DNA from: Planctomycetaceae bacterium | Lineage (GTDB): Bacteria; Planctomycetota; Planctomycetia; Pirellulales; UBA1268 | Assembly: GCA_005791575.1 (NCBI GenBank) | Contig: SXWA01000004.1 | Span: 1-61,811 of the forward strand | Length of the DNA: 61,811 nucleotides | Direction: 5' to 3' | Shown: piece after piece, positions 1 through 61,811 of the stretch | How the letters are laid out: each line of letters opens with the position of its first letter | How positions within the stretch are numbered: position 1 is the first letter of the stretch | Notes under the pieces: generated by a model | Database searches by the model: none | Told to the model about the DNA's origin: nothing | What the model saw: the letters and a program-made list of their open reading frames with translations, nothing else | Program-made: the position numbers and the translations under genes

Positions 1-242
1 CCGTGGCCAAAGTCCATCCATGGCCTTTGGCCACTCGAAAAGCTGCGCTTTTCACGGGAGCTGCGCTCCCGGCACCTCATCCATGAGGTGCAGCAGGCTG
101 TTTGGCCACAGCCTGTTAGCAGCCCGTGGCCAAAGTCCATCCATGGCCTTTGGCCACTCGAAAAGCTGCGCTTTTCACGGGAGCTGCGCTCCCGGCACCT
201 CATCCATGAGGTGCAGCAGGCTGTTTGGCCACAGCCTGTTAG
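1..242 (+). mobile_element. Two head-to-tail copies of a 119-bp MITE (first copy truncated by window edge), period 123 bp
   Basis: 1-119 is repeated exactly at 124-242. The full copy (120-238) has TIRs CAGCCCGTGGCCAAA / TTTGGCCACAGCCTG and is flanked by TTAG (116-119, 239-242). Confidence 0.85.
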
Positions 243-577
243 GCCTCGGGAGCAGGGGGCGGCACTGTGCAGGCGGACGGTGGCGAAGGGGACTGTGGCG
301 GGGGAGTACACGGCCCGCCCGCTCAACGGTATCCGGGCGACGGCCCCGGATCTCCACGAACGCTCGGTGCCGACCCTCGCCGCGCTCCCCGAGCCGGCGG
401 CCGGCGACGTTCCATGTTCCATGTCGGGTCGCCGACGATCCCGTCATGATGCCCGACTTCAACACGACCGTGACGACGACCCTCGGCATCGACCCCGCGG
501 CCCGCGAGCAATCGCCGTCGGGCCGCCCCTTCACGATCGCCGGTGACGGGAGACCGGTGCCCGACCTGTTCGCGTGA
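243..577 (+). pseudogene. Remnant of a DUF1501-family (planctomycete) gene
   Basis: The C-terminus VADDPVMMPDFNTTVTTTLGIDP...SPSGRPFTIAGDGRPVPDLFA* resembles DUF1501 C-termini. The upstream part is in a different frame and much too short. Confidence 0.55.
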
Positions 578-744
578 GGCTGCCCGCGCCGCGGGCCCGC
601 TGGCAGCCTCGACTGCTCGCCGGAACTGCCACACGCCCGTCTCCCGCACCCTCCGCGGTTGAGAAGGCCTCTCCGATGTATGCTCGGGCCGAGTGAACCC
701 GCCATTTCCGCGGATCCTCCGCGCCTTGGCAGCACTACCCGACC

Positions 745-1683
745 ATGAGCCCTGACCCCACACCACCTTCTCCCGCGGCCGACGCCACGCCATCGTCATC
801 CGGCCGGCGGTTCCGGGTGGCGCTGAGCTTCCCGGGGTCGAAGCGCGACCGGGTCGAGCCGATCGCCGCGGCGCTCGCCTGCACGCTCGGAGAGGACTGG
901 GTTCTCTACGATCGCTACCACGAGGCTGAGTTCGCCCGGCCAAATCTCGACGTCTATCTTCCGCAACTTTACCGGACACAATCCGATCTGATCGTCGTGA
1001 TCCTCTGCCCGCAATACGCGGAGCGGCGCTGGTGTGGGCTCGAGCTGCGGCACATCCGCCAACTGCTCGGCACGCCCGAAGAAGCGCGGATCATGTTCCT
1101 GAGCTTCGGAGACCCGGGCGATCTCACCGCCACCGGCGTTCTCGCGGGCGATGGCTACGTGGACATCGAGCGCCGGTCTCCCGCGGAGGCCGCCGCCTTG
1201 ATCCTCGAGCGGCTCGGGCAGGAGATTCCGCGGAAGGAACGGCCTCCTCCTCCGGACCCCCGGCCGCCGAAGCTCCGGCTGCAGCGCCCAGCTGGGATGC
1301 TCACCCTCGCGGCGGGGCTCGGGATCGCCGCGGCGGCCTGGGGCATGGCGGCGTGGCGAGCGCATGTCTGCGCCGGGCTCTCCCGGCTGGGCTTCCATGT
1401 GCTCGCTTGCGAGACGAGCCTCGAGGCCGAGCGCATCGCCGCGCTGCACCCTGCCGCACACTTCGCCGCGCCGCCGGCCCTCCCGGCCGAAGATGGGCCA
1501 CGCTCGGAAAAGTGGCTCGTGGAGAACAGGAGCCACCGGCCGGTGGGAGTGTTGTTTGGAAAGCTGCGGGCTGCCGGCAGCGGCACACGGGAGGCCGACT
1601 CGTGGGAGAAGCTCACGATTCCCGCCGAGAAAGTCACGGAATGGTCCACGGGGGAGGAGCCCGCCGGTCGTTCCGGAGTGTGA
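745..1683 (+). CDS. TIR-domain (TIR_2-like) protein with one TM helix and a C-terminal extracytoplasmic domain; frame continues past the TGA to a TAG at 1878
   Basis: FRVALSFPG..., VLYDRY, LYRTQSDLIVVILCPQYAERRWCGLE (catalytic-type Glu codon 1042-1044), Pro-rich linker, hydrophobic AGMLTLAAGLGIAAAAWGMAAW. Confidence 0.85.
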   Translation: MSPDPTPPSPAADATPSSSGRRFRVALSFPGSKRDRVEPIAAALACTLGEDWVLYDRYHEAEFARPNLDVYLPQLYRTQSDLIVVILCPQYAERRWCGLELRHIRQLLGTPEEARIMFLSFGDPGDLTATGVLAGDGYVDIERRSPAEAAALILERLGQEIPRKERPPPPDPRPPKLRLQRPAGMLTLAAGLGIAAAAWGMAAWRAHVCAGLSRLGFHVLACETSLEAERIAALHPAAHFAAPPALPAEDGPRSEKWLVENRSHRPVGVLFGKLRAAGSGTREADSWEKLTIPAEKVTEWSTGEEPAGRSGV

Positions 1684-1892
1684 GTCGTCGCGGTCTACGA
1701 CCCCGCCGATCCGTGGACGCTGCTCGCGCCGCTACGGCCGCTGCGGCTGCTCTTCCGCACCGCCGCCGAGCAGGAGGGCCACGCCGACGTCAGTGCCCTG
1801 TCGCTCATCATCCAGGAGGGTGGCGGCTCCTCTCCGCTGGACATCCACCAGGATCCCGAACTTCGCATCACGCCCTAGTGAGAAACCACGTC

Positions 1893-2939
1893 ATGAGTGC
1901 CGTTCCTTCGTCGACCGGGCGAAAGCCTTCTCGCCTCCGCTGCGCGGCGGCCTGGCTCACGTGCTGCGGCTTCTCGGTGCCGATGGCGGCCGTCGCCCTG
2001 GAGCCCTTCATGCTCCGCAACGACGTTGGGGAGACGGCGCGGTTCGACTTCCTCGACACCGGCCTCGACTGGCGGGAGAGGCGACCGCTCGTGCCGCCGA
2101 AGTGGGTGCAGCCGGGACGGCAGGCGGAGGTGAGCCTTCCCGACCGTGACACCGTGGCTTTCCGGTACACGACGCTGAACAACCGGGCGAGCAGCACGAT
2201 TCTCTGGCAGGCGCAGCAGGCGTTGGCGTCGATCAACCCGAAGCCCGTGACGGTGACCTTCAAGGGGATCAGCGAGCGGATGGTGACCGAGGAGCGCACG
2301 CGGACGATGTCGGTGACGAAACAGGTGCCCGAGACCCGCACGAAAAAGGTCACCGTCACGAAGTACCGCGACGAGCAGCGGGTGCGGAAGATCGCCGTCC
2401 GCGACCCGGCCACGGGCCGGGTGACGTATCGCGACGAGCGGTACACCGTTCGTGTGCCCTACACGGAGGAGGTGGAGCAGACGTTCACGGTCAACGTGCC
2501 GGTCATGGAGCAGAAAACGCAGACCTACACCGTGCAGGTGCCGAGGTCCGAAGCCGTCTTCGACATCGGTGGCACGGCCGTCACCGCACCCGTGCTTTCC
2601 GCCGCGGGGGGGGACGGGCCGCGACTCATTCTGGGGGTGACACTCGGCGATGTGAATGGCGCACTCGTGACGGGAGTGGACGCCGGGTCTCCCGCCACCC
2701 GCATGAGGCTCTTCGGCCCGGATGCGGACGAAAACAAGCGTTACGCACTCGAGCCGAACGTCGATCGGATCGTGCGGATCAACGGGTCCGCCGTACGGAC
2801 GGGTGCCGAGGTCGCCGCCGCGGTGCAGAAATCGCCCGCGTCGTGCATCGTCACGGTGTCCAATCGGACGGGCGAGGAGACGTTCGAGGTCGAACTCGAG
2901 CCGGCGGCGGAGAACGACGCGCCGGCCCCCGGAAAGTGA
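1893..2939 (+). CDS. Secreted protein with YTV-like repeats and a C-terminal PDZ-like domain
   Basis: Signal-peptide-like N-terminus; T/V/K/E-rich repeats (RYTVRVPYTEEVEQTFTV, QTYTVQVP); PDZ-like LILGVTL...GALVTGVDAGSPA...DRIVRING. The ATG at 1893 is in frame with ORF 1032-2939. Confidence 0.7.
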   Translation: MSAVPSSTGRKPSRLRCAAAWLTCCGFSVPMAAVALEPFMLRNDVGETARFDFLDTGLDWRERRPLVPPKWVQPGRQAEVSLPDRDTVAFRYTTLNNRASSTILWQAQQALASINPKPVTVTFKGISERMVTEERTRTMSVTKQVPETRTKKVTVTKYRDEQRVRKIAVRDPATGRVTYRDERYTVRVPYTEEVEQTFTVNVPVMEQKTQTYTVQVPRSEAVFDIGGTAVTAPVLSAAGGDGPRLILGVTLGDVNGALVTGVDAGSPATRMRLFGPDADENKRYALEPNVDRIVRINGSAVRTGAEVAAAVQKSPASCIVTVSNRTGEETFEVELEPAAENDAPAPGK

Positions 2940-3178
2940 TCGGTCCCACGACGACGTCGGCATCCAGGAGGCTGACGACATGCCTGGTGTGGCCTCGGGA
3001 TGGACATCCCCGATCGACGGGAAGTCGTGCAGCGAGAGGCAGCCGGCCTCCCCCTGCGACGGCTTGCCGAGCATCAGGACCGCGGCGGGATTTTCTGTCG
3101 TCGCATCGTGATGCCCTACGCCCACGTCGCCGTCCGGATCGTCGACGACATCGTGAAACGCCCGGGAGTCTATCAGTG

Positions 3179-4924
3179 ATGGCACGAGGAAATCTGGTGG
3201 GGGTGAGGGTCTGCCTGAGTGCGTCGCTCGCCGATGACATGCGGCCCGCGCCGCGAACCGACACGGCCGAGTTCATCGCGCAACTCGCCCGCGCCGTCTT
3301 CCGCGAAGGGGGACACGTCGTGCACGGGAGCCATCCGTCGATCGTGCCACTCCTCGCCGCGGTGGCCAAGGAGACGTTTCCCGACGGCGGGGCGACGAGC
3401 CGGCTCACGCTCGTCCGGGCAGCGACGTTTTCCGGCGAGCAGTATGCCGGCGCCATCGAAGCCGATCGGGCCTTCGCCCGGGTCGAACTGATCCCAGCCG
3501 CGACGCCCGCGGAGGAGGACGCCGCCCGCGCCGAAATTCGCGACCTGGTGCCGATGCGCGACTGGATGGCCGACCGGTGCGACGTCGTCGTGGCGCTCGG
3601 GGGACGATGGTTCGACCGGGATGCCGAGCGGGCGGGAATACCGATCGAGATCGACGCCTTTCTCGAACGCGGCAAGCCGGCCTTCGTGATCACCGCGTGC
3701 GGTGGTGCGGCGGCGGGATACGCGGAGGCCGATCCCGGGCTCTCCGGCCGGCTCCACAACGGCCTCGACGCCACCGCGAACCGGGCCCTCGACAGCGAAC
3801 TCGCCGACGAGTCCTGCCAGCCGGCCGCGGCGGCCGGGGTCGCGGAGAAGATCGTGAAGCAGATCGGGCTGCTACCACTGCCAAGCCGCCGGATTCAGGT
3901 GCGGTCCACGGCCGCGGCCCCACCGCGCAGCAGGTCCGTGAGGGCCGCAATCTCCGGCACGGCGCCTGAGCCGCCCCCGCGTGACACCTTCCGCATCCTC
4001 TGCCTCGACGGCGGCGGGATCCGCGGGGCGTTCACGGCGGCGGTCCTCGCGACCTGGGCCGACATGCTCCCGAAGACGGCGGGGCAGCCGCTGTTCGTCG
4101 ATCGATTCGACCTCGTGGCCGGGACGTCGACTGGCAGCATCCTCGCCGTCGGGCTGGCACTCGGGCTCACGCCGGGGGAATTGGTCGAGCTTTACCGGGA
4201 GCATGCCGAGAAGATTTTTCCGCGGAAGAGCGGACTGTCGATCGTGTTCTCGAGGAAATACGACTCCGCGCCGCTCCGCGCGGCGCTCGAGACCTACCTC
4301 GGCGACAAGGTGTTTACCGAGGCGAAACGCCCGCTCGTGATCCCGACCGTGTCGGCCGTCCACGGGGAGGCGGTGCTGATCACCACACCGCACTCCCCGG
4401 ATCGCACCGCACACCGCGACATGAAGGCCGTCGAGGCAATCCTGGCTTCGGCAGCGGCTCCCGCTTTTTTCGCCGATGCCAACGTGGACGGGCCGATCGC
4501 GAGCGGCACGTACATCGATGGCGGCATGTGGGCCAACAACCCCGTGCTGCCGGCCATCATCGAGGCGATCGGGTATCTCGGCACCACCGCCGACCGGATC
4601 GACATCCTCAGCCTGGGCACGATGGCCACGGAATACGACTTCAGCAAGGCGCTCGGTGGGGGGTTGGCCCAGTGGGGGCCGCGGATTTCCGACCTGTTCT
4701 TCGCGGCCCAGGAGACGGGCGCCGCCGAGATGGCCCGGACTTTCCTCGGCGATGCGCGGCTCCTGCGGATCAACGACTTCACCAAGAACCTCCCCACCCT
4801 CGACGACGCGCAGGCCGTCTCCGCCCTCGTCGAACGCGGCCAGCAGATCGGCCGGAAGACCTTCCCCTCCGTCCGCAGCCGGTTCCTGGAGGGGCCGCCG
4901 GCCCCGGCATCGGCGATGCACTGA
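3179..4924 (+). CDS. SLOG domain fused to a patatin-like (CapV-like) phospholipase
   Basis: N-half: VCLSAS, GGHVVHGSHPSI, MRDWM..CDVVVALGG, GIPIEI, GKPAFVITACGGAA (SLOG). C-half: DGGGIRG, GTSTG, DGGMWANNP (intact patatin motifs). Confidence 0.85.
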   Translation: MARGNLVGVRVCLSASLADDMRPAPRTDTAEFIAQLARAVFREGGHVVHGSHPSIVPLLAAVAKETFPDGGATSRLTLVRAATFSGEQYAGAIEADRAFARVELIPAATPAEEDAARAEIRDLVPMRDWMADRCDVVVALGGRWFDRDAERAGIPIEIDAFLERGKPAFVITACGGAAAGYAEADPGLSGRLHNGLDATANRALDSELADESCQPAAAAGVAEKIVKQIGLLPLPSRRIQVRSTAAAPPRSRSVRAAISGTAPEPPPRDTFRILCLDGGGIRGAFTAAVLATWADMLPKTAGQPLFVDRFDLVAGTSTGSILAVGLALGLTPGELVELYREHAEKIFPRKSGLSIVFSRKYDSAPLRAALETYLGDKVFTEAKRPLVIPTVSAVHGEAVLITTPHSPDRTAHRDMKAVEAILASAAAPAFFADANVDGPIASGTYIDGGMWANNPVLPAIIEAIGYLGTTADRIDILSLGTMATEYDFSKALGGGLAQWGPRISDLFFAAQETGAAEMARTFLGDARLLRINDFTKNLPTLDDAQAVSALVERGQQIGRKTFPSVRSRFLEGPPAPASAMH

Positions 4925-5058
4925 TCATCGGGCGCCGCCGCCACGCGCTTCTACGGGACGCGTGGCGGCGGGCGACTCGCTGGCGAGCCGCCTGTACAGG
5001 GCGGGGGCCCGCAGTTCGCGGAGCCAGAAGCCCACGGCGGCCGGGCGTCGCCCACCGC

Positions 5059-5976
5059 TCACTCCAGGTGCAGCGGCTCGGGCATGAAGGTGACCAGCGG
5101 GATGACGAGCGAACAGAGCCCGAGCACCGTCCGGAAGCGGTCGAGCGACTGCCCCTCCTCGCGGATCGGCGGATGGTCGGCACCGATCACGGTCACCAGC
5201 ACCACCATGATGATCCAGTTGTAGCGGCCGAGGAACACGATCCCGGCGATCGACGCGCAGAGCAGGCTCCGCGCCAACCAGTTGGCCCGCGGGCCGAACA
5301 GGGCATACACCACATGCCCGCCGTCGAGTTGGCTGATCGGGATCATGTTGAGGCCGGTGACGAGCAAGCCCACCCAGCCGGCCATGTAGAGCGGGTTCGG
5401 CGCGATGCCGCCGCCGGAGAGGAGGTCGGGCCGGACCAGTGCCATCAGCCAGCGGGCCAGCGGCGGCATCGCGAAGAGCGGATCACTGCTCGGGGTGCCG
5501 AGCACCATGCCCGCCACCAGCGCCGGCACCGCGAGGACGAGCCCCGCCAGCGGACCCGCGATGGCGATGTCGAAGAGTTGGCGGCGGTTCGCCCGCGACC
5601 CCTCCATGCCGATCACCGCGCCGAGCGTGCCGGTGAGCATCACCGGCACGGGGAGGAAGAACGGGAGCGTCGCGGGGATCCGGTGGATGCCTGCGGCGAC
5701 GAAGTGACCAGCCTCGTGGGCGCCGAGCACCGCCAGCACCGCCAGCATGTAGGCCAGCCCCCGGCCCCAATGCAGCGGCACCTGCGCCGCAAGGTCGGCG
5801 TCGACCCCCAGCACGAGCGGCTGCCAGCCCACCACCCCGGCGGCGAAGGTCGTGGCTGCAGTCGCCAGCCAGAGCAGCGCCTGCCACGGCACCCGGGGCC
5901 ACCGCCACCTCCCCGGGAGCACGATCAACGGGTCGATCGCCGGCAACGGGTCGATGGCGGGTGGGGAGGAAGCCAT
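5059..5976 (-). CDS. Site-2 protease (M50 family) intramembrane metalloprotease
   Basis: HEAGH, IAIAGPLAG and NMIPISQLDGGH motifs; several TM helices. Confidence 0.9.
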   Translation of the reverse strand: MASSPPAIDPLPAIDPLIVLPGRWRWPRVPWQALLWLATAATTFAAGVVGWQPLVLGVDADLAAQVPLHWGRGLAYMLAVLAVLGAHEAGHFVAAGIHRIPATLPFFLPVPVMLTGTLGAVIGMEGSRANRRQLFDIAIAGPLAGLVLAVPALVAGMVLGTPSSDPLFAMPPLARWLMALVRPDLLSGGGIAPNPLYMAGWVGLLVTGLNMIPISQLDGGHVVYALFGPRANWLARSLLCASIAGIVFLGRYNWIIMVVLVTVIGADHPPIREEGQSLDRFRTVLGLCSLVIPLVTFMPEPLHLE

Positions 5977-5997
5977 GGTTGTCAGAATACTGCTTAG

Positions 5998-6116
5998 CAG
6001 GCTGTGGACAAACAGCCTGCTGCACCTCATGGATGAGGTGCCGGGAGCGAAACTCCCGTGAAAACCGCAGGTTTTCGTGTGGCCAAAGGCCAGGGATGGA
6101 CTTTGGCCACGGGCTG
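5998..6116 (-). mobile_element. 119-bp MITE copy
   Basis: Reverse-complement homologue of 120-238, flanked by TTAG (5994-5997 and 6117-6120), in a divergent intergenic region. Confidence 0.85.
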
Positions 6117-6185
6117 TTAGCGCGGGGGGTGGTAAACTACTGGCCCTTCTCCGCTGAGACCCTCCAGAATTTTCGGAGCTTCCTG

Positions 6186-7835
6186 ATGCCCAGCCTCCGC
6201 GCAATGTTCCCGTGTTCTGCCCTGCTCCCGTGCCTCGCGATCGCCACGCTGCTGCCGGCGGCCGTGGCACCGGCGGCGCGGGCCCAGGAACCCCGCCAGC
6301 GCGAGGTGATCGCCGTCATCGCGCTCGACAGCTACGGCGACGTGAAAAAACAGCTCTCGTGGCTCGGTCCGCACCTCGACAACCCCAATCTCGCCGGCTT
6401 CCTCGAATCGTCGCTCCTCCTCGCGACCCAGGGCCGGGGGCTCGCCGGGCTCGACGTCCGGCGCCCGATCGGCGTGGTGGTGACCAGCGACGGAGCCGAC
6501 ATCGCCGCCCACGGCATGCTCCCGGTGAAGGACCTCGACAAGCTCCTCGATTCGCTCCAGGGGGTGACCGGGCGGGTGGAGAAGTCGGGAGAGCGGCGGC
6601 GTCTGTCCCTCAACGGCGGCATGGACGTGGACGTTGTCGAGCGTGAGGGATGGGCGATCATCGGCCAGGCCGGCAGCCAGGCCCCTGCGGCCGATCCGCT
6701 CGCCATCCTCGAGCCGCTCGCCGGGGAATACTCCCTCGTCATCAAGGCGTTCCCCAGCCGGCTTCCCGAGGGAATCAAGGCGCTGCTGCAAAACGCGCTG
6801 CGCCAACTCGCGCAGTCGGCCGCCGCCGAGGGCCGCGCGGTCGATGCCGATGCCCTTGCGGCCGCCATCGACGGGATCGGCGGCCTCGAGTCGCTCCTCG
6901 TCGGCCTGGGGATCGACGATGGGAAGAACCGGATCTTCCTCGAGAACCGTGCCGTGGCACTGACCGGCAATGAGGCTGCGGGAACAGGGCCACTCACCGT
7001 GGGCCGCGTGCCGACTGCCGACGGTGGTCCCGCCGCCGTGCGGGCCGAGATGGCGCAGTCGCTCTCCGACTCTGAGCAGCGCCGTGTGCTGGCGCTGCTC
7101 GACGGGGCCTTGCCGGGCGCCGATGCCGACCAGGCGGGGCGGATCATCGGCGGTGTCGTCCGCGCCATCGCCAGGGCCATGGTCAGTTCGGGGGCGATCG
7201 ACGGGGCGCTGACGCTCGACACGTCGGCGAAGGAACGGGGGCCAACCCTCTCGGCGGGGATGCGGGTCAAGGACGGCGCGGCGCTCGAGAAGCAGGTGAA
7301 GGAACTGCTCGGTCCCGGTGCCGGCCTGCCGGGATCGGTGGACGTGCGGTTCGACGCCGGCAAGGCGGGCGATGCCAACCTCCACACCGTGGCGGTCGAT
7401 CTCGGCGGCACGCCGGGGTCGGAGATGCTCGGCCGCCCGCTCGCATTCACCCTCGCCGTCGCCCCCGGCTACGCCTACCTGCTCGAGGGTGGCGACGCGA
7501 AGAGCCGCCTCGCCGACCTGCAGAAGGGGACCGGACGACCGGTGAGCGGTGCCCCGAGTGGCGTGACGCTCAAAGTCGCCCTCGACGAATTGCTCTCCTT
7601 CGCCGCCACGAAGGCGGGCGGGGAGATGGCGAACAAGGCGGCGGCGCGTGCCGCCAGCCTCCTCGATACCGATGCCGAGTCGGCCCTCGTGCAGCTGGCG
7701 ATCAGTCCGATCGACCGCGGCGTGGCGACCCGGCTGTCGCTCGGCGCCGGGGTGCTGCGCGGTCTGGCCACGCTCTCGAGCGAGGCCGCGGCGGCGGGGA
7801 TCGGACTGCCGGTGCCGGATGGGCTCGGTCGCTGA
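6186..7835 (+). CDS. Secreted/periplasmic hypothetical protein
   Basis: Long ORF with GC3-rich codons and a signal peptide ending in ARA-Q. Confidence 0.75.
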   Translation: MPSLRAMFPCSALLPCLAIATLLPAAVAPAARAQEPRQREVIAVIALDSYGDVKKQLSWLGPHLDNPNLAGFLESSLLLATQGRGLAGLDVRRPIGVVVTSDGADIAAHGMLPVKDLDKLLDSLQGVTGRVEKSGERRRLSLNGGMDVDVVEREGWAIIGQAGSQAPAADPLAILEPLAGEYSLVIKAFPSRLPEGIKALLQNALRQLAQSAAAEGRAVDADALAAAIDGIGGLESLLVGLGIDDGKNRIFLENRAVALTGNEAAGTGPLTVGRVPTADGGPAAVRAEMAQSLSDSEQRRVLALLDGALPGADADQAGRIIGGVVRAIARAMVSSGAIDGALTLDTSAKERGPTLSAGMRVKDGAALEKQVKELLGPGAGLPGSVDVRFDAGKAGDANLHTVAVDLGGTPGSEMLGRPLAFTLAVAPGYAYLLEGGDAKSRLADLQKGTGRPVSGAPSGVTLKVALDELLSFAATKAGGEMANKAAARAASLLDTDAESALVQLAISPIDRGVATRLSLGAGVLRGLATLSSEAAAAGIGLPVPDGLGR

Positions 7836-7912
7836 AATGACGCCTCGCCCCGCCCCCCAGCCCTCGCCCCGCCCCAGGGCCGGATGCACGCCCTCTCGAG
7901 GATGCACTTCCG

Positions 7913-9229
7913 ATGGTGAACTCCCCGTCGGCCGCTGATCCGGCCGCCGCACTGGTGCGCCGCACGATCGCCGGCGTCTCTGTGGCCGAGCTGGCCCAGG
8001 CCCATGGCACGCCGCTCTACGTCTACGACGCCGCGACGATCCGGCGGCGCTGCCGGGACCTCGCGCGGTGGGACACCGTGCGCTTCGCCCAGAAGGCCTG
8101 CTCCAACATCGCCGTCCTCGATCTCGTGCGGCGCGAGGGGGTGCTCGTCGATGCCGTCAGTGCCGGGGAGATCCACCGGGCGCTGGCGGCCGGTTACCCA
8201 GCGGCGACACCACGGGGGACGGCCGACGACCTGCCGCCAGCCCATCCCATCGTCTATACCGCCGATATCTTCGACCGTGAGAGCCTCGAAGTGGTCGTCC
8301 GGCACGGTATCCACGTCAACTGCGGTTCCAGCGACATGCTCGAGCAACTCTCCGCCCGGATGCCGGGGGCGGAGGTGACGCTGCGGGTCAATCCCGGGTT
8401 CGGTCACGGCCCCAGCCAGAAGACCAACACCGGCGGGGAAGGCTCGAAGCACGGGATCTGGCACGCCGACGTGCCCGATGCGCTGCGGCGGGCGGAATGG
8501 TCCGGACTGGCGGTCACCGGCCTCCACATGCACATCGGCAGTGGCACCGACCTGGCGCACCTGGCGGAGGTCGCCGGGGCGCTCGAGCGTGTGGCGGAGG
8601 AGATCGGCCGGTCGCTGACCACGATCAGCGCCGGCGGCGGCCTTCCGGTGCCCTACCGCCCCGGCGAGGTGCATGCCGACCTGGGGGGCTACTTCGACCT
8701 CTGGGACGCCACGCGCCGCCGCCTCGAGGCCCGGTTCGGCCATCGGCTGCGCCTCGAGCTGGAGCCGGGGCGCTACCTGACTGCAGAAGCCGGCTTCCTC
8801 GTGACCGAGATCCGCGCCGTGAAGCGGCAGGGCAGCCGCACCTACCTGCTGGTCGATGCCGGCTTCAACACGCTCGCCCGCCCGGTGATGTACGGGGCCT
8901 ACCACCCGATGAGCCTCTGCCCGTGCGATCCGCTCGTCGCCGAGGGCCCGGCACCCCGTTCCACGGAGGTGGCGGTCGGGGGACCGCTGTGCGAATCGGG
9001 CGACATCTTCACCCAGACCGACGGCGGGTTCGTGGCGACCCGCCCCCTCCCCGAGGCGGCGGTCGGCGACCTGCTGGTGATCGAGGTGGCCGGCGCCTAC
9101 GGGTTCGTGATGGCGAGCAACTACAACTCGAAACCGCTGCCCGCGGAGGTGCTCGTCGATGGGGGATACGGTCGGCTCGTCCGCCGCCGCCAGTCGGTCG
9201 GCGATCTGGTGAGTGGCGAGACGGTCTGA
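7913..9229 (+). CDS. lysA: Diaminopimelate decarboxylase
   Basis: GTPLYVYD, FAQKAC (PLP Lys), HMHIGS, EPGRYL, CESGD, GAYG..MASNYN. Confidence 0.95.
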   Translation: MVNSPSAADPAAALVRRTIAGVSVAELAQAHGTPLYVYDAATIRRRCRDLARWDTVRFAQKACSNIAVLDLVRREGVLVDAVSAGEIHRALAAGYPAATPRGTADDLPPAHPIVYTADIFDRESLEVVVRHGIHVNCGSSDMLEQLSARMPGAEVTLRVNPGFGHGPSQKTNTGGEGSKHGIWHADVPDALRRAEWSGLAVTGLHMHIGSGTDLAHLAEVAGALERVAEEIGRSLTTISAGGGLPVPYRPGEVHADLGGYFDLWDATRRRLEARFGHRLRLELEPGRYLTAEAGFLVTEIRAVKRQGSRTYLLVDAGFNTLARPVMYGAYHPMSLCPCDPLVAEGPAPRSTEVAVGGPLCESGDIFTQTDGGFVATRPLPEAAVGDLLVIEVAGAYGFVMASNYNSKPLPAEVLVDGGYGRLVRRRQSVGDLVSGETV

Positions 9230-9294
9230 CCGACCGGTTCCTCGGGGGGCGAGCGGCGGCGTGGAAAACGGGGCCGTTTCCCGGTGGAAAGTCC

Positions 9295-9323
9295 GCCGCG
9301 GATTCCGCCGCGGCCCTTTTTTT
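9295..9323 (+). terminator. Putative intrinsic terminator after lysA
   Basis: GCCGCGG-ATTCCG-CCGCGGC stem-loop followed by CC and T7. Confidence 0.5.
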
Positions 9324-9411
9324 CCCGATCAGCCCAGTTTGGTCGGGCCGGACATGACGGCTAGAATCGTGTCAGTGCAGTCCTCCGCTCCCCCTGGACG
9401 ATCCCCTTGCC

Positions 9412-9807
9412 ATGGCCAAAGCCGGACCCCGCAAGAAACTGCCGAAGGAACTGGCCGTGATCACGGCCGACAACTGCACCGGGTGCGAGTCGTGCCTGGA
9501 GGTCTGCCCGGTCGATTGCATCATCAAGGTGCAGCAGTACGACCAGTTCCACAACCTGCAGAGCTGGTGCGAGATCGACGTCGAGCGGTGCGTGGGCTGC
9601 GAGGTCTGCGTCCACATCCCGGGAAAGAAGTCGAATCCCTACGACCTCAAGGTTTGTCCCTGGGATGCGATCGAGATGGTACCGACGGAGATGGTGGCCA
9701 TCGCCGTGGCCCAGAGTGGCGGCCCTCCCGAATATGTCGAGGCCAACTGGGATCGGCTCGTCGGCAACGCCCAGCGGCTCGTCGAGATGAAGGTCGCCAC
9801 CGGCTGA
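9412..9807 (+). CDS. 2x[4Fe-4S] ferredoxin-like protein
   Basis: CTGCESCLEVCP and CVGCEVC...CPWDAI motifs. Confidence 0.9.
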   Translation: MAKAGPRKKLPKELAVITADNCTGCESCLEVCPVDCIIKVQQYDQFHNLQSWCEIDVERCVGCEVCVHIPGKKSNPYDLKVCPWDAIEMVPTEMVAIAVAQSGGPPEYVEANWDRLVGNAQRLVEMKVATG

Positions 9808-9898
9808 GCGGGCCCGTGTTCCCGCGGGCCCGTGTTCCCGCGGGCCCGTGGTGGGCTCACGGTGGGTGCCCCACGGGGCTCACGGTGGGTGCCCCACG
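9808..9898. repeat. Two adjacent short tandem repeats (16 bp x ~2.7; 23 bp x 2)
   Basis: GCGGGCCCGTGTTCCC at 9808, 9824 and 9840 (partial); GGGCTCACGGTGGGTGCCCCACG at 9853 and 9876. Confidence 0.85.
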
Positions 9899-9999
9899 GG
9901 GGAGCGATGGGGGAGAGCCAGCCGTTGGTTTGACGACCGGCCAGCCAGCGCTTTACAACGGTACGGACGTACACATCATCCGTCTCGCCGGGTGCTGCG

Positions 10000-11199
10000 A
10001 TGGCCCCTCCCCCCTCGTCTGAACCTGCCCACCCATCCGCCAACGGTTCCACCTCCGGAAGCGATGGCGCCGCCCACGCACCCGGCATGCTGCGCGACCA
10101 TGTCCGCTTGGCGTGCGTGCCGGGAATCGGCTCCCGCCTGCGGCGCCTGCTCCTCGAGCGGTTCGGTTCACCGGCAGCGGTGTTCGCGGCAGCACCCGCC
10201 GACATCATCGGCATCGGTCGGATCAGCCGTCGTTTGGCGACCGATCTTCCCCGGCTGGTCAGCGAGTCGGACGCCGACGCACTCCTCGGGATCTGTCACC
10301 GGGAGGGAGTCCGCATCCTGCTCGAGGGTGATCGCGACTACCCACCCCTGCTCGCCCGGATCCCCGACCCTCCCGGAGTGCTGTTCGTGCGCGGCGGTTT
10401 CGCCCCCAGCGATGCGCTGGCGGTGGCGATCGTCGGCAGCCGTCACGCGACCGACTACGGCATGCGGGTCGCCGGCCAACTCGCCGGCGGACTTTCCCGG
10501 GCCGGCTACACGGTCGTCAGCGGACTGGCCCGCGGCATCGACGCCGCAGCCCACCGCGGGGCGCTCGCCGCCGGCGGGCGGACGATCGCCGTGCTCGGCA
10601 GTGGCGTGCTGGAGGTCTACCCACCGGAGCATCGTGGACTGGCCGAGGAGGTCATCGCCCACGGGGCCCTGCTGAGCGAAGCGCCGCCGCTGGCGGAACC
10701 GCATCCCGGGGCATTCCCCCAACGCAACCGGATCGTGTCGGGGCTGTCGCTCGGCACGGTCGTGGTGCAGGCCTCGGGGCGCTCCGGCGCCCTGATCACC
10801 GCCCGCCTCGCCACGGAGCAGGGGCGGGAGGTGTTCGCCGTCCCGGGGCCGATCGACTGCCGGATGTCGCTGGGCTGCCACGATCTGCTCCGCGACGGGG
10901 CGACCCTCGTGTCGAGCGTCGACGACATCCTGGCGGAGCTCGGCCCACTGTTCGAGACCGCCACATCGGCCGCCGGCGACATGGTGGAAAGCCCCGCCGA
11001 ATTGGCCCTCGACGAACAGGAGCGGACGGTCCTGAAGGCGATCGCACCGGCAGGGAGCCGTCGGGGCGAGCCACGGCTTGTCGACGATGTGGTCGATTCC
11101 ACCGGCCTGGCGGCATCGCAGGTGCTCGCGACGATCGGCGTGCTGGAGATGCGACGGCTGGTGAAACGCCTCCCGGGCAACCGCGTGGCGCGGGCCTGA
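10000..11199 (+). CDS. dprA: DNA-processing protein DprA
   Basis: YPPLLARIPDPP, VAIVGSR, VVSGLARGID, FPQRNRIVSGLS, SGALITA, GREVFAVPG; C-terminal winged helix. Confidence 0.95.
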   Translation: MAPPPSSEPAHPSANGSTSGSDGAAHAPGMLRDHVRLACVPGIGSRLRRLLLERFGSPAAVFAAAPADIIGIGRISRRLATDLPRLVSESDADALLGICHREGVRILLEGDRDYPPLLARIPDPPGVLFVRGGFAPSDALAVAIVGSRHATDYGMRVAGQLAGGLSRAGYTVVSGLARGIDAAAHRGALAAGGRTIAVLGSGVLEVYPPEHRGLAEEVIAHGALLSEAPPLAEPHPGAFPQRNRIVSGLSLGTVVVQASGRSGALITARLATEQGREVFAVPGPIDCRMSLGCHDLLRDGATLVSSVDDILAELGPLFETATSAAGDMVESPAELALDEQERTVLKAIAPAGSRRGEPRLVDDVVDSTGLAASQVLATIGVLEMRRLVKRLPGNRVARA

Positions 11200-11317
11200 A
11201 GTCGGCCCTGCCGTGACGCGACGGCGCGATTGGCCATGGCACGGCAGCGCGATGGCATCGCAGGCGGGTCCGGTCGCGGGCTTGGCCATCCCCGCGGGGG
11301 GCCGTACACTTCACCCC

Positions 11318-12449
11318 ATGGATACTGCACTCCACACCCGTTCCAGCTTGATCCGCGCCCGGCTCCTCCAGCTCCGAGACTCTCTTTGACTGGGAAGGGC
11401 GCAAAAAGCACGCTGCGCGGATCGAGGAGGCGATGTCGCAGGCCGGATTCTGGGACAACCAGGAGAGGGCCCAGGCCACCGTCGCCGAGCTGAAGGCGGT
11501 CAACGCGGTCCTCAAGCCGCTCGACGAAGCGCTCGCGGCCAGTAGCGATCTGGAGGCGCTCGAGGAACTCGCCCGCGAGGACGAGTCGCTCGAGGGAGAA
11601 CTTCTCCGGGAGGCCGACTCGCTCGACAAGAAGGTCGCGGCGCTGGAACTGGCCTCGCTGCTCTCCGGCCCACATGACGGGTCGGATGCCCTGCTGAGTT
11701 TCAACGCCCGCGATGGTGGCACCGACGCCAACGACTGGGCGGAGATGCTCCTGCGGATGTATTCCTCCTGGGCCGCCAAGCACGACTTCGCCGTCGAGCT
11801 GCTCGACCGGCAGGACGACGAGGTGGCTGGAATCCAAAGTGCCACGATCGCCATCCGTGGTCCCTGGGCCTACGGCTACCTGAAGGGGGAATCGGGCATC
11901 CACCGCCTGGTGCGCATCAGTCCCTTCAATTCCGAGGGCAAGCGGCAGACGAGCTTCGCCGCCGTCGACGTGGCCCCGGAGATCCCCGACGACGACACCG
12001 AGGTGGAGATCGCCGACGCCGACATCCGCGAGGACGTGTTCCGGGCGAGTGGTGCCGGTGGCCAGCATGTCAACAAGACATCGAGCGCCATCCGCATCAC
12101 CCACTTCCCGACCGGCATCGTCGTGCAGTGCCAGAGCGAGCGCAGCCAGCACAAGAACCGGGCCACGGCGATGAAGATGCTCCGGGCCCGCATCGCGCGG
12201 ATCCAGGAGGAGAAGCGCGAGGCCGAGAAGCACGCCCAACACCAGTCGAAGCCGAAGACCGGGTTCGGGTCGCAGATCCGCAACTACTTTCTCCACCCCG
12301 ACCAGCGGGTCAAGGACCAGCGGACCGGCCATTACGTCGGGAGTTTCCAGAGCGTCCTCGACGGCAACCTCGACGGGTTCCTCGATGCCTACCTCCGCTG
12401 GCAGGCTTCCGGATCGGCCCCCGATGCGGGCGGCGGCGACGACGCGTGA
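11318..12449 (+). CDS. prfB: Peptide chain release factor 2, decoded via a programmed +1 frameshift at CTT-TGA-C (11384-11390)
   Basis: A 23-codon ORF from ATG 11318 ends CTT TGA. The +1 frame continues into the RF2 body with SPF and GGQ motifs. Confidence 0.95.
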
Positions 12450-12604
12450 GCCGGATCTCCCGCTTCCCGGCCTCCCCTTGCCGCTTCGGCGGTCGGGCAT
12501 TCGTCGCCCCTCCAGGGTGCGAATCCCCACCGGGACTGCTGGACGCCCGGCGCCAGCGGGGCTAGCATCTTGGGGTCGCGAACGTCGGATCCCGAAGGAA
12601 ACCC

Positions 12605-12826
12605 ATGGCGGAAAAAGAACAGGCGCTCGAAGTCGAGGGCGTGGTCACGCAGGCCCTTGCCAATACCCGCTTCCGCGTGCAGATCACCGGGGGGCATGTT
12701 GTCAACGCGCACGTCGCGGGAAAGATGCGCAAGAACTTCATCCGCATCGTGCCGGGCGACAAAGTGAAGGTCGAACTCTCTCCCTACGACCTCACCAAGG
12801 GACGGATCACGTTTCGCGAGCGCTGA
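12605..12826 (+). CDS. infA: Translation initiation factor IF-1
   Basis: [33 protein letters not shown]. Confidence 0.97.
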
Positions 12827-12880
12827 TCTCGGGCCTCCCGCATTGACGACGGGTCGCGAGCATTTGGCCCTGGGGCCAAG

Positions 12881-15799
12881 TCAGCCATCTCCCGCGGGAG
12901 GTGGCGAGGTGGGCTCGCCCGCAGCGAGTTCCGCATGGTCTGCCTGCGGCCGTTGGCCGTTCTCCGGAACCGTCTCGCCGGTTCCGCGTGCCGGCACGGC
13001 AGGCCCTTCACCCCGATCCGCCATGCCATCGGCCGTCGCCGGGTGTGCATCCTCCGGACCGGCGACCGTGCGCTCGACGTGGTCGGTCTCGATCTGGTCG
13101 GTGTCGCGTGCCGCCGCCGGGGCTTCGTCATTCCGGCTCCCGCGTGACGACTCCACGTTGGCGGGCCCCACCGGTGGCGCTGCCTTCTCGAAGAATTGCT
13201 TGAGATCACCGAACGTCCGCAGCGGTTCTTTCCCCTGCCGCATGGCGTCGGAAAGTGGTTTGGCTTCCTTGGCGGCCCGCGTCTCGTAGACACGCTTGGG
13301 GGGATCCGCCGGCGGCGCCGCGTCGCGCCCGCCGAGTTGCGGCTGCCGGGGCTTCGGCGACGGAGTCCGGTCACGTGGCTCACGGCGTTCCCCGCCGGGC
13401 TGACGTGGGCCGGGACGCCGCCCATCTCCCTGCTGGCCACCCGGTCGTGCGCCAGCCGCTGCCGGCGTGCCTCCCGCTCCCGGTGCCCCTTGCGGTCGCT
13501 CCCCTCCACCGCGCCGTCCCGGTTTGCCGCCCTGCCCCGCGGCACGCGAACCCTGCGCATCGGTCGCCGCCGGCGGGCGATCCATCCGCCGCTGACCTGG
13601 CGGCGGTCCCGGAGGGATCATCGTCAGGCTCACGCGCCGCCGGGCCTTGTCGATCTCCAGAACCCAGACCTTGACGATCTGCCCGACCGAAACCAGGTCG
13701 TGGGGATCGCGGACGAAGCGCCGCGACAACTGGCTGATGTGCACCATGCCGCTGTCGTGCATGCCGATGTCGACGAAGACGCCGAAATCGACCACGTTGA
13801 GCACCGAGCCGAGCAACTCCATCCCGACCTGGAGGTCTTCGAGCTTGAGCACCCCCTTCTTGAAGAATGGTGGGGGAAGATCCTCGCGTGGATCACGGCC
13901 CGGTCGCGCCAACTGCTCGACGATGTCCGCCAGGAGCAGGCGCCCGACCCCGAGTTCGGCCGCCAGGCCGGGGAGGTCGACGGTCGCGGCCTTTTCCGCC
14001 AGGGCGGCTGCCGCCTGACGGTTCGCCAGGTCCTCCGGTCGGCCACCGAGCCGCACGAGCACCTGCTCGGCGATCGGGTAGCTCTCGGGATGGATCCAGG
14101 TGGCATCGAGCGGGTTCTCGCCCCCGGCGATCTTGAGGAAGCCGACGGCCTGCACGAAAGCCGCCTCCCCGAAACCGGGCACCTCGAGAAACTGCCGCCG
14201 CGACGTGAACGCGCCGTTCTTGCTGCGCCATTCGACGAAGCCACGGGCGGTGGTCTGGTTGAGTCCCGAAACCCGCCGCAGGAGGGCGGGACTGGCCGTG
14301 TTGACGTCCACCCCGACGAAGTTGACGCAGCTCTCCACAACAGCCTCGAGCGAGGCGTGCAGGTGCCGGGCCTTGACGTCGTGCTGATAGAGGCCGACGC
14401 CGATGTTGGCCGGCTCGATCTTCACCAACTCCGAGAGCGGATCCTGCAGGCGGCGCCCGATCGAGATCGCCCCACGGACCGCCGCCTCGTGGCCGGGCAG
14501 TTCCTCGCGGGCATACGGGCTGGTCGAGTAGACGCTCGCCCCGGCTTCGTTGACGATCACGTACCCGACATCGGCCTCCGCCAACTCGCCGGCGACCAAC
14601 TCCGCCACGAGCGCCTCGACCGCGCGGCCGGCCGTGCCGTTGCCGACGGCGATCACCGTGCAGCCGTGCGTCTTCACCATCTCGGTGAGCTTGGCGGCGG
14701 CAGCAACGCGCTTCTCAGGCTTGCCGATGATGTGGAGCACGGCATGCTCCAGCGGGCTGCCACACTCGTCGATGGCCACCGCCTTGCAGCCGCTCTTGAA
14801 CCCCGGATCGAGGGCGAGCACCCGTCGCCCCATCACCGGTGCCTGGAGGAGCAGGTTCCGCAGGTTGCGGGCGAAGACCTCCACCGCGTGCGACTCGCAG
14901 ACGTCGGTCATCTCCCGACGGATTTCCCGTTCGAGGCTCGGGAGGACCAGCCGGGTGACGGCATCCCGGGCGCAGCCCCGGAGGAACACCGCATGGGGGT
15001 GGTCAGCAGGCACGAGCATGGCCTCGGCGGCTGTCTGCATCTCCTCGATCGGCCCATCCACTCGCACCTTGAGGAGCCGGGCCCGTTCGCCACGGTTGAT
15101 CGCCAGCACGCGGTGCGGTGGCACCCGCTGCACGTGTTCGGAGAAGGTGAAGTAGTCGCGGTAGTGCTTTTCGTCCTTCGACTGGGCCTTGCCGGGGCTC
15201 TCCACCCGCTGGCTGGTGAGATGCCCCTTGTCGGCGAGCATGCCGCGGAGGAGCTGCCTGAGGTCGGCACGCTCACTGTATTCGGCCGCGATGATGTGGC
15301 CCACCCCGAGCAGGGCATCGGCAGCGGTCGCCACCTGGCCGTCGGCATCGACGAAGTCGGCCGCACGCCGATCGAGGTCGAGGGCGGCCGGATCGGCGGC
15401 GACGATCTCGCGGGCGAGGGGATCCAGTCGGCGCTGCCGGGCGATCTCCGCCAGGGAAAGCTTGCGCGGCTTGAACGGGAGGTAGATGTCCTCGAGTTGC
15501 TTGGGGGTCTCAGCCGCCTCGATCCGCAACTCGAGTTCGGGGGTCATCCGCCCCTGCCCGCCGATCGTCCGGAGGATCGTCTGCTTGCGGTCGGCCAGAT
15601 GGCGGGCACGGGTGACCGCGTCGGCAATCCGCCGGACCGCGATCTCGTCGAGGCCCTCGGTCTGGTCGCGCCGGTAGCGGGTGATGAAGGGGATGGTGTT
15701 CCCCTCATCCAGCAGATGCACGACCGCCTCGACACCCGCAGCGGGGAGATCGAGTCGCCGGGCCAGCAGCCCGAGATCGATGAGCGTTGGGGATCCCAT
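12881..15799 (-). CDS. tex: Tex-family RNA-binding transcription accessory protein with a long low-complexity C-tail
   Basis: LLDEGNTIPFITRYR, EDIYLPFKP, DPGFKSGCK, VNEAGASVYS, RRLQDPLSELVKI, S1 domain (NVVDFGVFVDIG). Confidence 0.93.
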   Translation of the reverse strand: MGSPTLIDLGLLARRLDLPAAGVEAVVHLLDEGNTIPFITRYRRDQTEGLDEIAVRRIADAVTRARHLADRKQTILRTIGGQGRMTPELELRIEAAETPKQLEDIYLPFKPRKLSLAEIARQRRLDPLAREIVAADPAALDLDRRAADFVDADGQVATAADALLGVGHIIAAEYSERADLRQLLRGMLADKGHLTSQRVESPGKAQSKDEKHYRDYFTFSEHVQRVPPHRVLAINRGERARLLKVRVDGPIEEMQTAAEAMLVPADHPHAVFLRGCARDAVTRLVLPSLEREIRREMTDVCESHAVEVFARNLRNLLLQAPVMGRRVLALDPGFKSGCKAVAIDECGSPLEHAVLHIIGKPEKRVAAAAKLTEMVKTHGCTVIAVGNGTAGRAVEALVAELVAGELAEADVGYVIVNEAGASVYSTSPYAREELPGHEAAVRGAISIGRRLQDPLSELVKIEPANIGVGLYQHDVKARHLHASLEAVVESCVNFVGVDVNTASPALLRRVSGLNQTTARGFVEWRSKNGAFTSRRQFLEVPGFGEAAFVQAVGFLKIAGGENPLDATWIHPESYPIAEQVLVRLGGRPEDLANRQAAAALAEKAATVDLPGLAAELGVGRLLLADIVEQLARPGRDPREDLPPPFFKKGVLKLEDLQVGMELLGSVLNVVDFGVFVDIGMHDSGMVHISQLSRRFVRDPHDLVSVGQIVKVWVLEIDKARRRVSLTMIPPGPPPGQRRMDRPPAATDAQGSRAAGQGGKPGRRGGGERPQGAPGAGGTPAAAGARPGGQQGDGRRPGPRQPGGERREPRDRTPSPKPRQPQLGGRDAAPPADPPKRVYETRAAKEAKPLSDAMRQGKEPLRTFGDLKQFFEKAAPPVGPANVESSRGSRNDEAPAAARDTDQIETDHVERTVAGPEDAHPATADGMADRGEGPAVPARGTGETVPENGQRPQADHAELAAGEPTSPPPAGDG

Positions 15800-16218
15800 C
15801 CGACTCACGGGGCCGGGCGCATCGCGCACCCGCCACCGCGCGACTCCACAGGAGGCTCCCCATCGGGGCTTCAACGCCGGGAATGGGGCTGCAAAACCCC
15901 AGGAATCTAGGGTGTATGGCGAGGGGGTGTCAAACGGGTCGGTGTGGTCGTCGCCGGGAGAGGCCGGAACGGTGGCACCGCAGGCCACCGCGCTCCCGCA
16001 GATTGACCCCCACGACCGCGCGGTCACGGCTGGCCTTGACCGCGGTGCGCCCCGTTTCCTATCCCCCGCCTCTCCACCCGGCCGCGTGGCCGACGCCCCG
16101 GAAGACGGCCCCCCCACCTGCGAACGGTGAAAGTCTGGAGCGGAGCAGGGGCCGGCGACGATTGCATCGGCAGCCGAGGTCGACCCATGCCTCGCCCTCC
16201 ACACCCTGGAATGTCCCC

Positions 16219-17499
16219 ATGAGCCAGTCGTCGCCCTCCCCGACCGACGCCGGATCGCTTCTCCCCGCGGTCGGCCTGTTGGCCCTCGATCGGCAGTACG
16301 AGATGCTCCGCGAACCGATCCGCGCCGCCCTGGAGCGGGTGTGCGACTCCGGCCGGTTCGTCCTCGGGCCTGATGTCGCCGAGCTCGAGAACGAGCTGGC
16401 CCGGGCCCTCGACGTACCGCATGCGATCACCTGCGCCTCCGGCAGCGACGCCCTGCTCCTGGCCCTGATGGCGCTCGACGTGGGGCCGGGCGACGAGGTG
16501 ATCGTTCCCAGCTACACCTTCTTCGCCACCGCCAGCGCCGTCACGCGCCTCGGGGCCGTGCCGATCTTCGCCGATATCGACCCGGTCACCTACCTCGTCG
16601 ATCCGGTCGACGTGGCCAGGAAAATCAGCAGCCGCTGCCGGGCCATCGTGCCCGTCCACCTCTTCGGCCGCACCGCCGACATGGACGCCCTGCTGCCGAT
16701 CGCCGCGCGTGCCGGGATCCCGGTGGTCGAGGACTGCGCCCAATCGATTCTCTCCACCTGGCATGGCCGCTGCACCGGTGGCATCGGCGATGTCGGTTGC
16801 TTCAGCTTCTACCCGACGAAGAACCTCGGCGGCTGCGGCGACGGCGGGTTCCTCACCACCACCCGCGATGACATCGCGGCCCGGCTCCGGCTGCTACGGG
16901 TGCACGGGATGGAACCGCGGTATCACCATCAGGTGATCGGGATCAACAGCCGGCTCGACTCCCTGCAGGCGGCGGTGCTGCGGGTGAAGCTGCCCCACCT
17001 CGACGCCTGGACGGAAGCCCGCCGCACCAACGCCGCCCGCTACGGCGAGCACTTCGCCCGGGCCGGCCTCGACGGCTGGATCACGCTCCCCGGCGACGAA
17101 CACCGCGGCCGCCATGTCTGGAACCAGTACGTGATCCGCGTGGCCGACGGGCAGCGAGACGCCCTGCGCAGCCATCTCACCAACCACAAGGTGGGCACCG
17201 AGATCTACTACCCGATCCCGCTTCACCTCCAGGTGTGCTTCCGCCACCTGGGTTGGGCACCGGGCGATCTGCCGGAGACCGAACGGGCCGCGAACGAGAC
17301 GCTGGCGCTGCCGATCTACCCCGAGCTCACCGACGCCGAACAGCGCACGGTCGTCGGACGGATCGCGGAGTTCTTCCGCACCGCCCCCGCGCGAGCGCAG
17401 GCGAACTCCCCGCAGCCGGCCTCCGCCGCGGCGCTTGCCGGGCCGCACTTCATCCGCCGGATGAACCACGCGGAGCGGGTTGCCGACACCCGGCGCTGA
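16219..17499 (+). CDS. DegT/DnrJ/EryC1/StrS PLP-dependent aminotransferase
   Basis: SGSDAL, GPGDEVIVP, EDCAQS, FSFYPTKNLG, NSRLD. Confidence 0.93.
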   Translation: MSQSSPSPTDAGSLLPAVGLLALDRQYEMLREPIRAALERVCDSGRFVLGPDVAELENELARALDVPHAITCASGSDALLLALMALDVGPGDEVIVPSYTFFATASAVTRLGAVPIFADIDPVTYLVDPVDVARKISSRCRAIVPVHLFGRTADMDALLPIAARAGIPVVEDCAQSILSTWHGRCTGGIGDVGCFSFYPTKNLGGCGDGGFLTTTRDDIAARLRLLRVHGMEPRYHHQVIGINSRLDSLQAAVLRVKLPHLDAWTEARRTNAARYGEHFARAGLDGWITLPGDEHRGRHVWNQYVIRVADGQRDALRSHLTNHKVGTEIYYPIPLHLQVCFRHLGWAPGDLPETERAANETLALPIYPELTDAEQRTVVGRIAEFFRTAPARAQANSPQPASAAALAGPHFIRRMNHAERVADTRR

Positions 17500-17601
17500 C
17501 CTCCGCGCGCTCGAGAGCCCTGCACCGCACAGCGCCGACGCCATCGGCTCCGCCGACTCCACCGACCCGCGACCAGCGCCGCCTGACCGGCGGTTGGCTG
17601 C

Positions 17602-18003
17602 TCAGACCGAGTCGCGTCGCCGCCCGCTGCCGCGGCAGATCATGAACAGCCCCAAGCCGGCGGCCAGCACGGCCACGGCATACGAGGGCATGTATTTGAG
17701 TTGGCCTCCGACCGGGCCGCTCGATTCACCCGCTGCCGCAGCGGCTGCCTGAGCCGGGGGCGGTGCACCACCCCCGGCGGCAAAATTGGCAGCCATCTGC
17801 GCTCCGGGCACGTTGGCCATGGCTGCCGGATTCCCGGCCGTCACCGGCTTGCCCGCCTGCTCGAGCGGTGGGGCGAGGAGCGCGGCCCCACCCTGCGCGA
17901 ACACCGGAGTCCCGGCCGCCCCGGCCAGCGCGACTGCCACGACGGCAACCACCGCAAGGGGGCCGGAGGATTTCGGGCGTTGACGATGGACTGCGGTGAC
18001 CAT
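17602..18003 (-). CDS. Small exported/membrane protein
   Basis: Signal peptide (VFA-Q), Ala/Pro-rich body, C-terminal TM followed by basic tail RGSGRRR. Alternative start at 18036. Confidence 0.6.
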   Translation of the reverse strand: MVTAVHRQRPKSSGPLAVVAVVAVALAGAAGTPVFAQGGAALLAPPLEQAGKPVTAGNPAAMANVPGAQMAANFAAGGGAPPPAQAAAAAAGESSGPVGGQLKYMPSYAVAVLAAGLGLFMICRGSGRRRDSV

Positions 18004-18053
18004 GGTACCTGTTCCCTTGGGAGGCAATCGTGCCATGTATGCCGGCGGCCTGG

Positions 18054-18172
18054 CTGGCTGTGGAAAAACAGCCTGCCGCACCTCAGGGATGAGGTGCCGG
18101 GAGTACAACTCCCGTGAAAAGCGCAGCTTTTCGGGTGGCCAAAGGCCAAGGATGGACTTTGGCCACGGGCTG
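18054..18172 (-). mobile_element. 119-bp MITE copy
   Basis: Homologous to 5998-6116; flanked by CTGG/CTAG; in a divergent intergenic region. Confidence 0.8.
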
Positions 18173-18280
18173 CTAGCCTCCACCCGCGCGACCACACCCG
18201 GAGGGTACCATTCCCGGGAGCGGACGTCAGCCGGCCGGCCCGATCCCGCCGCCGCCCCGCCCTCCGCCGGAGAAAACACC

Positions 18281-19480
18281 ATGGCCGCCAAACGTGCCCG
18301 ATCAGCCGCCCGCGGGGTCGCCGCCCGACCCTCTTCCCAAGGGGCCGCCGCCGACCGCTCCACCACCGTGCCCCGCGAAAAACTCCCGGCCGTGGACCGC
18401 AAGACGCTCGGGCTGATCGTCGAGCTCGCCGATCAGGTCGCCACCGCCGCGACCAAACGCCGCGACCCGTGGCTCGACATCCCGGCCCGCAACCTCTCCA
18501 ACGTCCGCTTCAACAAGGCCCACAAGATCATCGAGATGGGGGGGCAGACGAACCGGCGGCAGCTGTTCAATCTCTCGCAGGCCAAGAGCTACATGCAGAC
18601 GCTGCTGGTCGCCACCGGCTGCAAGTCGCTCATCGACCAGCAGAAGTCGACCAGCATCCGCGGTCTGTACTACCTGCTCAAGCACACGATCGACGGCACC
18701 CGCGAGGAGACGTTCGCCACACAGGAGGAGTGCGATCCGATCATCGAGGATCTCGAGGTCACCCTGGAGAGCCTCCGCGAGGAACTCCATGTCTACGCCA
18801 GTAACCGCGGGGGCATGGTCGGCCCGATCACGCTCGTCGACTCCGGCGACGAGATCGACTGCTCGCGGATGGGCTCGGGTGGGTACAGCATCCCGTCGAT
18901 CGTCGAGGCGAACGTCATCCGCTTCAAGGAATGCGACGCCAAGTTCATCCTCCACGTGGAGAAAGACACCGTCTGGCGGCGTTTCAACGAGGACAAGTTC
19001 TGGCGGAAGCACTCCTGCCTCCTCACGCACGGCGGCGGGCAGCCGCCACGGGGCGTGAGGCGGATGCTCTACCGACTGCACCACGAGCTCAAGCTGCCGG
19101 TCTACTGCCTGCTCGACAACGATCCCTGGGGCTACTACATCTATTCGGTGCTCAAGCAGGGCTCGATCAACCTCGCCTACGAATCGAAGCGGATGGCGAT
19201 TCCCGAGGCGAAGTTCCTCGGGTTGCGGAGCCGCGATTACCAGCGCTGCGGTCTCAGCCCGAGCGTGCAGATCGCCCTCGCCGACACCGACATCAAACGG
19301 GCCAAGCAGATCGCCGCGTATCCCTGGTTCGCCGGCAAGAAGGCCTGGCAGAAGGAGATCGAGACGATGCTCGCCAACGGCTTCAAGCTCGAGGTCGAGT
19401 CGCTGATCTCCAAGGACATCAGCTACGTCACCGAGGTGTACACCCCCGAACGGCTGTCCGAGGCCGACTGGCTCGACTGA
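18281..19480 (+). CDS. top6A: DNA topoisomerase VI subunit A (Spo11-like)
   Basis: SIRGLYY (catalytic Tyr region), Toprim motifs VEKD and LLDNDPWG, GGGQPPRGVRR, KLEVESL. Confidence 0.9.
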   Translation: MAAKRARSAARGVAARPSSQGAAADRSTTVPREKLPAVDRKTLGLIVELADQVATAATKRRDPWLDIPARNLSNVRFNKAHKIIEMGGQTNRRQLFNLSQAKSYMQTLLVATGCKSLIDQQKSTSIRGLYYLLKHTIDGTREETFATQEECDPIIEDLEVTLESLREELHVYASNRGGMVGPITLVDSGDEIDCSRMGSGGYSIPSIVEANVIRFKECDAKFILHVEKDTVWRRFNEDKFWRKHSCLLTHGGGQPPRGVRRMLYRLHHELKLPVYCLLDNDPWGYYIYSVLKQGSINLAYESKRMAIPEAKFLGLRSRDYQRCGLSPSVQIALADTDIKRAKQIAAYPWFAGKKAWQKEIETMLANGFKLEVESLISKDISYVTEVYTPERLSEADWLD

Positions 19481-19500
19481 CCCCTCCGCGCTCTCCGCCC

Positions 19501-19538
19501 CTCACGGCCCCCGACCCTCCTCACGGCCCCCGACCCCG
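19501..19538. repeat. 19-bp tandem duplication between convergent genes
   Basis: CTCACGGCCCCCGACCC(T/C)C twice. Confidence 0.7.
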
Positions 19539-19576
19539 CCCCTCACTGCCCACCCACCCGCACCCCCGCCCCACGG

Positions 19577-20413
19577 TCAGGCTTCCTCGCGGAGCAGCGG
19601 TGGCGGATCCTCCAGGTCGTCGAGTTCCGGCGGGAGCTGGATCTGCCGCATCGTCTCGTCGGTGCGCCGCATCCCCTCGGCCACCTCGTCGACGCGCTTC
19701 GCCAGATCGCCGACATCGCGCCGCGCCACCGCCCCTTCGGCGAGGGCGGCGATCTTCGATTCCAGTCGCTCGACCTCCGCGACGATGACGCCCAATTTCC
19801 GCTGCGCCTCGTCGATGTTGCCGAGCCGTTCACGCGTCGTCCGGAGGTCGTCCTCGAGGACGGCACGCAGCTCCGCCGACTTGGTCGCGTCGGCCGGGAG
19901 GGCGGTGAGGCGTTTTTCCAGGCTCGCGATCCGTTGGCGGATGCCGGCTTCATCGGTGTGGCCGATGAAATCGGAGAGCGACTGGGCGCCGCGGATCATC
20001 CGCAGATGCCCCCACAGCAGCCGATCGAGCGACTCGAGCGAGCTGGTGTCGATCCCTCCGCGCAGGCCGGCGGCGAGATCGATGAGCCGCTCACAGTGGG
20101 CCTGGAGTTGGTCGAACCGCTGCCGCAGTTCAGGGGTGAGCGAGCCACGGATTCGCTCGAACGCCTGCCGCGACCCGACGGCCCGTTCGGCACGCCGCGC
20201 CTTCGCATCCTGGGCGTCGATCGCCGACCGGAACCGGTCACTGGCAAGCATGCTCGCCAGGTAGTAGACCTCACCCGCCGCCACCAACGGGAGGACGACC
20301 CCGGGGAATCCGCTGATCAGGGCGGCCGCCACGCCGCCGCCGACGAACAGCAGGTTCCACTTCGTGGAGAAGGCGGCCCCCAGATAGCTGCCAATGCGAC
20401 CCAACACGTCCAT
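19577..20413 (-). CDS. Membrane-anchored coiled-coil hypothetical protein
   Basis: Two N-terminal hydrophobic segments, then long heptad-rich helices; last gene of the pspA operon. Confidence 0.8.
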   Translation of the reverse strand: MDVLGRIGSYLGAAFSTKWNLLFVGGGVAAALISGFPGVVLPLVAAGEVYYLASMLASDRFRSAIDAQDAKARRAERAVGSRQAFERIRGSLTPELRQRFDQLQAHCERLIDLAAGLRGGIDTSSLESLDRLLWGHLRMIRGAQSLSDFIGHTDEAGIRQRIASLEKRLTALPADATKSAELRAVLEDDLRTTRERLGNIDEAQRKLGVIVAEVERLESKIAALAEGAVARRDVGDLAKRVDEVAEGMRRTDETMRQIQLPPELDDLEDPPPLLREEA

Positions 20414-20433
20414 TCGCTCCCGCGCCCGCGGCG

Positions 20434-21390
20434 TCACCCCGGGCCGTTGGGCCGTTGGGCCTCGGCCTCGATCCGTTCGATCCGTTCCTGCAACCGGTGG
20501 ACCTGCTCGTGGAACCAGGGCTGCGACTGGGTCTCGCGCGCCGGTGCCGAGGCCGCCGGCATGTGGATCTCCTCGGCGATCCGCCCCGGTGTCGTCGCCA
20601 TGACGAACACCCGGTCCCCAAGATACACCGCCTCCTCCACCGAATGGGTCACGAAGAGCACGGTCGCCTCGACTTCGTGCCACAGCCGCACCAGCAGATC
20701 CTGCATGTCGAGCCGCGTGGCGGGGTCGAGTGCGCCGAACGGCTCGTCCATGAGGATCACCCGGGGGCGGAGGATCAGCGTCCGGGCGATCGCCACCCGC
20801 TGCCGCATGCCACCCGACAGTTCGTGGGGATACTTGCCGGCATCGCGGAGGGGATCGAGGCCCACCCGGGCGATCCAGTCGAGGGCCTCCGCCTCGCGGG
20901 TGCGGCGCGCCACCCCACGGCATTCGAGCCCGAAGGCGACATTGTCGACCACCGTTCGGTTGTCGAAGCTCGTGTAGTCCTGGAACACCATTCCCCGGTC
21001 GGCGCTGGGGCCGACGACCGGTTGACCGAGCACCGTCACGGTGCCACTGGTGGGCGGATGCTGCGGCTCGAGCCCGGCCACGAGCCTGAGCACGGTGCTC
21101 TTGCCGCACCCGCTCGGCCCGAGGAACGACGAGATCTCGCCGTGCCCGACCAGGTCGGGGATCGTGAACGAGACATGGTCGATCGCCACCGCCGTGCGAC
21201 CGCCGCCGGAGGTGTAGATCTTGGTGACGTCGCGGAACTCGACCGCCGCCGGACGCTCCGCAGCGGGAGCCGCCTGGTCTCCCGCCGGAGCAGACGGCCC
21301 CGGGGCGGCCCTCGGCTGGCACGGAGCCGTGGTCGGCGGGACGGCGGGGGCCGCCCCCTCCGGGACACGTCCGGCCGGGGATTCACTCAT
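20434..21390 (-). CDS. ABC transporter ATP-binding protein (TauB/SsuB/NrtD-like)
   Basis: GPSGCGKS, LSGGMRQR, ILMDEPFGALD, FVTH. The start overlaps the permease stop. Confidence 0.95.
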   Translation of the reverse strand: MSESPAGRVPEGAAPAVPPTTAPCQPRAAPGPSAPAGDQAAPAAERPAAVEFRDVTKIYTSGGGRTAVAIDHVSFTIPDLVGHGEISSFLGPSGCGKSTVLRLVAGLEPQHPPTSGTVTVLGQPVVGPSADRGMVFQDYTSFDNRTVVDNVAFGLECRGVARRTREAEALDWIARVGLDPLRDAGKYPHELSGGMRQRVAIARTLILRPRVILMDEPFGALDPATRLDMQDLLVRLWHEVEATVLFVTHSVEEAVYLGDRVFVMATTPGRIAEEIHMPAASAPARETQSQPWFHEQVHRLQERIERIEAEAQRPNGPG

Positions 21391-22316
21391 GGCGCCGTTC
21401 CCCGGCCGCGGAACCACCCGCCGATGACGTCATGCACGAGCCAGCGGACGAAGCGCGGGAGAACGCCCCGGCCGCCATAGCGGTGCGGGAACAGATCGCA
21501 CTGCAACCACCACAGCGCCCGATCGATGCAGTAGGCCACCAGCGGGATGATGATCAGCACGATGAGGATCGGCTCGCGCTGCCCGCGGCGCTGGGAGACA
21601 TTGATCAGGTCGCCGAGTCCGCCGGTATCACCGCCGAGCTTCACCACCTCCGCCAGCATCACGTAGCCGAAGGCGATGCCGAACAGCAGGCGGAGCGAGT
21701 TGAACACCGCCGGGGCGGCCAGCGGCAGCAGGACCTTCAAGATGATCTGCAGCCGTGAGGCCCCGAGGGTGAGCGCCGTGTCGACGTAGCGCTGCGGCAC
21801 CTCGCGCACGGCGGCGGTGGTGTCGCTGACGACGAAGGCGACGCTGGCGATGAACAGGAACATCACCTTCTGAAGTTCACCGATCCCGAAGAAGAAGAAC
21901 GTCAGGGGGATCAGCGCCGCGACCGGGATGTTGCGGCCGAAGATGGTGAGCGGGGCGAGGAAGGCTCGCAGCTCGGCGAAACAGGCCGCCAGCACCCCGA
22001 GCGGCACGCCGACGGCCGCCGCCAGACCGAATCCGAGGCAGACCCGCCGCAGCGTCACCACCGTGTTGGCGGGCAACCGGCCCGTGCCGAACACGGCGGG
22101 CACGGCCCGGACCGTCTCGGCCGGGCTGGGGAGCGTGGCCGGACCGATGAACCGGCTCTCCGCCTCCCCCGCGGTGGCGAGAAACCACAGCGCCAGCACC
22201 AGGGCGATGCACGTCACGCCCCAGATCGCCCCCGTGGCCATGGAGGTCTCCCCCCGCAGCGGCCGGACCGCGGCGCGCTGCGGCGACGCCACGGGTGGAG
22301 TCTCAGAGGGGCTCAT
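21387..22316 (-). CDS. ABC transporter permease (TauC/SsuC-like)
   Basis: LPSPAET, P..ALIPL, EAA-like loop YVDTALTLGAS, AEVV; ATGA overlap with the upstream gene. Confidence 0.92.
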   Translation of the reverse strand: MSPSETPPVASPQRAAVRPLRGETSMATGAIWGVTCIALVLALWFLATAGEAESRFIGPATLPSPAETVRAVPAVFGTGRLPANTVVTLRRVCLGFGLAAAVGVPLGVLAACFAELRAFLAPLTIFGRNIPVAALIPLTFFFFGIGELQKVMFLFIASVAFVVSDTTAAVREVPQRYVDTALTLGASRLQIILKVLLPLAAPAVFNSLRLLFGIAFGYVMLAEVVKLGGDTGGLGDLINVSQRRGQREPILIVLIIIPLVAYCIDRALWWLQCDLFPHRYGGRGVLPRFVRWLVHDVIGGWFRGRGTAP

Positions 22317-24076
22317 TCCTTCTCCGCGGAGTAGACCTTGATCTCCACGCGGCGGTTGAGGGCGTGGTTGTCGGGGTGGTCGTCGTCGGCCGGCCGGTCC
22401 CACCCGAGGCCATCGACGGCGAAGCGGTTGTCGTCGAGCTTGAACTTCTCGACGATCGCATCCTTCACCGCGCGCGCCCGCTCGAGCGACAGTTCCTTGA
22501 CCATCGCCGCCGGGACCGATCCCTTCATCGAGCCGTCGGTGTGGCCCTCGACGACGATCCGGGCGTTGCCGAACTGCTCGGCGAGCGCCGCCACTTCATC
22601 GACGACCAGATCGACGCGCGGATCGTAGGGTTCCTCCACGTCTTGGCCGTCGAGCCGCCGGATGACCTTCTTGCGGAGGTTGGCACTGTTGGGGAAGAAA
22701 TGGATGACGATGGTGTTGGTGAGGATCTCGTCGTTCTCGGCCCTGATCTCCGCGACCGTCTTCGGCACCAGCGTCGCGGCGTACTCGTCTTTCGTCTCCA
22801 GATACTTCGGCTCGAGCCCGAGTTTCTGGATCACGGAGAAGTCCATTACCTGATCGAACGGAACCGGGTTGTTCGCGATCGCCCCCACGCGCCGGTAAAG
22901 GTAGTAGGCCTGCTTCCAGATCCGCTCGAAATTGGCGGGATTGTTGCGGTTGATGAAGAACTGGTAGTTCTCGGCCCAGTTGGTCGAGTGGGCGTCGCCG
23001 AGCATCGAGAGGGCGTCGGCGGCGGGGATCGTGTAGCCATCGGCCATCAGTTGGGCGACACTCTTCTTCGCCTCCTCGCTCTTGAGATCGCCCATCGCGT
23101 CGAAGATGCCGCGCACGATGGCCTCGATCACGTCCGGATGATCCTTGGCGAAGTCGGCCCGGGCGAACCATACGTCGGCGATCAGGCGGTTGGCCGTCTG
23201 CGTGGTGACGAGCATCCGGTTGCCCTTCGCCTCGGCGAGGTTGTAGATGTCGGGGGCCCACGACACGCACCCGGCGATGCTCTTGTCGCGGTTGAACGCC
23301 GCCGCCGCCTCGAAGGCGGTCGTCACGTAGATCATCTCGACGTCGGCCGGCTGCAGGCCGCCCGCCACCAGCATGTTGAGAGCGAAGAACTGGCTCGGGG
23401 AGTTCTGGGCCATGACCAGTTTCTTGCCGGCGAGGTCCTTGACGGTCTTGATCGAATCGCGGACGACGATCCCGTCACCGCCGTTGGAAAAGTCCACCTG
23501 CTGGTAGACGCGCGGCATGATCCGCGAATCCTTGGCGAAGCTGTCGACGAACAGCGGCAGCATGTCGAGCGTCGCCCAACCGATGTGGACCTCGCCCGCC
23601 GCGTAGGCGTCGCGCATCTGCACCGGATCGTCGATGAGAACGAGTTCGACCTTGAACGGCTTGCCACCGGGCGCCTGCCAAACCTTGCCGGGCTTGAAGC
23701 CGCCGTTGGCGTGGATGATCGGGCTCCAGCCCGCCCAGACATTGAGGGCGAAGCGAACAGTGTCGTCGACCATCGGCTTGTAGCCGCTCACCCCCTTGAC
23801 CGGCGGCAGTTTCTCCGCCGGTTTGAAGGTGTATTCCTTCACGGTCGTGGGAACGGCGACGTCGGGAGCCTCGGTCATCGGTTCCTCGGCACCCCCCTCC
23901 CCTGCCCCACCACTCAGACCGCCGCCACCCGGCCCGCCACCGGCGACAGGGGCCGGCCGCTGAGGTTGGCCGGGGCGTTCCCCGAACATCCCCGCACGCC
24001 ATGCGGCCAGCGCGACCAGACCGAGAATCACCGCCCAGACAGCCAACCAGAACGGGGCCTTGGGTTCGCTCGCCAT
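22313..24076 (-). CDS. NMT1/SsuA-type substrate-binding protein fused to a C-terminal OmpA-like domain
   Basis: N-terminal TM; WAGW, DFSNGGDGIV, TVKDLAGKK, VSWAPD; OmpA_C motifs VEGHTDG, LSLERARAV, NRRVEI. Confidence 0.9.
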   Translation of the reverse strand: MASEPKAPFWLAVWAVILGLVALAAWRAGMFGERPGQPQRPAPVAGGGPGGGGLSGGAGEGGAEEPMTEAPDVAVPTTVKEYTFKPAEKLPPVKGVSGYKPMVDDTVRFALNVWAGWSPIIHANGGFKPGKVWQAPGGKPFKVELVLIDDPVQMRDAYAAGEVHIGWATLDMLPLFVDSFAKDSRIMPRVYQQVDFSNGGDGIVVRDSIKTVKDLAGKKLVMAQNSPSQFFALNMLVAGGLQPADVEMIYVTTAFEAAAAFNRDKSIAGCVSWAPDIYNLAEAKGNRMLVTTQTANRLIADVWFARADFAKDHPDVIEAIVRGIFDAMGDLKSEEAKKSVAQLMADGYTIPAADALSMLGDAHSTNWAENYQFFINRNNPANFERIWKQAYYLYRRVGAIANNPVPFDQVMDFSVIQKLGLEPKYLETKDEYAATLVPKTVAEIRAENDEILTNTIVIHFFPNSANLRKKVIRRLDGQDVEEPYDPRVDLVVDEVAALAEQFGNARIVVEGHTDGSMKGSVPAAMVKELSLERARAVKDAIVEKFKLDDNRFAVDGLGWDRPADDDHPDNHALNRRVEIKVYSAEKE

Positions 24077-24144
24077 CGTGTGCCTCGGAAACGTGGAAGG
24101 GGATCGGGCCGGTGCCTGACACCGTACCGGCGGGTCGGTGCAGT

Positions 24145-24450
24145 TCAGCCGCGGAACTTCGTCTGTGGCCGGGCCCGGCCCGCCATGTGGAGCATGTTCA
24201 TCAGATCGTAGGCGGTGACCTCACAGAGCAACTCGGTCACCTTGTCGTGCGCCTCGGGGGAAAGCATCGGCTCCACTTCCTTCATCAGGGTCACCAGCCG
24301 CCGCTCCTGCGCCTCGAGCTCGCCGGAATCGACCCGACCATCGGCGACCGCATCGACGAAGGAATCGAGCTTGCGGGCGTACTCCTGGAGAAGCGGCGAC
24401 TCGCTGGAGGGGTCGAACCACGGGGTCTTGGGGGCGTGTGCCTTGGCCAT
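24145..24450 (-). CDS. Small helical hypothetical protein (ADGRVDSGE motif)
   Basis: 101-aa ORF with GGAG upstream, inside the operon. Confidence 0.75.
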   Translation of the reverse strand: MAKAHAPKTPWFDPSSESPLLQEYARKLDSFVDAVADGRVDSGELEAQERRLVTLMKEVEPMLSPEAHDKVTELLCEVTAYDLMNMLHMAGRARPQTKFRG

Positions 24451-24531
24451 GGGGGAACTCCTGGGAATGGTGGAGGGATTCGTGGGGAACGGCGCCGACC
24501 GGCTGCCTGCCGGGGCCATGTCGGTTGCGGG

Positions 24532-26523
24532 TCAGGATCCCGCCATCAAACGCAGTTCGGCCATCCGCTCCTGCAGCGTCGCCCGGCCGCCAGCCTTGCT
24601 GATGGCTTCGCGCCAGCGATCGGGGAGGAACCGCTTCTCGGTGCACTCGAGGACAGCGGCGATCTCCTGGGCTTCCTTCTCCAGGCCCTGTGCCGAAGGG
24701 AGGAAATCGTCGATCGCCGCCTGCAGGTCGGTCACCGCGATCTCGTCGGTCGTCGGGACCGGGCGGCCGGCATCAGCCTCGGCCGCGGCGCGCTCGAGCC
24801 CCTTGCGCCGGGCGGTGAGGACGATGCTCTCGATGTCGGCGCCGGAGAGCCCCAGTTCCAGATCGACCGGACCGGGGAGGCCGGGAGCGAGCCGCACGTG
24901 GCACTTGCGTGCCATCGCCTGGAACATCGCCTCCATCTCCGCCTGGTCGTGCGGATAGAAGAGGGGGATGTGCACCTCCGCGCGCCCCTGCCGCTTGAGG
25001 TCGATCGGGAGCAGATCGGGCCGGCTGGTGAGCAGCATCCAGACGATCTTGCCACGGTATCTCGTGTCGCCCATCTGGCGGGCGATCATCGAGAACACGC
25101 GGGCCGACGTGCCGGAATCACCGTCAGACTGCCGGTTCCCCAGGGCTGCATCCGCCTCGTCGATGATCACCACCACCGGCCCGAGGCTGCGCAGCACCCC
25201 GAGGGCGTGCTCGAGGTTGCCCTCGGTCTCGCCGACGTATTTGCTGCGGAAATTCTTCAGCACCGCGCAGGGGATGCCCACGCTGCCCGCATAACACTCG
25301 GCGATGAAACTCTTGCCGGTGCCGACGGGACCGCAGATCAGGTAGCCCATCGGTGCGCTCTCGAGTTGGCCGCGACGGATCGCGCGGGCGTCGGTCTCGA
25401 GACGCTGCTTGGCCGCCTCATGACCGGCGACATTGTCGAGCGTGAGCCGGGGCTGGATGAACTCGATGAGCCCGCGGCACGACCTTTCGATGAGATCCTT
25501 CTTCTTGGCGGCGAACTCCGGGCCATCAGGGGGCGAGCCCTCGCGGGCCGAGAGGGTGAGGATCGCGCGGATGCTCTCCAGCGTGAGCCCCGCCGACAGG
25601 GTCGCCATCCGCTCGACCGCCGGCAGATCGCCGGCCGGCACACCGACGCTCCGCGCCGTGGCCATGGCAAACCGCTCGCGCTCGGCCGGCGCGGGCAGCG
25701 GCACCTCGATCGCGGTCACGGCGGGGCTGGTCACGAGCCGCGAGTGGACCTCCGCCATGGCATCGGCGAGGAGCACGATCGCCACGTTCACCCGGCGCAA
25801 CAATGGGTTCGACGCCCAGCCCACCAGCCGTACCAGCCGCCCCGCCGTGCCCCGCGAGGCGGATGCGGTGTCGCCATCCGGCACCAAGTACTGGGCATGG
25901 TCGAGCAGGACCGCGATTTTCTTTCGCTGCTCCGGCGGGTCGGTGAGGTTCCGCTCCAGGAGCGCGTCGATGGAGGCCAGCGCCGCATCCGGCTCCCGGG
26001 GCCACCCCGCGGCGTTGCCGAGCCGCTCGGAGAGCCACTGGACCATCGTCCGCAGACGATTGGCATCCGACCCCGCCAACGGCCGCAACCCCTTCCCCAC
26101 GTCGTAGGCCAAGACGACGTCCCAACTGCCGAAGACTTCGCGCGCGAGGAACTCTGGCACGGTGCCATACCCGACCATCCCGTCGGCGGCCCCCGCCGGT
26201 CCACCGGCCGTACCGACCGCGCTGGCGGACTGCCCTGTCCCCGGGGGCGCCAGGGGCACGAGATCACGGACGTTGCCATGGAGCAGGAACACGCAACTCG
26301 TGCCGGAGAGGTAGGCATCGCCCAGGCGCTCGGCCCAGGCCGGGCACCAGTCGGGCAGGGCTCCACCCGTCCGCGACCCGCTCCCCGTGCCGACGCCGGC
26401 TTTCACGCCATTGCCTGTCGGACGGTTGGCGTCACCGTGCGGGGCGACGGGGGCGACGCCCGGCTCCGGCCTGTTCGCCGTCGACTGAGCTGCCGATGAC
26501 TGACTCGGGGAATCCTGGCTCAC
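24532..26523 (-). CDS. Classical-clade AAA+ ATPase with a degenerate N-terminal AAA-like module
   Basis: Walker A GPVGTGKS, pore loop SKYVGETE, Walker B IIDEAD, SRH TSRPDLLPIDLKRQGR. The N-half has FLLHGNVRD and LLDHAQYL in place of Walker motifs. Confidence 0.9.
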   Translation of the reverse strand: MSQDSPSQSSAAQSTANRPEPGVAPVAPHGDANRPTGNGVKAGVGTGSGSRTGGALPDWCPAWAERLGDAYLSGTSCVFLLHGNVRDLVPLAPPGTGQSASAVGTAGGPAGAADGMVGYGTVPEFLAREVFGSWDVVLAYDVGKGLRPLAGSDANRLRTMVQWLSERLGNAAGWPREPDAALASIDALLERNLTDPPEQRKKIAVLLDHAQYLVPDGDTASASRGTAGRLVRLVGWASNPLLRRVNVAIVLLADAMAEVHSRLVTSPAVTAIEVPLPAPAERERFAMATARSVGVPAGDLPAVERMATLSAGLTLESIRAILTLSAREGSPPDGPEFAAKKKDLIERSCRGLIEFIQPRLTLDNVAGHEAAKQRLETDARAIRRGQLESAPMGYLICGPVGTGKSFIAECYAGSVGIPCAVLKNFRSKYVGETEGNLEHALGVLRSLGPVVVIIDEADAALGNRQSDGDSGTSARVFSMIARQMGDTRYRGKIVWMLLTSRPDLLPIDLKRQGRAEVHIPLFYPHDQAEMEAMFQAMARKCHVRLAPGLPGPVDLELGLSGADIESIVLTARRKGLERAAAEADAGRPVPTTDEIAVTDLQAAIDDFLPSAQGLEKEAQEIAAVLECTEKRFLPDRWREAISKAGGRATLQERMAELRLMAGS

Positions 26524-26630
26524 GACCGCCTCGGCGCAAGGAAGGGGAAACGATGGTGCCGGGCTGCCCCCGGCGCTCCGGAAGAGGATGCCGTCATGAA
26601 TGCCTCATGGCGGCGCACCAGACCGCGACC

Positions 26631-27380
26631 TCAACCGGAGATCTGCCGGATCCGGTCGGAGCCGAGATGCTTCTCGTCGTCGGTCACACCGGAGGTCTCC
26701 GGCGTCACCATCCCCATCTCGCGCTCGAAATCACGCAGGGCAGCATCGGCCATCTGGGCCTCCACGCGCTGCTCGTCCTTGATTTTGTCGAGCCCATCAC
26801 CAGAGAGGTCGGCCGCCACTCGCACCTTGGCGCGGTTGAGGCCGATTTTGTCCTGGATCACGTCTTCGATCTGGCCGAAATCCGTCGTTACGTCGAACTT
26901 GAAGCTCGTCGCCAACTTGGCCAATTCGGCCTCGGCACGCGACATCTTCAGGTCGGCGTCGTACTTCTGGATCTTGTGCTTCAGCTCCGCGAGCTTCTTG
27001 GTGGCGTGCTTGACCTTGGTGACATTGTTGCCGTAGGCGGTCTCGTGGAGCTTGAGCTGGGCCTCGTTCTCTGCCATGTCCTTCTTGGCGCTCTGGAGCT
27101 CCAGGGCGAACCGCGCCGCGGTCTCCCGCTCGCCGACCTGAAGGTAGGCCTTCACCTGCGCCTCGAGCTTCGCGACATGCTGTCGATCACCCTCGACCTG
27201 CCGCATGACGCGTTCGACGAGGGCCCGGTACTGCTCGAGCCCCTCGCGCCCCTCCTTCATCTGCTCGACCGCCTTGTCGTATTCGTACTGGAGCTGGGCG
27301 ATCGGATCGGCCGTCCAGAAATAATTGGCGATCTTGTTCATCTGGGCCGCGAGGGCCTTCCACAGCTTGCCGATGATCAT
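26631..27380 (-). CDS. pspA: PspA/IM30 (ESCRT-III superfamily) protein
   Basis: 249 aa, amphipathic N-terminal helix, DP motif (TADPIAQLQ), long coiled coil, AYLQVGERETAARFA, C-terminal ALRDFEREMG. Confidence 0.8.
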   Translation of the reverse strand: MIIGKLWKALAAQMNKIANYFWTADPIAQLQYEYDKAVEQMKEGREGLEQYRALVERVMRQVEGDRQHVAKLEAQVKAYLQVGERETAARFALELQSAKKDMAENEAQLKLHETAYGNNVTKVKHATKKLAELKHKIQKYDADLKMSRAEAELAKLATSFKFDVTTDFGQIEDVIQDKIGLNRAKVRVAADLSGDGLDKIKDEQRVEAQMADAALRDFEREMGMVTPETSGVTDDEKHLGSDRIRQISG

Positions 27381-27642
27381 CGGACCACCTCCAGGAAACA
27401 CGGTCGGGGGCGCGCAAGTCCCACGCAAAACATTCGTCTTACCCCCCTGATGCCAGACCGTCAAACACCCCGCGTGACCGCTCCAAGCCTCACGATCATC
27501 GCCAGCGCCGGCGGCCGGAAAGCCGCGGACTCTCCCCGGATGCGCCGGAGGCCACCGTGCCGGCGCTGCCAACGTGCTTCGGATCCGCGGCGCGGGGAGT
27601 GGCCGCAGCCCCCGGCACGCCACCATTCCGGAGCCCCTCCCG

Positions 27643-28911
27643 TCAGGGAGTCACGACCACGCCGGGATGGGCCGCGCGGAACGCCGCCCGGGCATCACCG
27701 TCGATCGGTGTGAAACTGACGTCGAGGGCGCGTAGCGCCGGAAGCCGCCCCACCGCCTCGAGGCCCGTTGCCGAGATCTTCGTGTTGGCGAGGTCGAGCG
27801 TGGCGAGCTTGCCGAGCCCCGCGAGGCGGGCAAGGCCGGCATCCGTCACGCGGGTGTTGCGCAGCACCAGCTTCGTGAGCGCACCGAGCCTGCCGACCGT
27901 CTCGAGCCCCTTGTCACCAACCTTCGTGTCCCAGAGGTCGAGGTCGGCGAGCTTGGCGAGGTCGCCGAGGTGGGCCACCCCCGCATCGCCCACACCGGTC
28001 TCCGCCAGGTCGAGGAGCACCAGGTTGGTGAGGCCGGCGACGTGCGCGAGCGCCGCATCGTCGATCAATGTCCCGCGCAGCTCCAGTCGCTTGAGCTTGC
28101 TCAGCCCCTTGAGGTGCGCGAGGCCGTCGGCACCGATGAACGTGCGCATGACGTTGATCTCGTCGATGTCGGTCTTGCCGGCGAATGGTGCCAGCCCCGC
28201 ATCGGTGATCTGGCCATCTTCGGCGGCGAAGCCCCGCAGCTTCGGCAACCGGGCGATCGCCGCCAGGCCGCGGTCGGTGACCCCGGGGCAACGGAGCTTC
28301 ACCCGTTCGAGACTCGCCATCCCCGCCACGTGCTCGAGCCCCGCATCCCCGACCAGCGAGCAGCCCCGGAGATCGAGCACCCGCAGCTTCGTCAGCGGCG
28401 CCAGATGGGCGAGCCCCGCGTCGGTGAAGTTGTTGTAGAGCAGCACCAGCTGCTGCAGCCCGGTCATCGTCGCCACGGTCTCGAGCGCGGCGTCGGAGAG
28501 GTTGGAACTGCGACGCAGATTGAGCACCTTGAGGTTCCGCAGTTTGGCGAGCGCGCGGATCCCGGCGTCGGTGACGTCGGTGTTCTCGAGGACCAACTGC
28601 TGCAGCCCTTCCAGCGACGCCAGGGCCGGCATCCCCCCGTCACCGATCTCCGCCCCCCAGACCTCGAGCGACTCCAGCGCCGGCAACTGCCGCAAAAGCA
28701 CCAGGTCGGCATCGGTGGCGGGCCGGTTGGCGAGGTCGACCTGGGTGACCCGTCCATCGGCGCCGTATTCCACGGTGCCGCCACGGGCCTTGACCATCTT
28801 CACCGCGGCAGTCTCGGCAGGGAGCGGCTCGAGTGCCCAGGCCGATCCAACCCGGCCGAACACCGTCAGTGCGACCGCAAGCACCCCACCCCAACCCACG
28901 ATGCACTTCAT
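27643..28911 (-). CDS. Secreted leucine-rich-repeat protein (~24-aa LRRs)
   Basis: Signal peptide, then repeated L..L.L..T.vtDaGl..La.L..L units. Confidence 0.92.
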   Translation of the reverse strand: MKCIVGWGGVLAVALTVFGRVGSAWALEPLPAETAAVKMVKARGGTVEYGADGRVTQVDLANRPATDADLVLLRQLPALESLEVWGAEIGDGGMPALASLEGLQQLVLENTDVTDAGIRALAKLRNLKVLNLRRSSNLSDAALETVATMTGLQQLVLLYNNFTDAGLAHLAPLTKLRVLDLRGCSLVGDAGLEHVAGMASLERVKLRCPGVTDRGLAAIARLPKLRGFAAEDGQITDAGLAPFAGKTDIDEINVMRTFIGADGLAHLKGLSKLKRLELRGTLIDDAALAHVAGLTNLVLLDLAETGVGDAGVAHLGDLAKLADLDLWDTKVGDKGLETVGRLGALTKLVLRNTRVTDAGLARLAGLGKLATLDLANTKISATGLEAVGRLPALRALDVSFTPIDGDARAAFRAAHPGVVVTP

Positions 28912-28957
28912 GCTCGACTCCTCGACCGACCGATCGCCTCTGGACACGCCGCGCGGC

Positions 28958-30373
28958 TCAGGCCTTCCAGCCGTCCCGGGCGGTCGGGCGGATGATCGAC
29001 TCGACCTCGGGCGCGTTCTTGGCGAGGAGCTTCACCGGATCCCACTCGATCTTCTTGCCCATCGTGTCTGGCGTCTCGGCGGCCCACACGGCAAGGTTGC
29101 CGAGGAGAATCGTCTCAGTCAGCGGACCGGAGTAGTCCGGGAAGTTGGACATCGGCTGCGGACCACCCTTGATGGCGTTGACCCACTCGATGAAGTGACC
29201 GGGCGACGGGGTGAACTCGGCGTCGGCGGGCGTGGTGCCGCTCTTCAGCTTGAAGCCCTTCTCGCAGTAGTCGCCGGGAGCATAGAGGGTGTCCTTCTCG
29301 CCGATGCAGAGGATGCCGCTCGAGGCCGTCTTGAAGGGCTGCGACTCCTCCTTGCCGTCGGCATCCTTCTTCACCTCGCCGGGGAAACCGGCGAACAGCC
29401 CCACGTCCGGCAGCTTGCCGCCGTCATACCACTTGACCTTCAACCCCGTCCGCTGCCCGATGGCGGGAAAGTCGAAGTCGATGATCGACCACTTGGGATA
29501 GGTCTCCTTGTTGTGCCCGCTGGTCAGAGCCTGGACGCTGGCGGGATCACGGAGATTGAGGGCCATGAACGGCATGTTGAAGGTGTGACAGGCCATGTCG
29601 CCGAGGGCCCCGGTGCCGAAGTCCCAGAAGCCGCGCCAGCTGAAGGGGTGATAGCCGGTGCCGTAGGGCCGGACCGGCGCCGGGCCGAGCCACAGGTTCC
29701 AATCGAGGTTCGGCGGTACCGCCGCCTCTTCGGGCCGCCCACCACCCTGCGGCCACACCGGCCGGTTGGTCCAGACGTGCAGTTCCTTGACCGCGCCCAG
29801 CCCGCCCGACTTGATGAATGCCGCCGCCTTCCGCAGCGAATTCTCGGCGGTGCCCTGATTGCCCATCTGCGTGGCGAGCTTCTTGGCGCGGGCCAGTTCG
29901 CCCATCAGCCGGGCCTCGGAGATCGCCCGGGTGAGGGGCTTCTGGCAGAAGCAGTGTTTGCCCATGCCCAACGCCATCATCGCGGCGGCGAAGTGGGTGT
30001 GGTCCGGCGTGCTGACGGTGACGGCATCGACTTCCTTGCCCATCTCTTCGAGCATCTTCCGGTAGTCCTGGAAGGTCTTCGCCCCCTCGAAGGCCTTCTC
30101 GCCACGCTTGAGTTGGTTGGAATCGACGTCAGCGACGGCCACGACCTTGCCGTTGCGGCCGGCGTCGGCCGAGTCGCTCTGCCCCTTGCCACCGATGCCG
30201 ATGCAGGCGAAGCGGATCTCGGAGTTGGCACTCGTGGCCGGCTTGTCCTCGGCCCGCACCTCGGGGGCGATCCACACGCCACCGGCGATGCCGGCGATCG
30301 ACCCGGCACCAGCGGCACCGACGGCGAGGAAGTCGCGGCGGGAGGTGTTGGAGGGGGAGCGACGCGTGGCCAT
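28958..30373 (-). CDS. Tat-exported Gfo/Idh/MocA oxidoreductase
   Basis: SRRDFL Tat motif, IGIGGKG, STPDHTH, CQKPL, GDMACH. Confidence 0.93.
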   Translation of the reverse strand: MATRRSPSNTSRRDFLAVGAAGAGSIAGIAGGVWIAPEVRAEDKPATSANSEIRFACIGIGGKGQSDSADAGRNGKVVAVADVDSNQLKRGEKAFEGAKTFQDYRKMLEEMGKEVDAVTVSTPDHTHFAAAMMALGMGKHCFCQKPLTRAISEARLMGELARAKKLATQMGNQGTAENSLRKAAAFIKSGGLGAVKELHVWTNRPVWPQGGGRPEEAAVPPNLDWNLWLGPAPVRPYGTGYHPFSWRGFWDFGTGALGDMACHTFNMPFMALNLRDPASVQALTSGHNKETYPKWSIIDFDFPAIGQRTGLKVKWYDGGKLPDVGLFAGFPGEVKKDADGKEESQPFKTASSGILCIGEKDTLYAPGDYCEKGFKLKSGTTPADAEFTPSPGHFIEWVNAIKGGPQPMSNFPDYSGPLTETILLGNLAVWAAETPDTMGKKIEWDPVKLLAKNAPEVESIIRPTARDGWKA

Positions 30374-30658
30374 GGAGGGATCTCCTGTGGGCGGGGCGGA
30401 AGGCCCCGGTCTCGTGGGGATGGAGGATCGGCGACGGGAAGCGTTCGGGAAAAGATGGCGATCAGGGATCGGACACGACCATCGGCGGGAATGACCTGAC
30501 CTGCGGAGGGCTCACACGCGCACCCACCCGGTTTCGGGACGACGTCGGGATGGACACCGCAGCGCCTCCAGCCGATCACCGAGCGGTGGATCATGATCAC
30601 CACCCCACAGGCGAGAGAATAGCCTCGGAGAAACGGCCGCCGCAACGGGCGGCCGGGC

Positions 30659-30721
30659 ATTGATCCTGCGATTGATCCTGCCGGGGACGTGCCTGCCGGG
30701 GACATGCCTGCCGGGGACATG
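30659..30721. repeat. Short tandem repeats (12 bp x 2, then 15 bp x 3)
   Basis: ATTGATCCTGC twice, followed by CCTGCCGGGGAC(G/A)TG three times. Confidence 0.8.
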
Positions 30722-30819
30722 GCACGCGCATCTCATCCCCGGATACCGGCCATCCCGGCATGCCGCCGACACCGGGATGCCGGACCGGCGACTCCGCAGA
30801 GAAGACTCCCCCATCAAAG

Positions 30820-30894
30820 GGTGGCTGACGGGACTCGAACCCGCGACCCCTAGAATCACAATCTAGTGCTCTAACCAACTGAGCTACAGCCACC
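30820..30894 (-). tRNA. tRNA-His(GUG)
   Basis: GGTGGCTGTAGCTCAGTTGGTTAGAGCA CTAGA-TT-GTG-AT-TCTAG ...GTTCGAGTCCCGTCAGCCACC; encoded G-1:C73 pair; CCA not encoded. Confidence 0.97.
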
Positions 30895-30990
30895 GTCTCG
30901 ACACCGCAGAACGGCAGGATTTTAGCAGGTTTCCCACTCCGGCGGCGCCGCTGGGATTATCCCGCGAAAAAAGCGTTTTCCAACCGCCCC

Positions 30991-31449
30991 TCACTCGCGC
31001 CGACGGGAATCGATCGGGATCGTGACCGGCCCGTCGTTGACCAGGCGGACCTGCATGTCGGCCCCGAAACGCCCACGGGGAACCGGCCTTTCGAGCTGCG
31101 CTTCCAGCGCGGCCAGGAACCGTTCGTAGAGCGGCACCGCCTCCTCGGGTCGGGCGGCGCCGAGGAAGCTCGGCCGGTTGCCCCGGGCGGTGCTGGCATG
31201 GAGCGTGAATTGGCTGACCACCAGCACGCCGCCACCGGTGTCGGTGACCGCACGGTTCATCAGCCCGGCGTCGTCGGGGAAGATCCGCAGCCGGGCGATC
31301 TTCCCGGCCAGCCACCCGACGTCGTCGTCGGTGTCGCCGGTCTCCACCCCGACGAGAACGAGCAATCCGGGACCGATCGCGGCGACGACCAGACCGTCGA
31401 TCACCACCGCGGCCTCACGCACCCGCTGGATCACCGCGCGCACCGTCAC
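30991..31449 (-). CDS. dtd: D-aminoacyl-tRNA deacylase
   Basis: RAVIQRV, LRIFPD, VSQFTL, GRFGADM, NDGPVT. Confidence 0.96.
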
Positions 31450-31466
31450 CTCCCCGTGGTCATGCC

Positions 31467-32810
31467 TCAGCCCGGTGTCGGTCCGGAGGCACTGCCGGCA
31501 TCCCCCGCGAGCCGGCGGCGGATCTCCGCCAGCCGCTCGCCGATCCGCTTCTCCTCGCCGCGGTCGGAAGGCTCGTAGTAGCGCTTCTCCACACCGAGGT
31601 AGTCCTGCGCCGCGATCGCGTCGGGCTCGTCCTGCGAATAGCGGTAGCCGGCGCCGCGGCCGAGGGCGCGGGCGGAAGCGGAGTGCCCGTCACGGAGGTG
31701 CCGCGGCACGGGGATGACCGCCTGCTCGCGCACGTCGTCCCGCGCGGCGGCGATCGCGGTGGTGCAGGCGTTGCTCTTGGGCGCCACCGCGAGGTAGGTC
31801 ACCGCCTGCGCGAGGGTCAGCTGACACTCCGGCAGGCCGACGAACTCGGTTGCCTGCATCGCCGCCACGGCCACCACGAGCGCCCGGGGGTCGGCATTGC
31901 CGACATCCTCGCTCGCGAGGATCACGAGCCGGCGGGTGAGGAACCGCACGTCCTCCCCCCCCTCGAGCATCCGCGCCAACCAGTAGAGCCCGGCGTCGGG
32001 ATCGCTGCCGCGGATGCTCTTGATGAGGGCACTGGCGCAGTCGTAGTGCGTGTCGCCGGCATCGTAGGCGACCACCTTCCGCTGGACGCTCTCCCGGGCG
32101 AGATCGATGCCGAACACCAGTGGCCGCACCGGCTCGGAGAGGACGCCGATCTCCAGGGCCCCCAGCGCCCGCCGCGCATCGCCGTCGGCGGTGGCGACGA
32201 GATGGTCGAGGGCCTCGTCGGTGATCGTGATCGGCTCGGTGCCGAGCCCGTGGTCGCGGTCGGCGAGCGCACGCCGGAGGATCGTCCGGATGTCGTCGGC
32301 GGTGAGCGGCTCGAGGGCGAAGAGGCGGCTCCGGCTGACCAGCGCCGTGGTGAGGGCGAAGGACGGATTCTGGGTCGTCGCCCCCACCAGCGCGACCACC
32401 CCCTGCTCGACGTCGGGCAGGAGCACGTCCTGCTGGGCCTTGTTTACGCGGTGTATCTCGTCGTTTAACAGGCTGGTGCGCTGGCCGTCGTCCTCGAGCC
32501 GCCGCCGCGCGCCATCGAGGACCTCGCGGACATCCTTCACGCCCGCCGCCGTGGCGGAGAGTTCGACGAACCGGCGGCGCGTCTCCCCGGCGATGATCTC
32601 CGCGAGCGTGGTCTTCCCCACCCCCGGCGGCCCATGGAGGATCACCGAGCCGAGCCGGTCGCTCTCGATGAGGCGCCGCAGCAACCGCCCCGGGCCGACG
32701 GCATGCCCCTGCCCGACATACTCGGCCAGCCGCCGCGGTCGCATCCGCGTCGCCAAGGGCACCGCCCGGGCGCGGTTGGCGGCGCGGGAGGCGGCGAAGA
32801 GATCGGCCAT
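31467..32810 (-). CDS. rarA: Replication-associated recombination protein A (RarA/MgsA)
   Basis: [49 protein letters not shown]. Confidence 0.95.
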
Positions 32811-32827
32811 GGCAACCTCCCCGCGGG

Positions 32828-34540
32828 TCAGCGATTCCAGAGCCGCAGCCGACCGATCTGCAACTCGGTGATGCCCGCGGCACAGACCGTCAGCAGGCCG
32901 ACGATGGCCGCCACGTGCCAGGCGACCTCCGCCGGCCGAGCCACGAGCACCGCCATGTACCCGACCAGCGCGACGACGGTGGCCAGGCGCACCACCCCCG
33001 GCTCGAGCCAGAGGCCGGCCGCACAGACGAGCAGCGGATAGACGGCGACCAGGGGGCCGTTGGCCCCGTCCACCAGCCACAGCAGGCTGCTCACCATCAC
33101 GCCGTCGGTGAGCGCGAACAGTCTGGCGCCGGTTGCCCCGTCGGTGCGACCGATCCCCGGTTGCCCGTGGATGAAATCCATCCCTGGCCCTTGTCCACCC
33201 GGAGCCCCACCGTGGTCACCGACGCCGTGCTCCGCGCACCCCGTGCCCCTGGGGGCCTGACCACAGGCTGCCAGCCGTTCCCAGACGACCGCCAGCATCC
33301 CCCACACGGCCAGGCCGGCGAGCACCGGCGTGTAGAAGCCGACCGCGGCGGGATCGGCGAGGCAGCGGCCAATGATCACGGCCGCGGTGCCGCAGATGCC
33401 GATCAGGCGGAACCCGGCGGCGGGATGGCGGCGGACGAGCCGCACGAACCGGTGCCAGGCGTCCCCCCGGCCGGCCTGAAGCCGCTCACCGCGGAGGAAG
33501 GCTTCGAGGTCGTCGGCCAGCACCGCCGCCGATGGCGGCCTGCGGTCGGGGGATTTGTCGAGGCAGCGCAGGCAGAGCCCGGCGAGGTCGGCCGGCAGGC
33601 GCCGGTTCCACCGGCGCGGCGACACCGCATCGCGCTCGAGCACCTGGAGGAGCGTGGCCAGGCGCGTCCTCCCCGTGAACGGTGGACGACCGGCGAGCAG
33701 TTCGTAGAGGATCGCGCCCAGGGCATAGACATCGCACCGCGCGTCGACCGCCCCGCCGCCGCAGGCCTGCTCCGGTGCCATGTAGGCGGGGGTGCCGAGC
33801 ACCGTGCCCGTGGCGGTGGGATCCCCGTCGGCGCTGTCGTCGCGGGCGAGCCCGAAGTCGGTGATGAACGGGCGATCGGCGCCGTCGAGGAGGATGTTGC
33901 GCGGTTTGAGGTCGCGGTGGAGCACGCCGGCGGCGTGAAGATGATCCACCGCGCGGGCGACGTCGGCCACCAATTGCACCGCGACGGCGAGCGGGAGGGG
34001 ACCACGTGCCAGCCGCGCGCCCAAATCCTCGCCGACCACCAGATCCATGCAGTAGTAGAGCTGCCCCTGGTGCTCCCCCGCATCGTGGATGACCACGATC
34101 CGCGGATGGCGGATCCGGGCTGCCATCCGTGCCTCGGCGAGGAAGCGGCGGCGCTGGTCGTCGCTGGCCTGGGTGCCGCCGGCGAGGATCTTCAGGGCCA
34201 CGTCGCGGCCGAGCCCCGACTGCCGCGCCCGGTAGACAACCCCCATCCCGCCGCGACCGATTTCCCCGAGGATCTCGTAGGGACCAAAGCGCGTGCCGGT
34301 GGGCACCGCGGCGACGGCGGCAGCGGGGTTGTCCTCGAGCCCCGAGGCGAGCAGATCGAGGTCGCCGAGGCAGGCAGCCCACTCCCCGAGCCGGGGATGC
34401 GCTCGGCCCAGGCGATCCTGCTCGCGCGCGTCTCCGGCCTGCAACGCGGCCACGTAGCGGTCGAGGATCTCGGCGGCCGCCGGATCGGCGGCAGGCCCCT
34501 CTCCGGACTCGAGCGCACCGTCGTGCGCGGCGCCTCTCAC
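32828..34540 (-). CDS. Hanks-type Ser/Thr protein kinase with C-terminal multi-TM region
   Basis: GRGGMGVVY, VALKIL, HRDLKPRN, DFGLA, GTPAYMAPEQ. The GTG start overlaps the ECF stop (GTGA). Confidence 0.92.
   Translation of the reverse strand: MRGAAHDGALESGEGPAADPAAAEILDRYVAALQAGDAREQDRLGRAHPRLGEWAACLGDLDLLASGLEDNPAAAVAAVPTGTRFGPYEILGEIGRGGMGVVYRARQSGLGRDVALKILAGGTQASDDQRRRFLAEARMAARIRHPRIVVIHDAGEHQGQLYYCMDLVVGEDLGARLARGPLPLAVAVQLVADVARAVDHLHAAGVLHRDLKPRNILLDGADRPFITDFGLARDDSADGDPTATGTVLGTPAYMAPEQACGGGAVDARCDVYALGAILYELLAGRPPFTGRTRLATLLQVLERDAVSPRRWNRRLPADLAGLCLRCLDKSPDRRPPSAAVLADDLEAFLRGERLQAGRGDAWHRFVRLVRRHPAAGFRLIGICGTAAVIIGRCLADPAAVGFYTPVLAGLAVWGMLAVVWERLAACGQAPRGTGCAEHGVGDHGGAPGGQGPGMDFIHGQPGIGRTDGATGARLFALTDGVMVSSLLWLVDGANGPLVAVYPLLVCAAGLWLEPGVVRLATVVALVGYMAVLVARPAEVAWHVAAIVGLLTVCAAGITELQIGRLRLWNR
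33161..33270 (+). mobile_element. Degenerate MITE copy inside the kinase CDS
   Basis: GCCCGTGGATGAAATCCATCCCTGGCCCTTGTCCAC...CCACAGGCTG versus MITE GCCCGTGGCCAAAGTCCATCCATGGCCTTTGGCCAC...CCACAGCCTG. Confidence 0.65.
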
Positions 34541-35187
34541 AGCTGCCCCCCCTCCGCTCCGCGGGTCGTGCCCCGATCCTCGCCGAGCGTGCCGCGGAGA
34601 CTTTCCAGCGCTCTCATCCACAGCATCCGGCAGGCGCCCGCGGAGCGGTCCATCCGCCGCGCCACCTCCTCGAACGGCAGCCGCTCGATGTTGCGCAGCT
34701 CGATCACCCGGCGGTGATCCTCGGGAAGGCGATCGAGGGCGGCGGCGAGTTCCATCTCGCGTTCCCAGCGCAGGAGCCGCTGGCTCGGCGAGGAGCGGGA
34801 ATCGGTGACCGGACCGATGGCCGCCGCAGCCGAATCGACGTCGAGCGACCGCTCGCGGCCGGCGGCCCGGCGCGCCGCCACCCGATGGCCCCGCGCCGCG
34901 TCGAGGGCGTTGTGGGTGGCGATCCCGCGCAGCCATGCCAGCCACTGCGCCGGCGACTCCCCGGCGAACCGGTCGAACCCACGATGCGCTTCGAGGAGCG
35001 ACTGCTGGACGATGTCCGATGCGTCGACACGCGCCGCCAGCCCCCGTTGCAGGTGGCAGCGGGCCACCGTCGCCACGTAGCTGCGGCAGGCGGTGAAGAG
35101 CCGTTCACGGGCAGCGGCATCCCCCGACCGGGCGCGGGTAAGCCACTCGGCGATCGGACCGCTGGAGGAGAGGTCGCCGTCAGCCAT
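34537..35187 (-). CDS. ECF sigma factor (kinase-associated planctomycete type)
   Basis: ARSGDAAARERL, DASDIVQQS, WLRGIATH, LPEDHRRVIELR..E.LPFEEVARRM. Confidence 0.92.
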   Translation of the reverse strand: MADGDLSSSGPIAEWLTRARSGDAAARERLFTACRSYVATVARCHLQRGLAARVDASDIVQQSLLEAHRGFDRFAGESPAQWLAWLRGIATHNALDAARGHRVAARRAAGRERSLDVDSAAAAIGPVTDSRSSPSQRLLRWEREMELAAALDRLPEDHRRVIELRNIERLPFEEVARRMDRSAGACRMLWMRALESLRGTLGEDRGTTRGAEGGQL

Positions 35188-35222
35188 GGTCAGCACGCCC
35201 AGCGCACGAGGCCGGTGGGGTG

Positions 35223-35633
35223 TCAGCCCCGCCAGACGAACTCCACCGCGGCATCGATCCCGGCGGCGATGCTCCGGTGAACCGGACAGCCCAGCGCCGC
35301 CTGCTCGAGGAGTGCCCGTTGCGGATGGTCGGCCGGCAGTGGCACCGTGATCCGCGTTCGGAGGGCGGCGATCCGCCGCGGGGGATCGGTCGCCATCTCC
35401 TTGGTCGTCTCGGCGGTCATGCCGGCGAGATCGATCCCGTGCCGCTCGGCGGCGATCCCCATGATCGTCATCATGCAGGTGCTGAGTGACGTGGCCAGCA
35501 GATCGGTGGGCGAGAAACTCTCCCCCCGACCGTGGTTATCGACCGGGGCATCGGTGAGGAGGGTGGCGCCGGAGGGTTCGTGCACGGCCCGGCACCGCAA
35601 TCCGCCCTCGTAGGTAGTCGTCAACCGCACCAT
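35223..35633 (-). CDS. OsmC-family protein
   Basis: TDAPVDNHGRGESFSPTDLLA..L.TC and GCPVHRS. Confidence 0.92.
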   Translation of the reverse strand: MVRLTTTYEGGLRCRAVHEPSGATLLTDAPVDNHGRGESFSPTDLLATSLSTCMMTIMGIAAERHGIDLAGMTAETTKEMATDPPRRIAALRTRITVPLPADHPQRALLEQAALGCPVHRSIAAGIDAAVEFVWRG

Positions 35634-35747
35634 GAGCCTGCTCCCTCGGAATCCCACCCCCTGGTCCCGGCCGCAGCCGCCGGGACGACTATAACGATCG
35701 AGTGTACCGGCCACCGCGGTCGGCAGCGCCGCTGACGGGTGCCGACG

Positions 35748-37637
35748 ATGGGATTCCGCTCACTCCAGGACTGCGTGCGGGCCCTCGCGGCGGCCGGGGA
35801 ACTGGTCGCGATCGATCATCCGGTCGATCCACGGCTGGAGATCGCCGAGATCCAGCGACGGCTGTTCCGCAGCGGTGGGCCGGCCGTCCTCTTCCGCCAT
35901 CCCACGGGATCGGCATTCCCGATCCTCGTCAACCTCTACGGCACGCGCCGGCGCGTGGAACGGATCTTCGCCGACACCCTCGAACGGGTGCGCCGGCTGG
36001 TGGAACTGAAGATCGACCCCCAGGCGGCGCTGCAGCGGCCGTGGCGCTACTGGCGCGCCCCGCTCGACGCCCTGACGATGCTTCCGCGGAGCGTGCGCCG
36101 GGGCCCGGTGCTCACCCATGCGATCCCCCTCGACCACCTGCCGCAGGTGGTGTCGTGGCCCGGAGACGGCGGTCCCTTCGTCACCCTGCCGGCTGTCTAC
36201 ACCGAGGACCCGGCAGCCCCGGGCACGAAGCATTCGAACCTGGGGATGTACCGGGTCCAACTGGCGGGCCCGGCCTACGATCCACTCCACGAGGTGGGCC
36301 TCCACTACCAGTTGCACCGTGGCATCGGCATCCACCATCGCCGCGCACTCGATCGCGGCGAACCGCTGCGCGTGGTGATCACCGTGGGAGGTTCACCGGC
36401 GCTCGCGGTGGCGGCGATGATGCCGCTGCCGGAGGGGCTGTCGGAACTGACCTTCGCCGGGGCGCTGGCGGGCCACCGCATCCCGATGGTGCGGCGGCCG
36501 GGGCGGCCGGCCGTCTATGCCGACGCCGATTTCGCCATCGAGGGCACGATCCTCCCCGACACCAAGCCGGAGGGCCCGTTCGGCGACCACCTCGGCTACT
36601 ACGCCAGGCAGCATCATTTCCCCGCACTCCGCGTCGAACATGTCTGGCACCGGCCGGGCGCGATCTGGCCCGCCACGGTGGTGGGACGCCCCCCGCAGGA
36701 AGACACGCTCTTCGGCTGGCTCGTCCACGAACTCACCGGGCCGGTCATCCCCACCGTGCTGCCGGGGGTGTCGAGCGTGCATGCCGTCGATGCCGCCGGG
36801 GTCCACCCGCTGCTGTTGGCGGTGGGCAGCGAACGCTACCTCCCCTGGCGGCGCAGCGACCGACCGGCAGAACTACTCACCCAATCCGCCGCGATCCTCG
36901 GTCAGGGGCAGTTGTCGCTGGCGAAGTACCTGCTCATCGTCGACGGCCATGGTGCCCCGGGCCTCGACGCCCACGACGTCCCGGCGTTCCTCACCCATCT
37001 GCTCGAGCGCGTCGACTGGCGGCGCGACTGCCACTTCCACACCGAGACCACGATCGACACGCTCGACTACTCCGGGAGCGGCTTCAACGCCGGCAGCAAA
37101 CTGGTGGTTGCCGCCCGAGGGCCGGCCAGCCGCGAATTGCCGCGCGAACTGCCCGTCATGGTGCCGCTGCCGGCGGGATTCTCGACGCCGTGCGTCTGCC
37201 GGCCGGGCATCGTGGCCCTGCGCGGGCCGACGATCGAACCCCGCCCCGTGCTCGCCGCCCCCGACGAGGAATCAATCTGGCGATGCTCTGCGACTGCGGT
37301 CTGGAGCGCCGATATCGACCGCCTGACGGCGGCCATCGGCGCCGATCACCCGCTCCGCGGCTGGCCGTTGATCGTCGTCGTCGACGACGCGGAATTCACC
37401 GCTGCTCGTCTCGAGAACTTCCTCTGGGTGACCTTCACCCGGTCAAACCCCGCCGCCGACGTGCACGGCGTAGAGGCCGGCATCCGCAACAAGCACTGGG
37501 GCTGCCGTGGTCCACTGGTGATCGATGCCCGGCTCAAGCCCCACCACGCCCCGCCCGTCGAGGAGGACCCGGCGGTGACGGAGCGGGTCGACGCGCTGTG
37601 CGCGCGTGGCGGACCTTTGGCCGGGCTGTTGCCCTGA
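35748..37637 (+). CDS. UbiD-family (de)carboxylase (menaquinone-pathway type likely)
   Basis: NLGMYRVQ, EGPFGDHLGYY, VVGRPPQED, DTLDYSG. Confidence 0.9.
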   Translation: MGFRSLQDCVRALAAAGELVAIDHPVDPRLEIAEIQRRLFRSGGPAVLFRHPTGSAFPILVNLYGTRRRVERIFADTLERVRRLVELKIDPQAALQRPWRYWRAPLDALTMLPRSVRRGPVLTHAIPLDHLPQVVSWPGDGGPFVTLPAVYTEDPAAPGTKHSNLGMYRVQLAGPAYDPLHEVGLHYQLHRGIGIHHRRALDRGEPLRVVITVGGSPALAVAAMMPLPEGLSELTFAGALAGHRIPMVRRPGRPAVYADADFAIEGTILPDTKPEGPFGDHLGYYARQHHFPALRVEHVWHRPGAIWPATVVGRPPQEDTLFGWLVHELTGPVIPTVLPGVSSVHAVDAAGVHPLLLAVGSERYLPWRRSDRPAELLTQSAAILGQGQLSLAKYLLIVDGHGAPGLDAHDVPAFLTHLLERVDWRRDCHFHTETTIDTLDYSGSGFNAGSKLVVAARGPASRELPRELPVMVPLPAGFSTPCVCRPGIVALRGPTIEPRPVLAAPDEESIWRCSATAVWSADIDRLTAAIGADHPLRGWPLIVVVDDAEFTAARLENFLWVTFTRSNPAADVHGVEAGIRNKHWGCRGPLVIDARLKPHHAPPVEEDPAVTERVDALCARGGPLAGLLP

Positions 37638-37693
37638 GGGCTGGCCCGGTTTCGACAAGGGGCAGCAGGCGTGCGAACACCGCCGCGGAGCCA

Positions 37694-38062
37694 TCAGGCC
37701 GAGATTGAGGCGATCCGCACCTTCGTCGCCAGCGAGCGGTGGCCGGTGCGGCGGCGGTAGTTCTTCCGCCGGGCGAACTTCTGCACATAGAGCTTCTTGC
37801 CCTGCTCGACGCCGAGGACCTCGGCCTTCACCGTCGCACCCTTCACCAGCGGCTTGCCGATCGTGAGCTTCCCGCCGTGGCTCACCGCCAGCACCTCCTC
37901 GAACACCACCTCGCTCCCAGCCGGGAGATGACGGAAGTCGATCTCCAGTTCCTGCCCTTCCATCACCCGGTACTGGCGGCCACCGTCGGCGACGATGGCA
38001 TAGTGATGGCCGGCACCGGTCATCGCGGAGGAGGAGGAAGCGGAGGCTGTCTGCTTGGCCAT
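37694..38062 (-). CDS. rplU: 50S ribosomal protein L21
   Basis: YAIVADGGRQYRV, GKPLVKGA, RRKNYRRRTGHR. Start could also be 38023. Confidence 0.95.
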   Translation of the reverse strand: MAKQTASASSSSAMTGAGHHYAIVADGGRQYRVMEGQELEIDFRHLPAGSEVVFEEVLAVSHGGKLTIGKPLVKGATVKAEVLGVEQGKKLYVQKFARRKNYRRRTGHRSLATKVRIASISA

Positions 38063-38218
38063 GGCTGGGGTCCCGGACACGGTCGCGGTGGTGGGCCGGA
38101 AGAGGGGAACGGTCCCGCCCTCCAGCGGAAACCCGGATGGTATCGCGCCGGTGGCCATGGGTCGAGTCCGGGCCGGTGGCCCCCGGGCGGGAAACGAAAA
38201 AACGGTCTCGGCCGCCCC

Positions 38219-41017
38219 TCAGTCGTCGTCGTCCGGGTCGGCCGCCGCCGCCGTGGCCCATTCCGGGTAGGGGGCTTCGCTCCCCTTCATGGCGTGCCAG
38301 AGGATGCGGTTGAGGAGGTCCTCTGGTGCCCGATCGACGGCGGAGAAATCGATCGCGCTGCTCGCCACGGCATGCGCCCGGAGGAGCGGATCGAGCAGCG
38401 ACTGGGGGTCGCCGTTCATCCGGTCGAGGGGGATGGTGGCCGGCAGCGCGATGAACGGCTCGAGGTCGGGGGTGTCGGTGAAGCAGTCAGCCATCGGCGC
38501 GGCGGCGGCGTCGAACTGGTTCATCGGCCGGAGGCCGAGAATCTGACCGATCGTCCGGAGGATGCTGGTGGTGTTGTAGTGGGTGCTGACGGTGACACCA
38601 CGCTTGGCGTACGGGCTGGCGACGAAGGCGGTGGTGCGGTAGCCGCTGACGTGGTCCCAACCGGCCTGCGGGTCGTCCTCGATGGCGAACACCGCCATCT
38701 TCGGCCAGAACCGGCTCCGCGACAGGCCGGCGACGATCCTGCCGAATGCCAGGTCGTTGTCGGCCACGCAGGCCTCGGGGGTGGGGCAGTTCTTCGCCGT
38801 GCCGCTGGTGTGGTCCTGCGGCAGGCAGATGATGACGAGATTCGGGTAGGTGCCGCGCGACTCGTAGGTGGCCAGTTCCGCCAGCACGCGATCGGCCCTG
38901 AACTGATCAGGCACGCTCATGTTCCACCCCACCGTGTCGGTGGCCGAGATGTCGCGGAGCGACTCGATGGCAGGCGCGCTGGCGAACACCACGTCACCAC
39001 CACCCTTCCAGGCGGCGAAGCAGGCGCGGAAGTCGGGGTGCCCGGGCGTGGCGGGATCGCGCCAGGCGACTCGCGGCATCATGAATTCCCCGTAGTTCCG
39101 CACCGTCTTCCCCGCCTTCCGGCAGGCGTCCCAGATGAACCCCGCCGACGACCAGGCGAGGGCATCGGCATCGGCATCCTCCATGCCGTCGGGGTAGCTG
39201 CGGGGAAACCCGGCGAAGCTCCGCTCGAGGTAGTCGTTGGCCAGCGCCGAGGTGCTCCAGTTGTGGCCATCGGCCGAGAGGATGCCGCAGCAGTAGGTGT
39301 TGTCGAGGAGCACCCAGCGGCGCGCCAGCGCGTGCTGGTTGGGGGTGATTCCCGCGCCGAAGATGCAGAGGTCGGGCCGGCCGCGGCCCTCGGGCATGTC
39401 GCCGAACACCTGGTCGTAGGTCCGATTTTCCTTGATCACGTAGACCACATGCTCGATGAGGCTCGGCTCGCCGATCCGCTCGGGGATCGCACGCGGCGCG
39501 ACCCCCGGCCGCGGCGGCAGCCGACTGGCGGCGATGCGCCCACTGCGGAGGTTGCGGGCCGCGCGCTCCGAACAGGCCTCCAGCAGGTCGCCATCGGGGA
39601 TCGGCAGGAGCGACACGCTGCCGGCATGCTGGTGCGAATTGAACCCCGTGCCCCCCCCCCGCTGCACCCGCGGTTCCCGCGGCAGGCCCTTCATGTTGGC
39701 CACGGCGATCTGGCCCCGCGGTGCATCGACCACCACGCCGGCGGGATGCCAGCCGACTGGAATCAGCCCGACGAGGCGAGTCGCGCCCCGCTCGTCCGGC
39801 TCCCAGTCGAACACCGCGATCGCATTCTGGGCGGCATTGGCGACGTAGAGCCGTTCACCGTCGGGGGCGAAGCCGAGCGCCGCCGGCTGGGCGCCGAACA
39901 GGTCGGCCGGGGTGCGCTTTGTCCACACCGTGTCCACCACGCGGTGCGCCGCGACGTCGATCAGCGACAGGGTGTCGGAGCCCGCGTTGGCGCAGACGGC
40001 GATCCGCCCCCCCGGCGCCACGGCCAGGCCCGAGGGATGGAGCCCGACCGCGATCTCCCGCACGGTCCCGCCCGCAAGATCGATCAGGCTGACGGTGCCC
40101 TCGCTGGCGATGTGGCGCACCGGATCGACCCGGACACGCGTGCCGCGGCCGGCCGGCCCGGTGAGGTCGTCGCTGCCCGGCCGTCGCCCCCCGAGATTGC
40201 TCACCAGCGCCGTGTCGCCCGCGAGGACGACATCGAACGGCGCCACCCCGACGTCGAACGCGCGCAGCAGCCGGCCGCTGGCAGCATCCAACTCCAAGAG
40301 CCGGTTGGAGAGGTTGCCACACACGTACAGCCGGCGGCCGTCGGCCGACAGGGCCAGCCCGCAGGGAATCTCGGCGGCGCGCTGCGGTGCGGCGGCCGGC
40401 GGCAGGACGAACCCCCCTACCGCCGTGACCTTGCCATCCGCCACCGTGAACACCTTCACCGACCCCTGGACGTTGGCCATGTAGAGCCGCGTACCGTCGG
40501 GGGCGAAGGCGAGTCCGGTGAGGCTCAGCAGCGCCTTGCGATCGGGCGACAGATTGCGCTCGGATGACCGTCCGCCGGCCTCGGTTGCCCCGGGCCCACC
40601 GCCGCCAGCCCCCTCTCCTGTGCCACCGCTGGCGGCAACACCGTCGCCGGTCGGCACCACGCGGTCGAGGATCTCGCCGCTGGCCGGATCGATGACCACC
40701 AGTTCCGGCGTCTTGCCCGTCGTCACGAGCACGCGCCCATCCGGGGAGAGGGCGATCGCCTGGGGCCGCAGCCCATCGAGCCTCACCAACCTGCCGAGCG
40801 GCGTGAGTACCTGATCGACCGGCGTGACCACCGAGTCGTCGTCCTGCCTGCCGACACTGGCGTGCGCCACCTCGACCGGCGCCGCGGCGGGCGGCGGCTC
40901 CCCGGCGCCTCCGTGCAGTCCGGCGACGACCATACCCAACCACCCAACGACCGGCCACCCAACGACCGGCCACCCAGCGATCGGCGATGCGGCCACCAGC
41001 CTCCGCAGGCCCGCCAT
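38219..41017 (-). CDS. Exported YVTN/YncE beta-propeller + phosphoesterase (alkaline phosphatase superfamily) protein
   Basis: VGLHPSGLA and VGWHPAGV repeats; IEHVVYVIKENRTYDQVFGD, SADGH, DHTSG, EDDPQAGWDHV. Confidence 0.9.
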   Translation of the reverse strand: MAGLRRLVAASPIAGWPVVGWPVVGWLGMVVAGLHGGAGEPPPAAAPVEVAHASVGRQDDDSVVTPVDQVLTPLGRLVRLDGLRPQAIALSPDGRVLVTTGKTPELVVIDPASGEILDRVVPTGDGVAASGGTGEGAGGGGPGATEAGGRSSERNLSPDRKALLSLTGLAFAPDGTRLYMANVQGSVKVFTVADGKVTAVGGFVLPPAAAPQRAAEIPCGLALSADGRRLYVCGNLSNRLLELDAASGRLLRAFDVGVAPFDVVLAGDTALVSNLGGRRPGSDDLTGPAGRGTRVRVDPVRHIASEGTVSLIDLAGGTVREIAVGLHPSGLAVAPGGRIAVCANAGSDTLSLIDVAAHRVVDTVWTKRTPADLFGAQPAALGFAPDGERLYVANAAQNAIAVFDWEPDERGATRLVGLIPVGWHPAGVVVDAPRGQIAVANMKGLPREPRVQRGGGTGFNSHQHAGSVSLLPIPDGDLLEACSERAARNLRSGRIAASRLPPRPGVAPRAIPERIGEPSLIEHVVYVIKENRTYDQVFGDMPEGRGRPDLCIFGAGITPNQHALARRWVLLDNTYCCGILSADGHNWSTSALANDYLERSFAGFPRSYPDGMEDADADALAWSSAGFIWDACRKAGKTVRNYGEFMMPRVAWRDPATPGHPDFRACFAAWKGGGDVVFASAPAIESLRDISATDTVGWNMSVPDQFRADRVLAELATYESRGTYPNLVIICLPQDHTSGTAKNCPTPEACVADNDLAFGRIVAGLSRSRFWPKMAVFAIEDDPQAGWDHVSGYRTTAFVASPYAKRGVTVSTHYNTTSILRTIGQILGLRPMNQFDAAAAPMADCFTDTPDLEPFIALPATIPLDRMNGDPQSLLDPLLRAHAVASSAIDFSAVDRAPEDLLNRILWHAMKGSEAPYPEWATAAAADPDDDD

Positions 41018-41054
41018 TCTCCACCTCCTCACTCTCCGAGCTGCGGTGTGGGCG

Positions 41055-42692
41055 TCAGGGGAAGCGCACGGTCCGGCTGCTGGAATCCCAGGCCTCGAAC
41101 ACCAGGTGCTCCGGCGACACGCTCTCCTTGCCGACCACGTGGAGCTGGACGTGGACCGCATCCTCGAACTGGGCGACCTCGCGCCGCTTGCGGTTGTTGA
41201 TCCAGGTGGCCACCTCGTCGTGGACGGTGACGTTGAGCCGGGCGATGTCGGTCCGGGTCGCGGCCAATTGCAACGTCCGCATCACCTCGATCGCCATGCT
41301 CTCCGCCGTCTTCACCATCCCGGTGCCGGTGCAGGTGGGGCAATCCCGGAAGATGCTCTTGCGCAGCGAGGGGCGGATCCGCTGCCGCGTCATCTCCACG
41401 AGGCCGAACGGGCTCGTGCGGAGGATCTTGGTGCGGGCCCGGTCGCGCTTCATGGCATCGTGGAGCGCCTTCTCCACGCCGCGGCGGTACTTCTCCTTGC
41501 GCATGTCGATGAAGTCGTTGACGATCACACCACCGAGGTCACGGAGCCGCAGCTGGCGGGCGATCTCCTTGGCCGCGATCAGGTTCATCTGATAGGCGTT
41601 TTCCTCGGCGCTCTTCTCGGTGCGGAACGAGCCCGAATTGACGTCGATCGCCACCAGGGCCTCCGTCTGGTCGATGACGATCGACCCACCGCCCTTGAGC
41701 GGCACCTTGCGCTGGTGGATCCGGCCGATTTCCTCCTCCAGGCCATAGCGGTGGAAGAGCGGCTCCTTGCCGTCGTAGAACTGGAGCCGCGGGGCGTATT
41801 TCGGCATCACCAATTCGAGGAATTCCCGCGCCCGCTCGTAGGCCGCCGGCTCGTCGATGAGGATCCGCCCGACGTCCTCCGTGAACATGTCACGGATCGT
41901 GCGGATGATCATGTCGCTTTCCTGGTAGATGTCGATCGGCGCGGAATACTTGCGCATCCGGCGCACGATGCTTTTCCAGAGGCGCAGGAGGTAGGCCATG
42001 TCGCGGGCCATCTCCGATTTGGTGCGCTCGGTGCCCGCGGTACGGACGACGAAGCCCACCCCCTTGGGCGGCTTGAGATCGAGCATGATGTCGCGGAGTT
42101 CGCGCCGGTCGCGCTCGTCATCGATCTTCTTCGAGATTCCCACGCGCCCCAGGGGCGGCATGAGCACGAGGTACCGGCCCGGGATCGAGATGTAGGTCGA
42201 GAGAGTCGGGCCCTTGGTGCCGAAGCCCTCCTTGATCACCTGCACGAGCACCTCGTCGCCGCGCCGGAGGATGTCCTGGATCGGCGGCTTGACACGTGGC
42301 CGGTCGCCGAGCCGCGGTTTCCGCCGCGTGGCGAGCCGGGAACGACCATCCTCGCCGCCATCGGCACCGGGATCCCCGCCCGCCTTCGCGCCGGCCTCGC
42401 CACCACGAGCGTCGGCGAGTTCGAAGGCCTTGTCGGGATCGAGCCCTCCCTGCCGGTAGTACTGCGGCTCGACGTCGGAGATGTGGAGGAAGCCGTTGCG
42501 GCCGACACCGAAGTCGACGAACGCGGCCTGGATCGAGGGCTCGATGTTGACGATCCGTCCCTTGTAGATGTTGCCGACGTGGTTGTCCTGGCTGGTGCGC
42601 TCGACGTAGAGCTCCTCCAGCACGCCGTCCTCCATGATCGCGATCCGGCACTCCTCCGGTTGCGACACGTTGATGAGCATTTCCTGTTTCAT
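41055..42692 (-). CDS. Ribonuclease E/G family
   Basis: GNIYKGRI, AAFVDFG, IDVNSG, RQLRLRDLGGVIVNDFIDM, GLVEMTRQR, CPTCTGTG. Confidence 0.95.
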   Translation of the reverse strand: MKQEMLINVSQPEECRIAIMEDGVLEELYVERTSQDNHVGNIYKGRIVNIEPSIQAAFVDFGVGRNGFLHISDVEPQYYRQGGLDPDKAFELADARGGEAGAKAGGDPGADGGEDGRSRLATRRKPRLGDRPRVKPPIQDILRRGDEVLVQVIKEGFGTKGPTLSTYISIPGRYLVLMPPLGRVGISKKIDDERDRRELRDIMLDLKPPKGVGFVVRTAGTERTKSEMARDMAYLLRLWKSIVRRMRKYSAPIDIYQESDMIIRTIRDMFTEDVGRILIDEPAAYERAREFLELVMPKYAPRLQFYDGKEPLFHRYGLEEEIGRIHQRKVPLKGGGSIVIDQTEALVAIDVNSGSFRTEKSAEENAYQMNLIAAKEIARQLRLRDLGGVIVNDFIDMRKEKYRRGVEKALHDAMKRDRARTKILRTSPFGLVEMTRQRIRPSLRKSIFRDCPTCTGTGMVKTAESMAIEVMRTLQLAATRTDIARLNVTVHDEVATWINNRKRREVAQFEDAVHVQLHVVGKESVSPEHLVFEAWDSSSRTVRFP

Positions 42693-42780
42693 GATTCTCC
42701 GTGCTTTCCTTAGTCGGCGCTTTCCTTCTTCGGCATCCGGCGGGGCGTGGCGACAGGCCGCCCGGGGGCGGCCCCGACGC

Positions 42781-44574
42781 CTACGGGGCTCCCGCTCCGG
42801 CGAGCCGGCGACGCATCTGGTCGGTCAAAAAAGCCTTCACCTCCCGTGCCCCCTCCATCTGCAGGGCCCGTTCGGCGATCCCGCGGCATTCGGCGACCGA
42901 AACACTTCGGCACACCTGCTTCACCTCCGGGATGGCACTGGCCGGCACGCTCAAGTGCCGCAGGCCCAATCCCAGAAGCAGCTGCGTGTACATCACGCTG
43001 CCGCTCATCTGTCCACAGACATTGGCAGGAACCCCGGCCGCGCTGGCGATGTCGAATGACCGCTGCAGGAGGCGCAGCACGGCCGGATCGCACGCGTTGT
43101 AGAGATCGGCCACCTCCTTGTTGCCCCGATCGACCGCCAGCGTGTACTGGATCAGGTCGTTCGTGCCCATCGAGATGAAATCCACCTCGCGGATGAACAC
43201 GTCGAGCATCATCACCGCCGCCGGCGTCTCCACCATGATCCCCACCGGCAGGTCGCGGTTGAAGGCGATGCCGTGCTCGGCGAGGTCCTCCATCACGTCG
43301 GCGAGCACCATCCGCGCCTGCCGCAATTCGACGATGGTCGAAACGAGTGGAAACAGCACGCGGACGTCGCCGAGCATGCTCGCCCGGAGGATCGCCCGGA
43401 GCTGGGTCCGGAACATCGGCAACTGGCGCAGCGAGAGCCGGATGCTGCGCAGGCCGAGGCAGGGATTGCGCTCTTCCTCCGGGGTCGACTCGGTGCGCAA
43501 CGTGTCGGCGCCGAGGTCGAGCGTGCGGATCACCACCGGTTTGCCCGCCATCACGCGCACCACCTCCGCATAGGCGGCGTAGTGGTCTTCCTCGGTGGGC
43601 TCGCGGCGGCTGGTGAGGTAGAGGAACTCGGTGCGGTACAAGCCGATGCCGTCGCAGCCGCGGGAGAGGCAGTGCTCGGCCTCGTTGGGAAACTCGATGT
43701 TGCCGGTGATGTGGATGCGGACGCCGTCGAGGGTCTCGGCCGGCAGGTCGCGGAGGGTGTCGAGCTTCGCGGCGACCGTGCGTGCCGTCTCCACCTCGAG
43801 CCGGTAGCGGGCGATCGTCTCCTCGTCGGGCTGGAGGATCACCAACCCCTGATTGCCGTCGAGGATCACCGGCTCGCCGCCGGAGACGTCGGCAAGGAAT
43901 GGTCCGAGACCGACGACCGCGGGAATCTCGAGCCCCTCGGCCACGATCGCGGTATGGCTGCCCGGTCCGCCGAGCTCGGTGGCAAACCCCTGGACGTAGC
44001 GCCGGTCGAGGTTGGCGGTCTCGCTGGGGGTGAGGTTGTGGGCGAGCACGATCACCGGCTGGGAGATCGCGGCGAGCGTCTCGCGGCGCTGCCCGAGGAG
44101 ATTCCGCAGCAGGCTCTTCTCGATGTCGTAGATGTCGTGGGCACGCTGGGCGACGTGGTTGTCGAGACTCTGGAAAACCTTGGCGTACCTCCGCAGCGTG
44201 CGGCTGACGGCGTACTCAGGCCAGAAATTGCGGTCGCGGACCGCACTCACGAGCTCCTCCTGCAGGCGCGGGTCGTGGAGCATCGCCAGGTGGGCTGCGA
44301 AGATCGCGGCGTACTGGTCGCCCAGTTCCGCGCGAATGGCGTCGCGGTTGCGCTCGATCTCGGCGGCGGTGTCGGCCACCGCCCGCGAGAGCCGTTCGAG
44401 CTCCGTATCGACCGCACTGCGGGCGACGAAGCGCCGCGGGATGCGAAAGCCCTCGCTGTCGAGGACCAACGCTTCACCGATGGTGACGCCGGGCGAGACG
44501 GCGATGCCCTGGAGTTTCAGCATGGGCGCATCGCGTCCGCCGGCAGCGGCATCGACCGGCGACCCGTCGTCCAT
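42781..44574 (-). CDS. ptsI: PEP-protein phosphotransferase (PTS enzyme I)
   Basis: GPGSHTAIVA (phospho-His), GIGLYRTEF, NPCLGLRSIR, MVETPAA, SMGTNDLIQY, CGQM. Start may be 44523. Confidence 0.93.
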   Translation of the reverse strand: MDDGSPVDAAAGGRDAPMLKLQGIAVSPGVTIGEALVLDSEGFRIPRRFVARSAVDTELERLSRAVADTAAEIERNRDAIRAELGDQYAAIFAAHLAMLHDPRLQEELVSAVRDRNFWPEYAVSRTLRRYAKVFQSLDNHVAQRAHDIYDIEKSLLRNLLGQRRETLAAISQPVIVLAHNLTPSETANLDRRYVQGFATELGGPGSHTAIVAEGLEIPAVVGLGPFLADVSGGEPVILDGNQGLVILQPDEETIARYRLEVETARTVAAKLDTLRDLPAETLDGVRIHITGNIEFPNEAEHCLSRGCDGIGLYRTEFLYLTSRREPTEEDHYAAYAEVVRVMAGKPVVIRTLDLGADTLRTESTPEEERNPCLGLRSIRLSLRQLPMFRTQLRAILRASMLGDVRVLFPLVSTIVELRQARMVLADVMEDLAEHGIAFNRDLPVGIMVETPAAVMMLDVFIREVDFISMGTNDLIQYTLAVDRGNKEVADLYNACDPAVLRLLQRSFDIASAAGVPANVCGQMSGSVMYTQLLLGLGLRHLSVPASAIPEVKQVCRSVSVAECRGIAERALQMEGAREVKAFLTDQMRRRLAGAGAP

Positions 44575-44680
44575 TCAGCAGCCCATCCGATGGACGGGCG
44601 CGAGGACGACTCGGGTTCCGGGCGACTCGCGCCAGGCGTTCGTTGCGGCTCCTGTGGTGTTTCGTGACGACCGAATCGTG

Positions 44681-45196
44681 CTATGCGGTGTCGGCCGCGG
44701 ACGGTTCACCGTCCGCCGGTTCCCCGGCACCACCCATCTCATCGAAGTTTCTCTCGAACAGTCCGCCGATCGCGTCGAGCGCTTGGCCGGCGTCGGGACC
44801 GGTGACCTCGATCGCCACCCGCGCCCCGGCCTCCACTGCCAGCGTCATCACGTCGAGGATGCTCTTGCCATCGACCCGTTGGCTGTTTGCGATCACCTCC
44901 ACCCGCGACCGCCACCGGCGCGCCTCGCGGGCGAGCATGTCGGCCGGGCGGAGGTGCAGACCCTTCGCCATTCCGACGACGAACTCCCGTGACACCGTCT
45001 GCTCGACCATCGTTCCGGTTTCAGCAGGCCGAACGTCATCCGGCCCAACTCCATCTGGCCCGGCCATTCCTCCATTTTGCCCGGCAGCAGCCCGACCACC
45101 CGCAGCGTCACGGTCGTCGGCCGGAACACGCTGCCCTGCTACTCCTCCCCCGGCCGCCCCTCCCCCTTTGGCAGACCCGTGCCCCCTGGCGCTCAT
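44681..45196 (-). CDS. ptsH: HPr/NPr phosphocarrier
   Basis: GLHLRPA (His15), DGKSILDVMTL (Ser46). ATG 45196 overlaps the ptsN stop; alternative start 45010. Confidence 0.9.
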   Translation of the reverse strand: MSARGHGSAKGGGAAGGGVAGQRVPADDRDAAGGRAAAGQNGGMAGPDGVGPDDVRPAETGTMVEQTVSREFVVGMAKGLHLRPADMLAREARRWRSRVEVIANSQRVDGKSILDVMTLAVEAGARVAIEVTGPDAGQALDAIGGLFERNFDEMGGAGEPADGEPSAADTA

Positions 45197-45669
45197 GACA
45201 CGAAACCGTGGCTGTCGGCCGCCTCCAGCAGATGCTGGATCTCGGCAGGAGCCCGGGCGGCCTTCAACTCCCTGCAGAAGGCGTCGTCGCGCAACTGCCG
45301 GGAGATGTTCTCCAAGGCACGGAGATGATCCCCGGGCCGATCGGGCGGCGACACGAGCAGGAAAATCAACTGCACGGGATCGCCGTCGAGGCTGTCGAAG
45401 TCGATCCCGTCGTGACTGACCGCGACCGTGCCCACGAGTTTGGTGACGCTGGGGTGCTTGGTGTGGGGCACCGCCACACCACGGCCGATGCCGGTGCTCC
45501 CGAGGTCCTCCCGCTTCATGATCGCCCTCACGATCCCGTCGAGGTCACCGGCACCGATGCGCCCGGCATCGACGAGCGCCGTCGCCATCTCGCGGATCAC
45601 GGCCTCCTTCGTGGCAGCCTCGACGTCGGAGCGGATGGCGTCGACGGCGACGAAATCGGAGAACTTCAT
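45193..45669 (-). CDS. ptsN: PTS EIIA (Ntr/Fru type)
   Basis: REDLGSTGIGRGVAVPH, FDSLDGDPV, HLRAL. Confidence 0.92.
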   Translation of the reverse strand: MKFSDFVAVDAIRSDVEAATKEAVIREMATALVDAGRIGAGDLDGIVRAIMKREDLGSTGIGRGVAVPHTKHPSVTKLVGTVAVSHDGIDFDSLDGDPVQLIFLLVSPPDRPGDHLRALENISRQLRDDAFCRELKAARAPAEIQHLLEAADSHGFVS

Positions 45670-45777
45670 GCGGAACGCTTCCGTGGTCGGTTGGCGGTCG
45701 TCGCTAGCCGTGGGAGCTGGGTGGCCCCGCGGAGTCCGCAAACCCCAGCGGAGACCCGGCGGGTCCCCGGCCGATGC

Positions 45778-46098
45778 TCACGAATGCCGCGTTGACTGGA
45801 CGTGCTTGTGGTCGCGGGTCTTCTCTTTGTGCTTCCGGAGCTGCTGCTCCAACTTTTGGGTCGCCCCGTCGACACACCTCCACAGCTGCGCCGATGCCTC
45901 GTGGCTCACCATGTCGTGGAAATGCTCGGCGGAAGCCACGATCTCCACCGTGGGCAGCGCGGCATTCTGGAGATCGACCGTGACGTTGAGGGCGGTCAAC
46001 CGGTCGAAATACCGCTTCAACCGCGACACTTTCGCCGTGATCTTCGACTGGGTGGCCGGGCTGAGATGGCCATGTCGGGCCGAGACATTGATCTGCAT
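45778..46098 (-). CDS. hpf: Ribosome hibernation promoting factor (HPF/RaiA)
   Basis: MQINVSARH...KLEQQLRKHKEK; conventional position upstream of ptsN. Confidence 0.9.
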   Translation of the reverse strand: MQINVSARHGHLSPATQSKITAKVSRLKRYFDRLTALNVTVDLQNAALPTVEIVASAEHFHDMVSHEASAQLWRCVDGATQKLEQQLRKHKEKTRDHKHVQSTRHS

Positions 46099-46215
46099 GA
46101 GGTGCCTTCCTGTTTCCGGCTGCGCGAAAGATCATATCACCCCAGTCGTGGCGGCGACAAACCATCCGTGCCGCACGGCCGCGATGCCGCGGATCAGCCC
46201 CGGCCGAATGCCGGC

Positions 46216-48348
46216 TCACCGGCCCCTCCCACGACCCGACCGGGCATCCTCGAGCGCGCGTCGCCACCACTCGCTGCCGGTGCGCCGCCTGTCGGGGGAG
46301 GCGTCGGGACGGTAACGGGCCTGGTCCGCCGCCGAGGCGTGGGTGGCTTCGACGAGACGGAGGAGCGCGTAGCGGCGGACCACGAGCGATTCATCGTCGA
46401 GCGAGCCCACAAGGTCGTGGCCGGCACCGGCGGCGAGCTCCTCCGGTGTGAAGCCGACCATCAGCCGCCACAGCAGGTCGGCCTTGCCGGGTGGCGCCAG
46501 GGCGACCAGGGCCTGGCGCAAACGGGCCGCGGCATTGGTACCCCGGGCCAGGGCCAGCGGCACGCTGCCCGCCTCGACCAGTTCCCATTGCCGGTTCTGC
46601 ACCTGCAGCGGCGCGGCATCGGCGACCAGCAGTGCGACCAGCGGCTCGAACCGGCCCAGAAGCGCCAGCGTCGCCGCCGCCAAGGACCGTTCCTCGACGC
46701 GCCGCGCCGCGGCCATCGCCGTGAGGACCGCATCCACCGGCGCGCCGGCCTCCAGCCGCGCCCGGAACCCAGCCGCTGCCGCCCGTTCCAACCGATCGCC
46801 GCCGCCATCGCCGGCCGCCCACGACGGCAGGCCGGCCGGCTCCGCCACGGTGATCGCAGTTGGATCACGGGAATCCCAGCCGAGCCGACGCCGCGATTCG
46901 AGGGCCACCTCCTCCGCAGCCCCGTCCGCCGCAACCGCCACCGGCCTCCAGCGCAATCCGGTTGCGACGGGAACCAGCACGCCGCGCGTGACCGCAGCGA
47001 CGGTCGCCGGATCGTCGCCCGCGGATCGCTCGAGTGTGACCTCGATCGCCGCCCCACCGGAGAGAGCGCCAGCCAGGGTTCCCTGCTGGCCGGCAGCGCG
47101 GATGGCCACCACGGCATCGGGGCGACTGCTGCGGATCAGCGCCCTGCCGAACACGAGTTCGAGGTGCGGCACCTCCGCGCCATCCATGGTGACGACCGCG
47201 CGTGTCCGCGGGAGGAGGCGGATGGTGACGTCCGCAAGCGTGACCTCCGGAGTGCACCCGGGAGGAACGACAACGTCGGCCCCGAGTGGGAGCTGACTCC
47301 CGGGAAGGCCCGCCTGCCACTCCCCGGCGCCCCCCGCCGCGCGCCACACGAGCGGCCACTCGCCGGTCACCGCGACCGTGGCGGTAGGGGCGGTGTCCAC
47401 CGGTGCCCCGGGGACAGCCCCCGCAGGCATCTCCGCTGCGGCAGCGACCGTCACGGCCACTTCGAGCGGCGTCGGCATGGGGCCTGCCCTGCCGTCTCCG
47501 GCGCGGGGGCCAGCGACCACGGCTTGTGGTGGCACCGCCTCACTGGCGTCCCCTGTGGCAGGGGTCGTCGACGGGCTCTGGGCAGCCGCGGCGCTGGTGG
47601 TCGCCAGGTTCTGGTCGACGGGCTGTGGCGGACCTTCGGCAGCGGGTGCCGGGATGCCCCCATCCGCCGCCAGCCCCCCATTGAACACTCCCCCGGCGGC
47701 CAATGGTGGGCCCGCCACCTTCTGCGCGTCGGGCAGTCCGGCGCGCGGTTTGGTCAGAGACAGCGTCAACAGGCCCATCAACGCCACCACGACAAGCAGG
47801 GCCACCGCTGCCGACCCCCAGGCGAGCCACGGGGTCGGTCGGCGGGGCTGCCGCGTGGCGGAGGGCTGCGGCTCGGGGCGCGCTGGCAACCGGCCGCCGC
47901 CGCGCACGCGCTCCACGGGCTCCCGTGGGGCGGTCCCGGGAGGTACAGGGGCGACCTGCCGCAGCGCCGCCAGCAGGCGCGCCCGGCCCTCCGCGTCGAA
48001 CACCGGCATCGCCCCCGGATCGACCGCCAATTCGGCGAGGATCTGGTGGCAGCCGGCGATCTCCGCCAGGTGCGTGTCCGATTCGAGGCAGACTCGCTCG
48101 AACGGCTCCAGCTGGTCCGTGGGAAGCGTGTTGTCGAGGTATTGGGCGACGGAATTGGGGTCGCTGGCGAGCCCTTTGCCCTCCACCCGGGGGGACGGCA
48201 ACTGCGGCCGGGCGATTGCCGCCTCGATCCGCTCGAGGAGCTGGCGGGCGACGGGGCTGGCGAACACCTTCTCACCCAGCGGGCCACGGTCGGCCTCGGG
48301 CAGCACGCCATCCATCCACGCCAGGAGGGTTCGCAGGGTCAGTCGCAT
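46216..48348 (-). CDS. Bitopic membrane hypothetical protein with an anti-sigma-like N-terminus
   Basis: MRLTLRTLLAWMD..., AQYLDNTL...FERVCLESD..LAEIAGCH, central TM (LAWGSAAVALLVVVALMGLL), beta-rich then helical C-part. Confidence 0.75.
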   Translation of the reverse strand: MRLTLRTLLAWMDGVLPEADRGPLGEKVFASPVARQLLERIEAAIARPQLPSPRVEGKGLASDPNSVAQYLDNTLPTDQLEPFERVCLESDTHLAEIAGCHQILAELAVDPGAMPVFDAEGRARLLAALRQVAPVPPGTAPREPVERVRGGGRLPARPEPQPSATRQPRRPTPWLAWGSAAVALLVVVALMGLLTLSLTKPRAGLPDAQKVAGPPLAAGGVFNGGLAADGGIPAPAAEGPPQPVDQNLATTSAAAAQSPSTTPATGDASEAVPPQAVVAGPRAGDGRAGPMPTPLEVAVTVAAAAEMPAGAVPGAPVDTAPTATVAVTGEWPLVWRAAGGAGEWQAGLPGSQLPLGADVVVPPGCTPEVTLADVTIRLLPRTRAVVTMDGAEVPHLELVFGRALIRSSRPDAVVAIRAAGQQGTLAGALSGGAAIEVTLERSAGDDPATVAAVTRGVLVPVATGLRWRPVAVAADGAAEEVALESRRRLGWDSRDPTAITVAEPAGLPSWAAGDGGGDRLERAAAAGFRARLEAGAPVDAVLTAMAAARRVEERSLAAATLALLGRFEPLVALLVADAAPLQVQNRQWELVEAGSVPLALARGTNAAARLRQALVALAPPGKADLLWRLMVGFTPEELAAGAGHDLVGSLDDESLVVRRYALLRLVEATHASAADQARYRPDASPDRRRTGSEWWRRALEDARSGRGRGR

Positions 48349-48667
48349 GGGTCCGTTCCTGGAACGGTTCGCTTTCGGGGGTTCGTCGCCGCCGACCGCC
48401 GCGATCCCGGGTCATTCTTGCCCGCCCGGCCTGCGGCGAGCGGGCAGGGGCTGTTCACCACCCGCTCGGGGAAAGAGTGCCGCGCCGGCCCTGTTTTCGT
48501 AGCGGGGAAAGAAAAAACCGCGGATCGCGCTGATCCACACGGGGGTGTGCGGCGTATAAAGCGTTCGGAGCGGTCAGGCGCCGGATGTCCGCGGTACGGC
48601 GCCCCCGTTTCCCTGGTCTGATTGCTCTCCCGCGGCAGTCCGGTTTCCCGACCCGTGGTGGGATTCC

Positions 48668-49231
48668 ATGAACGACGTGCAACTGGTCCACGACGCCTTC
48701 GTGCTCAAGGAATCGGCCGGGGCGATCGAACTCGTGGAGGGTCTGCTCCATACCGAGCAGGCGCCGCCGCCGGCCGTCGAGCGCCTGCTCGACCGCGTTC
48801 TGCACCGTCTCGATCGGCTCGGCACCCCGGCCCGGGATGCGGTGTTCGCGCTGCTGCTCCGGGGTGAGGCCTTGCGGGCCCTCGGCCGACTGCCGGAGTC
48901 GATCGCCGCCTTCCAGACCGTCGCCAACCGGGACCATGGGGTCGTCGCCGCCTGGGTGGGGCTCGGGTGGTGCCACAAGCGGACCGGCCGGCTCGAGCTG
49001 GCGATCGACTGCCTGCGGCAGGCCCTCACGGCCAGTCCCGACGAACCGTTGCTGCACTACAACCTGGCCTGTTACCTGTCGCTCTCCGGCGACGTGGCGG
49101 CGGCGGTGGAGCACCTCACCAGGGCGATTTCCCGCGAGGGTCGTTACCGAACCCTGACGATGGGGGAGCGTGATTTCGACCCGATCCGCTCCGATCCCCG
49201 GTTCCTGGAAGTGACGCGGGTGGCGGTTTGA
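48668..49231 (+). CDS. TPR protein
   Basis: LRGEALRALGR, LGWCHKRTG, YNLACYLS...C-terminal DFDPIRSDPRF. Confidence 0.88.
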   Translation: MNDVQLVHDAFVLKESAGAIELVEGLLHTEQAPPPAVERLLDRVLHRLDRLGTPARDAVFALLLRGEALRALGRLPESIAAFQTVANRDHGVVAAWVGLGWCHKRTGRLELAIDCLRQALTASPDEPLLHYNLACYLSLSGDVAAAVEHLTRAISREGRYRTLTMGERDFDPIRSDPRFLEVTRVAV

Positions 49232-49318
49232 ATCGGGCCGCCCGGCAGGCTGCACCGGACCTCTCTTCCCACCGCTCCGACGCCGTGGTTTGATGACGGA
49301 GTTCCGGGGAAAGCACCC

Positions 49319-50167
49319 ATGCCCACGCTCGCCAACGCCGCGCTGCAGGACGTCGTCTCGCTGCTGGGCTGTCCGGCTGCCGGCAACCCAGCGCAGTACC
49401 TCTTCGAACGCGCCTTTGCCGCGGCGGGGCTCGACTGGCGATTCCTCTCGCTCGAAGTGGCTCCGGACCGGCTCGGGGATGCCCTCGCCGGGGTGTCGGC
49501 GCTCGGTTTCCGCGGCTGCATTCTCGCCGGTCCGCTCCGCCGCCAGGCGCTCCCGCTGATGGGGCAGTCCTCCCCTTCGGCCTCCTTCGCCGGTGCCGCG
49601 AGCCTGGTGCACACCGGCCCCGAGGGACTCCTCGTCGGCCACATGACCGACGGGCGTGGCGTCCTCGCCGCCCTCCGCATGCATGCCGAGATCAGTGCCG
49701 AGCATGTCTTCGTGCTCGGCGCCGGGGCCGTGGGTCGGGCGGCCGCCCTGGAACTCTCTTTGGCGGGGGCGAAGGAGATCCTCGTCGCCAACCGCTCCCC
49801 CGAGCGCGCAGCGGCGCTCGTCGACGATCTCAACGCCATGGGCCGGGCGCAGGCGGCGGTGATTCCCTGGCACACGGTGATCGACATCCCCGAACGGGTG
49901 CGTGTGGTCGTGGCCGCGATCCCCGCGGCCGGCGGCCGGACCGCCCCCGACCTCCGCGGTCTCCGCGGCGATCAGGTGGTGGTCGACACCGCCGTCGCAT
50001 CGGGGCCGACCGCGGTGACACTCGCCGCAGCCCGCGCCGGAGCGTGCGTCGTGGACGGGCTCGAGGTCCACTGCCATCGCACGGCGATCGACTTCCAGGC
50101 CTGGACCGGCCTCGAAGCCGACACCGACCTGCTCCGTGAGGCACTCGACGAGTTCCTCGACGCCTGA
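49319..50167 (+). CDS. Divergent shikimate dehydrogenase-family protein
   Basis: GHMTDGRG, VLGAGAVGRA, VANRSPERA, VVDGLEV..F.AWTG; substrate-site motifs altered. Confidence 0.85.
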   Translation: MPTLANAALQDVVSLLGCPAAGNPAQYLFERAFAAAGLDWRFLSLEVAPDRLGDALAGVSALGFRGCILAGPLRRQALPLMGQSSPSASFAGAASLVHTGPEGLLVGHMTDGRGVLAALRMHAEISAEHVFVLGAGAVGRAAALELSLAGAKEILVANRSPERAAALVDDLNAMGRAQAAVIPWHTVIDIPERVRVVVAAIPAAGGRTAPDLRGLRGDQVVVDTAVASGPTAVTLAAARAGACVVDGLEVHCHRTAIDFQAWTGLEADTDLLREALDEFLDA

Positions 50168-50205
50168 CCGGCCCGCGGGGGGAAACACGCGCCGGGGCCC
50201 CGCGC

Positions 50206-51201
50206 TCAGTTCGCCGCTTCCGGGCCCACCCGCCGAAACTTTCGGACGAGGGCAGCGGCGGCTGTCCGCACGTCACTGACCGGGTCGTTCACCAAGCTGG
50301 TGACACGGCGGACCACCTCTGCGGGAGTCTCGTCGGTGCCGGCATCGACCAGCAGCGCCGTCGCCCGCAGGGCGTTCACCACCACCAGCGCCCGTTTGTA
50401 GCGGGCTGACTGGGCCTGGGGATCGTCCGCTGCCGCTGCCACGTCAGGGAGAGCGAGCATGTCGGAGAGCGTGGGAAAAGCCTCAGCCCTCCCCAGCCGC
50501 GCCAGGCCGACCGCGGCGTTGAAGCGGATGTCGTCGTCGGCCTGCGACTGCAGTTCGAGGAGTCGTTCCGCGGCCCCTGGCCCACCGACGACGCCGAGCG
50601 TGAACGCCGCCGCCGAGGCGAGTTGCCGGTCGGACGACCGCGAGGCGCTGATCACCGCCTCCGCCGCGGCCGCCTCGTCCCAGTCGACACCGGTGGGGGA
50701 GAGATTGGCCGCCAGCACCGCGAGGGCCTCGACAGCCGCCCGGGCGCGTGTCGGAACGGAGCCGTCGCGGGCCTGGGCGACGAGGGGCGCGGCGGCCTCG
50801 GGGATCGCGAACTCACCGAGGGCGCGGCAAAGATAGAGCTCCAGCATCTCCGACTGCTCACCAGTGCGGCCGCTGGCGACCTCGTCGGAGAGGATGCGGC
50901 CCAGTTCCGTGGCCAGCGCGGTGTCGTGCTTGAGCGTCGCTCCGCGCGGGCCGCGGATGTCGTTGGCGAGGTTGAGCGCGGCCTGCCAGCGGCCTTCGTT
51001 GGCGCGGCGCAGCGTCCGCACATAGGCCTGGGGATCGTTGCCCAGGTGCGCCAGCCAGTGGAATGCCAGCCAGACGCACACGATGATGGCGACGATCAGC
51101 CCCGGCACCAGGAACAGCTGCACCAGGAATGCGGCACTGGGCGGCTCCACCGGGGGGAGCATGTCGTCGGCGGAGAGTTGCCGGGAAGGTTTGTCAGCCA
51201 T
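50206..51201 (-). CDS. Membrane-anchored HEAT-repeat protein
   Basis: LPPVEPPSA, TM (FLVPGLIVAIIVCVWLAF), HEAT-like repeats. Confidence 0.85.
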   Translation of the reverse strand: MADKPSRQLSADDMLPPVEPPSAAFLVQLFLVPGLIVAIIVCVWLAFHWLAHLGNDPQAYVRTLRRANEGRWQAALNLANDIRGPRGATLKHDTALATELGRILSDEVASGRTGEQSEMLELYLCRALGEFAIPEAAAPLVAQARDGSVPTRARAAVEALAVLAANLSPTGVDWDEAAAAEAVISASRSSDRQLASAAAFTLGVVGGPGAAERLLELQSQADDDIRFNAAVGLARLGRAEAFPTLSDMLALPDVAAAADDPQAQSARYKRALVVVNALRATALLVDAGTDETPAEVVRRVTSLVNDPVSDVRTAAAALVRKFRRVGPEAAN

Positions 51202-51303
51202 ACAGGGCAGTGTAGGCCGACCGGACAAAAAGTCCTCCACCGCGGGTTTTTTACCCGGGAAAAACAACCCCGGCGCACCACGCGCCCACTCGCACCCGCG
51301 ACC

Positions 51304-52083
51304 ATGCCACCGCTCCTTCCCCCCGCCGCACCTCCCGACTGGCCGATGGCCGACTGGCTGATGGCCGGTCCGCCGACGGTGGCGGAGCAGCTCGCGCTCG
51401 ACGAGGCCCTCCTCGAGGAGGCCCACGAGGGGCTGATCGCGCGGCCCGTCGTGCGGTGCTGGATGGCGGCAAAGCCGACCGTGGTGGTCGGTTCGTCGAG
51501 CCATGTCGATCAGGAGGTCGATCGGGAGGCCTGTGCCGTGGCCGGGGTGGGCATCCTGCGGCGCCCCAGTGGCGGCCTCACGGTGCTGTTGGGGCCCGGC
51601 TGCCTGATGTGGTCGGTGATCATCCCCTGCCCCGCCGGGCCGCCGCCGGTGGAACAGATCCATCGCGGGCTCCTCGATCCGCTCGCGCTGGCGATCAATC
51701 TCCGCCTCCCGGCGGGCCAGCGGGTGGAGCGGCTGGGGACCTGCGACCTGGCGCTGGTGACCGGGACCGACCAGCGGAAGATCGGCGGCAACGCGCTGCG
51801 GATCCGGCGCTGCGGGCTGCTCTATCACGGCACCCTGCTCCATGGTCTCGACCTCGCGCTTGTCGGCCACGTCCTCCGCCATCCGCCGCGGGAACCCGAC
51901 TACCGCGGCCGGCGACCCCACGCGGCGTTTCTCACCCAGCTTCCTCTCGGCCGGGCTGTCCTCGAAGAGGCGGTCCGCGACGCCTTCGGTGCGACCGGGC
52001 AGCGGACCGAGTGGCCCATCGAGCGCGTCGGTCGCCTCGTCGGCGAGCGCTATTCCTCAACGTCATGGACGGAACGGCTCTGA
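51304..52083 (+). CDS. Lipoate-protein ligase A family protein
   Basis: LALDEALL, RRPSGG, RKIGGNA, YHGTLL. Confidence 0.9.
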   Translation: MPPLLPPAAPPDWPMADWLMAGPPTVAEQLALDEALLEEAHEGLIARPVVRCWMAAKPTVVVGSSSHVDQEVDREACAVAGVGILRRPSGGLTVLLGPGCLMWSVIIPCPAGPPPVEQIHRGLLDPLALAINLRLPAGQRVERLGTCDLALVTGTDQRKIGGNALRIRRCGLLYHGTLLHGLDLALVGHVLRHPPREPDYRGRRPHAAFLTQLPLGRAVLEEAVRDAFGATGQRTEWPIERVGRLVGERYSSTSWTERL

Positions 52084-52301
52084 CGGGCGGCCCCGCGCCG
52101 GCGTTGCCGATTGCGGCGGCGGCGCAAACTGGGAAAACCCGACGCGGGGCAACGGCTGGCCAGTCGACGAAAACCCAAGGTCATGCCTCGGCCCGTAGAT
52201 GACGATTCCATGGGTGGCACGGAGCGGGGATGCAGCGACCACCGGAAACCAACCTTCCAACGGAGGAGGGTTCCCGGTAGGGTCCTCGGCCCCCGATCGA
52301 C

Positions 52302-52610
52302 ATGACGTCGTTCGAGAGTCTGCGACAGGAGGTTGCGTTCATGCGACTGCACATGCATGCCGCCGACGTGCGGGAACTCGTTTCGCGGTACTTCCTCGAC
52401 ATGGGCGTCGACGCGGTCGATGTCGCCGAGGTCCAGGAGAACATCCGCATCGACCGCGGCCGCTGCGTGGCGCGGTGCTACCGCGTCGCGGAGATGTTCG
52501 CGATGTGGCTGATCGACGTCGGCGTACTGCAGTTCTACGACGCGGATGGCGAAATGCTGCAGACGGTGAACCTGTTCACCGAACTGCAGCCGCAGCGGGC
52601 CGCCGCCTGA
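52302..52610 (+). CDS. Hypothetical protein
   Basis: 102-aa ORF with GC3-rich codons; ends QFYDADGEMLQTVNL...RAAA. Confidence 0.7.
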   Translation: MTSFESLRQEVAFMRLHMHAADVRELVSRYFLDMGVDAVDVAEVQENIRIDRGRCVARCYRVAEMFAMWLIDVGVLQFYDADGEMLQTVNLFTELQPQRAAA

Positions 52611-52661
52611 CGGCGACCGCTCGAGTTCATACGGGGTGTGATCCGGATCGGGGGGGCCTGG

Positions 52662-53669
52662 ATGATGCCGCGCGCCTGCACGGGCCGCAGGCTGTCGATC
52701 GTCGTACCGGTGACCGGAGACACGGCCGCACTGGAAGAGACGCTCGTCAGCGTGCTGGAGAACCGACCTGCCGACACGGAAGTGATCGTCGGTCTGGGTT
52801 GTGACTACGCCGACCCGTGGAACATCGGCGACGAAGTGACGTTCGTCGCCGCTCCGCGTGGTGCGGGGATGGTCGTCTGCGTCAACACCGCGCTGGCGCA
52901 TGCCACCGGGGACGTGATCCACGTCCTCGCCGCCGGGTGGCGGGCGACCCCCGGCTGGACCGACGCCCCGATCGCGTTGATCGGCGAAGGTTCGGCCGAC
53001 GCCGTGGTGCCGCTGGCCGTGGCGGCCGACGATCCTCTCCACGTGGTCGAAGCGGGGCTGCGCGTCTCGCGGGGTGGCCGCCGCAGGGTGGTGGTGCCGC
53101 GGCGCAGTGCCGCCCACGCCGACAGCTACAGTCCGCCGCGAACGCGTGAATCGATCGGCCCGGAACTCGTGGCGGGGTTCTGGTCGGCGGCCGCGCTCGA
53201 GCGCGTCGGACCGGGCTTCGCTGCCACCTGCGGGGCCGTCGCCGATGCCGATTTGGCGGTCGCTCTGTCGCGGACCGGTGGTCGCACGGTGGTGGAAGCG
53301 TCGAGCCGGGTGATCGCGCCGGCCCTGCCCTCCGCCCCGGTTCCCGCCTTCACGCAGGGCTTGTATGCGGAACGGCTCTTCTGGCGGTCGATGGTCGGCG
53401 CCGGGGTGACGACGTCGCTGCTGGCCCACGGCCTGGAAGTCCTGCGCCATGCCGTGACGACAGCCCCGCTGGGCACGGTGCCGATGCTCGTGGGGCGGCT
53501 CCTGGCAACGCTCTCCTTTGGGAGCTACCTGCCCCGCTACCGCCAGCTCCGCGCCCTGATCGATGCCCGGACCGACGACGCGGGTATCGACTCCCCGGCG
53601 ACGATCGCGATCGGCACGCGTGCGGCGGCGGTGGAACCAGCCGAGCCGGCCCTCCGGCGCTCGGCCTGA
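52662..53669 (+). CDS. Glycosyltransferase family 2-like protein (degenerate)
   Basis: LSIVVP, LEETLVSVLENRP, N..LAHATGDVIHVL; no DxD at the expected position. Confidence 0.75.
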   Translation: MMPRACTGRRLSIVVPVTGDTAALEETLVSVLENRPADTEVIVGLGCDYADPWNIGDEVTFVAAPRGAGMVVCVNTALAHATGDVIHVLAAGWRATPGWTDAPIALIGEGSADAVVPLAVAADDPLHVVEAGLRVSRGGRRRVVVPRRSAAHADSYSPPRTRESIGPELVAGFWSAAALERVGPGFAATCGAVADADLAVALSRTGGRTVVEASSRVIAPALPSAPVPAFTQGLYAERLFWRSMVGAGVTTSLLAHGLEVLRHAVTTAPLGTVPMLVGRLLATLSFGSYLPRYRQLRALIDARTDDAGIDSPATIAIGTRAAAVEPAEPALRRSA

Positions 53670-53789
53670 ATCGGGAGGCCTCCCGCGGGTCAGGAGGGGA
53701 GGCGGCAGCCACCCCGCCAGCGGCGTCTTTTGGCCGCCTCCCGCGGCTGGTAGACTCCCGAAAGTCGATGGCCCCGTATCGCAGTCGAT

Positions 53790-53863
<74 letters not shown>

Positions 53864-53959
53864 TTCCCGTTTTCGCCGGAACGATGCACGTTTTGAGCGG
53901 CTTTACCAGCCCGGCCGGCACGGTGAACAGCCGCACACCTGCCCGGGATGTCACGGCAC

Positions 53960-54340
53960 CGGCGCTGCCGGCCAGCCGTTCGACGGTCCCGTTGGCTCGT
54001 TCGGCGATCCATGGTTTGAGTTGCTCGGCGACGTCTGGCCGCAGCGGCAGGGTGCACGTTGGCCGTTCTTGGCGTCTGCCCCCGGCATCACGACGACGGG
54101 ACATTCGCCGTCGAGCCGCACGTCGGCGACGTGGTGCGGCGACACGCTGCGGCGAGCACCCTTCCCCCGTTTGTGGGAGAGGTGCACGAGGGAGGCGTCG
54201 ACATGGTCGACGATCGGCGTGTTGGCGTGCTCTGCGACATCGACTTCGGCTTGGGTGACGATCCCGGCACGCACCTTTTCGGCTTGCGATTCGAGGTCGG
54301 TGAGGACGGATCGGGCAGCGTTGACCACGCGCGTGATCAC
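53960..54340 (-). pseudogene. Internally deleted/frameshifted tyrosine integrase remnant
   Basis: AARSVLTDLESQAEKVRAGIVT...PIVDHV (integrase N-region-like) joined to GADAKNGQRA, then TLPLRPDVAEQLKPW in another frame (catalytic Lys region-like). Lies directly 3' of a tRNA. Confidence 0.55.
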
Positions 54341-54346
54341 GACCCT

Positions 54347-56338
54347 TCAGCGCCCCTTCCGACCCCGGTCCCCGTGGCGTTCGGCGGCGCCGCCGGTCGA
54401 TGGCGAATCGTCGTGATCCATCGGCCGGCAGCGGGCTTCGTACCGCGCGATTTCGCCGAGGATCGGCTCCGCCTCGTCGGCCGACAGTTCTTCACGCGCG
54501 GCCTCCATCAGCTGCGGGGCGATCGCCAGCGCCGCCGCGACCTGGTTGGTGTCACGATACAGCGAGAACAGGTTCATGCAGTTCATGAAGTCGGGGTGAA
54601 GGTCGGTGGCGATTTCGAAGTGTTCGATCGACTCGGCGATCGAGCCGTTTTCCGCGAGCAGGGTTGCCAACGCGCTGTGGGCGTCCCAGGCGTCGGGCTT
54701 GAGCCGGATGACCTCTCGATAGGTGTCGATCGCCTCGAGAAACCGTCCGTTCTTTTCCAGGGCCACTGCCAGCGATTGGACCGCCGCCGGCAGGCGCGGG
54801 TGGAGGCGGTGGTGCGTGCGGCACACGGCCAGCATCTGCGGATACCGCTGCGTCCGATCGAGAACCGCGATGACGACATTTGGCACGAACCGCGTCCCGG
54901 AGTTCATCCGCCACGCCCGCATGACCTTGTCGATGCCCGCCTCGGCAGCGCCATCCTCGCAGTCCTGCCAGCCGGCGAAGGCGAGGGCCAAGGCGTCGTC
55001 GGGCTGGTGGGCGAGGACGTGGTCCCACAGCCCGGACTTCGTCGCCAAGCGCGGCACGGTCGCGACCACCAGTCCTACCGACGCCACCGTCACGGCGACC
55101 GTCGGCAGCCACGATCCCGCAGCCGCCAGCCGGTGGCGACCGGGCGTCCGGGCCCCGAGGACGCGCGCTGCCAGCACCCGGACCGCTTCCATGACCGTGA
55201 TCGTGACGAGCGGGAGCACGGCCAGGGAGGCCACGTACATCCGCCGTTCGGCGATCTCCTCGTGGGGCAAGGGCACGATCAAGGTCGGCGACAGGACGAG
55301 GAAGAACGACGCCAGCGCGAACCCCAACGGACGCCGATACCACACGGCGACGGCGGCGACCGCGAGGTAGGCGGCGAGGCCGATCACACCCGGCCAGGCA
55401 GCGCCGAGCGAATGCAGCGTCGGCACGTGGTAGTGCACCAGCAGCGGGATCGGCCAGAACAGCAATCGCCAATAGACGAAAAACGACCCGCACTGCGTGA
55501 GCCAGAAGTCGTGCGCGGAAATCGTGTTGTTGAAGCCGGCGAGGGGCGTGCCCTTGCCGTTCGCATACAGCAGGGCCAGCGGCAGCGAACTGAAAAGGAG
55601 TCCCAGGTACAGCGGCCAGGACCGCCTCAGGATGGTGGCCGGTGAACCGCCGACGAAGGTCCATTCGTAAAGGGCCACGACGGCCGGGATCGAGGCCATC
55701 ATTTCCTTGGACAGCATCCCTCCCGTGCCGGTGCAGGTCGCGATCGCCGCCATGATCGCTTTCGACGACCAGCGCCGGCAGCGCCAGAAGCCGATCGCCG
55801 CCAGGAGCGTGAGGAGGTAAAAGAATCCCATCTGCAGGTCGGTGCGCTGGGTCAGGTAGACGATCGTCTCTTCGTGGACCGGGTGGACCATCCAGACCAG
55901 GGCGGCGGCGAATCCCATCGCTCCCGCCCGGTCCGTGAAGCGGCCGGCGAACACCGGCGACCGCACCGTGGCCGCCACGATCAGCCATGCCGCCAGCGCC
56001 GCAGTGACATGGACGGCGATGTTGACCAAGCGGTATCCTGCCGGGGTGGTTCCCCCGAAGCGGTAGTTCACGGCGAACGTCAGATTGACGGCCGGGCGGA
56101 CCTCCAGGGGCGTCCCCGGGGACGGCATGAGCCCGCCGTTCGTGCCGAACAGGGGAAATAGACGGCGGATCGATTCGTTCTTCTCGATCGAAGCGACATC
56201 GTCGAAGATCAGTTCGTAATCGAGGGTCCGTCCGTAGACGCCCCAGCACACGGCCAGGAGTACGGCGATCCCGACCAGCGGCGATATGTGGCTCGCGATC
56301 CGACCAAGGGATGCCGTCGTCATCGTGAAGCACCACAC
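54347..56338 (-). CDS. GT-C fold membrane glycosyltransferase with C-terminal TPRs (TMTC-like)
   Basis: FDD after TM1, RPAVNLTF, YRLVNIAVH, HPVHEETIVY, SKE, ERRMY, TPR repeats. Confidence 0.85.
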   Translation of the reverse strand: MWCFTMTTASLGRIASHISPLVGIAVLLAVCWGVYGRTLDYELIFDDVASIEKNESIRRLFPLFGTNGGLMPSPGTPLEVRPAVNLTFAVNYRFGGTTPAGYRLVNIAVHVTAALAAWLIVAATVRSPVFAGRFTDRAGAMGFAAALVWMVHPVHEETIVYLTQRTDLQMGFFYLLTLLAAIGFWRCRRWSSKAIMAAIATCTGTGGMLSKEMMASIPAVVALYEWTFVGGSPATILRRSWPLYLGLLFSSLPLALLYANGKGTPLAGFNNTISAHDFWLTQCGSFFVYWRLLFWPIPLLVHYHVPTLHSLGAAWPGVIGLAAYLAVAAVAVWYRRPLGFALASFFLVLSPTLIVPLPHEEIAERRMYVASLAVLPLVTITVMEAVRVLAARVLGARTPGRHRLAAAGSWLPTVAVTVASVGLVVATVPRLATKSGLWDHVLAHQPDDALALAFAGWQDCEDGAAEAGIDKVMRAWRMNSGTRFVPNVVIAVLDRTQRYPQMLAVCRTHHRLHPRLPAAVQSLAVALEKNGRFLEAIDTYREVIRLKPDAWDAHSALATLLAENGSIAESIEHFEIATDLHPDFMNCMNLFSLYRDTNQVAAALAIAPQLMEAAREELSADEAEPILGEIARYEARCRPMDHDDSPSTGGAAERHGDRGRKGR

Positions 56339-56430
56339 GTCGGCAGTGACGGCTCCAGACGGCCCCCTCGCGGTGGGTCCTTGACGTCCATGTCTGGACG
56401 CTAGCTGAATCCCTCGCGAGGAGTCTACGG

Positions 56431-57999
56431 ATGATCCACGGAATGATCACTGCGGCCGCGACTTCCCGCCCCGCAGCGCCGCCCCGGCCGGGACCCGCGG
56501 CGGGGCCACAAGGCCCGAACCGTGTGGCGGTGATCGGCAGCGGTCCGGCCGGGCTCACCGCGGCGCTGCAGATCGCCCGCGCGGGGATCGCGGTCGACGT
56601 CTACGAGGCCGCTGCGGAGGTCGGCGGCCTGTCCCGTTCGATCGAGCTCTGGGGCCGACGCGTCGATCTCGGACCGCACCGTTTCTTCAGCGCCGACGCT
56701 CGGGTCGACGGTTTCTGGCGAACGATCGTCGGTGACGACCACCACGTGGTCGACCGCCTCACACGGATCCATTTCGACGGCAAGCTGTTCGCTTATCCCC
56801 TGCGCCCTCTGGACATCATGCGTCACCTGGGCTTCGGGGAATGCCTGCGGTTCATGCTCAGCTACGGGCTGCAGTGCGTGCGCCACCCCGCGCGGCGCGT
56901 GGACGAGGAGTCGTTCGAGGACTGGGTCATCCGGCGGTTCGGCCGCCGCCTGTACGACACGTTCTTCAAGACCTATAGCGAAAAGCTGTGGGGGATTCCG
57001 TGCACGCGCCTGAGCCGCGACTTCGCCGCCCAACGGATCCGTCGCCTGACCCTCGGTGACGTCGTCACCCACGCCGTCGCCGGCGGCCGTTCATCCCGTC
57101 ACCGGACACTGGCCGACTGCTTCGCCTATCCCCGCGGCGGGACCGGGATGGTGTACGAACGGATTGCCGCGCGGCTCGAGGAAGAAGGGGGACGAGTCCT
57201 GCTTCGGCAACCGGTCCGGGAGGTCGTCACCGCCGCGGGATCCGTCACCGGACTGCGCCTCGACGACGGACGTGTGGAAGACTACGACCACGTCATCTCG
57301 ACCATGCCCCTGACGCTCCTGGTGCGCGGCCTCGGATCCGCGCCGCCGGCCGTTCACGCCGCCGCCGCCCGACTGTCTTTCCGCAACACCATCCTGGTCT
57401 ACCTCCGGATCCGGGCCTCGGACCTGTTTCCCGACCAGTGGGTCTACGTCCACGACCCGGCCGTGCGCGTCGGCCGGGTCACGAATTTCAACAACTGGGG
57501 CCCCGCCGGTGCCCAGCGTCCACCGGACACGATCCTGTGCTGCGAGTACTGGTGTTCGCCGGCCGACTCGATCTGGACCGCGAGTGATCCTGACCTGCAG
57601 CGGTGGGCGGCGACCGAGCTACGTGCCACGGGCCTGCTCCGCGACCAGGCCGTCGACGACGGGCACGTGATCCGCGTCCCGCGCTCCTATCCCGTCTACG
57701 AGCTCGGCTATCGACGGCACGTGGAGACGATCGCCGACCACCTGCGCGGTATCCGTGGATTGACGGCGATCGGACGGTACGGGTCGTTCAAGTACAACAA
57801 CCAGGATCACAGCATCCTCATGGGGTTGCTGGCCTCCGACAACCTGCTCCGGGGCCGCACCCACGACCTGTGGGGGCTGAACGCCGACATCGACAGATAC
57901 CAGGAGGATTTCGCCGTGGCGGAGTCAGGCCTCGTCGCGCCCGGTGAAGCACGTCACACCGCGGAACCGATCGAGCCCGCCGCCCTGTCGGCAGCGTGA
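56431..57999 (+). CDS. FAD-dependent oxidoreductase (UDP-galactopyranose mutase/protoporphyrinogen oxidase-like)
   Basis: VIGSGPAGL, VGGLSRS, DLGPHRFF, YSEKLWG, GRYGSFKYNNQDHS. Confidence 0.88.
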   Translation: MIHGMITAAATSRPAAPPRPGPAAGPQGPNRVAVIGSGPAGLTAALQIARAGIAVDVYEAAAEVGGLSRSIELWGRRVDLGPHRFFSADARVDGFWRTIVGDDHHVVDRLTRIHFDGKLFAYPLRPLDIMRHLGFGECLRFMLSYGLQCVRHPARRVDEESFEDWVIRRFGRRLYDTFFKTYSEKLWGIPCTRLSRDFAAQRIRRLTLGDVVTHAVAGGRSSRHRTLADCFAYPRGGTGMVYERIAARLEEEGGRVLLRQPVREVVTAAGSVTGLRLDDGRVEDYDHVISTMPLTLLVRGLGSAPPAVHAAAARLSFRNTILVYLRIRASDLFPDQWVYVHDPAVRVGRVTNFNNWGPAGAQRPPDTILCCEYWCSPADSIWTASDPDLQRWAATELRATGLLRDQAVDDGHVIRVPRSYPVYELGYRRHVETIADHLRGIRGLTAIGRYGSFKYNNQDHSILMGLLASDNLLRGRTHDLWGLNADIDRYQEDFAVAESGLVAPGEARHTAEPIEPAALSAA

Positions 58000-58085
58000 C
58001 GGTACCGCACCCGTGAGGCCGCCCCGCGTGCGCGAAGCCGCGTGCCGCTCGGGCGCGGCCCGGTGCCGGCGGCACGAGCCAGCCA

Positions 58086-58847
58086 ATGTTTCTCGACCAT
58101 GAAGCCACCCGACGGCATTACGACCGCGTGATCCGCGCCCGGTCGCGGCTGTATCGCGAGCGATTCGACGGCGACCTGCTCGGCAGGCGGCCCCTCGTGG
58201 CCCGGATGCTCCAGCGCGCGTTCGCGCGGCTGTTTCCCGATCGGGTGGGGACGATGCTCGACCTCGGCTGCGGGACCGCCTTGTACTTTCCGATCCTCTG
58301 CCGTCACGCGGATCGGCTCGAGGGGATCGACAGTTGCGCCGCGATGATCCGTCAGGCTGCGACGACCATCGAGGCCCGGGGGTTGGCCAACTGCCGTGTG
58401 CGTGTCGGCTCGGCTTCGCGGCTGCCGTTCGCCGATCACTCGATCGACGTCGTTCACTCGTGGGATTTCCTCCATCACGCCAGCGACATCGACGGTGTCC
58501 TCGGCGAGATCCGCCGGGTGCTCGTGCCGGGGGGGCGGTACGTGGCCGTGGAGCCGAATCTCCTCAACCCCTCGATCGCCTGGTACCACGCACGACGGCG
58601 CTCCGAGTGGCGGCTTTTCACCTGCAACCAGTTCACCATCCCGCGGCTGCTGGCCCCCGCCTTCGAGACGCGGCTCGGCTACGACAACACCGTGATCAGT
58701 TTCGTCGACGAGCGGACGGCGTGGCTGTGGCATGCCGTCGACAGGCTGACGTCGCGCGCGATCTTCCGCCGGCTGGCGTTCCGGTATGTTATCGATGGCC
58801 GTCTGCGCGACGGGCCCGGCCCGGCCGCCCACCCGCGACCCGAGTGA
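58086..58847 (+). CDS. Class I SAM-dependent methyltransferase
   Basis: LDLGCGT, GIDS, LPFADHSIDVV, RRVLVPGG. Confidence 0.9.
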   Translation: MFLDHEATRRHYDRVIRARSRLYRERFDGDLLGRRPLVARMLQRAFARLFPDRVGTMLDLGCGTALYFPILCRHADRLEGIDSCAAMIRQAATTIEARGLANCRVRVGSASRLPFADHSIDVVHSWDFLHHASDIDGVLGEIRRVLVPGGRYVAVEPNLLNPSIAWYHARRRSEWRLFTCNQFTIPRLLAPAFETRLGYDNTVISFVDERTAWLWHAVDRLTSRAIFRRLAFRYVIDGRLRDGPGPAAHPRPE

Positions 58848-58893
58848 CCGGATTTCCCCCGGGCGGCCGGCCACCATCCGGAGGATCGATTCC

Positions 58894-59790
58894 ATGCCCG
58901 TCGACCTCGACCGCATCGACGACCTGTTCCGCGTCCGCCCCGGGAAAAAGTTCCGCCTCCCCGACCACGACCCGGCCTGGGCGGGCGATCCACTGGAGCC
59001 GGAGAAGAAGCGGCGCGAGAAGGCCGAGCAGCTCCTCGCCGCCGACGTCGAAGAACTGGCGCGGATGCAGGAGCTTCTCTGGGCCTCCGACACCTGGAGC
59101 GTGCTGGCGATCTTCCAGGCGATGGACGCCGCGGGAAAGGACGGAGTGATCAAGCATGTCATGTCGGGCATCAACCCCCAGGGGGTCGAGGTGACGAGCT
59201 TCAAGCACCCGTCGGCCGAGGAACTCGACCACACCTTCCTCTGGCGCTGCATGAAGCGGCTCCCCGAGCGGGGGCGGATCGGGATCTTCAACCGCTCCTA
59301 CTACGAGGAGGTGCTCATCGTCCGCGTCCATGACCGGTTGCTCCGTGCCCAGCGGATCCCCGGCATCGAGCCGCGGAAGAAGACCTGGGAGGATCGCTAC
59401 GACGACATCAACGCCTTCGAGCGGCACCTTGTCCGCAACGGCACGGTGGTGCTCAAGTTCTTCCTCAACGTCTCCCGCGACGAGCAGCGGAGGCGGTTCC
59501 TCGCCCGGATCGACGAACCGGAGAAGCACTGGAAGTTCTCCGCCTCCGACGTCGCCGAACGCGGCCACTGGGACGCCTACATGGAGGCCTACGAGGCGGC
59601 GCTCGCCGCCACGAGCACCGATCACGCCCCGTGGTATGTCGTGCCGGCCGACCGGAAGTGGGTCAGCCGCGCGGTCGTGGCGGCGGTGCTCGCCGGCACG
59701 ATCGGTCGGCTCGGGCTCGCCTGGCCCGAGGTCACGGCCGACAAAAAGCAGGCGATCGATGAGGCGCGGCGGAAGCTGATGGCCGAGTGA
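58894..59790 (+). CDS. ppk2: Polyphosphate kinase 2 family (class III-like)
   Basis: FQAMDAAGKDG, FKHPSAEE, FNRSYYEEV, HWKFS, APWYVVPADRKW. Confidence 0.93.
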   Translation: MPVDLDRIDDLFRVRPGKKFRLPDHDPAWAGDPLEPEKKRREKAEQLLAADVEELARMQELLWASDTWSVLAIFQAMDAAGKDGVIKHVMSGINPQGVEVTSFKHPSAEELDHTFLWRCMKRLPERGRIGIFNRSYYEEVLIVRVHDRLLRAQRIPGIEPRKKTWEDRYDDINAFERHLVRNGTVVLKFFLNVSRDEQRRRFLARIDEPEKHWKFSASDVAERGHWDAYMEAYEAALAATSTDHAPWYVVPADRKWVSRAVVAAVLAGTIGRLGLAWPEVTADKKQAIDEARRKLMAE

Positions 59791-59809
59791 CGGAAAGCAC
59801 CGCCCGCGG

Positions 59810-61811
59810 TCAGGTCCTCACCGCCGCCGCCCACGACCACGTCTTCAGCGTCGTCCAGTTCCAGTAGGCGGTGTCGGTGAATGCGGTCGCGCTGCCGAGG
59901 CCCACCCGCCACGTGCCGGTGTTGCGGTTTCGGCCGGTGATGTCGGCCCGGCCGTCGCCGTTGAAGTCGCCCACCATGAAGAAGTCGTAGGGGATGCTCG
60001 CCCCCCACGTGCCGAACATCGAGCTCACCGCCGTCGTGCCGCTGATCCGCGACACCCGCCAGCCACCGGTGAACGCGTCGCGACCGGCGATGTCGGTGCG
60101 GCCGTCGCCGTCGAAGTCGCCCGCCATGACGTTGATCCAGGTCACCGCCGGCGACCAGTTCCACTGGTAGCGGTCGCTGAAACCGATCCCGGTCGAGAGC
60201 GCCAGCCGCCAGTTGCCGCTGACGGGATTGCGGCCGGCGAAATCGGTCCGGCCGTCGCCATTGAAATCGCCGCTGACGAAATTGGTCCAGGTGATCGCGT
60301 TGCTCCAGGTGGCCACGGTGCTGCTGACGTAGCTCGCGCCGTTGAACCGCGACAGACGCCACTGCCCGGTGACCGGATCGCGGCCGAGGATGTCGGTCCG
60401 ACCGTCGCCGCTGAAGTCGCCGGTCATCACCTCGGTCCAGGCGACGTTCGACGGCCAGTTCCAATAGGCCGCGTCGGTGAACCCACTGCCGGTGCTGACA
60501 CCAATCCGCCAGTTGCCGTTCGACGGGTTGCGGGCGGCGATGTCGAAGCGGCCGTCACCGTTGAAATCGCCGGCCACGAAGTTGGTCCAGTTGATGCTCA
60601 CCGGCCAGGTCGACCAGACCTGCGGGATCGCGGTGCCGCTGGCCGGGGTGAGGACCACCTGCCACTGTCCGCTGCCGTTGCGGACGGCGGCATCGGTGCG
60701 CCCGTCGGCGTTGAAATCGCCCGTCAGCGTCGCGGTCACGGTGGCGCTGGGGAGTGTCGCCAGGAGCGTGGTCGAGCTGCCGGCGGCCGTCTTCCGGCTG
60801 ATCCACAGTTCGTTGCCCGCACGACCGATCATGCCGTTGGCCAGCGGCGGCTGGCGCACGACCGTGAACTGGTCCTCCTTGAAGTCGGTCGGATCGAGCA
60901 CCGATGCGGCACGCACCGTGATCACCGCGGTGCCCACCTTGCCGGCGGCATAGTCGAGACGAAGCACCCCGTCCCCGATGGTCGCCGCGACGAGCGCCGG
61001 GTTGCTGGTCGTGACGGTGTGCACCAATTCACCGACCCGGCTCACCGCCGGCATCGCCACGAACTGCGCCGGCTGGACCACGAGCGGATTGGGGATCGGG
61101 TTGGGAATGCCACGAAGCGGCAGGTCGTCGAACGCGCCGTTCTCACCGCTGGGATAGACGGCAGAGCCGTACTGGCCGTAGTACCCGGCGGCGTTGTAGG
61201 TGGGGACCGCCGCCATCGCGTCGACCGCCGTCATGCCGCTGCCGAGGACACGGCCGAAGGCGGTGAAGCCGCCGTTCTGGTTGTCGAGGTTGGCGGAGTT
61301 GTCGGCGAGATTGACAAACCACTGGTTGGTGGCGCTGTTGGGATCGCCCCCGACCTTGGCCATCGCGATCGTGCCGCGGATGTTGGTGTTGCCCGGCTCA
61401 TTGACCACCGCCGGCTTCTTGGCGATCACCGTCGGGGCCCCGCCGACCTCCCCGTACGGCGCCGTCGGTGCCGTGAAGCCCCCCCCCTGCACGACGAAAT
61501 TACCCACGCTGCGGTGGATGATCGTGTTGGCGAAACGCCCCTCGTCGGCATAGGCGAGGAAATTGGCGACCGTCTGCGGCGTGGTGCGGGTGCGGGCCTG
61601 GCCCGCCTGGTCGAAGAGCTCCACGTAGAACCGGTCGTTGGGGGCGGCGGCATTCGTCGTGAACCGTACCACGGTGCCGGTCACGGCCGTGTCGTCGAAG
61701 CGTCCTGCCAGAGGGATGGTCTGCGAAGTCGCCACCGCCAGCGCCGTGATGTCGGGCAGGGGATTGACCACGGTCACCGCGAGGGCCAGCCGCGGCTCGA
61801 GCGACTCCACC
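59810..61811 (-). CDS. Exported cyclophilin-type PPIase + FG-GAP/VCBS-repeat protein (5' truncated)
   Basis: ESLEPRLALA export motif; TPQTVANF, HRSV..FVVQGGG, RGTIAMAK, SATNQWFVN; six GDF(N/S/D)(G/A)DGR repeats. Confidence 0.88.
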   Translation of the reverse strand, partial: VESLEPRLALAVTVVNPLPDITALAVATSQTIPLAGRFDDTAVTGTVVRFTTNAAAPNDRFYVELFDQAGQARTRTTPQTVANFLAYADEGRFANTIIHRSVGNFVVQGGGFTAPTAPYGEVGGAPTVIAKKPAVVNEPGNTNIRGTIAMAKVGGDPNSATNQWFVNLADNSANLDNQNGGFTAFGRVLGSGMTAVDAMAAVPTYNAAGYYGQYGSAVYPSGENGAFDDLPLRGIPNPIPNPLVVQPAQFVAMPAVSRVGELVHTVTTSNPALVAATIGDGVLRLDYAAGKVGTAVITVRAASVLDPTDFKEDQFTVVRQPPLANGMIGRAGNELWISRKTAAGSSTTLLATLPSATVTATLTGDFNADGRTDAAVRNGSGQWQVVLTPASGTAIPQVWSTWPVSINWTNFVAGDFNGDGRFDIAARNPSNGNWRIGVSTGSGFTDAAYWNWPSNVAWTEVMTGDFSGDGRTDILGRDPVTGQWRLSRFNGASYVSSTVATWSNAITWTNFVSGDFNGDGRTDFAGRNPVSGNWRLALSTGIGFSDRYQWNWSPAVTWINVMAGDFDGDGRTDIAGRDAFTGGWRVSRISGTTAVSSMFGTWGASIPYDFFMVGDFNGDGRADITGRNRNTGTWRVGLGSATAFTDTAYWNWTTLKTWSWAAAVRT

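Follow-up and report, generated by a model that had tools for sequence, protein, structure and literature searches.

Three open reading frames on the + strand, of 312, 348 and 581 aa, form a cassette near the start of the window, the whole 61,811-nt stretch of DNA that was analysed. They encode, in order, a TIR protein (gene 1), a secreted YTV/PDZ protein (gene 2) and a SLOG-patatin fusion (gene 3), and each coding frame agrees with third-position GC. The original prediction of three co-oriented genes with these products is borne out by ORFs, profile matches and GC3, and the flanks, a MITE and pseudogene on one side and a convergent gene on the other, are also as it described them. The host is a freshwater planctomycete. 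The locus contains the following features:

1-242 (copies at 1-119 and 124-242), + strand: 119-nt dispersed repeat, MITE/REP-like, in two tandem copies that are 100% identical; left boundary
401-577, + strand: remnant of a DUF1501 3' end, a pseudogene fragment (DUF1501 positions 341-390 of 390, E 9.5e-5, 22.1 bits)
745-1683, + strand: gene 1 in its present form (312 aa), with an N-terminal TIR, one membrane helix and a truncated C-terminal domain
817-1185, + strand: TIR domain, about residues 25-146, with E100 at 1042-1044 (TIR_2 25-27 bits; AbTir-like fold of a homologue)
1297-1386, + strand: predicted single transmembrane helix, about residues 185-214 (helix of the P0122 model; hydrophobic run judged by eye)
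1681-1683, + strand: premature in-frame TGA stop in gene 1, Trp (TGG) in all full-length homologues and in two lake strains
1684-1881, + strand: original 3' end of gene 1, still in frame (65 codons and the TAG stop; coding-type GC3 to about 1800)
1893-2939, + strand: gene 2, 348 aa (YTV E 1.2e-9; PDZ_6 E 1e-4, below cut-off; 59% identical orthologue in locus L094)
3179-4924, + strand: gene 3, 581 aa, SLOG-patatin fusion without a signal peptide
3203-3874, + strand: SLOG domain, about residues 9-232 (LD_cluster2 E 1.8e-6)
3983-4894, + strand: CapV-like patatin phospholipase domain, about residues 269-572, with Ser317 at 4127-4129 and Asp447 at 4517-4519 (Patatin E 1e-32)
5059-5990, - strand: convergent Peptidase_M50 gene (E 1.4e-15); right boundary, outside the cassette
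5992-6119, - strand: inverted copy of the 119-nt repeat, 92-93% complementary to 1-118 and 117-244

As annotated, genes 1 and 2 are separated by 209 nt and genes 2 and 3 by 239 nt; with gene 1 extended past its stop to the ancestral end at 1881, the first gap shrinks to 11 nt. The 119-nt repeat has at least 54 matches genome-wide, many of them at contig ends. The DUF1501 match scores below the model's cut-off of 27 bits and is regarded as a gene remnant because it covers just the last 50 positions. The longest ORF of the Peptidase_M50 gene extends to 6270, its first part being read from the 119-nt repeat. The cassette's neighbours are this protease and an Orn/DAP decarboxylase; it lies outside any defence island, and no other defence gene was seen beside it. 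As originally stated, the window holds no CD-NTase (PF18144); none was found in the rest of the cassette's own genome (74.5% complete) either, nor was a second TIR. None of the 20 runs that contain this DNA is on record as RNA.

The match of gene 1 to TIR_2 (E 2.6e-5, 25.1 bits) falls below the Pfam cut-off of 28 bits. The TIR fold is supported through a 96%-identical natural homologue, P0122, whose model matches AbTir (7uxu_A, E 9.8e-4, TMt 0.64) as well as the TIRs of RPS4 and MyD88. The glutamate of the WCxxE motif, which had been described as retained, is present in W96-C97-G-L-E100, and among 21 relatives conservation of the W, C and E is 90% or higher. In the P0122 model the TIR is followed by a helix (166-190, corresponding to window residues 190-214) and a beta-sandwich with a pLDDT of about 90. 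A linker rich in Arg, Lys and Pro precedes the predicted transmembrane helix of gene 1, and a Cys pair is conserved just after it in the consensus of relatives. The modelled arrangement suggests that the TIR is probably cytoplasmic and the beta-sandwich periplasmic.

A nonsense change, TGG to TGA, interrupts gene 1. The in-frame TGA noted originally is real: all of the homologues P0121-P0127 have W at this position, and position 1683 is G in X5 and X9 and A in X1 and X2. The intact TGG allele is retained in sister strains of other lakes. The stretch beyond the stop codes for the final strands of the beta-sandwich (strands 285-346 of the P0122 model). By the TGA the ectodomain loses its last 65 residues, so that the system is probably disabled or altered in this strain.

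Gene 2 comprises a signal-like N-terminus (about residues 1-35), an N-domain that belongs to no known family, YTV repeats (about 130-225) and PDZ (about 245-335). The signal-peptide-like N-terminus, judged by eye, is also seen in 15 aligned relatives. Prediction of a complex between gene 2 (36-348) and the P0122 ectodomain (195-353) gave weak support, with a score of 0.52 (runs of 0.52, 0.00 and 0.53), in a range (up to 0.60) where predictions fail more often than they succeed unless the pairing is likely beforehand; the best of three controls scored 0.00. When the tool was calibrated, 58 of 80 solved complexes attained the mark, as did 2 of 110 mismatched pairs. The pLDDT of the partners was at least 76 and agreement between runs at least 0%. 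Together with synteny in one further contig, the prediction hints weakly at a role for the YTV/PDZ protein in the cassette.

On that contig, L094, genes 1, 2 and 3 again occur together. A homologue of gene 1, present as its C-terminal end, is accompanied there by a YTV/PDZ gene with 59% identity to gene 2, which lies directly upstream of a SLOG-patatin gene with 64% identity to gene 3; the downstream flanks differ. A sample of 401 genomes from the phylum yielded orthologues of gene 2 and full-length homologues of gene 3 in one genome, the window's own.

The original description of gene 3 as a SLOG domain fused to an intact patatin is upheld by the LD_cluster2 and Patatin matches and by the motifs DGGGxRG, G-T-S317-T-G and D447-G-G, which are invariant in 22 aligned sequences. 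The SLOG motifs HGSHPS and GG...AG-x-P-x-E are conserved, and the domain scores 28-31 bits against the ThcA model, below its 110-bit cut-off. Its structural model superposes on the BcThsA SLOG with 3'cADPR (7uxs_B, E 2.6e-6, TMt 0.66), and also on 6lhx, 7uxt and 8bto. The lipase half aligns with positions 4-322 of the 331 in the PADLOC phospholipase effector profile (E 3.3e-79), and its model matches AbCapV (8zr9_A, E 3e-21, TMt 0.76); PDB entries 9wn1 and 9kh6 match this half at 1.4e-40 and 1.5e-40. The predicted fold is thus a ThsA-like SLOG joined to a CapV-like lipase. The family is large (639 matches). NCBI's name for it, "CBASS cGAMP-activated phospholipase", comes from its lipase half, which passes the CapV equivalog model NF041079 (215.5 bits, cut-off 200). 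The name is probably a misnomer, since no CD-NTase was found in the 74.5%-complete genome, the protein has an additional SLOG domain of some 230 residues and the neighbours are TIR genes.

Absence of TIR genes beside SLOG-patatin homologues had been named beforehand as an outcome that would speak against the proposed system. A TIR gene lies beside full-length homologues at 11 loci checked singly (L001, L002, L003, L005, L006, L007, L093, L095, L098, L174 and L175) and at five more in a pooled tally of six loci (L003, already counted, with L097, L104, L106, L108 and L111), in which 13 of 24 neighbouring ORFs match TIR_2, 7 match ThsB_TIR and 6 match SLOG cluster 3. One locus, in a genome of the same genus, has a SLOG-patatin paralogue (40% identity) with no recognisable TIR in the seven neighbouring ORFs scanned. 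The closest full-length relative of gene 3 (L093, 73% identity) has an LRR-Roc-COR-TIR gene directly upstream. No BLASTP likeness was seen between the window TIR and the SLOG-patatin-associated TIRs of L005, L006 and L093; the association is therefore one of domain superfamily, not of orthologues. In Gammaproteobacteria, SLOG-patatin genes occur in operons with ThcB4 and ThcA, named "Thoeris type III" by NCBIfam, and these operons contain only TIR and SLOG genes. The neighbours at L001 pass both type III equivalogs (ThcB4 464 against 220 bits, ThcA 247 against 110), and at L113, which holds the closest sequence-available relative of gene 3, the gene directly upstream passes the ThcA cut-off (136 bits). 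The 538-aa form of SLOG-patatin occurs on plasmids (13 records, of which 9 are conjugative) and also beside a Tn7-like tnsD gene.

With moderate confidence, the cassette may be read as a Thoeris-type abortive-infection system with a phospholipase effector and an envelope sensor. An anti-phage function is probable, and a putative TIR-to-SLOG-to-lipase pathway of Thoeris type is well supported by genomic context. In the course that we infer, from envelope cue to cell death, the ectodomain of gene 1 and the gene 2 protein would jointly sense a cue such as an adsorbing or injecting phage or a damaged envelope. TIR domains, whose Glu100 is of the catalytic type, would then gather at the inner membrane face and convert NAD+ into an ADP-ribose-derived signal. 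On binding of this signal to its SLOG domain, the gene 3 fusion, predicted to be cytoplasmic, would oligomerise and its lipase would degrade membrane phospholipids, so that the infected cell would stop or die before phage maturation. The original proposal, in which SLOG reads a signal made by the TIR and a patatin is thereby switched on, stands on the TIR co-occurrence and the two predicted folds, but its type I model gives way to type III Thoeris as the nearest known system.

It may be, although this is rather unlikely, that the system has two genes, a membrane TIR sensing through its own ectodomain and the SLOG-patatin, with YTV/PDZ a syntenic passenger. The YTV/PDZ gene is missing from SLOG-patatin operons elsewhere, its place at L093 being taken by the LRR-Roc-COR-TIR gene, and from the TIR- and SLOG-only gammaproteobacterial operons; YTV repeats occur widely among other proteins of the genome and class, and the complex prediction is weak. 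However, gene 2 sits between genes 1 and 3, 11 nt past the ancestral end of gene 1, and the order is kept in L094, where the proteins are 59-64% identical and the downstream flanks differ. Both the gene 2 protein and the ectodomain of gene 1 are predicted to lie outside the cytoplasm, and the real pair scored 0.52 against 0.00 in all three controls.

That the TIR sends no signal to the lipase appears improbable. The TIR would then be an NAD+-depleting effector or something else, and SLOG-patatin would answer a different nucleotide, such as a cyclic dinucleotide bound by the CapV-like part or a signal made elsewhere. Fusions to STAND-type ATPase domains are frequent among relatives of the window's TIR domain, and TIRs in such fusions are usually regarded as NAD+-depleting effectors; the lipase half, for its part, exceeds the CapV equivalog cut-off and fills nearly the whole PADLOC CBASS lipase profile. 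Against this, the 74.5%-complete genome yielded no CD-NTase, Pfam, NCBIfam and annotation gave TIR and SLOG genes and named no CD-NTase beside SLOG-patatin at the other scanned or annotated loci, and the extra SLOG domain is predicted to fold like the 3'cADPR-binding domain of ThsA. More improbable still is a non-defence pathway of envelope stress or lipid remodelling, in which a periplasmic PDZ protein would report the state of the envelope, by way of the membrane TIR, to a regulated lipase. Sensing of envelope stress is a common role of PDZ proteins, and the cassette has housekeeping neighbours and no other defence gene seen beside it. However, the patchy distribution (the one genome in 401), the presence of related SLOG-patatins on conjugative plasmids and beside Tn7-like genes, the operons shared with named type III genes and a nonsense allele that segregates among strains are typical of accessory defence genes and not of core physiology.

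The Thoeris-type reading can be set against several known systems. Gene 3 resembles the CapV/CapE effectors of CBASS in the sequence and fold of its lipase half and its intact Ser-Asp dyad, and by analogy it probably shares CapV-type activation by ligand-induced assembly, as suggested by the titles of CapV filament structures. Unlike CBASS, no CD-NTase was found in its 74.5%-complete genome, and it adds the N-terminal SLOG domain in a family whose neighbours are TIR genes. Type I Thoeris (ThsB TIR, ThsA SIR2-SLOG) has the same logic, a TIR and a SLOG-sensor effector, and the gene 3 SLOG model superposes on that of ThsA. It is set aside because the window has no SIR2 domain, the effector being a patatin lipase, and because the SLOG is Pfam LD_cluster2 rather than the ThsA/STALD type; the window TIR also matches TIR_2, not ThsB_TIR, and is predicted to be membrane-bound.

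Type III Thoeris was reportedly described by van den Berg et al. 2024 (Cell Host Microbe). It likewise pairs TIR proteins with a SLOG-domain protein; homologues of gene 3 in the 538-aa form share operons with the ThcB4 and ThcA equivalogs, and the relative at L113 has a ThcA-type gene directly upstream. It differs in having several TIR genes, whereas the window has one and lacks ThcA and ThcB4. ThcA is a free-standing 184-position cluster 3 SLOG, whereas the window SLOG is cluster 2 and fused to a lipase; the window cassette further has a YTV/PDZ gene inserted and a TIR predicted to be anchored in the membrane and to bear an ectodomain. This comparison draws on the NCBIfam models ThcA (NF058525) and ThcB4 (NF058526) and on a sentence in a 2025 preprint (Yirmiya et al., bioRxiv 10.64898/2025.12.03.692087), which describes the type III signal molecule as uncharacterised.

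The main text of the same preprint counts phospholipases among 29 putative TIR-adjacent Thoeris effector types. These resemble the cassette in having a predicted phospholipase effector adjoining TIR genes, although they are not named in its text among the validated types V-XI, and the words "periplasm" and "PDZ" are absent from that main text; SLOG-patatin may already appear in its Figure 1C or Table S1. The three-gene combination is less novel than originally supposed: the fusion family is widespread and found in type III operons in Gammaproteobacteria, and phospholipases are already listed among predicted Thoeris effectors. What is particular to the window cassette is gene 1, with its cytoplasmic TIR, one helix and a beta-sandwich that is probably periplasmic, which recurs with YTV/PDZ on a second contig.

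The cassette is carried on contig C251, which is 61,811 bp long with a G+C content of ~70% and is one of 274 contigs in a 3.84-Mb assembly that is 74.5% complete. The original prediction of three co-oriented genes, with a repeat and a pseudogene to the left and a convergent gene to the right, is borne out by open reading frame (ORF), Pfam and repeat analyses, and the frames of all three genes are tracked by third-position G+C. The features are as follows.

1-242: 119-nt repeat, two tandem copies, left of the cassette
401-577: remnant of a DUF1501 gene, last 50 positions, Pfam match below the cut-off
745-1683, forward strand: gene 1, TIR protein, 312 amino acids
1893-2939, forward strand: gene 2, YTV/PDZ protein, 348 amino acids
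3179-4924, forward strand: gene 3, SLOG-patatin fusion, 581 amino acids
5059-6270 (longest ORF), reverse strand: convergent Peptidase_M50 gene (Pfam), right flank
5992-6119: inverted copy of the 119-nt repeat, right of the cassette

The 119-nt repeat is a dispersed element and not a cassette-specific border, since it has at least 54 matches across this genome. The copies are 89-100% identical to one another, and most full-length copies are 95-100% identical. Because they frequently occur as tandem pairs, and many lie at contig ends, the repeat is probably the cause of many of the assembly breaks. The idea of a mobile unit bounded by 119-nt inverted repeats is rejected on the same genome-wide count, which renders the flanking unspecific. 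The longest ORF of the Peptidase_M50 gene begins within the inverted copy; the gene itself probably starts beyond the repeat, at lower coordinates. Scans for promoters and terminators found no forward-strand promoter and do not define the limits of an operon. Genes 2 and 3 are separated by 239 nt (2940-3178), in which a third frame has a coding-like G+C peak of 0.82-0.88; in a related cassette on the metagenome contig L094, only ~85 nt separate the end of the YTV/PDZ ORF from the start of the lipase match.

In gene 3, the predicted fusion of a SLOG domain to an intact patatin is confirmed by Pfam, by invariant motifs and by Foldseek searches with an AlphaFold model (pLDDT 76.3, pTM 0.75). The Pfam matches are LD_cluster2 (E 1.8e-6, 28.2 bits against a cut-off of 25.3 bits) and Patatin (E 1e-32). 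All three hallmarks of patatin-like phospholipases are present, namely the oxyanion motif DGGGxRG (D277-G283), the GxSxG nucleophile (G315-T-S317-T-G319) and the aspartate of the DGG motif (D447-G-G), and they are invariant in 22 aligned members of the family, in which the SLOG loop residues G141/G142 and G153-P155-E157 are also conserved. The C-terminal half of the model matches AbCapV filaments (8zr9_A, E 3e-21, TMt 0.76). The N-terminal half, predicted to have the Rossmann-like fold and glycine-rich ligand loop of the SLOG superfamily, matches the BcThsA SLOG domain with 3'cADPR (7uxs_B, E 2.6e-6, TMt 0.66), and further matches include other ThsA entries, TM1055 and the SLOG-like domain of TRPM4.

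The SLOG-patatin family comprises 639 matches at E <=1e-3 among 8000 scored candidates, and the members listed are mostly ~538 amino acids long, from Pseudomonas, Vibrio, Shewanella, Aeromonas and others. Many bear the NCBI name "CBASS cGAMP-activated phospholipase", which derives from a match of the lipase half alone to the NCBIfam model NF041079 above its cut-off, as in gene 3 (215.5 bits against a cut-off of 200). In PADLOC, too, the lipase half is the only part of gene 3 with a match, here to a CBASS-type phospholipase effector (E 3.3e-79). Because the family has a SLOG domain and adjoins TIR genes, this name is probably a misnomer, which suggests a systematic misannotation.

Co-occurrence of SLOG-patatin and TIR genes, chosen beforehand as the test of a TIR-made signal read by SLOG, is found at 11 loci examined individually and in a pooled tally, with one paralogue locus (L091) lacking a TIR.

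L002 (Pseudomonas silvicola), L005 (Nitrospira) and L006 (Planctomycetaceae): adjoining TIR gene
L001, L007, L095 and L098: adjoining TIR gene
L003: adjoining TIR gene, also in the pooled tally
L093, 1-3762, forward strand: upstream LRR-Roc-COR-TIR protein of more than 1250 amino acids, TIR match below the cut-off
L174 (E. coli plasmid NZ_CP034659), 3445-10119: lipase flanked by five annotated TIR genes, with Tn7-like tnsD adjoining
Bradyrhizobium plasmid: 1032-amino acid TIR protein downstream of the lipase
L091, 8637-10484, reverse strand: SLOG-patatin paralogue, 615 amino acids, 40% identical to gene 3
L091, 10560-12644, reverse strand: upstream protein of 694 amino acids, HExxH motif, no match in Pfam
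L091, 5079-6308, reverse strand: nearby AAA_21 (AbiEii-like) ATPase

The pooled neighbours of six loci (L003, L097, L104, L106, L108 and L111; 24 ORFs) yielded 13 TIR_2, seven ThsB_TIR and six SLOG cluster 3 matches. The L113 contig is too short and was kept outside the adjacency count. At the same-genus paralogue locus L091 (G004:C336), no recognisable TIR occurs among the seven neighbouring ORFs scanned. Neither flanking protein (694 and 307 amino acids) has similarity to gene 1, the 694-amino acid protein also has none to gene 2, and it may be that this paralogue has a different partner set.

The partner TIRs are diverse, and that of gene 1 has no BLASTP similarity to those of L005, L006 and L093. 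At the last of these loci, where the lipase is 73% identical to gene 3 and its nearest full-length relative, the TIR partner is of a very different kind and there is no PDZ gene; judging by its domains, the upstream protein is a ROCO-type sensor fused to a TIR. The seven-gene order on the E. coli plasmid is TIR, TIR, SLOG-patatin, TIR, TIR (ThcB4-like in size), a 189-amino acid hypothetical protein (ThcA-like in size) and TIR. Four of 5426 complete E. coli genomes carry this operon stretch (6.8 kb) at 99% identity or more, and RefSeq E. coli records of it still carry generic gene names.

Gene 1 matches TIR_2 in Pfam with an E value of 2.6e-5 (25.1 bits, below the 28-bit cut-off), and its W-C-x-x-E motif (with the glutamate at residue 100, E100) shows conservation of at least 90% across 21 relatives. 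Its structure was read from a model of the natural intact homologue P0122, based on 21 aligned sequences (mean pLDDT 77.7).

Residues 1-135: N-terminal TIR domain
Between the TIR domain and the helix: poorly ordered Pro/Arg-rich linker
Residues 166-190 (window residues 190-214): one long helix
Residues ~230-346: C-terminal beta-sandwich, pLDDT near 90

The fold of the TIR domain matches AbTir (7uxu_A, E 9.8e-4, TMt 0.64) and the TIR domains of plant RPS4 and RUN1 and of MyD88. Because an N-terminal signal sequence is absent, the predicted topology should place the TIR domain in the cytoplasm and the beta-sandwich, or ectodomain, outside the membrane; a conserved cysteine pair just past the helix fits this location. 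The Foldseek matches of the ectodomain are too weak to be interpreted (E ~2e-3 to 3e-2), and include the luminal domain of HGSNAT and domain 4 of cholesterol-dependent cytolysins. A sequence search with P0122 residues 195-353 alone returned only the query, which reflects a word-index limit and is not proof of a lone domain. Neither PADLOC nor NCBIfam has a match for genes 1 and 2, and the ESM Atlas values for the ectodomain (0.84) and the gene 2 N-domain (0.80) are at chance level by the tool's own figures.

The in-frame TGA flagged in the TIR gene (1681-1683) is real. Coding-type composition continues beyond it, and the frame stays open for a further 65 codons until a TAG (1879-1881), which leaves 11 nt to the start of gene 2. 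Six full-length relatives have a tryptophan at the position of the TGA, followed by a conserved tail: P0122, which is 96% identical to gene 1, and P0123-P0127, which are 47-49% identical in alignment A2. The same is true of P0121, the homologue end on L094. As an allele check, public metagenome contigs were aligned to the cassette region. Runs X1, which may be the source sample, and X2, from another study, each have one contig across 600-5000, with three and 10 differences respectively; none is at 1683, and both therefore carry the TGA allele. Runs X5 and X9, from other lake studies, each have one contig across 638-5000, with 57 and 56 differences, and in both position 1683 is G, giving TGG. 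Since the relatives have tryptophan and the runs divide between TGA and TGG, the codon is a real nonsense allele segregating among close strains and not a recoding signal. TGA is a usual stop in high-GC bacteria. Its being read as tryptophan here is ruled out, as the frame past 1683 ends in TAG and then directly TGA, and X5 and X9 have TGG.

In the window strain, the ectodomain is thus truncated by the nonsense codon, which in the P0122 model cuts the beta-sandwich strands from ~285 on, roughly 40% of the sandwich. The cassette is present in 20 freshwater or lake metagenome runs from 16 studies (2019 to 2024), none of the 20 recorded as RNA, and the two alleles constitute a natural on/off pair of lake strains that could be used in field or laboratory comparison. 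Several smaller differences are also seen. In X5 and X9, GAG replaces the TAG stop of gene 1 (1879), which extends the protein by one codon to the TGA that follows; in gene 2 of the same runs, the loss of one base is offset by the gain of another two bases away (2077/2079). At positions 782, 1734 and 4911, all four compared runs, including the possible source sample, differ from the window, and these may be assembly consensus errors.

Gene 2 matches YTV (E 1.2e-9) and, below the cut-off, PDZ_6 (E 1e-4) in Pfam. Its N-terminus, charged, then hydrophobic, then composed of small residues, is alike in all 15 aligned relatives, and leads into an N-domain that belongs to no known family; YTV repeats rich in Thr, Glu and Arg come next, and then a PDZ domain. 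This is a small family, with 107 matches at E <=1e-3, 19 at 1e-10 and five at 1e-30 among 1.84 billion representatives, and of the 401 genomes sampled from the phylum, the source genome alone has a gene 2 orthologue or a full-length gene 3 homologue. The cassette order recurs independently once, on L094, which starts inside a gene 1 homologue and retains its C-terminal end, followed by a YTV/PDZ gene (59% identical to gene 2) and a SLOG-patatin gene (64% identical to gene 3). The genes downstream, encoding DUF3800 and DUF4011-helicase proteins, differ from those in the window. Complex prediction for mature gene 2 with the intact ectodomain reached 0.52 (runs 0.52, 0.00 and 0.53; best of three controls 0.00), a range in which, by calibration, a pass at or below 0.60 is wrong in most cases unless the pairing was already likely. 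With a partner pLDDT of at least 76 and run agreement of at least 0%, the model lends weak support to this pairing.

The best-supported explanation of the cassette, as read from sequence and models, is a Thoeris-type pathway leading from a TIR signal via SLOG to a lipase. The TIR enzyme would derive a signal from NAD+, this would be bound by the SLOG domain of gene 3, and the CapV-like lipase would be switched on, probably via assembly as in ThsA and CapV, given the solved filament structures among the fold matches. The mechanism as first proposed is a reasonable one.

Within the SLOG-patatin family, the sensor module appears to be interchangeable. Small ThsB-like TIRs accompany ThcA in Gammaproteobacteria, STAND- or ROCO-fused TIRs occur in Nitrospira, Planctomycetes and Bradyrhizobium, and in the window an ectodomain-bearing membrane TIR has a predicted periplasmic PDZ partner. 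This last arrangement, as modelled, suggests sensing at the envelope. A tentative and rather doubtful extension is that gene 1 is a TIR receptor of Toll-like receptor topology (ectodomain out, one helix, TIR in) that, with a periplasmic PDZ co-receptor, detects phage at the envelope before or as DNA enters, the TIR nucleotide then acting on a SLOG-gated lipase. Known Thoeris TIR proteins are described as sensing phage inside the cell, and a review passage cites capsid proteins as an example of the trigger. If the envelope reading is true, the cassette would be the first of the Thoeris type to sense outside the cytoplasm; TIR signalling could start at the envelope, and the parallel with animal Toll-like receptors would be stronger.

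Comparison with CBASS and Thoeris places the cassette nearer to the latter. CBASS requires a CD-NTase (SMODS), and, as originally noted for the window, none is present: PF18144 has no match there or in the source genome (74.5% complete). A CapV-type lipase is present as one half of gene 3 by both model score and 8zr9_A fold. By the general definition of Thoeris, a TIR with a catalytic glutamate is present in gene 1 (by fold and the conserved W-C-x-x-E100, with TIR_2 below its cut-off), and an effector with a ligand-sensing domain is encoded two genes downstream on the same strand. Type I ThsA has a SIR2 domain, whereas gene 3 has no SIR2 match and has a patatin instead. Type III Thoeris has several TIR proteins according to the text of a preprint (Yirmiya et al., bioRxiv 10.64898/2025.12.03.692087), whereas profile searches of the 74.5% complete source genome give one PF13676 and zero PF08937 matches, with no ThsB_TIR and no second TIR_2. 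The ThcA equivalog is absent from the same genome, where only the SLOG of gene 3 scores (30.6 against 110 bits), and ThcB4 has no match.

The type III link comes from relatives. At the SLOG-patatin locus L001, a 380-amino acid TIR protein downstream of the lipase passes the "Thoeris type III ThcB4" equivalog (464 against 220 bits), and a 189-amino acid SLOG cluster 3 protein scores above the cut-off of "Thoeris type III ThcA" (247 against 110 bits). On L113, a 285-amino acid SLOG cluster 3 protein (506-1363, forward strand) passes the ThcA cut-off (136 against 110 bits), and its gene lies directly upstream of a planctomycete-type SLOG-patatin with an N-terminus 79% identical to that of gene 3. 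The same preprint text calls type III signalling uncharacterised and places phospholipases among 29 putative Thoeris effector types (bioRxiv 10.64898/2025.12.03.692087), so that the idea of a lipase effector has, in general form, been published already. No description of a SLOG-patatin Thoeris or of a TIR that senses in the periplasm was found in the literature searched, and the figures or supplements of the preprint may list the architecture. The SLOG-patatin family belongs to a known Thoeris kind, tied to type III operons, and its SLOG domain and TIR neighbours suggest that it is a missing effector for that poorly understood type; what is novel in the cassette is the sensor module of membrane TIR and YTV/PDZ protein.

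Follow-up and report, generated by a model that had tools for sequence, protein, structure and literature searches.

Gene organization and domain architecture

The DNA analyzed here, a stretch of 61,811 nucleotides referred to as the window, contains a strain-specific island of ~4.8 kb in which a TIR gene with a predicted transmembrane segment (TIR-TM), a YTV-repeat/PDZ gene and, at the end of the island, a SLOG-patatin fusion gene follow one another in that order. No congener DNA matching positions ~250–5050 was listed, and four congeners lack the island. No close ortholog of the SLOG-patatin protein was found in 40 relatives, and the TIR protein was found in 0 of 25. Genes of phage or mobile-element type were not identified within the island itself.

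The SLOG-patatin gene (P0001; 3179..4924, + strand) was delineated by its open frame, profile matches, and an AlphaFold model, and translation of this interval gives 581 residues with zero internal stops. Its third-position GC is 0.87, a signal that begins at ~3150–3180, and the N-termini of homologs are consistent with a start at ATG 3179. Because an extension to GTG 2843 would run through an upstream stretch from which this signal is absent, ATG 3179 was favored and is likely the start. The full-length AlphaFold model has a pLDDT of 83.7 and a pTM of 0.85. A three-part protein was confirmed, in which a SLOG domain at the N-terminus is joined through a disordered Pro/Arg-rich linker to a complete patatin lipase of the CapV-like kind. 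By their Pfam, NCBIfam, and PADLOC scores, the domain matches are far beyond chance; the PADLOC phospholipase effector model alone matches at 3e-79. The initial annotation, made from the letters of the sequence, had listed SLOG hallmarks in the N-terminal part and patatin motifs in the C-terminal part with a Pro/Arg-rich linker between them, and every listed motif was located in the protein. The Pro/Arg/Ser/Ala-rich linker, defined by composition and low pLDDT, corresponds to residues 233–270 (3875..3988, + strand) and contains 8 P, 7 R, 5 S, and 6 A in 38 residues. In the full-length model the pLDDT is below 50 at residues 243–261, and the linker is ~35 residues longer than in proteobacterial homologs.

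The SLOG domain

The putative sensor domain, a SLOG domain of the LD_cluster2 type, occupies residues 1–235 (3179..3883, + strand), as judged from a Pfam profile, an AlphaFold model, and structural matches. The LD_cluster2 profile (PF18163) scores 28.2 bits against a cut-off of 25.3, covering residues 122–184 only, and LD_cluster3 matches weakly (14 bits), in keeping with the assignment to the LD_cluster2/3 families that had been made by eye; STALD, also in Pfam, has no match in the protein. The motifs are LSAS (13–16), GSHPSI (50–55), MRDWM (126–130), VVALGG (137–142), GIPIE (153–157), GKPAFV (165–170), and GGAA (175–178), and R127, G142, G153, E157, and G176 are invariant in 56 homologs.

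The proposal that the N-terminal domain would model as a SLOG fold held up well: the AlphaFold model of this domain has a pLDDT of 92.9. In structure it comes closest to the SLOG domain of BcThsA with 3'cADPR (7uxs; Foldseek E 7e-7), to which VIA-align aligned it with a Z of 16.3 and an rmsd of 3.0 over 176 residues at a sequence identity of 16–18%. The top five structural matches are all ThsA SLOG entries (Z 15.5–16.3), and ThsA as a whole (6lhx, 7uxs, and 8bto) spans Z 15.0–16.3; behind the top five come LOG (Z ~13; 13–15 for LOG and TM1055), DprA (~12), and TRPM2 (11–12). The modeled structure thus supports a SLOG fold of the LD_cluster2/3 kind, whose closest relative as predicted is the 3'cADPR-binding SLOG domain of ThsA.

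Binding residues were compared as well. When the SLOG-family alignment was searched against solved structures with profiles, ThsA appeared at no better than E 0.04–1.1, and in this weak alignment (E 0.04–1) the SGS, R, GG, G-x3-E, and GGA motifs fall on those of ThsA. Residues S14-A15-S16, R127, G142, G153-x3-E157, and G175-G176-A177 are set on the ThsA motifs, and the Lys equivalent is one residue off. In BcThsA, 3'cADPR is bound by S290, R371, K388, and E403 and by the main chain at G289 and G399 (10.1101/2022.05.07.491051). The Ser, Arg, Gly-rich, and Glu motifs may be common to ThsA and the SLOG-patatin family, with the pocket alignment drawn from weak profile matches. ThsA, the SIR2-SLOG protein of type I Thoeris, is also TIR-partnered. 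Its effector domain, however, is a SIR2 NADase, whereas the protein described here has a patatin lipase and no SIR2 match, a reversed domain order with the SLOG domain N-terminal, and a SLOG domain of the Pfam family LD_cluster2.

The patatin domain

Patatins are characterized by a Gly-rich oxyanion motif, a GxSxG nucleophile motif, and a DG[GA] motif with the catalytic Asp. Residues 271–581 (3989..4921, + strand) form a CapV-like patatin phospholipase domain on the evidence of PF01734, NF041079, and solved CapV chains, as had been read from its oxyanion, nucleophile, and DGG motifs. The Patatin profile (PF01734) matches with an E of 1e-32 and 114.3 bits against a cut-off of 27.7 over positions 1–191 of 191, and the NCBIfam CBASS_lipase equivalog NF041079 scores 215.5 bits against a cut-off of 200 over positions 1–290 of 317. 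Searched against solved structures, the full family profile matched the CapV chains 9wn0, 9kh7, and 8zr9 at E 5e-55 to 6e-43 through its patatin part alone, and alignment of the patatin module to solved CapV chains gave E 2e-29 to 4e-41.

The whole module aligns to CapV, and equivalents of AbCapV R21, S58, and D192 are present. The oxyanion/phosphate motif DGGGIRG (residues 277–283; 4007..4027, + strand) contains R282, which aligns with R21; Ser317 (4127..4129, + strand), the nucleophile in GTSTG (315–319), aligns with S58; and Asp447 (4517..4519, + strand), the catalytic residue in DGG (447–449), aligns with D192. D277, G278–G280, R282, and G283 are invariant in the 56 homologs, as are GTSTG (Ser317) and DGG (Asp447). 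The C-terminal part is a complete CapV-like patatin with intact Ser-Asp lipase residues. By analogy, it probably shares the mode of action described for CapV, phospholipid hydrolysis after ligand-driven assembly (PMC12480259).

The TIR and YTV/PDZ genes

The TIR gene (745..1878, + strand) encodes a TIR domain, a hydrophobic segment, and a C-terminal domain, and its annotatable ORF comprises 745–1683 (P0002). It lies on the same strand as the SLOG-patatin gene and 1.3–1.5 kb upstream, with one gene between. The TIR_2 profile matches over positions 1–114 of 122 at 25.1–27 bits, below the cut-off of 28, and PF13676 is carried by 101 of the 120 P0002 homologs listed. The RWCGLEL motif holds Glu100, which is invariant in 15 homologs and which we take to be the catalytic Glu of a W-C-x-x-E motif. 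The Kyte-Doolittle 19-residue maximum is 1.65 near residue 194, and the hydrophobic segment is conserved between P0002 and its homolog P0125. A phmmer search of P0002 against solved structures gave no match, and an ESM Atlas search with the C-terminal domain returned best scores of ≤0.82, which is noise level.

The ORF ends at an in-frame TGA (1681..1683, + strand) at codon 313 of 377. Past this codon the frame continues to TAG 1876–1878 and is 98% identical to P0124, and the position is Trp in P0124 (96% identical), P0125 (50%), and a fragment from a related locus (L090). Contigs from three of four sequencing runs have a G at 1683, which gives TGG, and run X2 keeps the A. A sister strain carries an intact TIR allele and the window's strain a nonsense allele. 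With its TIR partner truncated, the putative defense system could be impaired or inactive in the window's strain.

The YTV-repeat/PDZ gene (1893..2939, + strand) separates the TIR gene from the effector gene, beginning 14 nt after the TAG of the former; a gap of 239 nt precedes the latter. Its product looks secreted, with an N-terminal hydrophobic maximum of 1.69 near residue 27 that is signal-peptide-like, and matches the Pfam YTV profile at 38.5 bits and PDZ_6 weakly at 22.4 bits. A minus-strand ORF at 1868–2446 with high GC3 was rejected as a shadow of this gene. A promoter and terminator scan of 200–6400 gave no + strand site in the spaces separating the three genes; intragenic matches carry no information. 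A complex prediction of P0124 residues 182–353 with YTV/PDZ residues 36–348 scored 0.00 in a run without controls and has no bearing on binding in either direction. The neighboring window genes yielded no matches when scanned with NCBIfam and PADLOC.

The L090 locus has the identical three-gene order, with protein identities of 42–64% (59% for the YTV/PDZ homolog), and the cassette persists in lake metagenomes of 16 studies. In the window's own genome, the single TIR_2 match is the one at 817–1185, and ThsB_TIR has no match. ThcB4 has none in this genome either, a weak test in which control genomes were likewise blank.

Distribution and genomic context of the family

PF18163 and PF01734 occur together in 116 of the 120 homologs listed, and the SLOG profile matches 1050 cluster representatives, 324 of them at E ≤1e-10. 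The architecture is not new; it belongs to a widespread family that is present in databases and known computationally, commonly under the NCBI name "CBASS cGAMP-activated phospholipase", and no experimental study of any member of the fusion family was found in the literature searched. The novelty of the fusion had been overrated initially because the upstream TIR gene, the existing family, and the type III Thoeris-like operons in which it occurs went unseen. Fusions also include the triple arrangement SLOG3-SLOG2-patatin (P0092 and P0244), and the same SLOG clade is found elsewhere in TIR-SLOG (P0357) and SLOG3-caspase-SLOG2 (P0351) proteins. In a phylum sample of 400 other genomes, we found no fusion, two patatin-only matches, and no further three-gene cassette.

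Using locally built HMMs, we found a TIR-like gene within ≤5 kb of the fusion gene in 59 of 73 full-length loci and a ThcA-like gene within the same distance in 44, usually alongside a ThcB4-like gene; the 73 loci include many near-duplicates and close relatives, and these counts are non-independent. Three of the 14 loci missed by the TIR HMMs have a Pfam TIR_2 match: L048 (31.6 bits), L089 (26.1 bits, in an LRR-Roc-COR-TIR protein), and the window (25.1 bits). In the loci L022, L047, and L087, whose flanks extend over 2.6 kb or more, the locally built HMMs found no TIR. When 150 of the 203 dereplicated same-strand neighbors were assigned to Pfam families in an unbiased count, 29 matched TIR_2, 23 ThsB_TIR, 7 LD_cluster3, and 3 SEFIR. 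The TIR linkage spans many phyla and different TIR clades.

Type III Thoeris, as van den Berg et al. are said to have described in 2024, consists of a ThcA SLOG protein and several ThcB TIR proteins. The SLOG-patatin family resembles it in the ThcA-like genes near the fusion, which NCBIfam confirmed for the genes downstream in L002 (ThcB4 at 470 bits, cut-off 220; ThcA at 251 bits, cut-off 110). The window's SLOG domain itself matches the ThcA profile weakly (1.1e-6; 28.4–30.6 bits against a cut-off of 110). In contrast to type III Thoeris, the window has one TIR gene rather than several, no ThcB4, and no ThcA match above the cut-off (28–31 bits against 110). Signaling in type III Thoeris is described as uncharacterized in a preprint by Yirmiya et al. 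(2025; 10.64898/2025.12.03.692087), which counts phospholipases among 29 putative TIR-adjacent Thoeris effector types; SLOG-patatin proteins may be among those meant. In the text of that preprint, no phospholipase effector appears to be named among the verified Thoeris types V–XI (10.64898/2025.12.03.692087). Thoeris in the broad sense pairs a TIR signal maker with an effector that senses the signal, and in the window a TIR gene and the putative effector gene are found on the same strand, one gene apart.

Proposed function and alternatives

Taken together, these data suggest that the SLOG-patatin protein is probably a phospholipase effector, activated by a TIR-made signal, of a Thoeris-like abortive-infection system. 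We consider it most likely to act as a suicide effector in anti-phage defense, rather than as a cGAMP-activated lipase. Upon infection, the TIR protein would convert NAD+ to an ADP-ribose-derived signal, which would dock in the SLOG pocket formed by S14/S16, R127, G141–G142, G153-x3-E157, and G175–G176. Binding could then cause the protein to oligomerize or form filaments, as ThsA and CapV do, and assembly would open the phospholipid pocket of the lipase, which would digest the host cell's own membrane and so halt phage spread. That the lipase is gated by a ligand at all is something we infer from its architecture and context. Against this reading stands the P0002 TIR clade, which is often fused with AAA_16, TPR, or WD40 modules. 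In proteins of this type, a TIR domain may act as an effector that depletes NAD+ instead of producing a signal. The TIR_2 score just under the cut-off, the intervening gene and the 239-nt gap, the loci where no TIR neighbor was found, and the premature stop in the TIR gene also weigh against it.

A more elaborate version, which we put forward tentatively and consider rather unlikely, is a three-component, envelope-spanning Thoeris variant in which the anchored TIR protein and the secreted YTV/PDZ protein sense an envelope event and the TIR signal activates the lipase. It is proposed because L090 keeps the gene order at 42–64% identity while four congeners are without the island, and because of the 14-nt spacing, the hydrophobic segment of P0002 and P0125, and the signal-peptide-like N-terminus of the PDZ protein. 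The TIR domain would be cytoplasmic and the 170-residue C-terminal domain periplasmic, where it would act with the co-transcribed YTV/PDZ protein. The topology would be outside-in, in the style of a Toll-like receptor, with the cytoplasmic TIR domain making the signal that turns on the SLOG-patatin lipase.

Among the alternatives to a TIR-activated effector, the one that survives best, though we think it unlikely, is that the signal does not come from the upstream TIR protein. The latter would work independently as a membrane-anchored NADase or be encoded by a passenger gene, and the SLOG-patatin protein would answer a housekeeping nucleotide or a signal made elsewhere. The P0002 TIR clade does occur with many other C-terminal modules, one gene intervenes, and the window's strain has a broken TIR gene beside an intact lipase gene. 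Moreover, a same-genus paralog in the genome G004 (40% identity to the window's protein) has no TIR neighbor; the gene upstream of it encodes an HExxH-type protein (743 aa) that lacks any Pfam match and any similarity to P0002, and this locus gives no support for TIR linkage. However, the linkage of the family to TIR genes of different clades in many phyla, the existence of TIR-SLOG fusions, the location of the genome's sole TIR_2 match in the same island, and the gene order retained in L090 all argue for the TIR protein as the source.

A catalytic role for the SLOG domain, as a LOG-, PpnN-, or Cap17-like nucleosidase or a signal processor, is also unlikely. It would make the protein a two-headed effector or leave sensing to a standalone ThcA-type SLOG protein. 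The domain does match LOG phosphoribohydrolases and the nucleosidase PpnN strongly in structure (Z 11–13.6), the standalone SLOG3 protein (ThcA) is called the type III Thoeris effector in the text of the preprint (10.64898/2025.12.03.692087), and the G004 paralog weakly matches both a Cap17-like N-terminal ATP nucleosidase domain and STALD. Every enzyme member of the fold is nevertheless outranked structurally by the sensor SLOG domains of ThsA, the ThsA-like pocket motifs are invariant, and the presence of one SLOG clade on different effectors (patatin and caspase) is the pattern of a sensor module.

Automatic annotation would make the protein a CBASS effector, that is, a lipase of the CapV kind that responds to 3'3'-cGAMP or some other product of a CD-NTase, with the SLOG domain as an accessory. 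NF041079 above its cut-off, the PADLOC phospholipase effector models, the solved CapV chains, and the alignment of E462 with the AbCapV cGAMP contact E207 all speak for this. CapV, however, is a single-domain protein that itself binds cGAMP and is paired with a CD-NTase, whereas the SLOG-patatin protein has an added N-terminal SLOG domain of 235 residues and neighbors a TIR gene. The cGAMP contacts described for AbCapV include F147, K149, D159, E207, and R279 (PMC12480259). In one pairwise alignment, counted by hand, F147, K149, D159, and E207 align with L400, T402, H412, and E462, and R279 falls outside the alignment. Glu is thus kept at E207, but two of the four mappable contacts appear to be lost, with K149 replaced by Thr402 and D159 by His412. 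The columns of Thr402 and His412 are variable within the SLOG-patatin family, whereas the solved CapV-like chain 9wn0 retains K and D at these positions. The genome (74.5% complete) has no SMODS/CD-NTase match, and TIR and SLOG genes make up the conserved neighborhood of the family; of its 103 neighbor families, the 25 most frequent include no CD-NTase, and single occurrences are possible in the remainder. We therefore regard activation by a CD-NTase product as very unlikely, and the failure to find a CD-NTase, the TIR neighbors, and the lost K149 and D159 equivalents lend support to the suggestion in the initial annotation that the ligand is not cGAMP.

A regulated housekeeping lipase for membrane remodeling or lipid turnover, with no defense role, is highly unlikely: patatin-like lipases do have many cellular roles and the island itself shows no identified phage or mobile-element genes, but the gene is accessory, with no close ortholog found in the 40 relatives and no fusion in the 400 sampled genomes of the phylum, and related loci also carry defense-type genes encoding TIR proteins, a DUF4011 helicase, DUF3800, and an AbiEii-like AAA_21 protein.

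Implications

SLOG-patatin proteins are common, and automatic annotation files them under CBASS; CBASS counts are inflated as a result, and many TIR-linked systems are concealed. The lipase read-out on this SLOG clade would offer a simple assay to identify the type III Thoeris-like signal. With a single TIR gene in place of four or five, the planctomycete cassette is a minimal version, and its natural intact and nonsense TIR alleles provide a ready-made comparison.

The SLOG-patatin gene and its family

The SLOG-patatin protein P0001 is encoded at 3179-4924 on the plus strand of the window by 581 codons without interruption, in a host genome of 70% G+C. Third-position GC climbs to 0.87 from about 3179 onward, a signal not seen in the possible upstream extension of the frame to a GTG at 2843, and homologues share the same start Met. 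The motifs listed in the initial annotation were all found in place. Pfam matched Patatin (1e-32, residues 274-460), SLOG LD_cluster2 (28.2 bits, cut-off 25.3) and, weakly, LD_cluster3, and the PADLOC phospholipase effector models matched at 3e-79. Among NCBIfam models, the CBASS_lipase equivalog (NF041079) covers residues 271-556 at 215.5 bits (cut-off 200), and Thoeris_type3_ThcA covers residues 13-187 at a sub-threshold 28.4 bits. A full-length model built from 56 sequences has a pLDDT of 83.7 and a pTM of 0.85, with linker residues 243-261 below 50.

Searching 5.8 billion proteins and scoring 8000 candidates resulted in 639 relatives. PF18163 and PF01734 occur together in 116 of the 120 relatives listed, and PF01734 alone in four; the listed proteins are mostly about 538 amino acids long, and their hosts include Pseudomonas, Vibrio, Shewanella, Aeromonas and Burkholderia. 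These proteins are frequently named "CBASS cGAMP-activated phospholipase" by NCBI, the likely reason being that the patatin part by itself is enough to bring NF041079 over its cut-off. The SLOG profile alone retrieved 1050 cluster representatives at E ≤0.001, 324 at 1e-10 and 64 at 1e-30, from which ten were chosen for unusual length. One is a SLOG3-SLOG2-patatin triple fusion like the database protein P0092, three are truncated SLOG-patatins, four have no further Pfam domain, and two from the same SLOG clade are a TIR_2-SLOG fusion (P0357, 623 amino acids) and a SLOG3-caspase (Peptidase_C14)-SLOG2 protein (P0351, 799 amino acids). Such architectures fit a SLOG sensor module exchanged between effectors.

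Linkage to TIR genes

The genomic context of the fusion was examined in 77 genome and 80 metagenome loci; counting the window, 73 of these contain the fusion at full length. When the neighbours in 49 loci were first clustered, three conserved same-strand partners emerged: one lies upstream, in 36 loci, and the other two downstream, in 27 and 22 loci. At locus L002, one partner is a ThsB_TIR protein, another is a TIR protein that scores as Thoeris type III ThcB4 (470 bits, cut-off 220), and the third belongs to LD_cluster3 and scores as ThcA (251 bits, cut-off 110). HMMs built from the partner clusters detected a TIR-like neighbour within 5 kb in 59 of the 73 loci and a ThcA-like one in 44, counts that overstate independence because many loci are close relatives. 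Among the 14 loci without a TIR HMM match, three have nearly no flank (L042, L081, L096), four have short flanks (L030, L031, L035, L043), one starts within a P0002-like gene (L090), and three, including the window, carry Pfam TIR_2 matches that the local HMMs had missed (also L048 and L089); no TIR was found at L022, L047 and L087. An unbiased Pfam scan of 150 of the 203 dereplicated same-strand neighbours resulted in 29 TIR_2, 23 ThsB_TIR, 7 LD_cluster3, 3 SEFIR and 2 TIR matches, and no CD-NTase family is among the 25 neighbour families listed of 103. We regard it as unlikely that the TIR neighbour of P0001 is unrelated to it. In 13-17 of the 49 loci (e.g. L005:2446-4877), SLOG-patatin/TIR operons adjoin a conserved block of three genes, Nmad2 - MazG_C - UDG-like, perhaps a cassette of its own for nucleotide modification or defence.

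Around the closest relatives of P0001 the context varies and the theme is kept. Directly upstream of a fusion 73% identical to P0001 (L089), a protein of more than 1250 amino acids carries LRR, Roc and COR-A domains and ends in a TIR_2-like domain (ROCO-type TIR, L089:1-3762), and a partial fusion at 79% (L109) has an LD_cluster3 protein upstream. At L090 (64%), a YTV/PDZ homologue (59%) lies upstream, and before it comes the C-terminus of a protein resembling P0002 (42% over 43 residues, E 7e-8); DUF3800 and DUF4011-helicase genes follow downstream. A same-genus paralogue (L087, G004:C336, 3079-10791; 624 amino acids, 40% identity) has upstream a 743-amino acid HExxH-motif protein without Pfam match, with an AbiEii-like AAA_21 ATPase close by.

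The SLOG domain

An AlphaFold model computed from an alignment of 38 N-terminal domains (mean pLDDT 92.9, pTM 0.91) has an alternating strand-helix fold. Foldseek placed ThsA SLOG domains on top (7uxs, BcThsA SLOG with 3'cADPR, E 7e-7), and VIA-align gave Z 16.3 to 7uxs (rmsd 3.0, 176/194 residues), 15.0-16.0 to other ThsA entries, 15.1 to TM1055, about 13 to LOG enzymes, about 12 to DprA and 11-12 to the ADPR-binding domain of TRPM2. The SLOG assignment of the N-terminal domain is thus firmly supported by the model, together with the above-threshold LD_cluster2 match. ThsA as nearest relative is only a lead, because the ThsA-LOG difference is just 1-3 Z units. The SLOG profile matches ThsA sequences weakly (E 0.04-1.1), with the SGS, R, GG, G-x3-E and GGA motifs of the family falling on those of ThsA. 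According to the preprint of Manik et al., BcThsA contacts 3'cADPR with S290, R371, K388 and E403 and with the G289 and G399 backbones. Of the P0001 residues, R127, G142, G153, E157 and G176 do not vary among 56 homologues, and S14, G141, G175 and A177 hardly vary. A SLOG domain acting as an enzyme is an unlikely reading, slightly more so than an unrelated TIR neighbour.

The patatin domain

The CapV-like patatin proposed for the C-terminal part was confirmed, as its full extent can be aligned to solved CapV chains and it matches CBASS_lipase. R21, S58 and D192 of AbCapV (8zr9) correspond to R282, S317 and D447 of P0001, and the alignment numbering agrees with the AbCapV paper (PMC12480259), which reports that mutation of the cGAMP contacts F147, K149, D159, E207 and R279 abolishes activity. 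By hand count on the printed alignment, the first four fall on L400, T402, H412 and E462, and R279 lies outside the alignment. Lys and Asp are still present in the CapV-like chain 9wn0 at the contact columns where P0001 has T402 and H412, and columns 402 and 412 vary across the 56 homologues. Despite its NCBIfam match, P0001 is very unlikely to be a true CBASS lipase.

A strain-specific island

Upstream of P0001, the TIR gene (P0002; 745-1683, plus strand, its frame running on to a TAG at 1876-1878) encodes 150 N-terminal residues that match nearly the full TIR_2 profile at 25.1-27 bits, just below the cut-off of 28; PF13676 is found in 101 of the 120 P0002 homologues listed, and Glu100 of RWCGLEL is invariant across 15. 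A Pro-rich linker, a 20-residue hydrophobic segment (Kyte-Doolittle 1.65) and a further domain follow. The in-frame TGA at 1681-1683 is Trp in the homologues P0124 (96% identical) and P0125 (50%) and in the L090 fragment, and the 64 codons past it are still 98% identical to P0124. This nonsense codon is a real strain-level polymorphism, because contigs of three of four public runs (X5, X9, X13), from a strain with about 57 differences to the window in 4301 nt, read G at 1683, giving TGG; X2 (10 differences) reads A, like the window. No insertions or deletions were seen within the lipase gene in the four runs. The stretch is present in 20 runs from 16 freshwater or lake studies, one perhaps the window's own source.

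The next ATG follows the TAG by 14 nt, and the YTV/PDZ gene (1893-2939, plus strand) encodes 348 amino acids. Its product starts with a signal-peptide-like sequence, carries YTV repeats of the Planctomycete type (38.5 bits) and matches PDZ weakly. A minus-strand ORF at 1868-2446 with high GC3 was rejected as a gene of its own, being a shadow of this frame. In X5, X9 and X13 one nucleotide of the YTV/PDZ gene is missing at 2077 and an extra one follows 2079, a local difference that restores the frame.

From about 5050 on, the window has matches in the DNA of four congeners (76-84% identity), and none of the matches listed falls within about 250-5050 (220 weaker ones exist besides). P0002 was found in 0 of 25 relatives, relatives of P0001 in 3 of 40 related genomes are only 40-50% identical and partly truncated, and the fusion was not found in 400 sampled genomes of the phylum. 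With this distribution, a housekeeping lipase is the most improbable reading of P0001. In the 3.84-Mb, 74.5%-complete assembly, P0002 is the sole TIR_2 match, and neither ThsB_TIR, ThcB4 or SMODS matches nor ThcA above cut-off were found.

A 119-nt unit stands in tandem at 1-119 and 124-242 (100% identical) and inverted at 5992-6119 (92-93%), so that inverted copies flank the island and an M50 peptidase gene; this MITE/REP-like element recurs dozens of times in the host genome and its congeners, in either orientation and frequently where contigs end. The repeat at 5992-6119 falls within the extended M50 ORF (5059-6270, minus strand), which has congener homology only over 5049-5936, and the gene is probably shorter than this longest ORF. 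A housekeeping SLOG-superfamily member, DprA (10000-11199, plus strand; DNA_processg_A 5e-74, weak LDcluster4 match), lies where the window is conserved and has no relation to the island.

Proposed mechanism and implications

The data show that the lipase is intact and of the CapV type, that the SLOG domain is ThsA-like and that linkage to TIR genes runs through the family, and P0001 is probably a lipase effector switched on through its SLOG domain by a TIR-made, ADPR-derived signal. The TIR protein would produce the signal, the SLOG domain would bind it, and assembly would open the lipase, which would then degrade the membrane. The models for this assembly step are CapV, for which cGAMP-induced filaments are described, and ThsA, whose structure entry titles name 3'cADPR-induced helices. 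One report describes type III Thoeris as a set of TIR proteins together with an effector that has a SLOG domain, calls its signalling uncharacterised, and lists phospholipases among predicted, untested Thoeris effectors (10.64898/2025.12.03.692087); another gives type III Thoeris as an operon-based suggestion (10.1101/2024.10.24.620036). A full-text literature search found no SLOG-patatin protein described or tested, and we do not claim absence from print.

The observation and reading of the initial annotation are right, and the architecture is common and computationally known. Four points are new: SLOG-patatins are linked to TIR genes and to operons of the type III Thoeris-like kind; the family has probably been mis-annotated as CBASS lipases; the planctomycete cassette is minimal, with a predicted membrane-anchored TIR protein and a predicted secreted PDZ protein; and the TIR gene has a natural nonsense allele.

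Follow-up and report, generated by a model that had tools for sequence, protein, structure and literature searches.

How polymers of bacterial PspA and Vipp1 are disassembled is an open question, and a 2025 review, in the passage cited here, states that a Vps4-like ATPase appears to be absent in bacteria (PMC7619361). A planctomycete gene cluster in which a PspA protein is encoded beside an AAA ATPase raises the question of whether such a motor acts on this type of polymer. The cluster lies on a stretch of 61,811 nucleotides (contig SXWA01000004.1, here called the window), derived from a metagenome-assembled genome (MAG) of an uncultured freshwater planctomycete. A preliminary description had proposed that the AAA disassembles PspA polymers, as Vps4 does with those of ESCRT-III, and had suspected that similar neighbourhoods might already figure in comparative surveys. 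This is the case: the same gene set and the same analogy appear in Ravi et al. 2024 (mSystems, PMC11237479), where, in the passages cited here, this operon type is predicted from genome comparison by analogy to Snf7/Vps4, with OGG56892.1 of Candidatus Handelsmanbacteria as the example. For the PspA-linked tandem AAA, no functional study was found in the literature searched at the level of abstracts, nor by a search for terms in PMC9239133.

Seven co-oriented genes with a putative common promoter

The features of the locus are listed below by position in the window, strand, and assignment.

27436..27464, minus strand: promoter-like element TTGACG - 17 nt - TAAGAC, conserved in orthologous upstream regions
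26631..27380, minus strand: pspA, PspA/IM30, ESCRT-III superfamily, 249 aa (PF04012)
24532..26523, minus strand: tandem AAA ATPase, 663 aa (PF00004)
24145..24450, minus strand: small conserved cytoplasmic helical protein, 101 aa (no family; AF2 model)
22313..24076, minus strand: SBP-OmpA fusion, 587 aa (Pfam OmpA, NMT1, NMT1_2, Phosphonate-bd)
21387..22316, minus strand: NitT/TauT-type ABC permease, 309 aa (BPD_transp_1, E 3.5e-20)
20434..21390, minus strand: ABC ATPase, TauB/SaoA/NtrD-like, 318 aa (ABC_tran, E 1.4e-27)
19577..20413, minus strand: TM coiled-coil (CC) protein, 278 aa (no Pfam family; hydrophobic stretch)

All seven genes between positions 19577 and 27380 are located on the minus strand, in the order PspA>AAA>small>SBP-OmpA>permease>ATPase>CC, and gene calls together with Pfam matches confirm the identities originally assigned to them. 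Both ATGA overlaps that had been described can be read directly in the sequence, one joining the SBP stop to the permease start (22313-22316) and the other the permease stop to the ATPase start (21387-21390). The remaining intergenic gaps in the cluster measure 107, 81, 68, and 20 bp, and no terminator-like sites were found on the minus strand within it. The start of pspA (ATG at 27380) is preceded by the ribosome-binding site GGAGG and, ∼55 nt upstream, by the promoter-like element. No other part of the upstream region is conserved well enough to be aligned between orthologues; the element itself recurs in most of the 10 regions compared and has a single match in the window, against 0 expected from 100 shuffles. 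A scan of positions 19000-28000 with the σ70 consensus returned 0 promoter-like sites; the conserved element was missed because it ends in C. Inspection of the orthologous upstream regions by eye did not reveal a conserved -24/-12 (σ54) pattern. Judged from these sequence features, the seven genes are probably one transcription unit, driven from the element upstream of pspA.

The cluster was correctly described as lacking pspBC and pspF. Pfam searches identified no PspB, PspC, or σ54 activator among the seven genes, and pspBC was not found elsewhere either, with zero matches to PF04024 and PF06667 across the whole (74.5%-complete) assembly. The cluster does not encode a two-component system either.

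PspA, the tandem AAA, and the CC protein are linked across phyla

The linkage was studied in two sets of loci. The planctomycete set comprises 80 genome-contig loci, mostly labelled Planctomycetota, in which the AAA is 48-83% identical to that of the window. The distant set contains metagenome AAAs that are ∼40% identical to a protein which itself shares 29% identity with the window AAA. The neighbourhood analysis called for by the preliminary description found the linkage to be conserved: pspA is located upstream of the AAA gene in 67 of 69 evaluable planctomycete loci. Of the 33 distant loci with enough flanking sequence, pspA was found next to the AAA, again upstream, in 23 and the CC gene next to the AAA in 17. 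The orders PspA>CC>AAA and PspA>AAA>CC were observed in 15 distant loci each. Among 41 related genomes, an AAA orthologue occurs in 22 and the PspA subtype of the window in 23, namely the same 22 plus one, so that the subtype is present in 22/22 genomes with the AAA and absent from 18/19 without it; such linkage counts are drawn from related genomes, which are not independent samples. All seven genes were found in 10/17 of the relatives' loci.

The downstream part of the cluster is less constant. In planctomycete loci with at least 7.5 kb of downstream sequence, SBP genes were detected in 28/38 and genes for the permease, the ATPase, and the CC protein in 27/38 each. These four genes are absent as a block in about 10 of the 38 loci, in which PspA, AAA, and the small protein are kept. 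Throughout the whole family, the locus is constantly flanked by an LRR gene on one side and the topoisomerase VI-A gene on the other.

Members of the AAA family also occur apart from PspA. Neither PspA nor CC was detected in 10 of the 33 evaluable distant loci, where the neighbours include Band-7/SPFH proteins (L160, L165) and FecR-domain proteins (L159, L197, L206). A PspA that is 52% identical to the window protein occurs without an AAA in a PspA-PspA-Band_7-Band_7 cluster. Taken together, the arrangement is far beyond chance, and its conserved core across phyla consists of PspA, the tandem AAA, and the membrane-anchored CC protein. The appeal of such a system had been sought in the invaginated membranes of planctomycetes. 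This argument finds no support, since only 44 of 301 sampled Planctomycetota genomes carry the AAA and the system is also found in other phyla.

A tandem AAA ATPase resembling Cdc48 and VAT

The AAA matches PF00004 at residues 395-520, and its only Pfam matches are AAA, AAA_22, and AAA_16. It consists of a degenerate N-terminal AAA-like domain (residues ∼60-345), a classical AAA module (∼390-580), and a conserved C-terminal extension. The aromatic pore loop KYVG noted at the outset is indeed present (SKYVGETE), together with intact Walker A (GPVGTGKS) and Walker B (IIDEAD) motifs and an arginine-finger region (KRQGR); by these motifs, the second module is predicted to be catalytically intact. 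An alignment of the first with the second domain by hhalign (E 0.004, probability 8.4%) places DHAQ opposite DEAD. By this alignment, the first module has lost the Walker B glutamate; in our reading of the conserved motifs, it also shows no P-loop motif at the expected place. This modest evidence suggests that the first domain is degenerate.

We assigned the type of the AAA by ranking HMM scores and by profile matches to solved structures. Against NCBIfam, the protein scored 59 bits with CDC48 (TIGR01243; cut-off 802.65), 48 with PAN, 37 with FtsH, and 36 with CdvC (NF041006; cut-off 650), each score falling well short of its cut-off. The closest solved relatives in a profile search of the PDB are VAT, Cdc48, and p97 (E 1e-41 to 1e-35), and the top 60 comprise Cdc48, VAT, p97, AFG2, NVL, Rix7, NSF, and i-AAA proteins, but not Vps4. 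In the HMMER alignment, the profile follows VAT collinearly over the lid, with which D1 ends, and over D2. Pfam searches of the AAA detected neither an MIT nor a Vps4_C domain, and no CDC48_N-type N-domain. By score ranks and structural matches, the protein is a Cdc48/VAT-like tandem AAA, which resembles the Cdc48/VAT family without being a member of it (below the TIGR01243 cut-off). The initial likening to Vps4 has to be revised: with two AAA modules, no MIT or Vps4_C domain, and VAT, Cdc48, and p97 as closest relatives, the architecture is a different one. No relatives of the AAA were found among viral contigs.

A C-terminal motif common to AAA-linked PspA proteins

The window PspA matches PF04012 over residues 2-198 with 45.5 bits (cut-off 33.9; E 9e-12), and a whole-genome search with the same model yielded 42.4 bits at the position of pspA. 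In the PDB, only a weak match to Vipp1 (sll0617, E 0.14) was obtained. Scoring above the gathering threshold, it is by its sequence a divergent member of the PspA/IM30 family. It has an amphipathic N-terminal helix, no predicted TM segment, and a C-terminal tail with K-H-L-G. The motif K-x-[LMI]-G is located at the C-terminus of all 85 planctomycete-type AAA-linked PspAs, a set that was not de-duplicated, and [KR]-x-[LMI]-G at that of 34 of 38 distant ones. The background among 1233 other ORF ends is 3.8%, and the motif was found in none of the PspAs without AAA linkage (0/3). The motif is short, and this control set has three members only. AAA-linked PspAs thus appear to have a common C-terminal [KR]-x-[LM]-G motif, which is a candidate recognition tail for the AAA.

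The CC protein and the small 101-aa protein

In the CC protein, a hydrophobic hairpin (residues 21-57) is combined with a helical domain, presumably cytoplasmic; the C-terminal tail is acidic, rich in Pro, and conserved. Its AF2 model is all-helical (pLDDT 80.6). A family HMM identified homologues whose genes adjoin that of the AAA in 40 of 80 distant loci. The equivalent gene is labelled 'SIG+TM+Snf7' in the passages cited from Ravi et al. 2024 (PMC11237479). We could not reproduce this label for the window protein. Comparison of the CC and PspA profiles by hhalign gave a probability below 1%, neither Snf7 nor PspA_IM30 was among the 25 families listed for 28 members scanned in Pfam at E up to 10, and the CC profile found no support for Snf7/ESCRT-III homology in the PDB. 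The model had no Foldseek match at E <= 1e-3, and its best VIA matches (Z 9.6) are unrelated helical proteins. These failed searches are no evidence against Snf7 homology, but since a similarity to PspA or Snf7 was not detected, the idea of a second ESCRT-III subunit is owed to the literature only. When proteins are compared by language-model features, the named cluster closest to the CC protein is the Rv2743c (PspM) family (score 0.89), which we treat as a lead only.

Only the planctomycete clade has the small protein: its gene follows that of the AAA in 73 of 74 evaluable planctomycete-type loci but was found in none of 80 distant metagenome loci. Orthologue alignments favour a start at 24450 over 24519 and reveal invariant W11, F31, D37, E60-P61, and a C-terminal F-x-G. 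No Pfam family covers the protein. Its AF2 model is a helical hairpin (pLDDT 76) with no fold match (Foldseek best E 2.4; VIA best Z 4.9). An assignment as an MIT-like or TerB-like protein found no support; TerB matched only 1 of 29 members, at E 0.077. Six longer proteins contain the small protein, most of them products of frameshifts that read on through the operon. In one record with a single member (P0287), the C-terminus of the AAA continues in frame into the small protein, a case too isolated to carry weight.

An exchangeable periplasmic SBP-fold module

The SBP-OmpA fusion combines one N-terminal TM segment (residues 5-32), an NMT1/SsuA/TauA-like SBP, and an OmpA-like peptidoglycan-binding domain (residues 491-571). 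Its NCBIfam matches are SBP and OmpA families, all below cut-off, with 57 bits for the SsuA family (cut-off 163.5). The same holds for the permease, which matches SaoP (113 bits, cut-off 295), TauC, and NtrB-like models, and for the ATPase, whose best match is TauB-like (206.5 bits, cut-off 357). With all best scores under the cut-offs, the three proteins were rejected as TauABC/SsuABC equivalogs; the relation is at family level only. Nothing in these matches points to the lipid-related substrate that had been suggested for the transporter.

The permease and ATPase genes are missing from 11 of the 38 evaluable planctomycete loci. In 16 distant loci, homologues of SBP-OmpA (23-28% identity over residues ∼11-585) follow the CC gene, and no ABC permease or ATPase gene comes after them in the five loci checked (L168, L172, L178, L184, L190). 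A third lineage carries SBP+VWA and SBP genes without ABC parts in 12/12 evaluable loci, and such a pair occupies the same operon position in the planctomycete locus L097, in place of the SBP-OmpA and ABC genes. Hence, the SBP-fold component in the periplasm can be exchanged as a module, consisting either of SBP-OmpA with or without ABC parts or of SBP-VWA plus SBP. From the originally postulated wall-anchored ABC module, the fusion protein, the permease, and the ATPase are indeed present, but the latter two are optional, and the SBP-fold protein recurs without both.

A model for the system and its alternatives

On balance, we favour by a little the view that this locus represents, in a planctomycete, the envelope system around PspA that Ravi et al. 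predicted, with remodelling of the PspA polymer as the candidate role of the AAA. The CC protein would be anchored in the cytoplasmic membrane and expose its helical domain to the cytoplasm; it could serve as a membrane receptor or co-polymer for PspA. PspA would bind to stressed membrane through its amphipathic N-terminal helix and then polymerise as ESCRT-III-type proteins do. A hexamer of the Cdc48/VAT-like AAA may take hold of a PspA subunit, with the conserved C-terminal [KR]-x-[LM]-G tail as the most likely contact, and thread the subunit through the KYVG pore loops at the expense of ATP, leading to disassembly or turnover of the polymer. Such an action would be analogous to that of Vps4 on ESCRT-III, but performed by a different, Cdc48-type motor. 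SBP-OmpA, presumably anchored in the membrane through the N-terminal TM segment and on peptidoglycan through the OmpA domain, could provide a periplasmic input by sensing a ligand or the geometry of the envelope, and here may also feed a TauABC-like importer. The 101-aa protein may be a clade-specific cofactor of AAA or PspA. A more far-reaching version is tentative, and we doubt it more than we believe it: the parts would constitute a trans-envelope, sensor-coupled ESCRT-III machine with a Cdc48-derived motor independent of Vps4, in which the exchangeable SBP-fold module, tethered to the wall by OmpA or equipped with VWA and accompanied or not by an ABC importer, reports a ligand or the spacing between wall and membrane, the CC protein relays this signal and nucleates PspA, and the AAA reads the PspA tail as a counterpart of the MIM-MIT interaction.

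Alternatively, the motor could extract membrane proteins in the manner of Cdc48/Msp1, or assist their assembly as a chaperone, within patches organised by scaffolds, with PspA as the scaffold here and Band-7/SPFH proteins elsewhere. The CC protein, transporter subunits, or damaged membrane proteins would then be the substrates, and PspA would only stabilise the membrane. The AAA relatives next to Band_7 or FecR-domain proteins instead of PspA, the PspA-Band_7 cluster without an AAA, and the closeness to the general unfoldases VAT, Cdc48, p97, and AFG2 are in agreement with this possibility, and a chaperone-like assembly of membrane complexes is also mentioned in the cited passages of Ravi et al. 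2024 (PMC11237479). Nevertheless, we consider it unlikely, since no other neighbour is tied to the AAA nearly as closely as PspA and AAA-linked PspAs share a conserved C-terminal motif that is absent from the three unlinked ones. It is quite improbable that the cluster merely combines two separate units co-regulated under stress, that is, membrane maintenance by PspA and AAA on the one hand and an importer of the ordinary TauABC/SsuABC-like kind, which takes up a sulfonate, nitrate, or osmolyte-type solute and has an incidentally wall-anchored SBP, on the other. The block-wise loss of SBP, permease, ATPase, and CC genes argues for such a division, as do the ATGA overlaps, which couple the three transporter genes only, and the best scores against TauB, TauC, SaoA, SaoP, and SsuA models. 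But every one of these matches is under its curated cut-off, and the SBP-fold proteins recur beside the core without ABC parts, in both the distant loci checked and the third lineage, whose gene pair even replaces the SBP-OmpA/ABC genes in L097.

Two further explanations can largely be set aside. The AAA might be a true Vps4/CdvC orthologue of archaeal origin, and the locus a transferred ESCRT-III/Vps4 system; the classical AAA type, the aromatic pore loop, and the neighbouring gene of the ESCRT-III superfamily speak for this. The cited passages of Ravi et al. 2024 even describe Planctomycetes that acquired Vps4-like proteins by transfer; the partners there are TPR/6TM proteins, unlike the architecture in the window. 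The two AAA modules, the lack of MIT and Vps4_C domains, the CdvC score ranking under CDC48, PAN, and FtsH, and the absence of Vps4 from the top 60 solved relatives make this origin very improbable. Hardly credible at all is an anti-phage defence system. PADLOC returned weak matches to generic models (IetA AAA 37.7 bits, MotB/OmpA-like ZorB 22, mad3 ABC 88.6), but all of them concern generic AAA, ABC, or OmpA folds without a defence-specific partner, and the stable position between the LRR and topoisomerase VI-A genes is unlike that of a defence island.

For the favoured remodelling system, the operon family supplies a candidate motor, along with candidates for the recognition motif and the membrane receptor, and therefore the question of polymer disassembly becomes testable with purified proteins. 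If the sensor-coupled machine were true, ATP-driven turnover of ESCRT-III-type polymers would not be an archaeal invention but would have been reached at least twice. The gain from this window is limited, as the operon type had been published before as a prediction and its host is represented by a MAG of an uncultured planctomycete. New here are the distinction between core and accessory parts, the swappable SBP-fold module, the C-terminal motif of PspA, and a motor that is Cdc48-like and not Vps4-like.

Comparison with known systems

The window shares with the operon type of Ravi et al. 2024 the PspA, the tandem AAA with a degenerate first module, the SBP+OmpA protein, the permease, the ABC ATPase, and a membrane-anchored helical protein, as well as the proposed ATP-dependent remodelling like that of Snf7/Vps4. 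It differs in gene order from their example, PspA>SBP-OmpA>TM(s)>ABC-ATPase>TM-Snf7>AAA, in the unconfirmed Snf7 label of the membrane protein, and in the extra 101-aa gene, which is not named in the cited passages of PMC11237479. With Cdc48, VAT, and p97, the AAA has the collinear tandem arrangement in common, but it lacks a CDC48_N-type domain and its first module is degenerate.

As in archaeal and eukaryotic ESCRT-III with Vps4/CdvC, the gene for a polymer-forming protein of the ESCRT-III superfamily has as its neighbour one for a classical AAA whose pore loop is aromatic. ESCRT-III proteins also carry a short conserved C-terminal segment, the MIM, to which the tail of AAA-linked PspA can be compared. 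In contrast, the window motor has two AAA modules, no MIT domain, and an affinity to Cdc48/VAT, its partner is PspA rather than Snf7, and a periplasmic SBP-fold module is added. As in the Psp, Lia, and mycobacterial systems (PspFABC; LiaIH; ClgR-PspA-PspM-PspN), PspA is here paired with a small integral membrane partner that could recruit it; according to the cited passages of PMC11237479, PspBC, LiaI, and PspM are such integral membrane partners. Unlike these systems, the cluster encodes no PspB, PspC, PspF-type activator, or two-component system, but a dedicated unfoldase-type AAA instead.

Gene organization of the operon

The window stems from a freshwater planctomycete MAG that is 74.5% complete, and its contig has a G+C content of ~70%. 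The cluster consists of seven genes on the minus strand:

26631..27380, minus strand, PspA, 249 aa; PF04012 above cut-off
24532..26523, minus strand, AAA protein, 663 aa; classical AAA domain at residues 395-520
24145..24450, minus strand, small protein, 101 aa; no family
22313..24076, minus strand, SBP-OmpA, 587 aa; SsuA/NMT1-like SBP fused to OmpA, one N-terminal TM segment
21387..22316, minus strand, permease, 309 aa; TauC/SaoP-like
20434..21390, minus strand, ABC ATPase, 318 aa; TauB-like
19577..20413, minus strand, TM coiled-coil protein, 278 aa; no family; a hydrophobic hairpin (residues 21-57) precedes a long helical domain

Two junctions are ATGA overlaps, as had been noted from the sequence, and the other intergenic gaps measure 20-107 bp. 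No terminator-like site interrupts the cluster on the coding strand. The unit is bounded downstream by a convergent topoisomerase VI-A gene, while 262 bp separate pspA from the gene of an LRR protein upstream. Orthologous loci share only one conserved block within this spacer, TTGACG-17 nt-TAAGAC (27436..27464), which occurs a single time in the window and is a candidate for the operon promoter.

The convergent gene (17996..19480, plus strand) encodes a topoisomerase VI subunit A/Spo11-type protein (Pfam TOP6A-Spo11_Toprim at 18380..19477, E 5.6e-57) and is retained as a neighbor of the cluster across the family. Archaea and plants are the better-known sources of type IIB topoisomerase. The LRR protein (27643..28947, minus strand, 434 aa) looks secreted; its gene lies directly upstream of pspA on the same strand, a position it keeps in many loci within the family and not beyond. 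Upstream of it follows the gene for a 471-aa GFO/IDH/MocA-family oxidoreductase (28958..30373, minus strand), whose N-terminus includes a twin-arginine-like stretch, RRDFL. At gathering score, Rfam matched just two sites in the window, tRNA-His(GTG) (30819..30893, minus strand) and tRNA-Arg(CCG) (53789..53864, plus strand).

The AAA protein resembles Cdc48 and VAT

The preliminary description had compared the motor with Vps4 and noted a KYVG pore loop. This loop is indeed present in the C-terminal module, which contains an intact Walker A (GPVGTGKS), Walker B (IIDEAD), pore loop 1 (SKYVGETE), and arginine-finger region (KRQGR), all of them conserved across the AAA family. In its architecture the AAA does not resemble Vps4. 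No Pfam family was found in the N-terminal ~330 residues. The N-terminal region could be aligned weakly, and in register, with the protein's own C-terminal module (E 0.004, probability 8.4%), placing DHAQ on DEAD, followed by the sensor-1 strand, the 'IEVPLP' strand, and the lid. The family profile is collinear with VAT, the archaeal Cdc48 homologue, over the final part of D1 and the whole of D2. VAT, Cdc48, p97, AFG2, NVL, Rix7, and NSF are the best solved relatives, and Vps4 is absent from the first 60. NCBIfam scores, all far under the cut-offs, were highest for CDC48 (59 bits), followed by PAN (48), FtsH (37), and CdvC (36), and no MIT, Vps4_C, or CDC48_N domain was detected in the protein. 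Because of this module alignment, the collinearity with VAT, the solved relatives, the NCBIfam ranks, and the lack of these three domains, the AAA is by sequence comparison a Cdc48/VAT-like tandem AAA protein with a presumably degenerate first ring. Its likeness to Vps4 action would be by analogy at most.

In protein P0287 (298 aa, a single-member cluster), the C-terminus of the AAA is joined in frame to the small protein, which represents a natural fusion or results from a missed stop; the other five 'longer' small-protein matches resemble frame-shifted run-throughs.

Conservation of the operon in planctomycetes

The linkage of the operon is very strongly conserved, and neighborhood counts in relatives bear out the operon as it had been delineated from the sequence. 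Among 17 loci fetched from related genomes, ten had the complete set of seven in unchanged order. In one locus the contig ended after the SBP gene, and another had every gene but no detectable coiled-coil gene. Three loci were restricted to PspA-AAA-small and one to PspA and AAA; the last harbored a 27%-identical AAA without any partner. We then included 80 further loci from species-representative genomes (AAA 48-83% identical), whose counts are not fully independent, since at least two contigs were fetched twice (L040/L074, L043/L083). PspA was located upstream of the AAA in 67 of the 69 loci with enough sequence, and the small gene downstream of it in 73 of 74 evaluable loci. Where at least 7.5 kb of downstream sequence was available (38 loci), the SBP gene was found in 28 and the permease, ATPase, and coiled-coil genes in 27 each. 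An AAA orthologue is present in 22 of 41 related genomes; all 22 also have the PspA subtype of the cluster, as does one further genome. Operons nearly identical to this one (AAA 73-77% identical to that of the window) also occur in MAGs labeled Candidatus Kuenenia stuttgartiensis, Chitinophaga, Planctomicrobium piriforme, and Pirellulales, organism labels that are clearly unreliable.

A conserved motif at the C-terminus of AAA-linked PspAs

Alignment of AAA-linked PspAs, both of the planctomycete type and of a distant, ~22%-identical type, revealed helix alpha-5 ('A-x-x-AL-x-x-F'), a variable linker, and a short conserved motif near the C-terminus.

Occurrence of the tail motif within the last 30 residues
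Full-length planctomycete-type PspAs: K-x-[LMI]-G, 85/85
Distant AAA-linked PspAs: [KR]-x-[LMI]-G, 34/38
Other ORF ends at the same loci: [KR]-x-[LMI]-G, 3.8% of 1233
PspAs not linked to an AAA (two in the related genome G025, one TM-anchored paralogue from the window's genome): K-x-[LMI]-G, 0/3, a small control set

The one extra genome that has this PspA subtype and no AAA encodes a PspA without the C-terminal tail. This PspA, 52% identical to the window's, is part of a PspA-PspA-Band_7-Band_7 cluster at L210 (G025:C11, 3645-8652, minus strand). A second PspA paralogue of the window's own genome (L208:1471-2262, minus strand; G000:C117; 263 aa; PF04012, 51.6 bits) has an N-terminal hydrophobic segment and lacks a C-terminal [KR]-x-[LM]-G.

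Linkage and distribution beyond planctomycetes

Named members of the AAA family outside planctomycetes come from Opitutales and Armatimonadota, among others, and the Opitutales members include that of an isolate. Using HMMs built from planctomycete proteins only, we searched 80 distant metagenome loci encoding relatives ~40% identical to the Opitutales-type AAA, which itself shares 29% identity with the AAA of the window. PspA and the coiled-coil protein (CC) were matched directly adjoining the distant AAA.

Gene arrangements at the 80 distant loci
PspA>CC>AAA: 15
PspA>AAA>CC: 15
PspA>AAA: 12
CC>AAA: 5
AAA>CC: 5
AAA alone: 28, many on short contigs

Thirty-three loci had flanks of at least 1.8 kb upstream and at least 1 kb downstream; PspA was found in 23 of them, the coiled-coil protein in 17, and neither in ten. 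According to Pfam, Band_7/SPFH genes adjoin the AAA in two of these ten (L160, L165) and FecR-domain genes in three. Therefore, the motor is not exclusive to PspA. No small-protein homologue was found in the 80 distant loci, and this protein is an addition of the planctomycete clade.

Of 301 Planctomycetota genomes sampled, 44 had a detectable N-domain of the AAA, the window's genome among them; three large families had none (0/24, 0/23, and 0/15). The system is thus patchy within the phylum and present outside it, which argues against a special tie to planctomycete membrane architecture; the rationale initially seen in the invaginated membranes of these bacteria lacks support.

The SBP-fold module is exchangeable

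In the distant PspA>AAA>CC lineage, 16 loci encode an SBP-OmpA homologue after the coiled-coil gene (23-28% identity over residues ~11-585), and the OmpA domain is retained in both proteins scanned. The subsequent genes are unrelated in the five loci checked (HrpB, arginase, enoyl-CoA hydratase, and others), none of which has an ABC permease or ATPase there. In the PspA>CC>AAA lineage, an SBP_bac_11+VWA gene and an SBP_bac_11 gene are located upstream of pspA in all 12 evaluable loci out of 15 (both genes in ten, one in two contig-end loci). The planctomycete locus L097 (11888-16274, plus strand) carries such a pair in place of the SBP-OmpA/ABC genes at the same operon position (PspA>AAA>SBP-VWA>SBP>CC>small). 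These two genes are 57-59% identical to those of the distant lineage, suggesting module exchange between lineages. At L112, a 312-aa lipoprotein-like gene with the VWA-type MIDAS motif DTSGSM (12155-13093, plus strand) is inserted between the small gene and SBP-OmpA, and L116 and L124 have similar ~1 kb gaps. Taken together, these variants indicate that the system repeatedly includes, in exchangeable form, an SBP-fold protein outside the cytoplasm that also has a domain for anchoring or adhesion. The permease and ATPase of the ABC type can be dispensed with: they are missing from 11 of 38 evaluable planctomycete loci and from the five distant loci checked. This revises the status given initially to the ABC module, and there is no sign of a lipid substrate.

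A model for the PspA-AAA system

Gene content, a conserved core, a competent motor, and the co-occurrence of PspA and AAA are established here. The original interpretation, reasonable in outline, needs correction in three respects: the type of motor, the standing of the ABC module, and the argument from planctomycete membranes. In a corrected model, the coiled-coil protein may serve as an anchor or co-assembly partner of PspA at the membrane. The AAA hexamer would thread PspA subunits tail first, thereby disassembling or renewing the polymer, and the PspA tail motif is the natural candidate for its recognition site. The main alternative is that the motor works on membrane proteins within scaffolded patches rather than on PspA itself, and the Band-7 contexts of AAA relatives point to such substrates. 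The small helical protein could act as a clade-specific cofactor. Planctomycetes possess peptidoglycan, and SBP-OmpA might bridge membrane (TM segment) and wall (OmpA domain). It could also be the source of periplasmic input and, in the window's variant, additionally serve the putative importer.

Comparison with known systems

Our literature search found no experimental work on a PspA-tandem-AAA system. A 2025 review (PMC7619361) states that a Vps4-like ATPase appears absent in bacteria. According to Makarova et al. (2024; PMC11188069), ESCRT systems that include Vps4 occur only in archaea and eukaryotes, and Vps4 originated from Cdc48. The relevant passages of Popp et al. (2022; PMC9239133) mention no AAA partner. 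The closest match is found in Ravi et al. (2024; PMC11237479), who predicted PspA paired with a protein of two AAA modules, the first of them inactive, and with a 'divergent Snf7' anchored in the membrane, as well as longer operons that add an ABC ATPase, a permease, and PBPB+OmpA. They drew the Snf7/Vps4 parallel, and their examples include Clostridium and Archangium. In their terms, the window's AAA is an 'inactive classical AAA + classical AAA' protein. The operon belongs to a known, uncharacterized kind previously published as a prediction, of which the window's locus is a further example.
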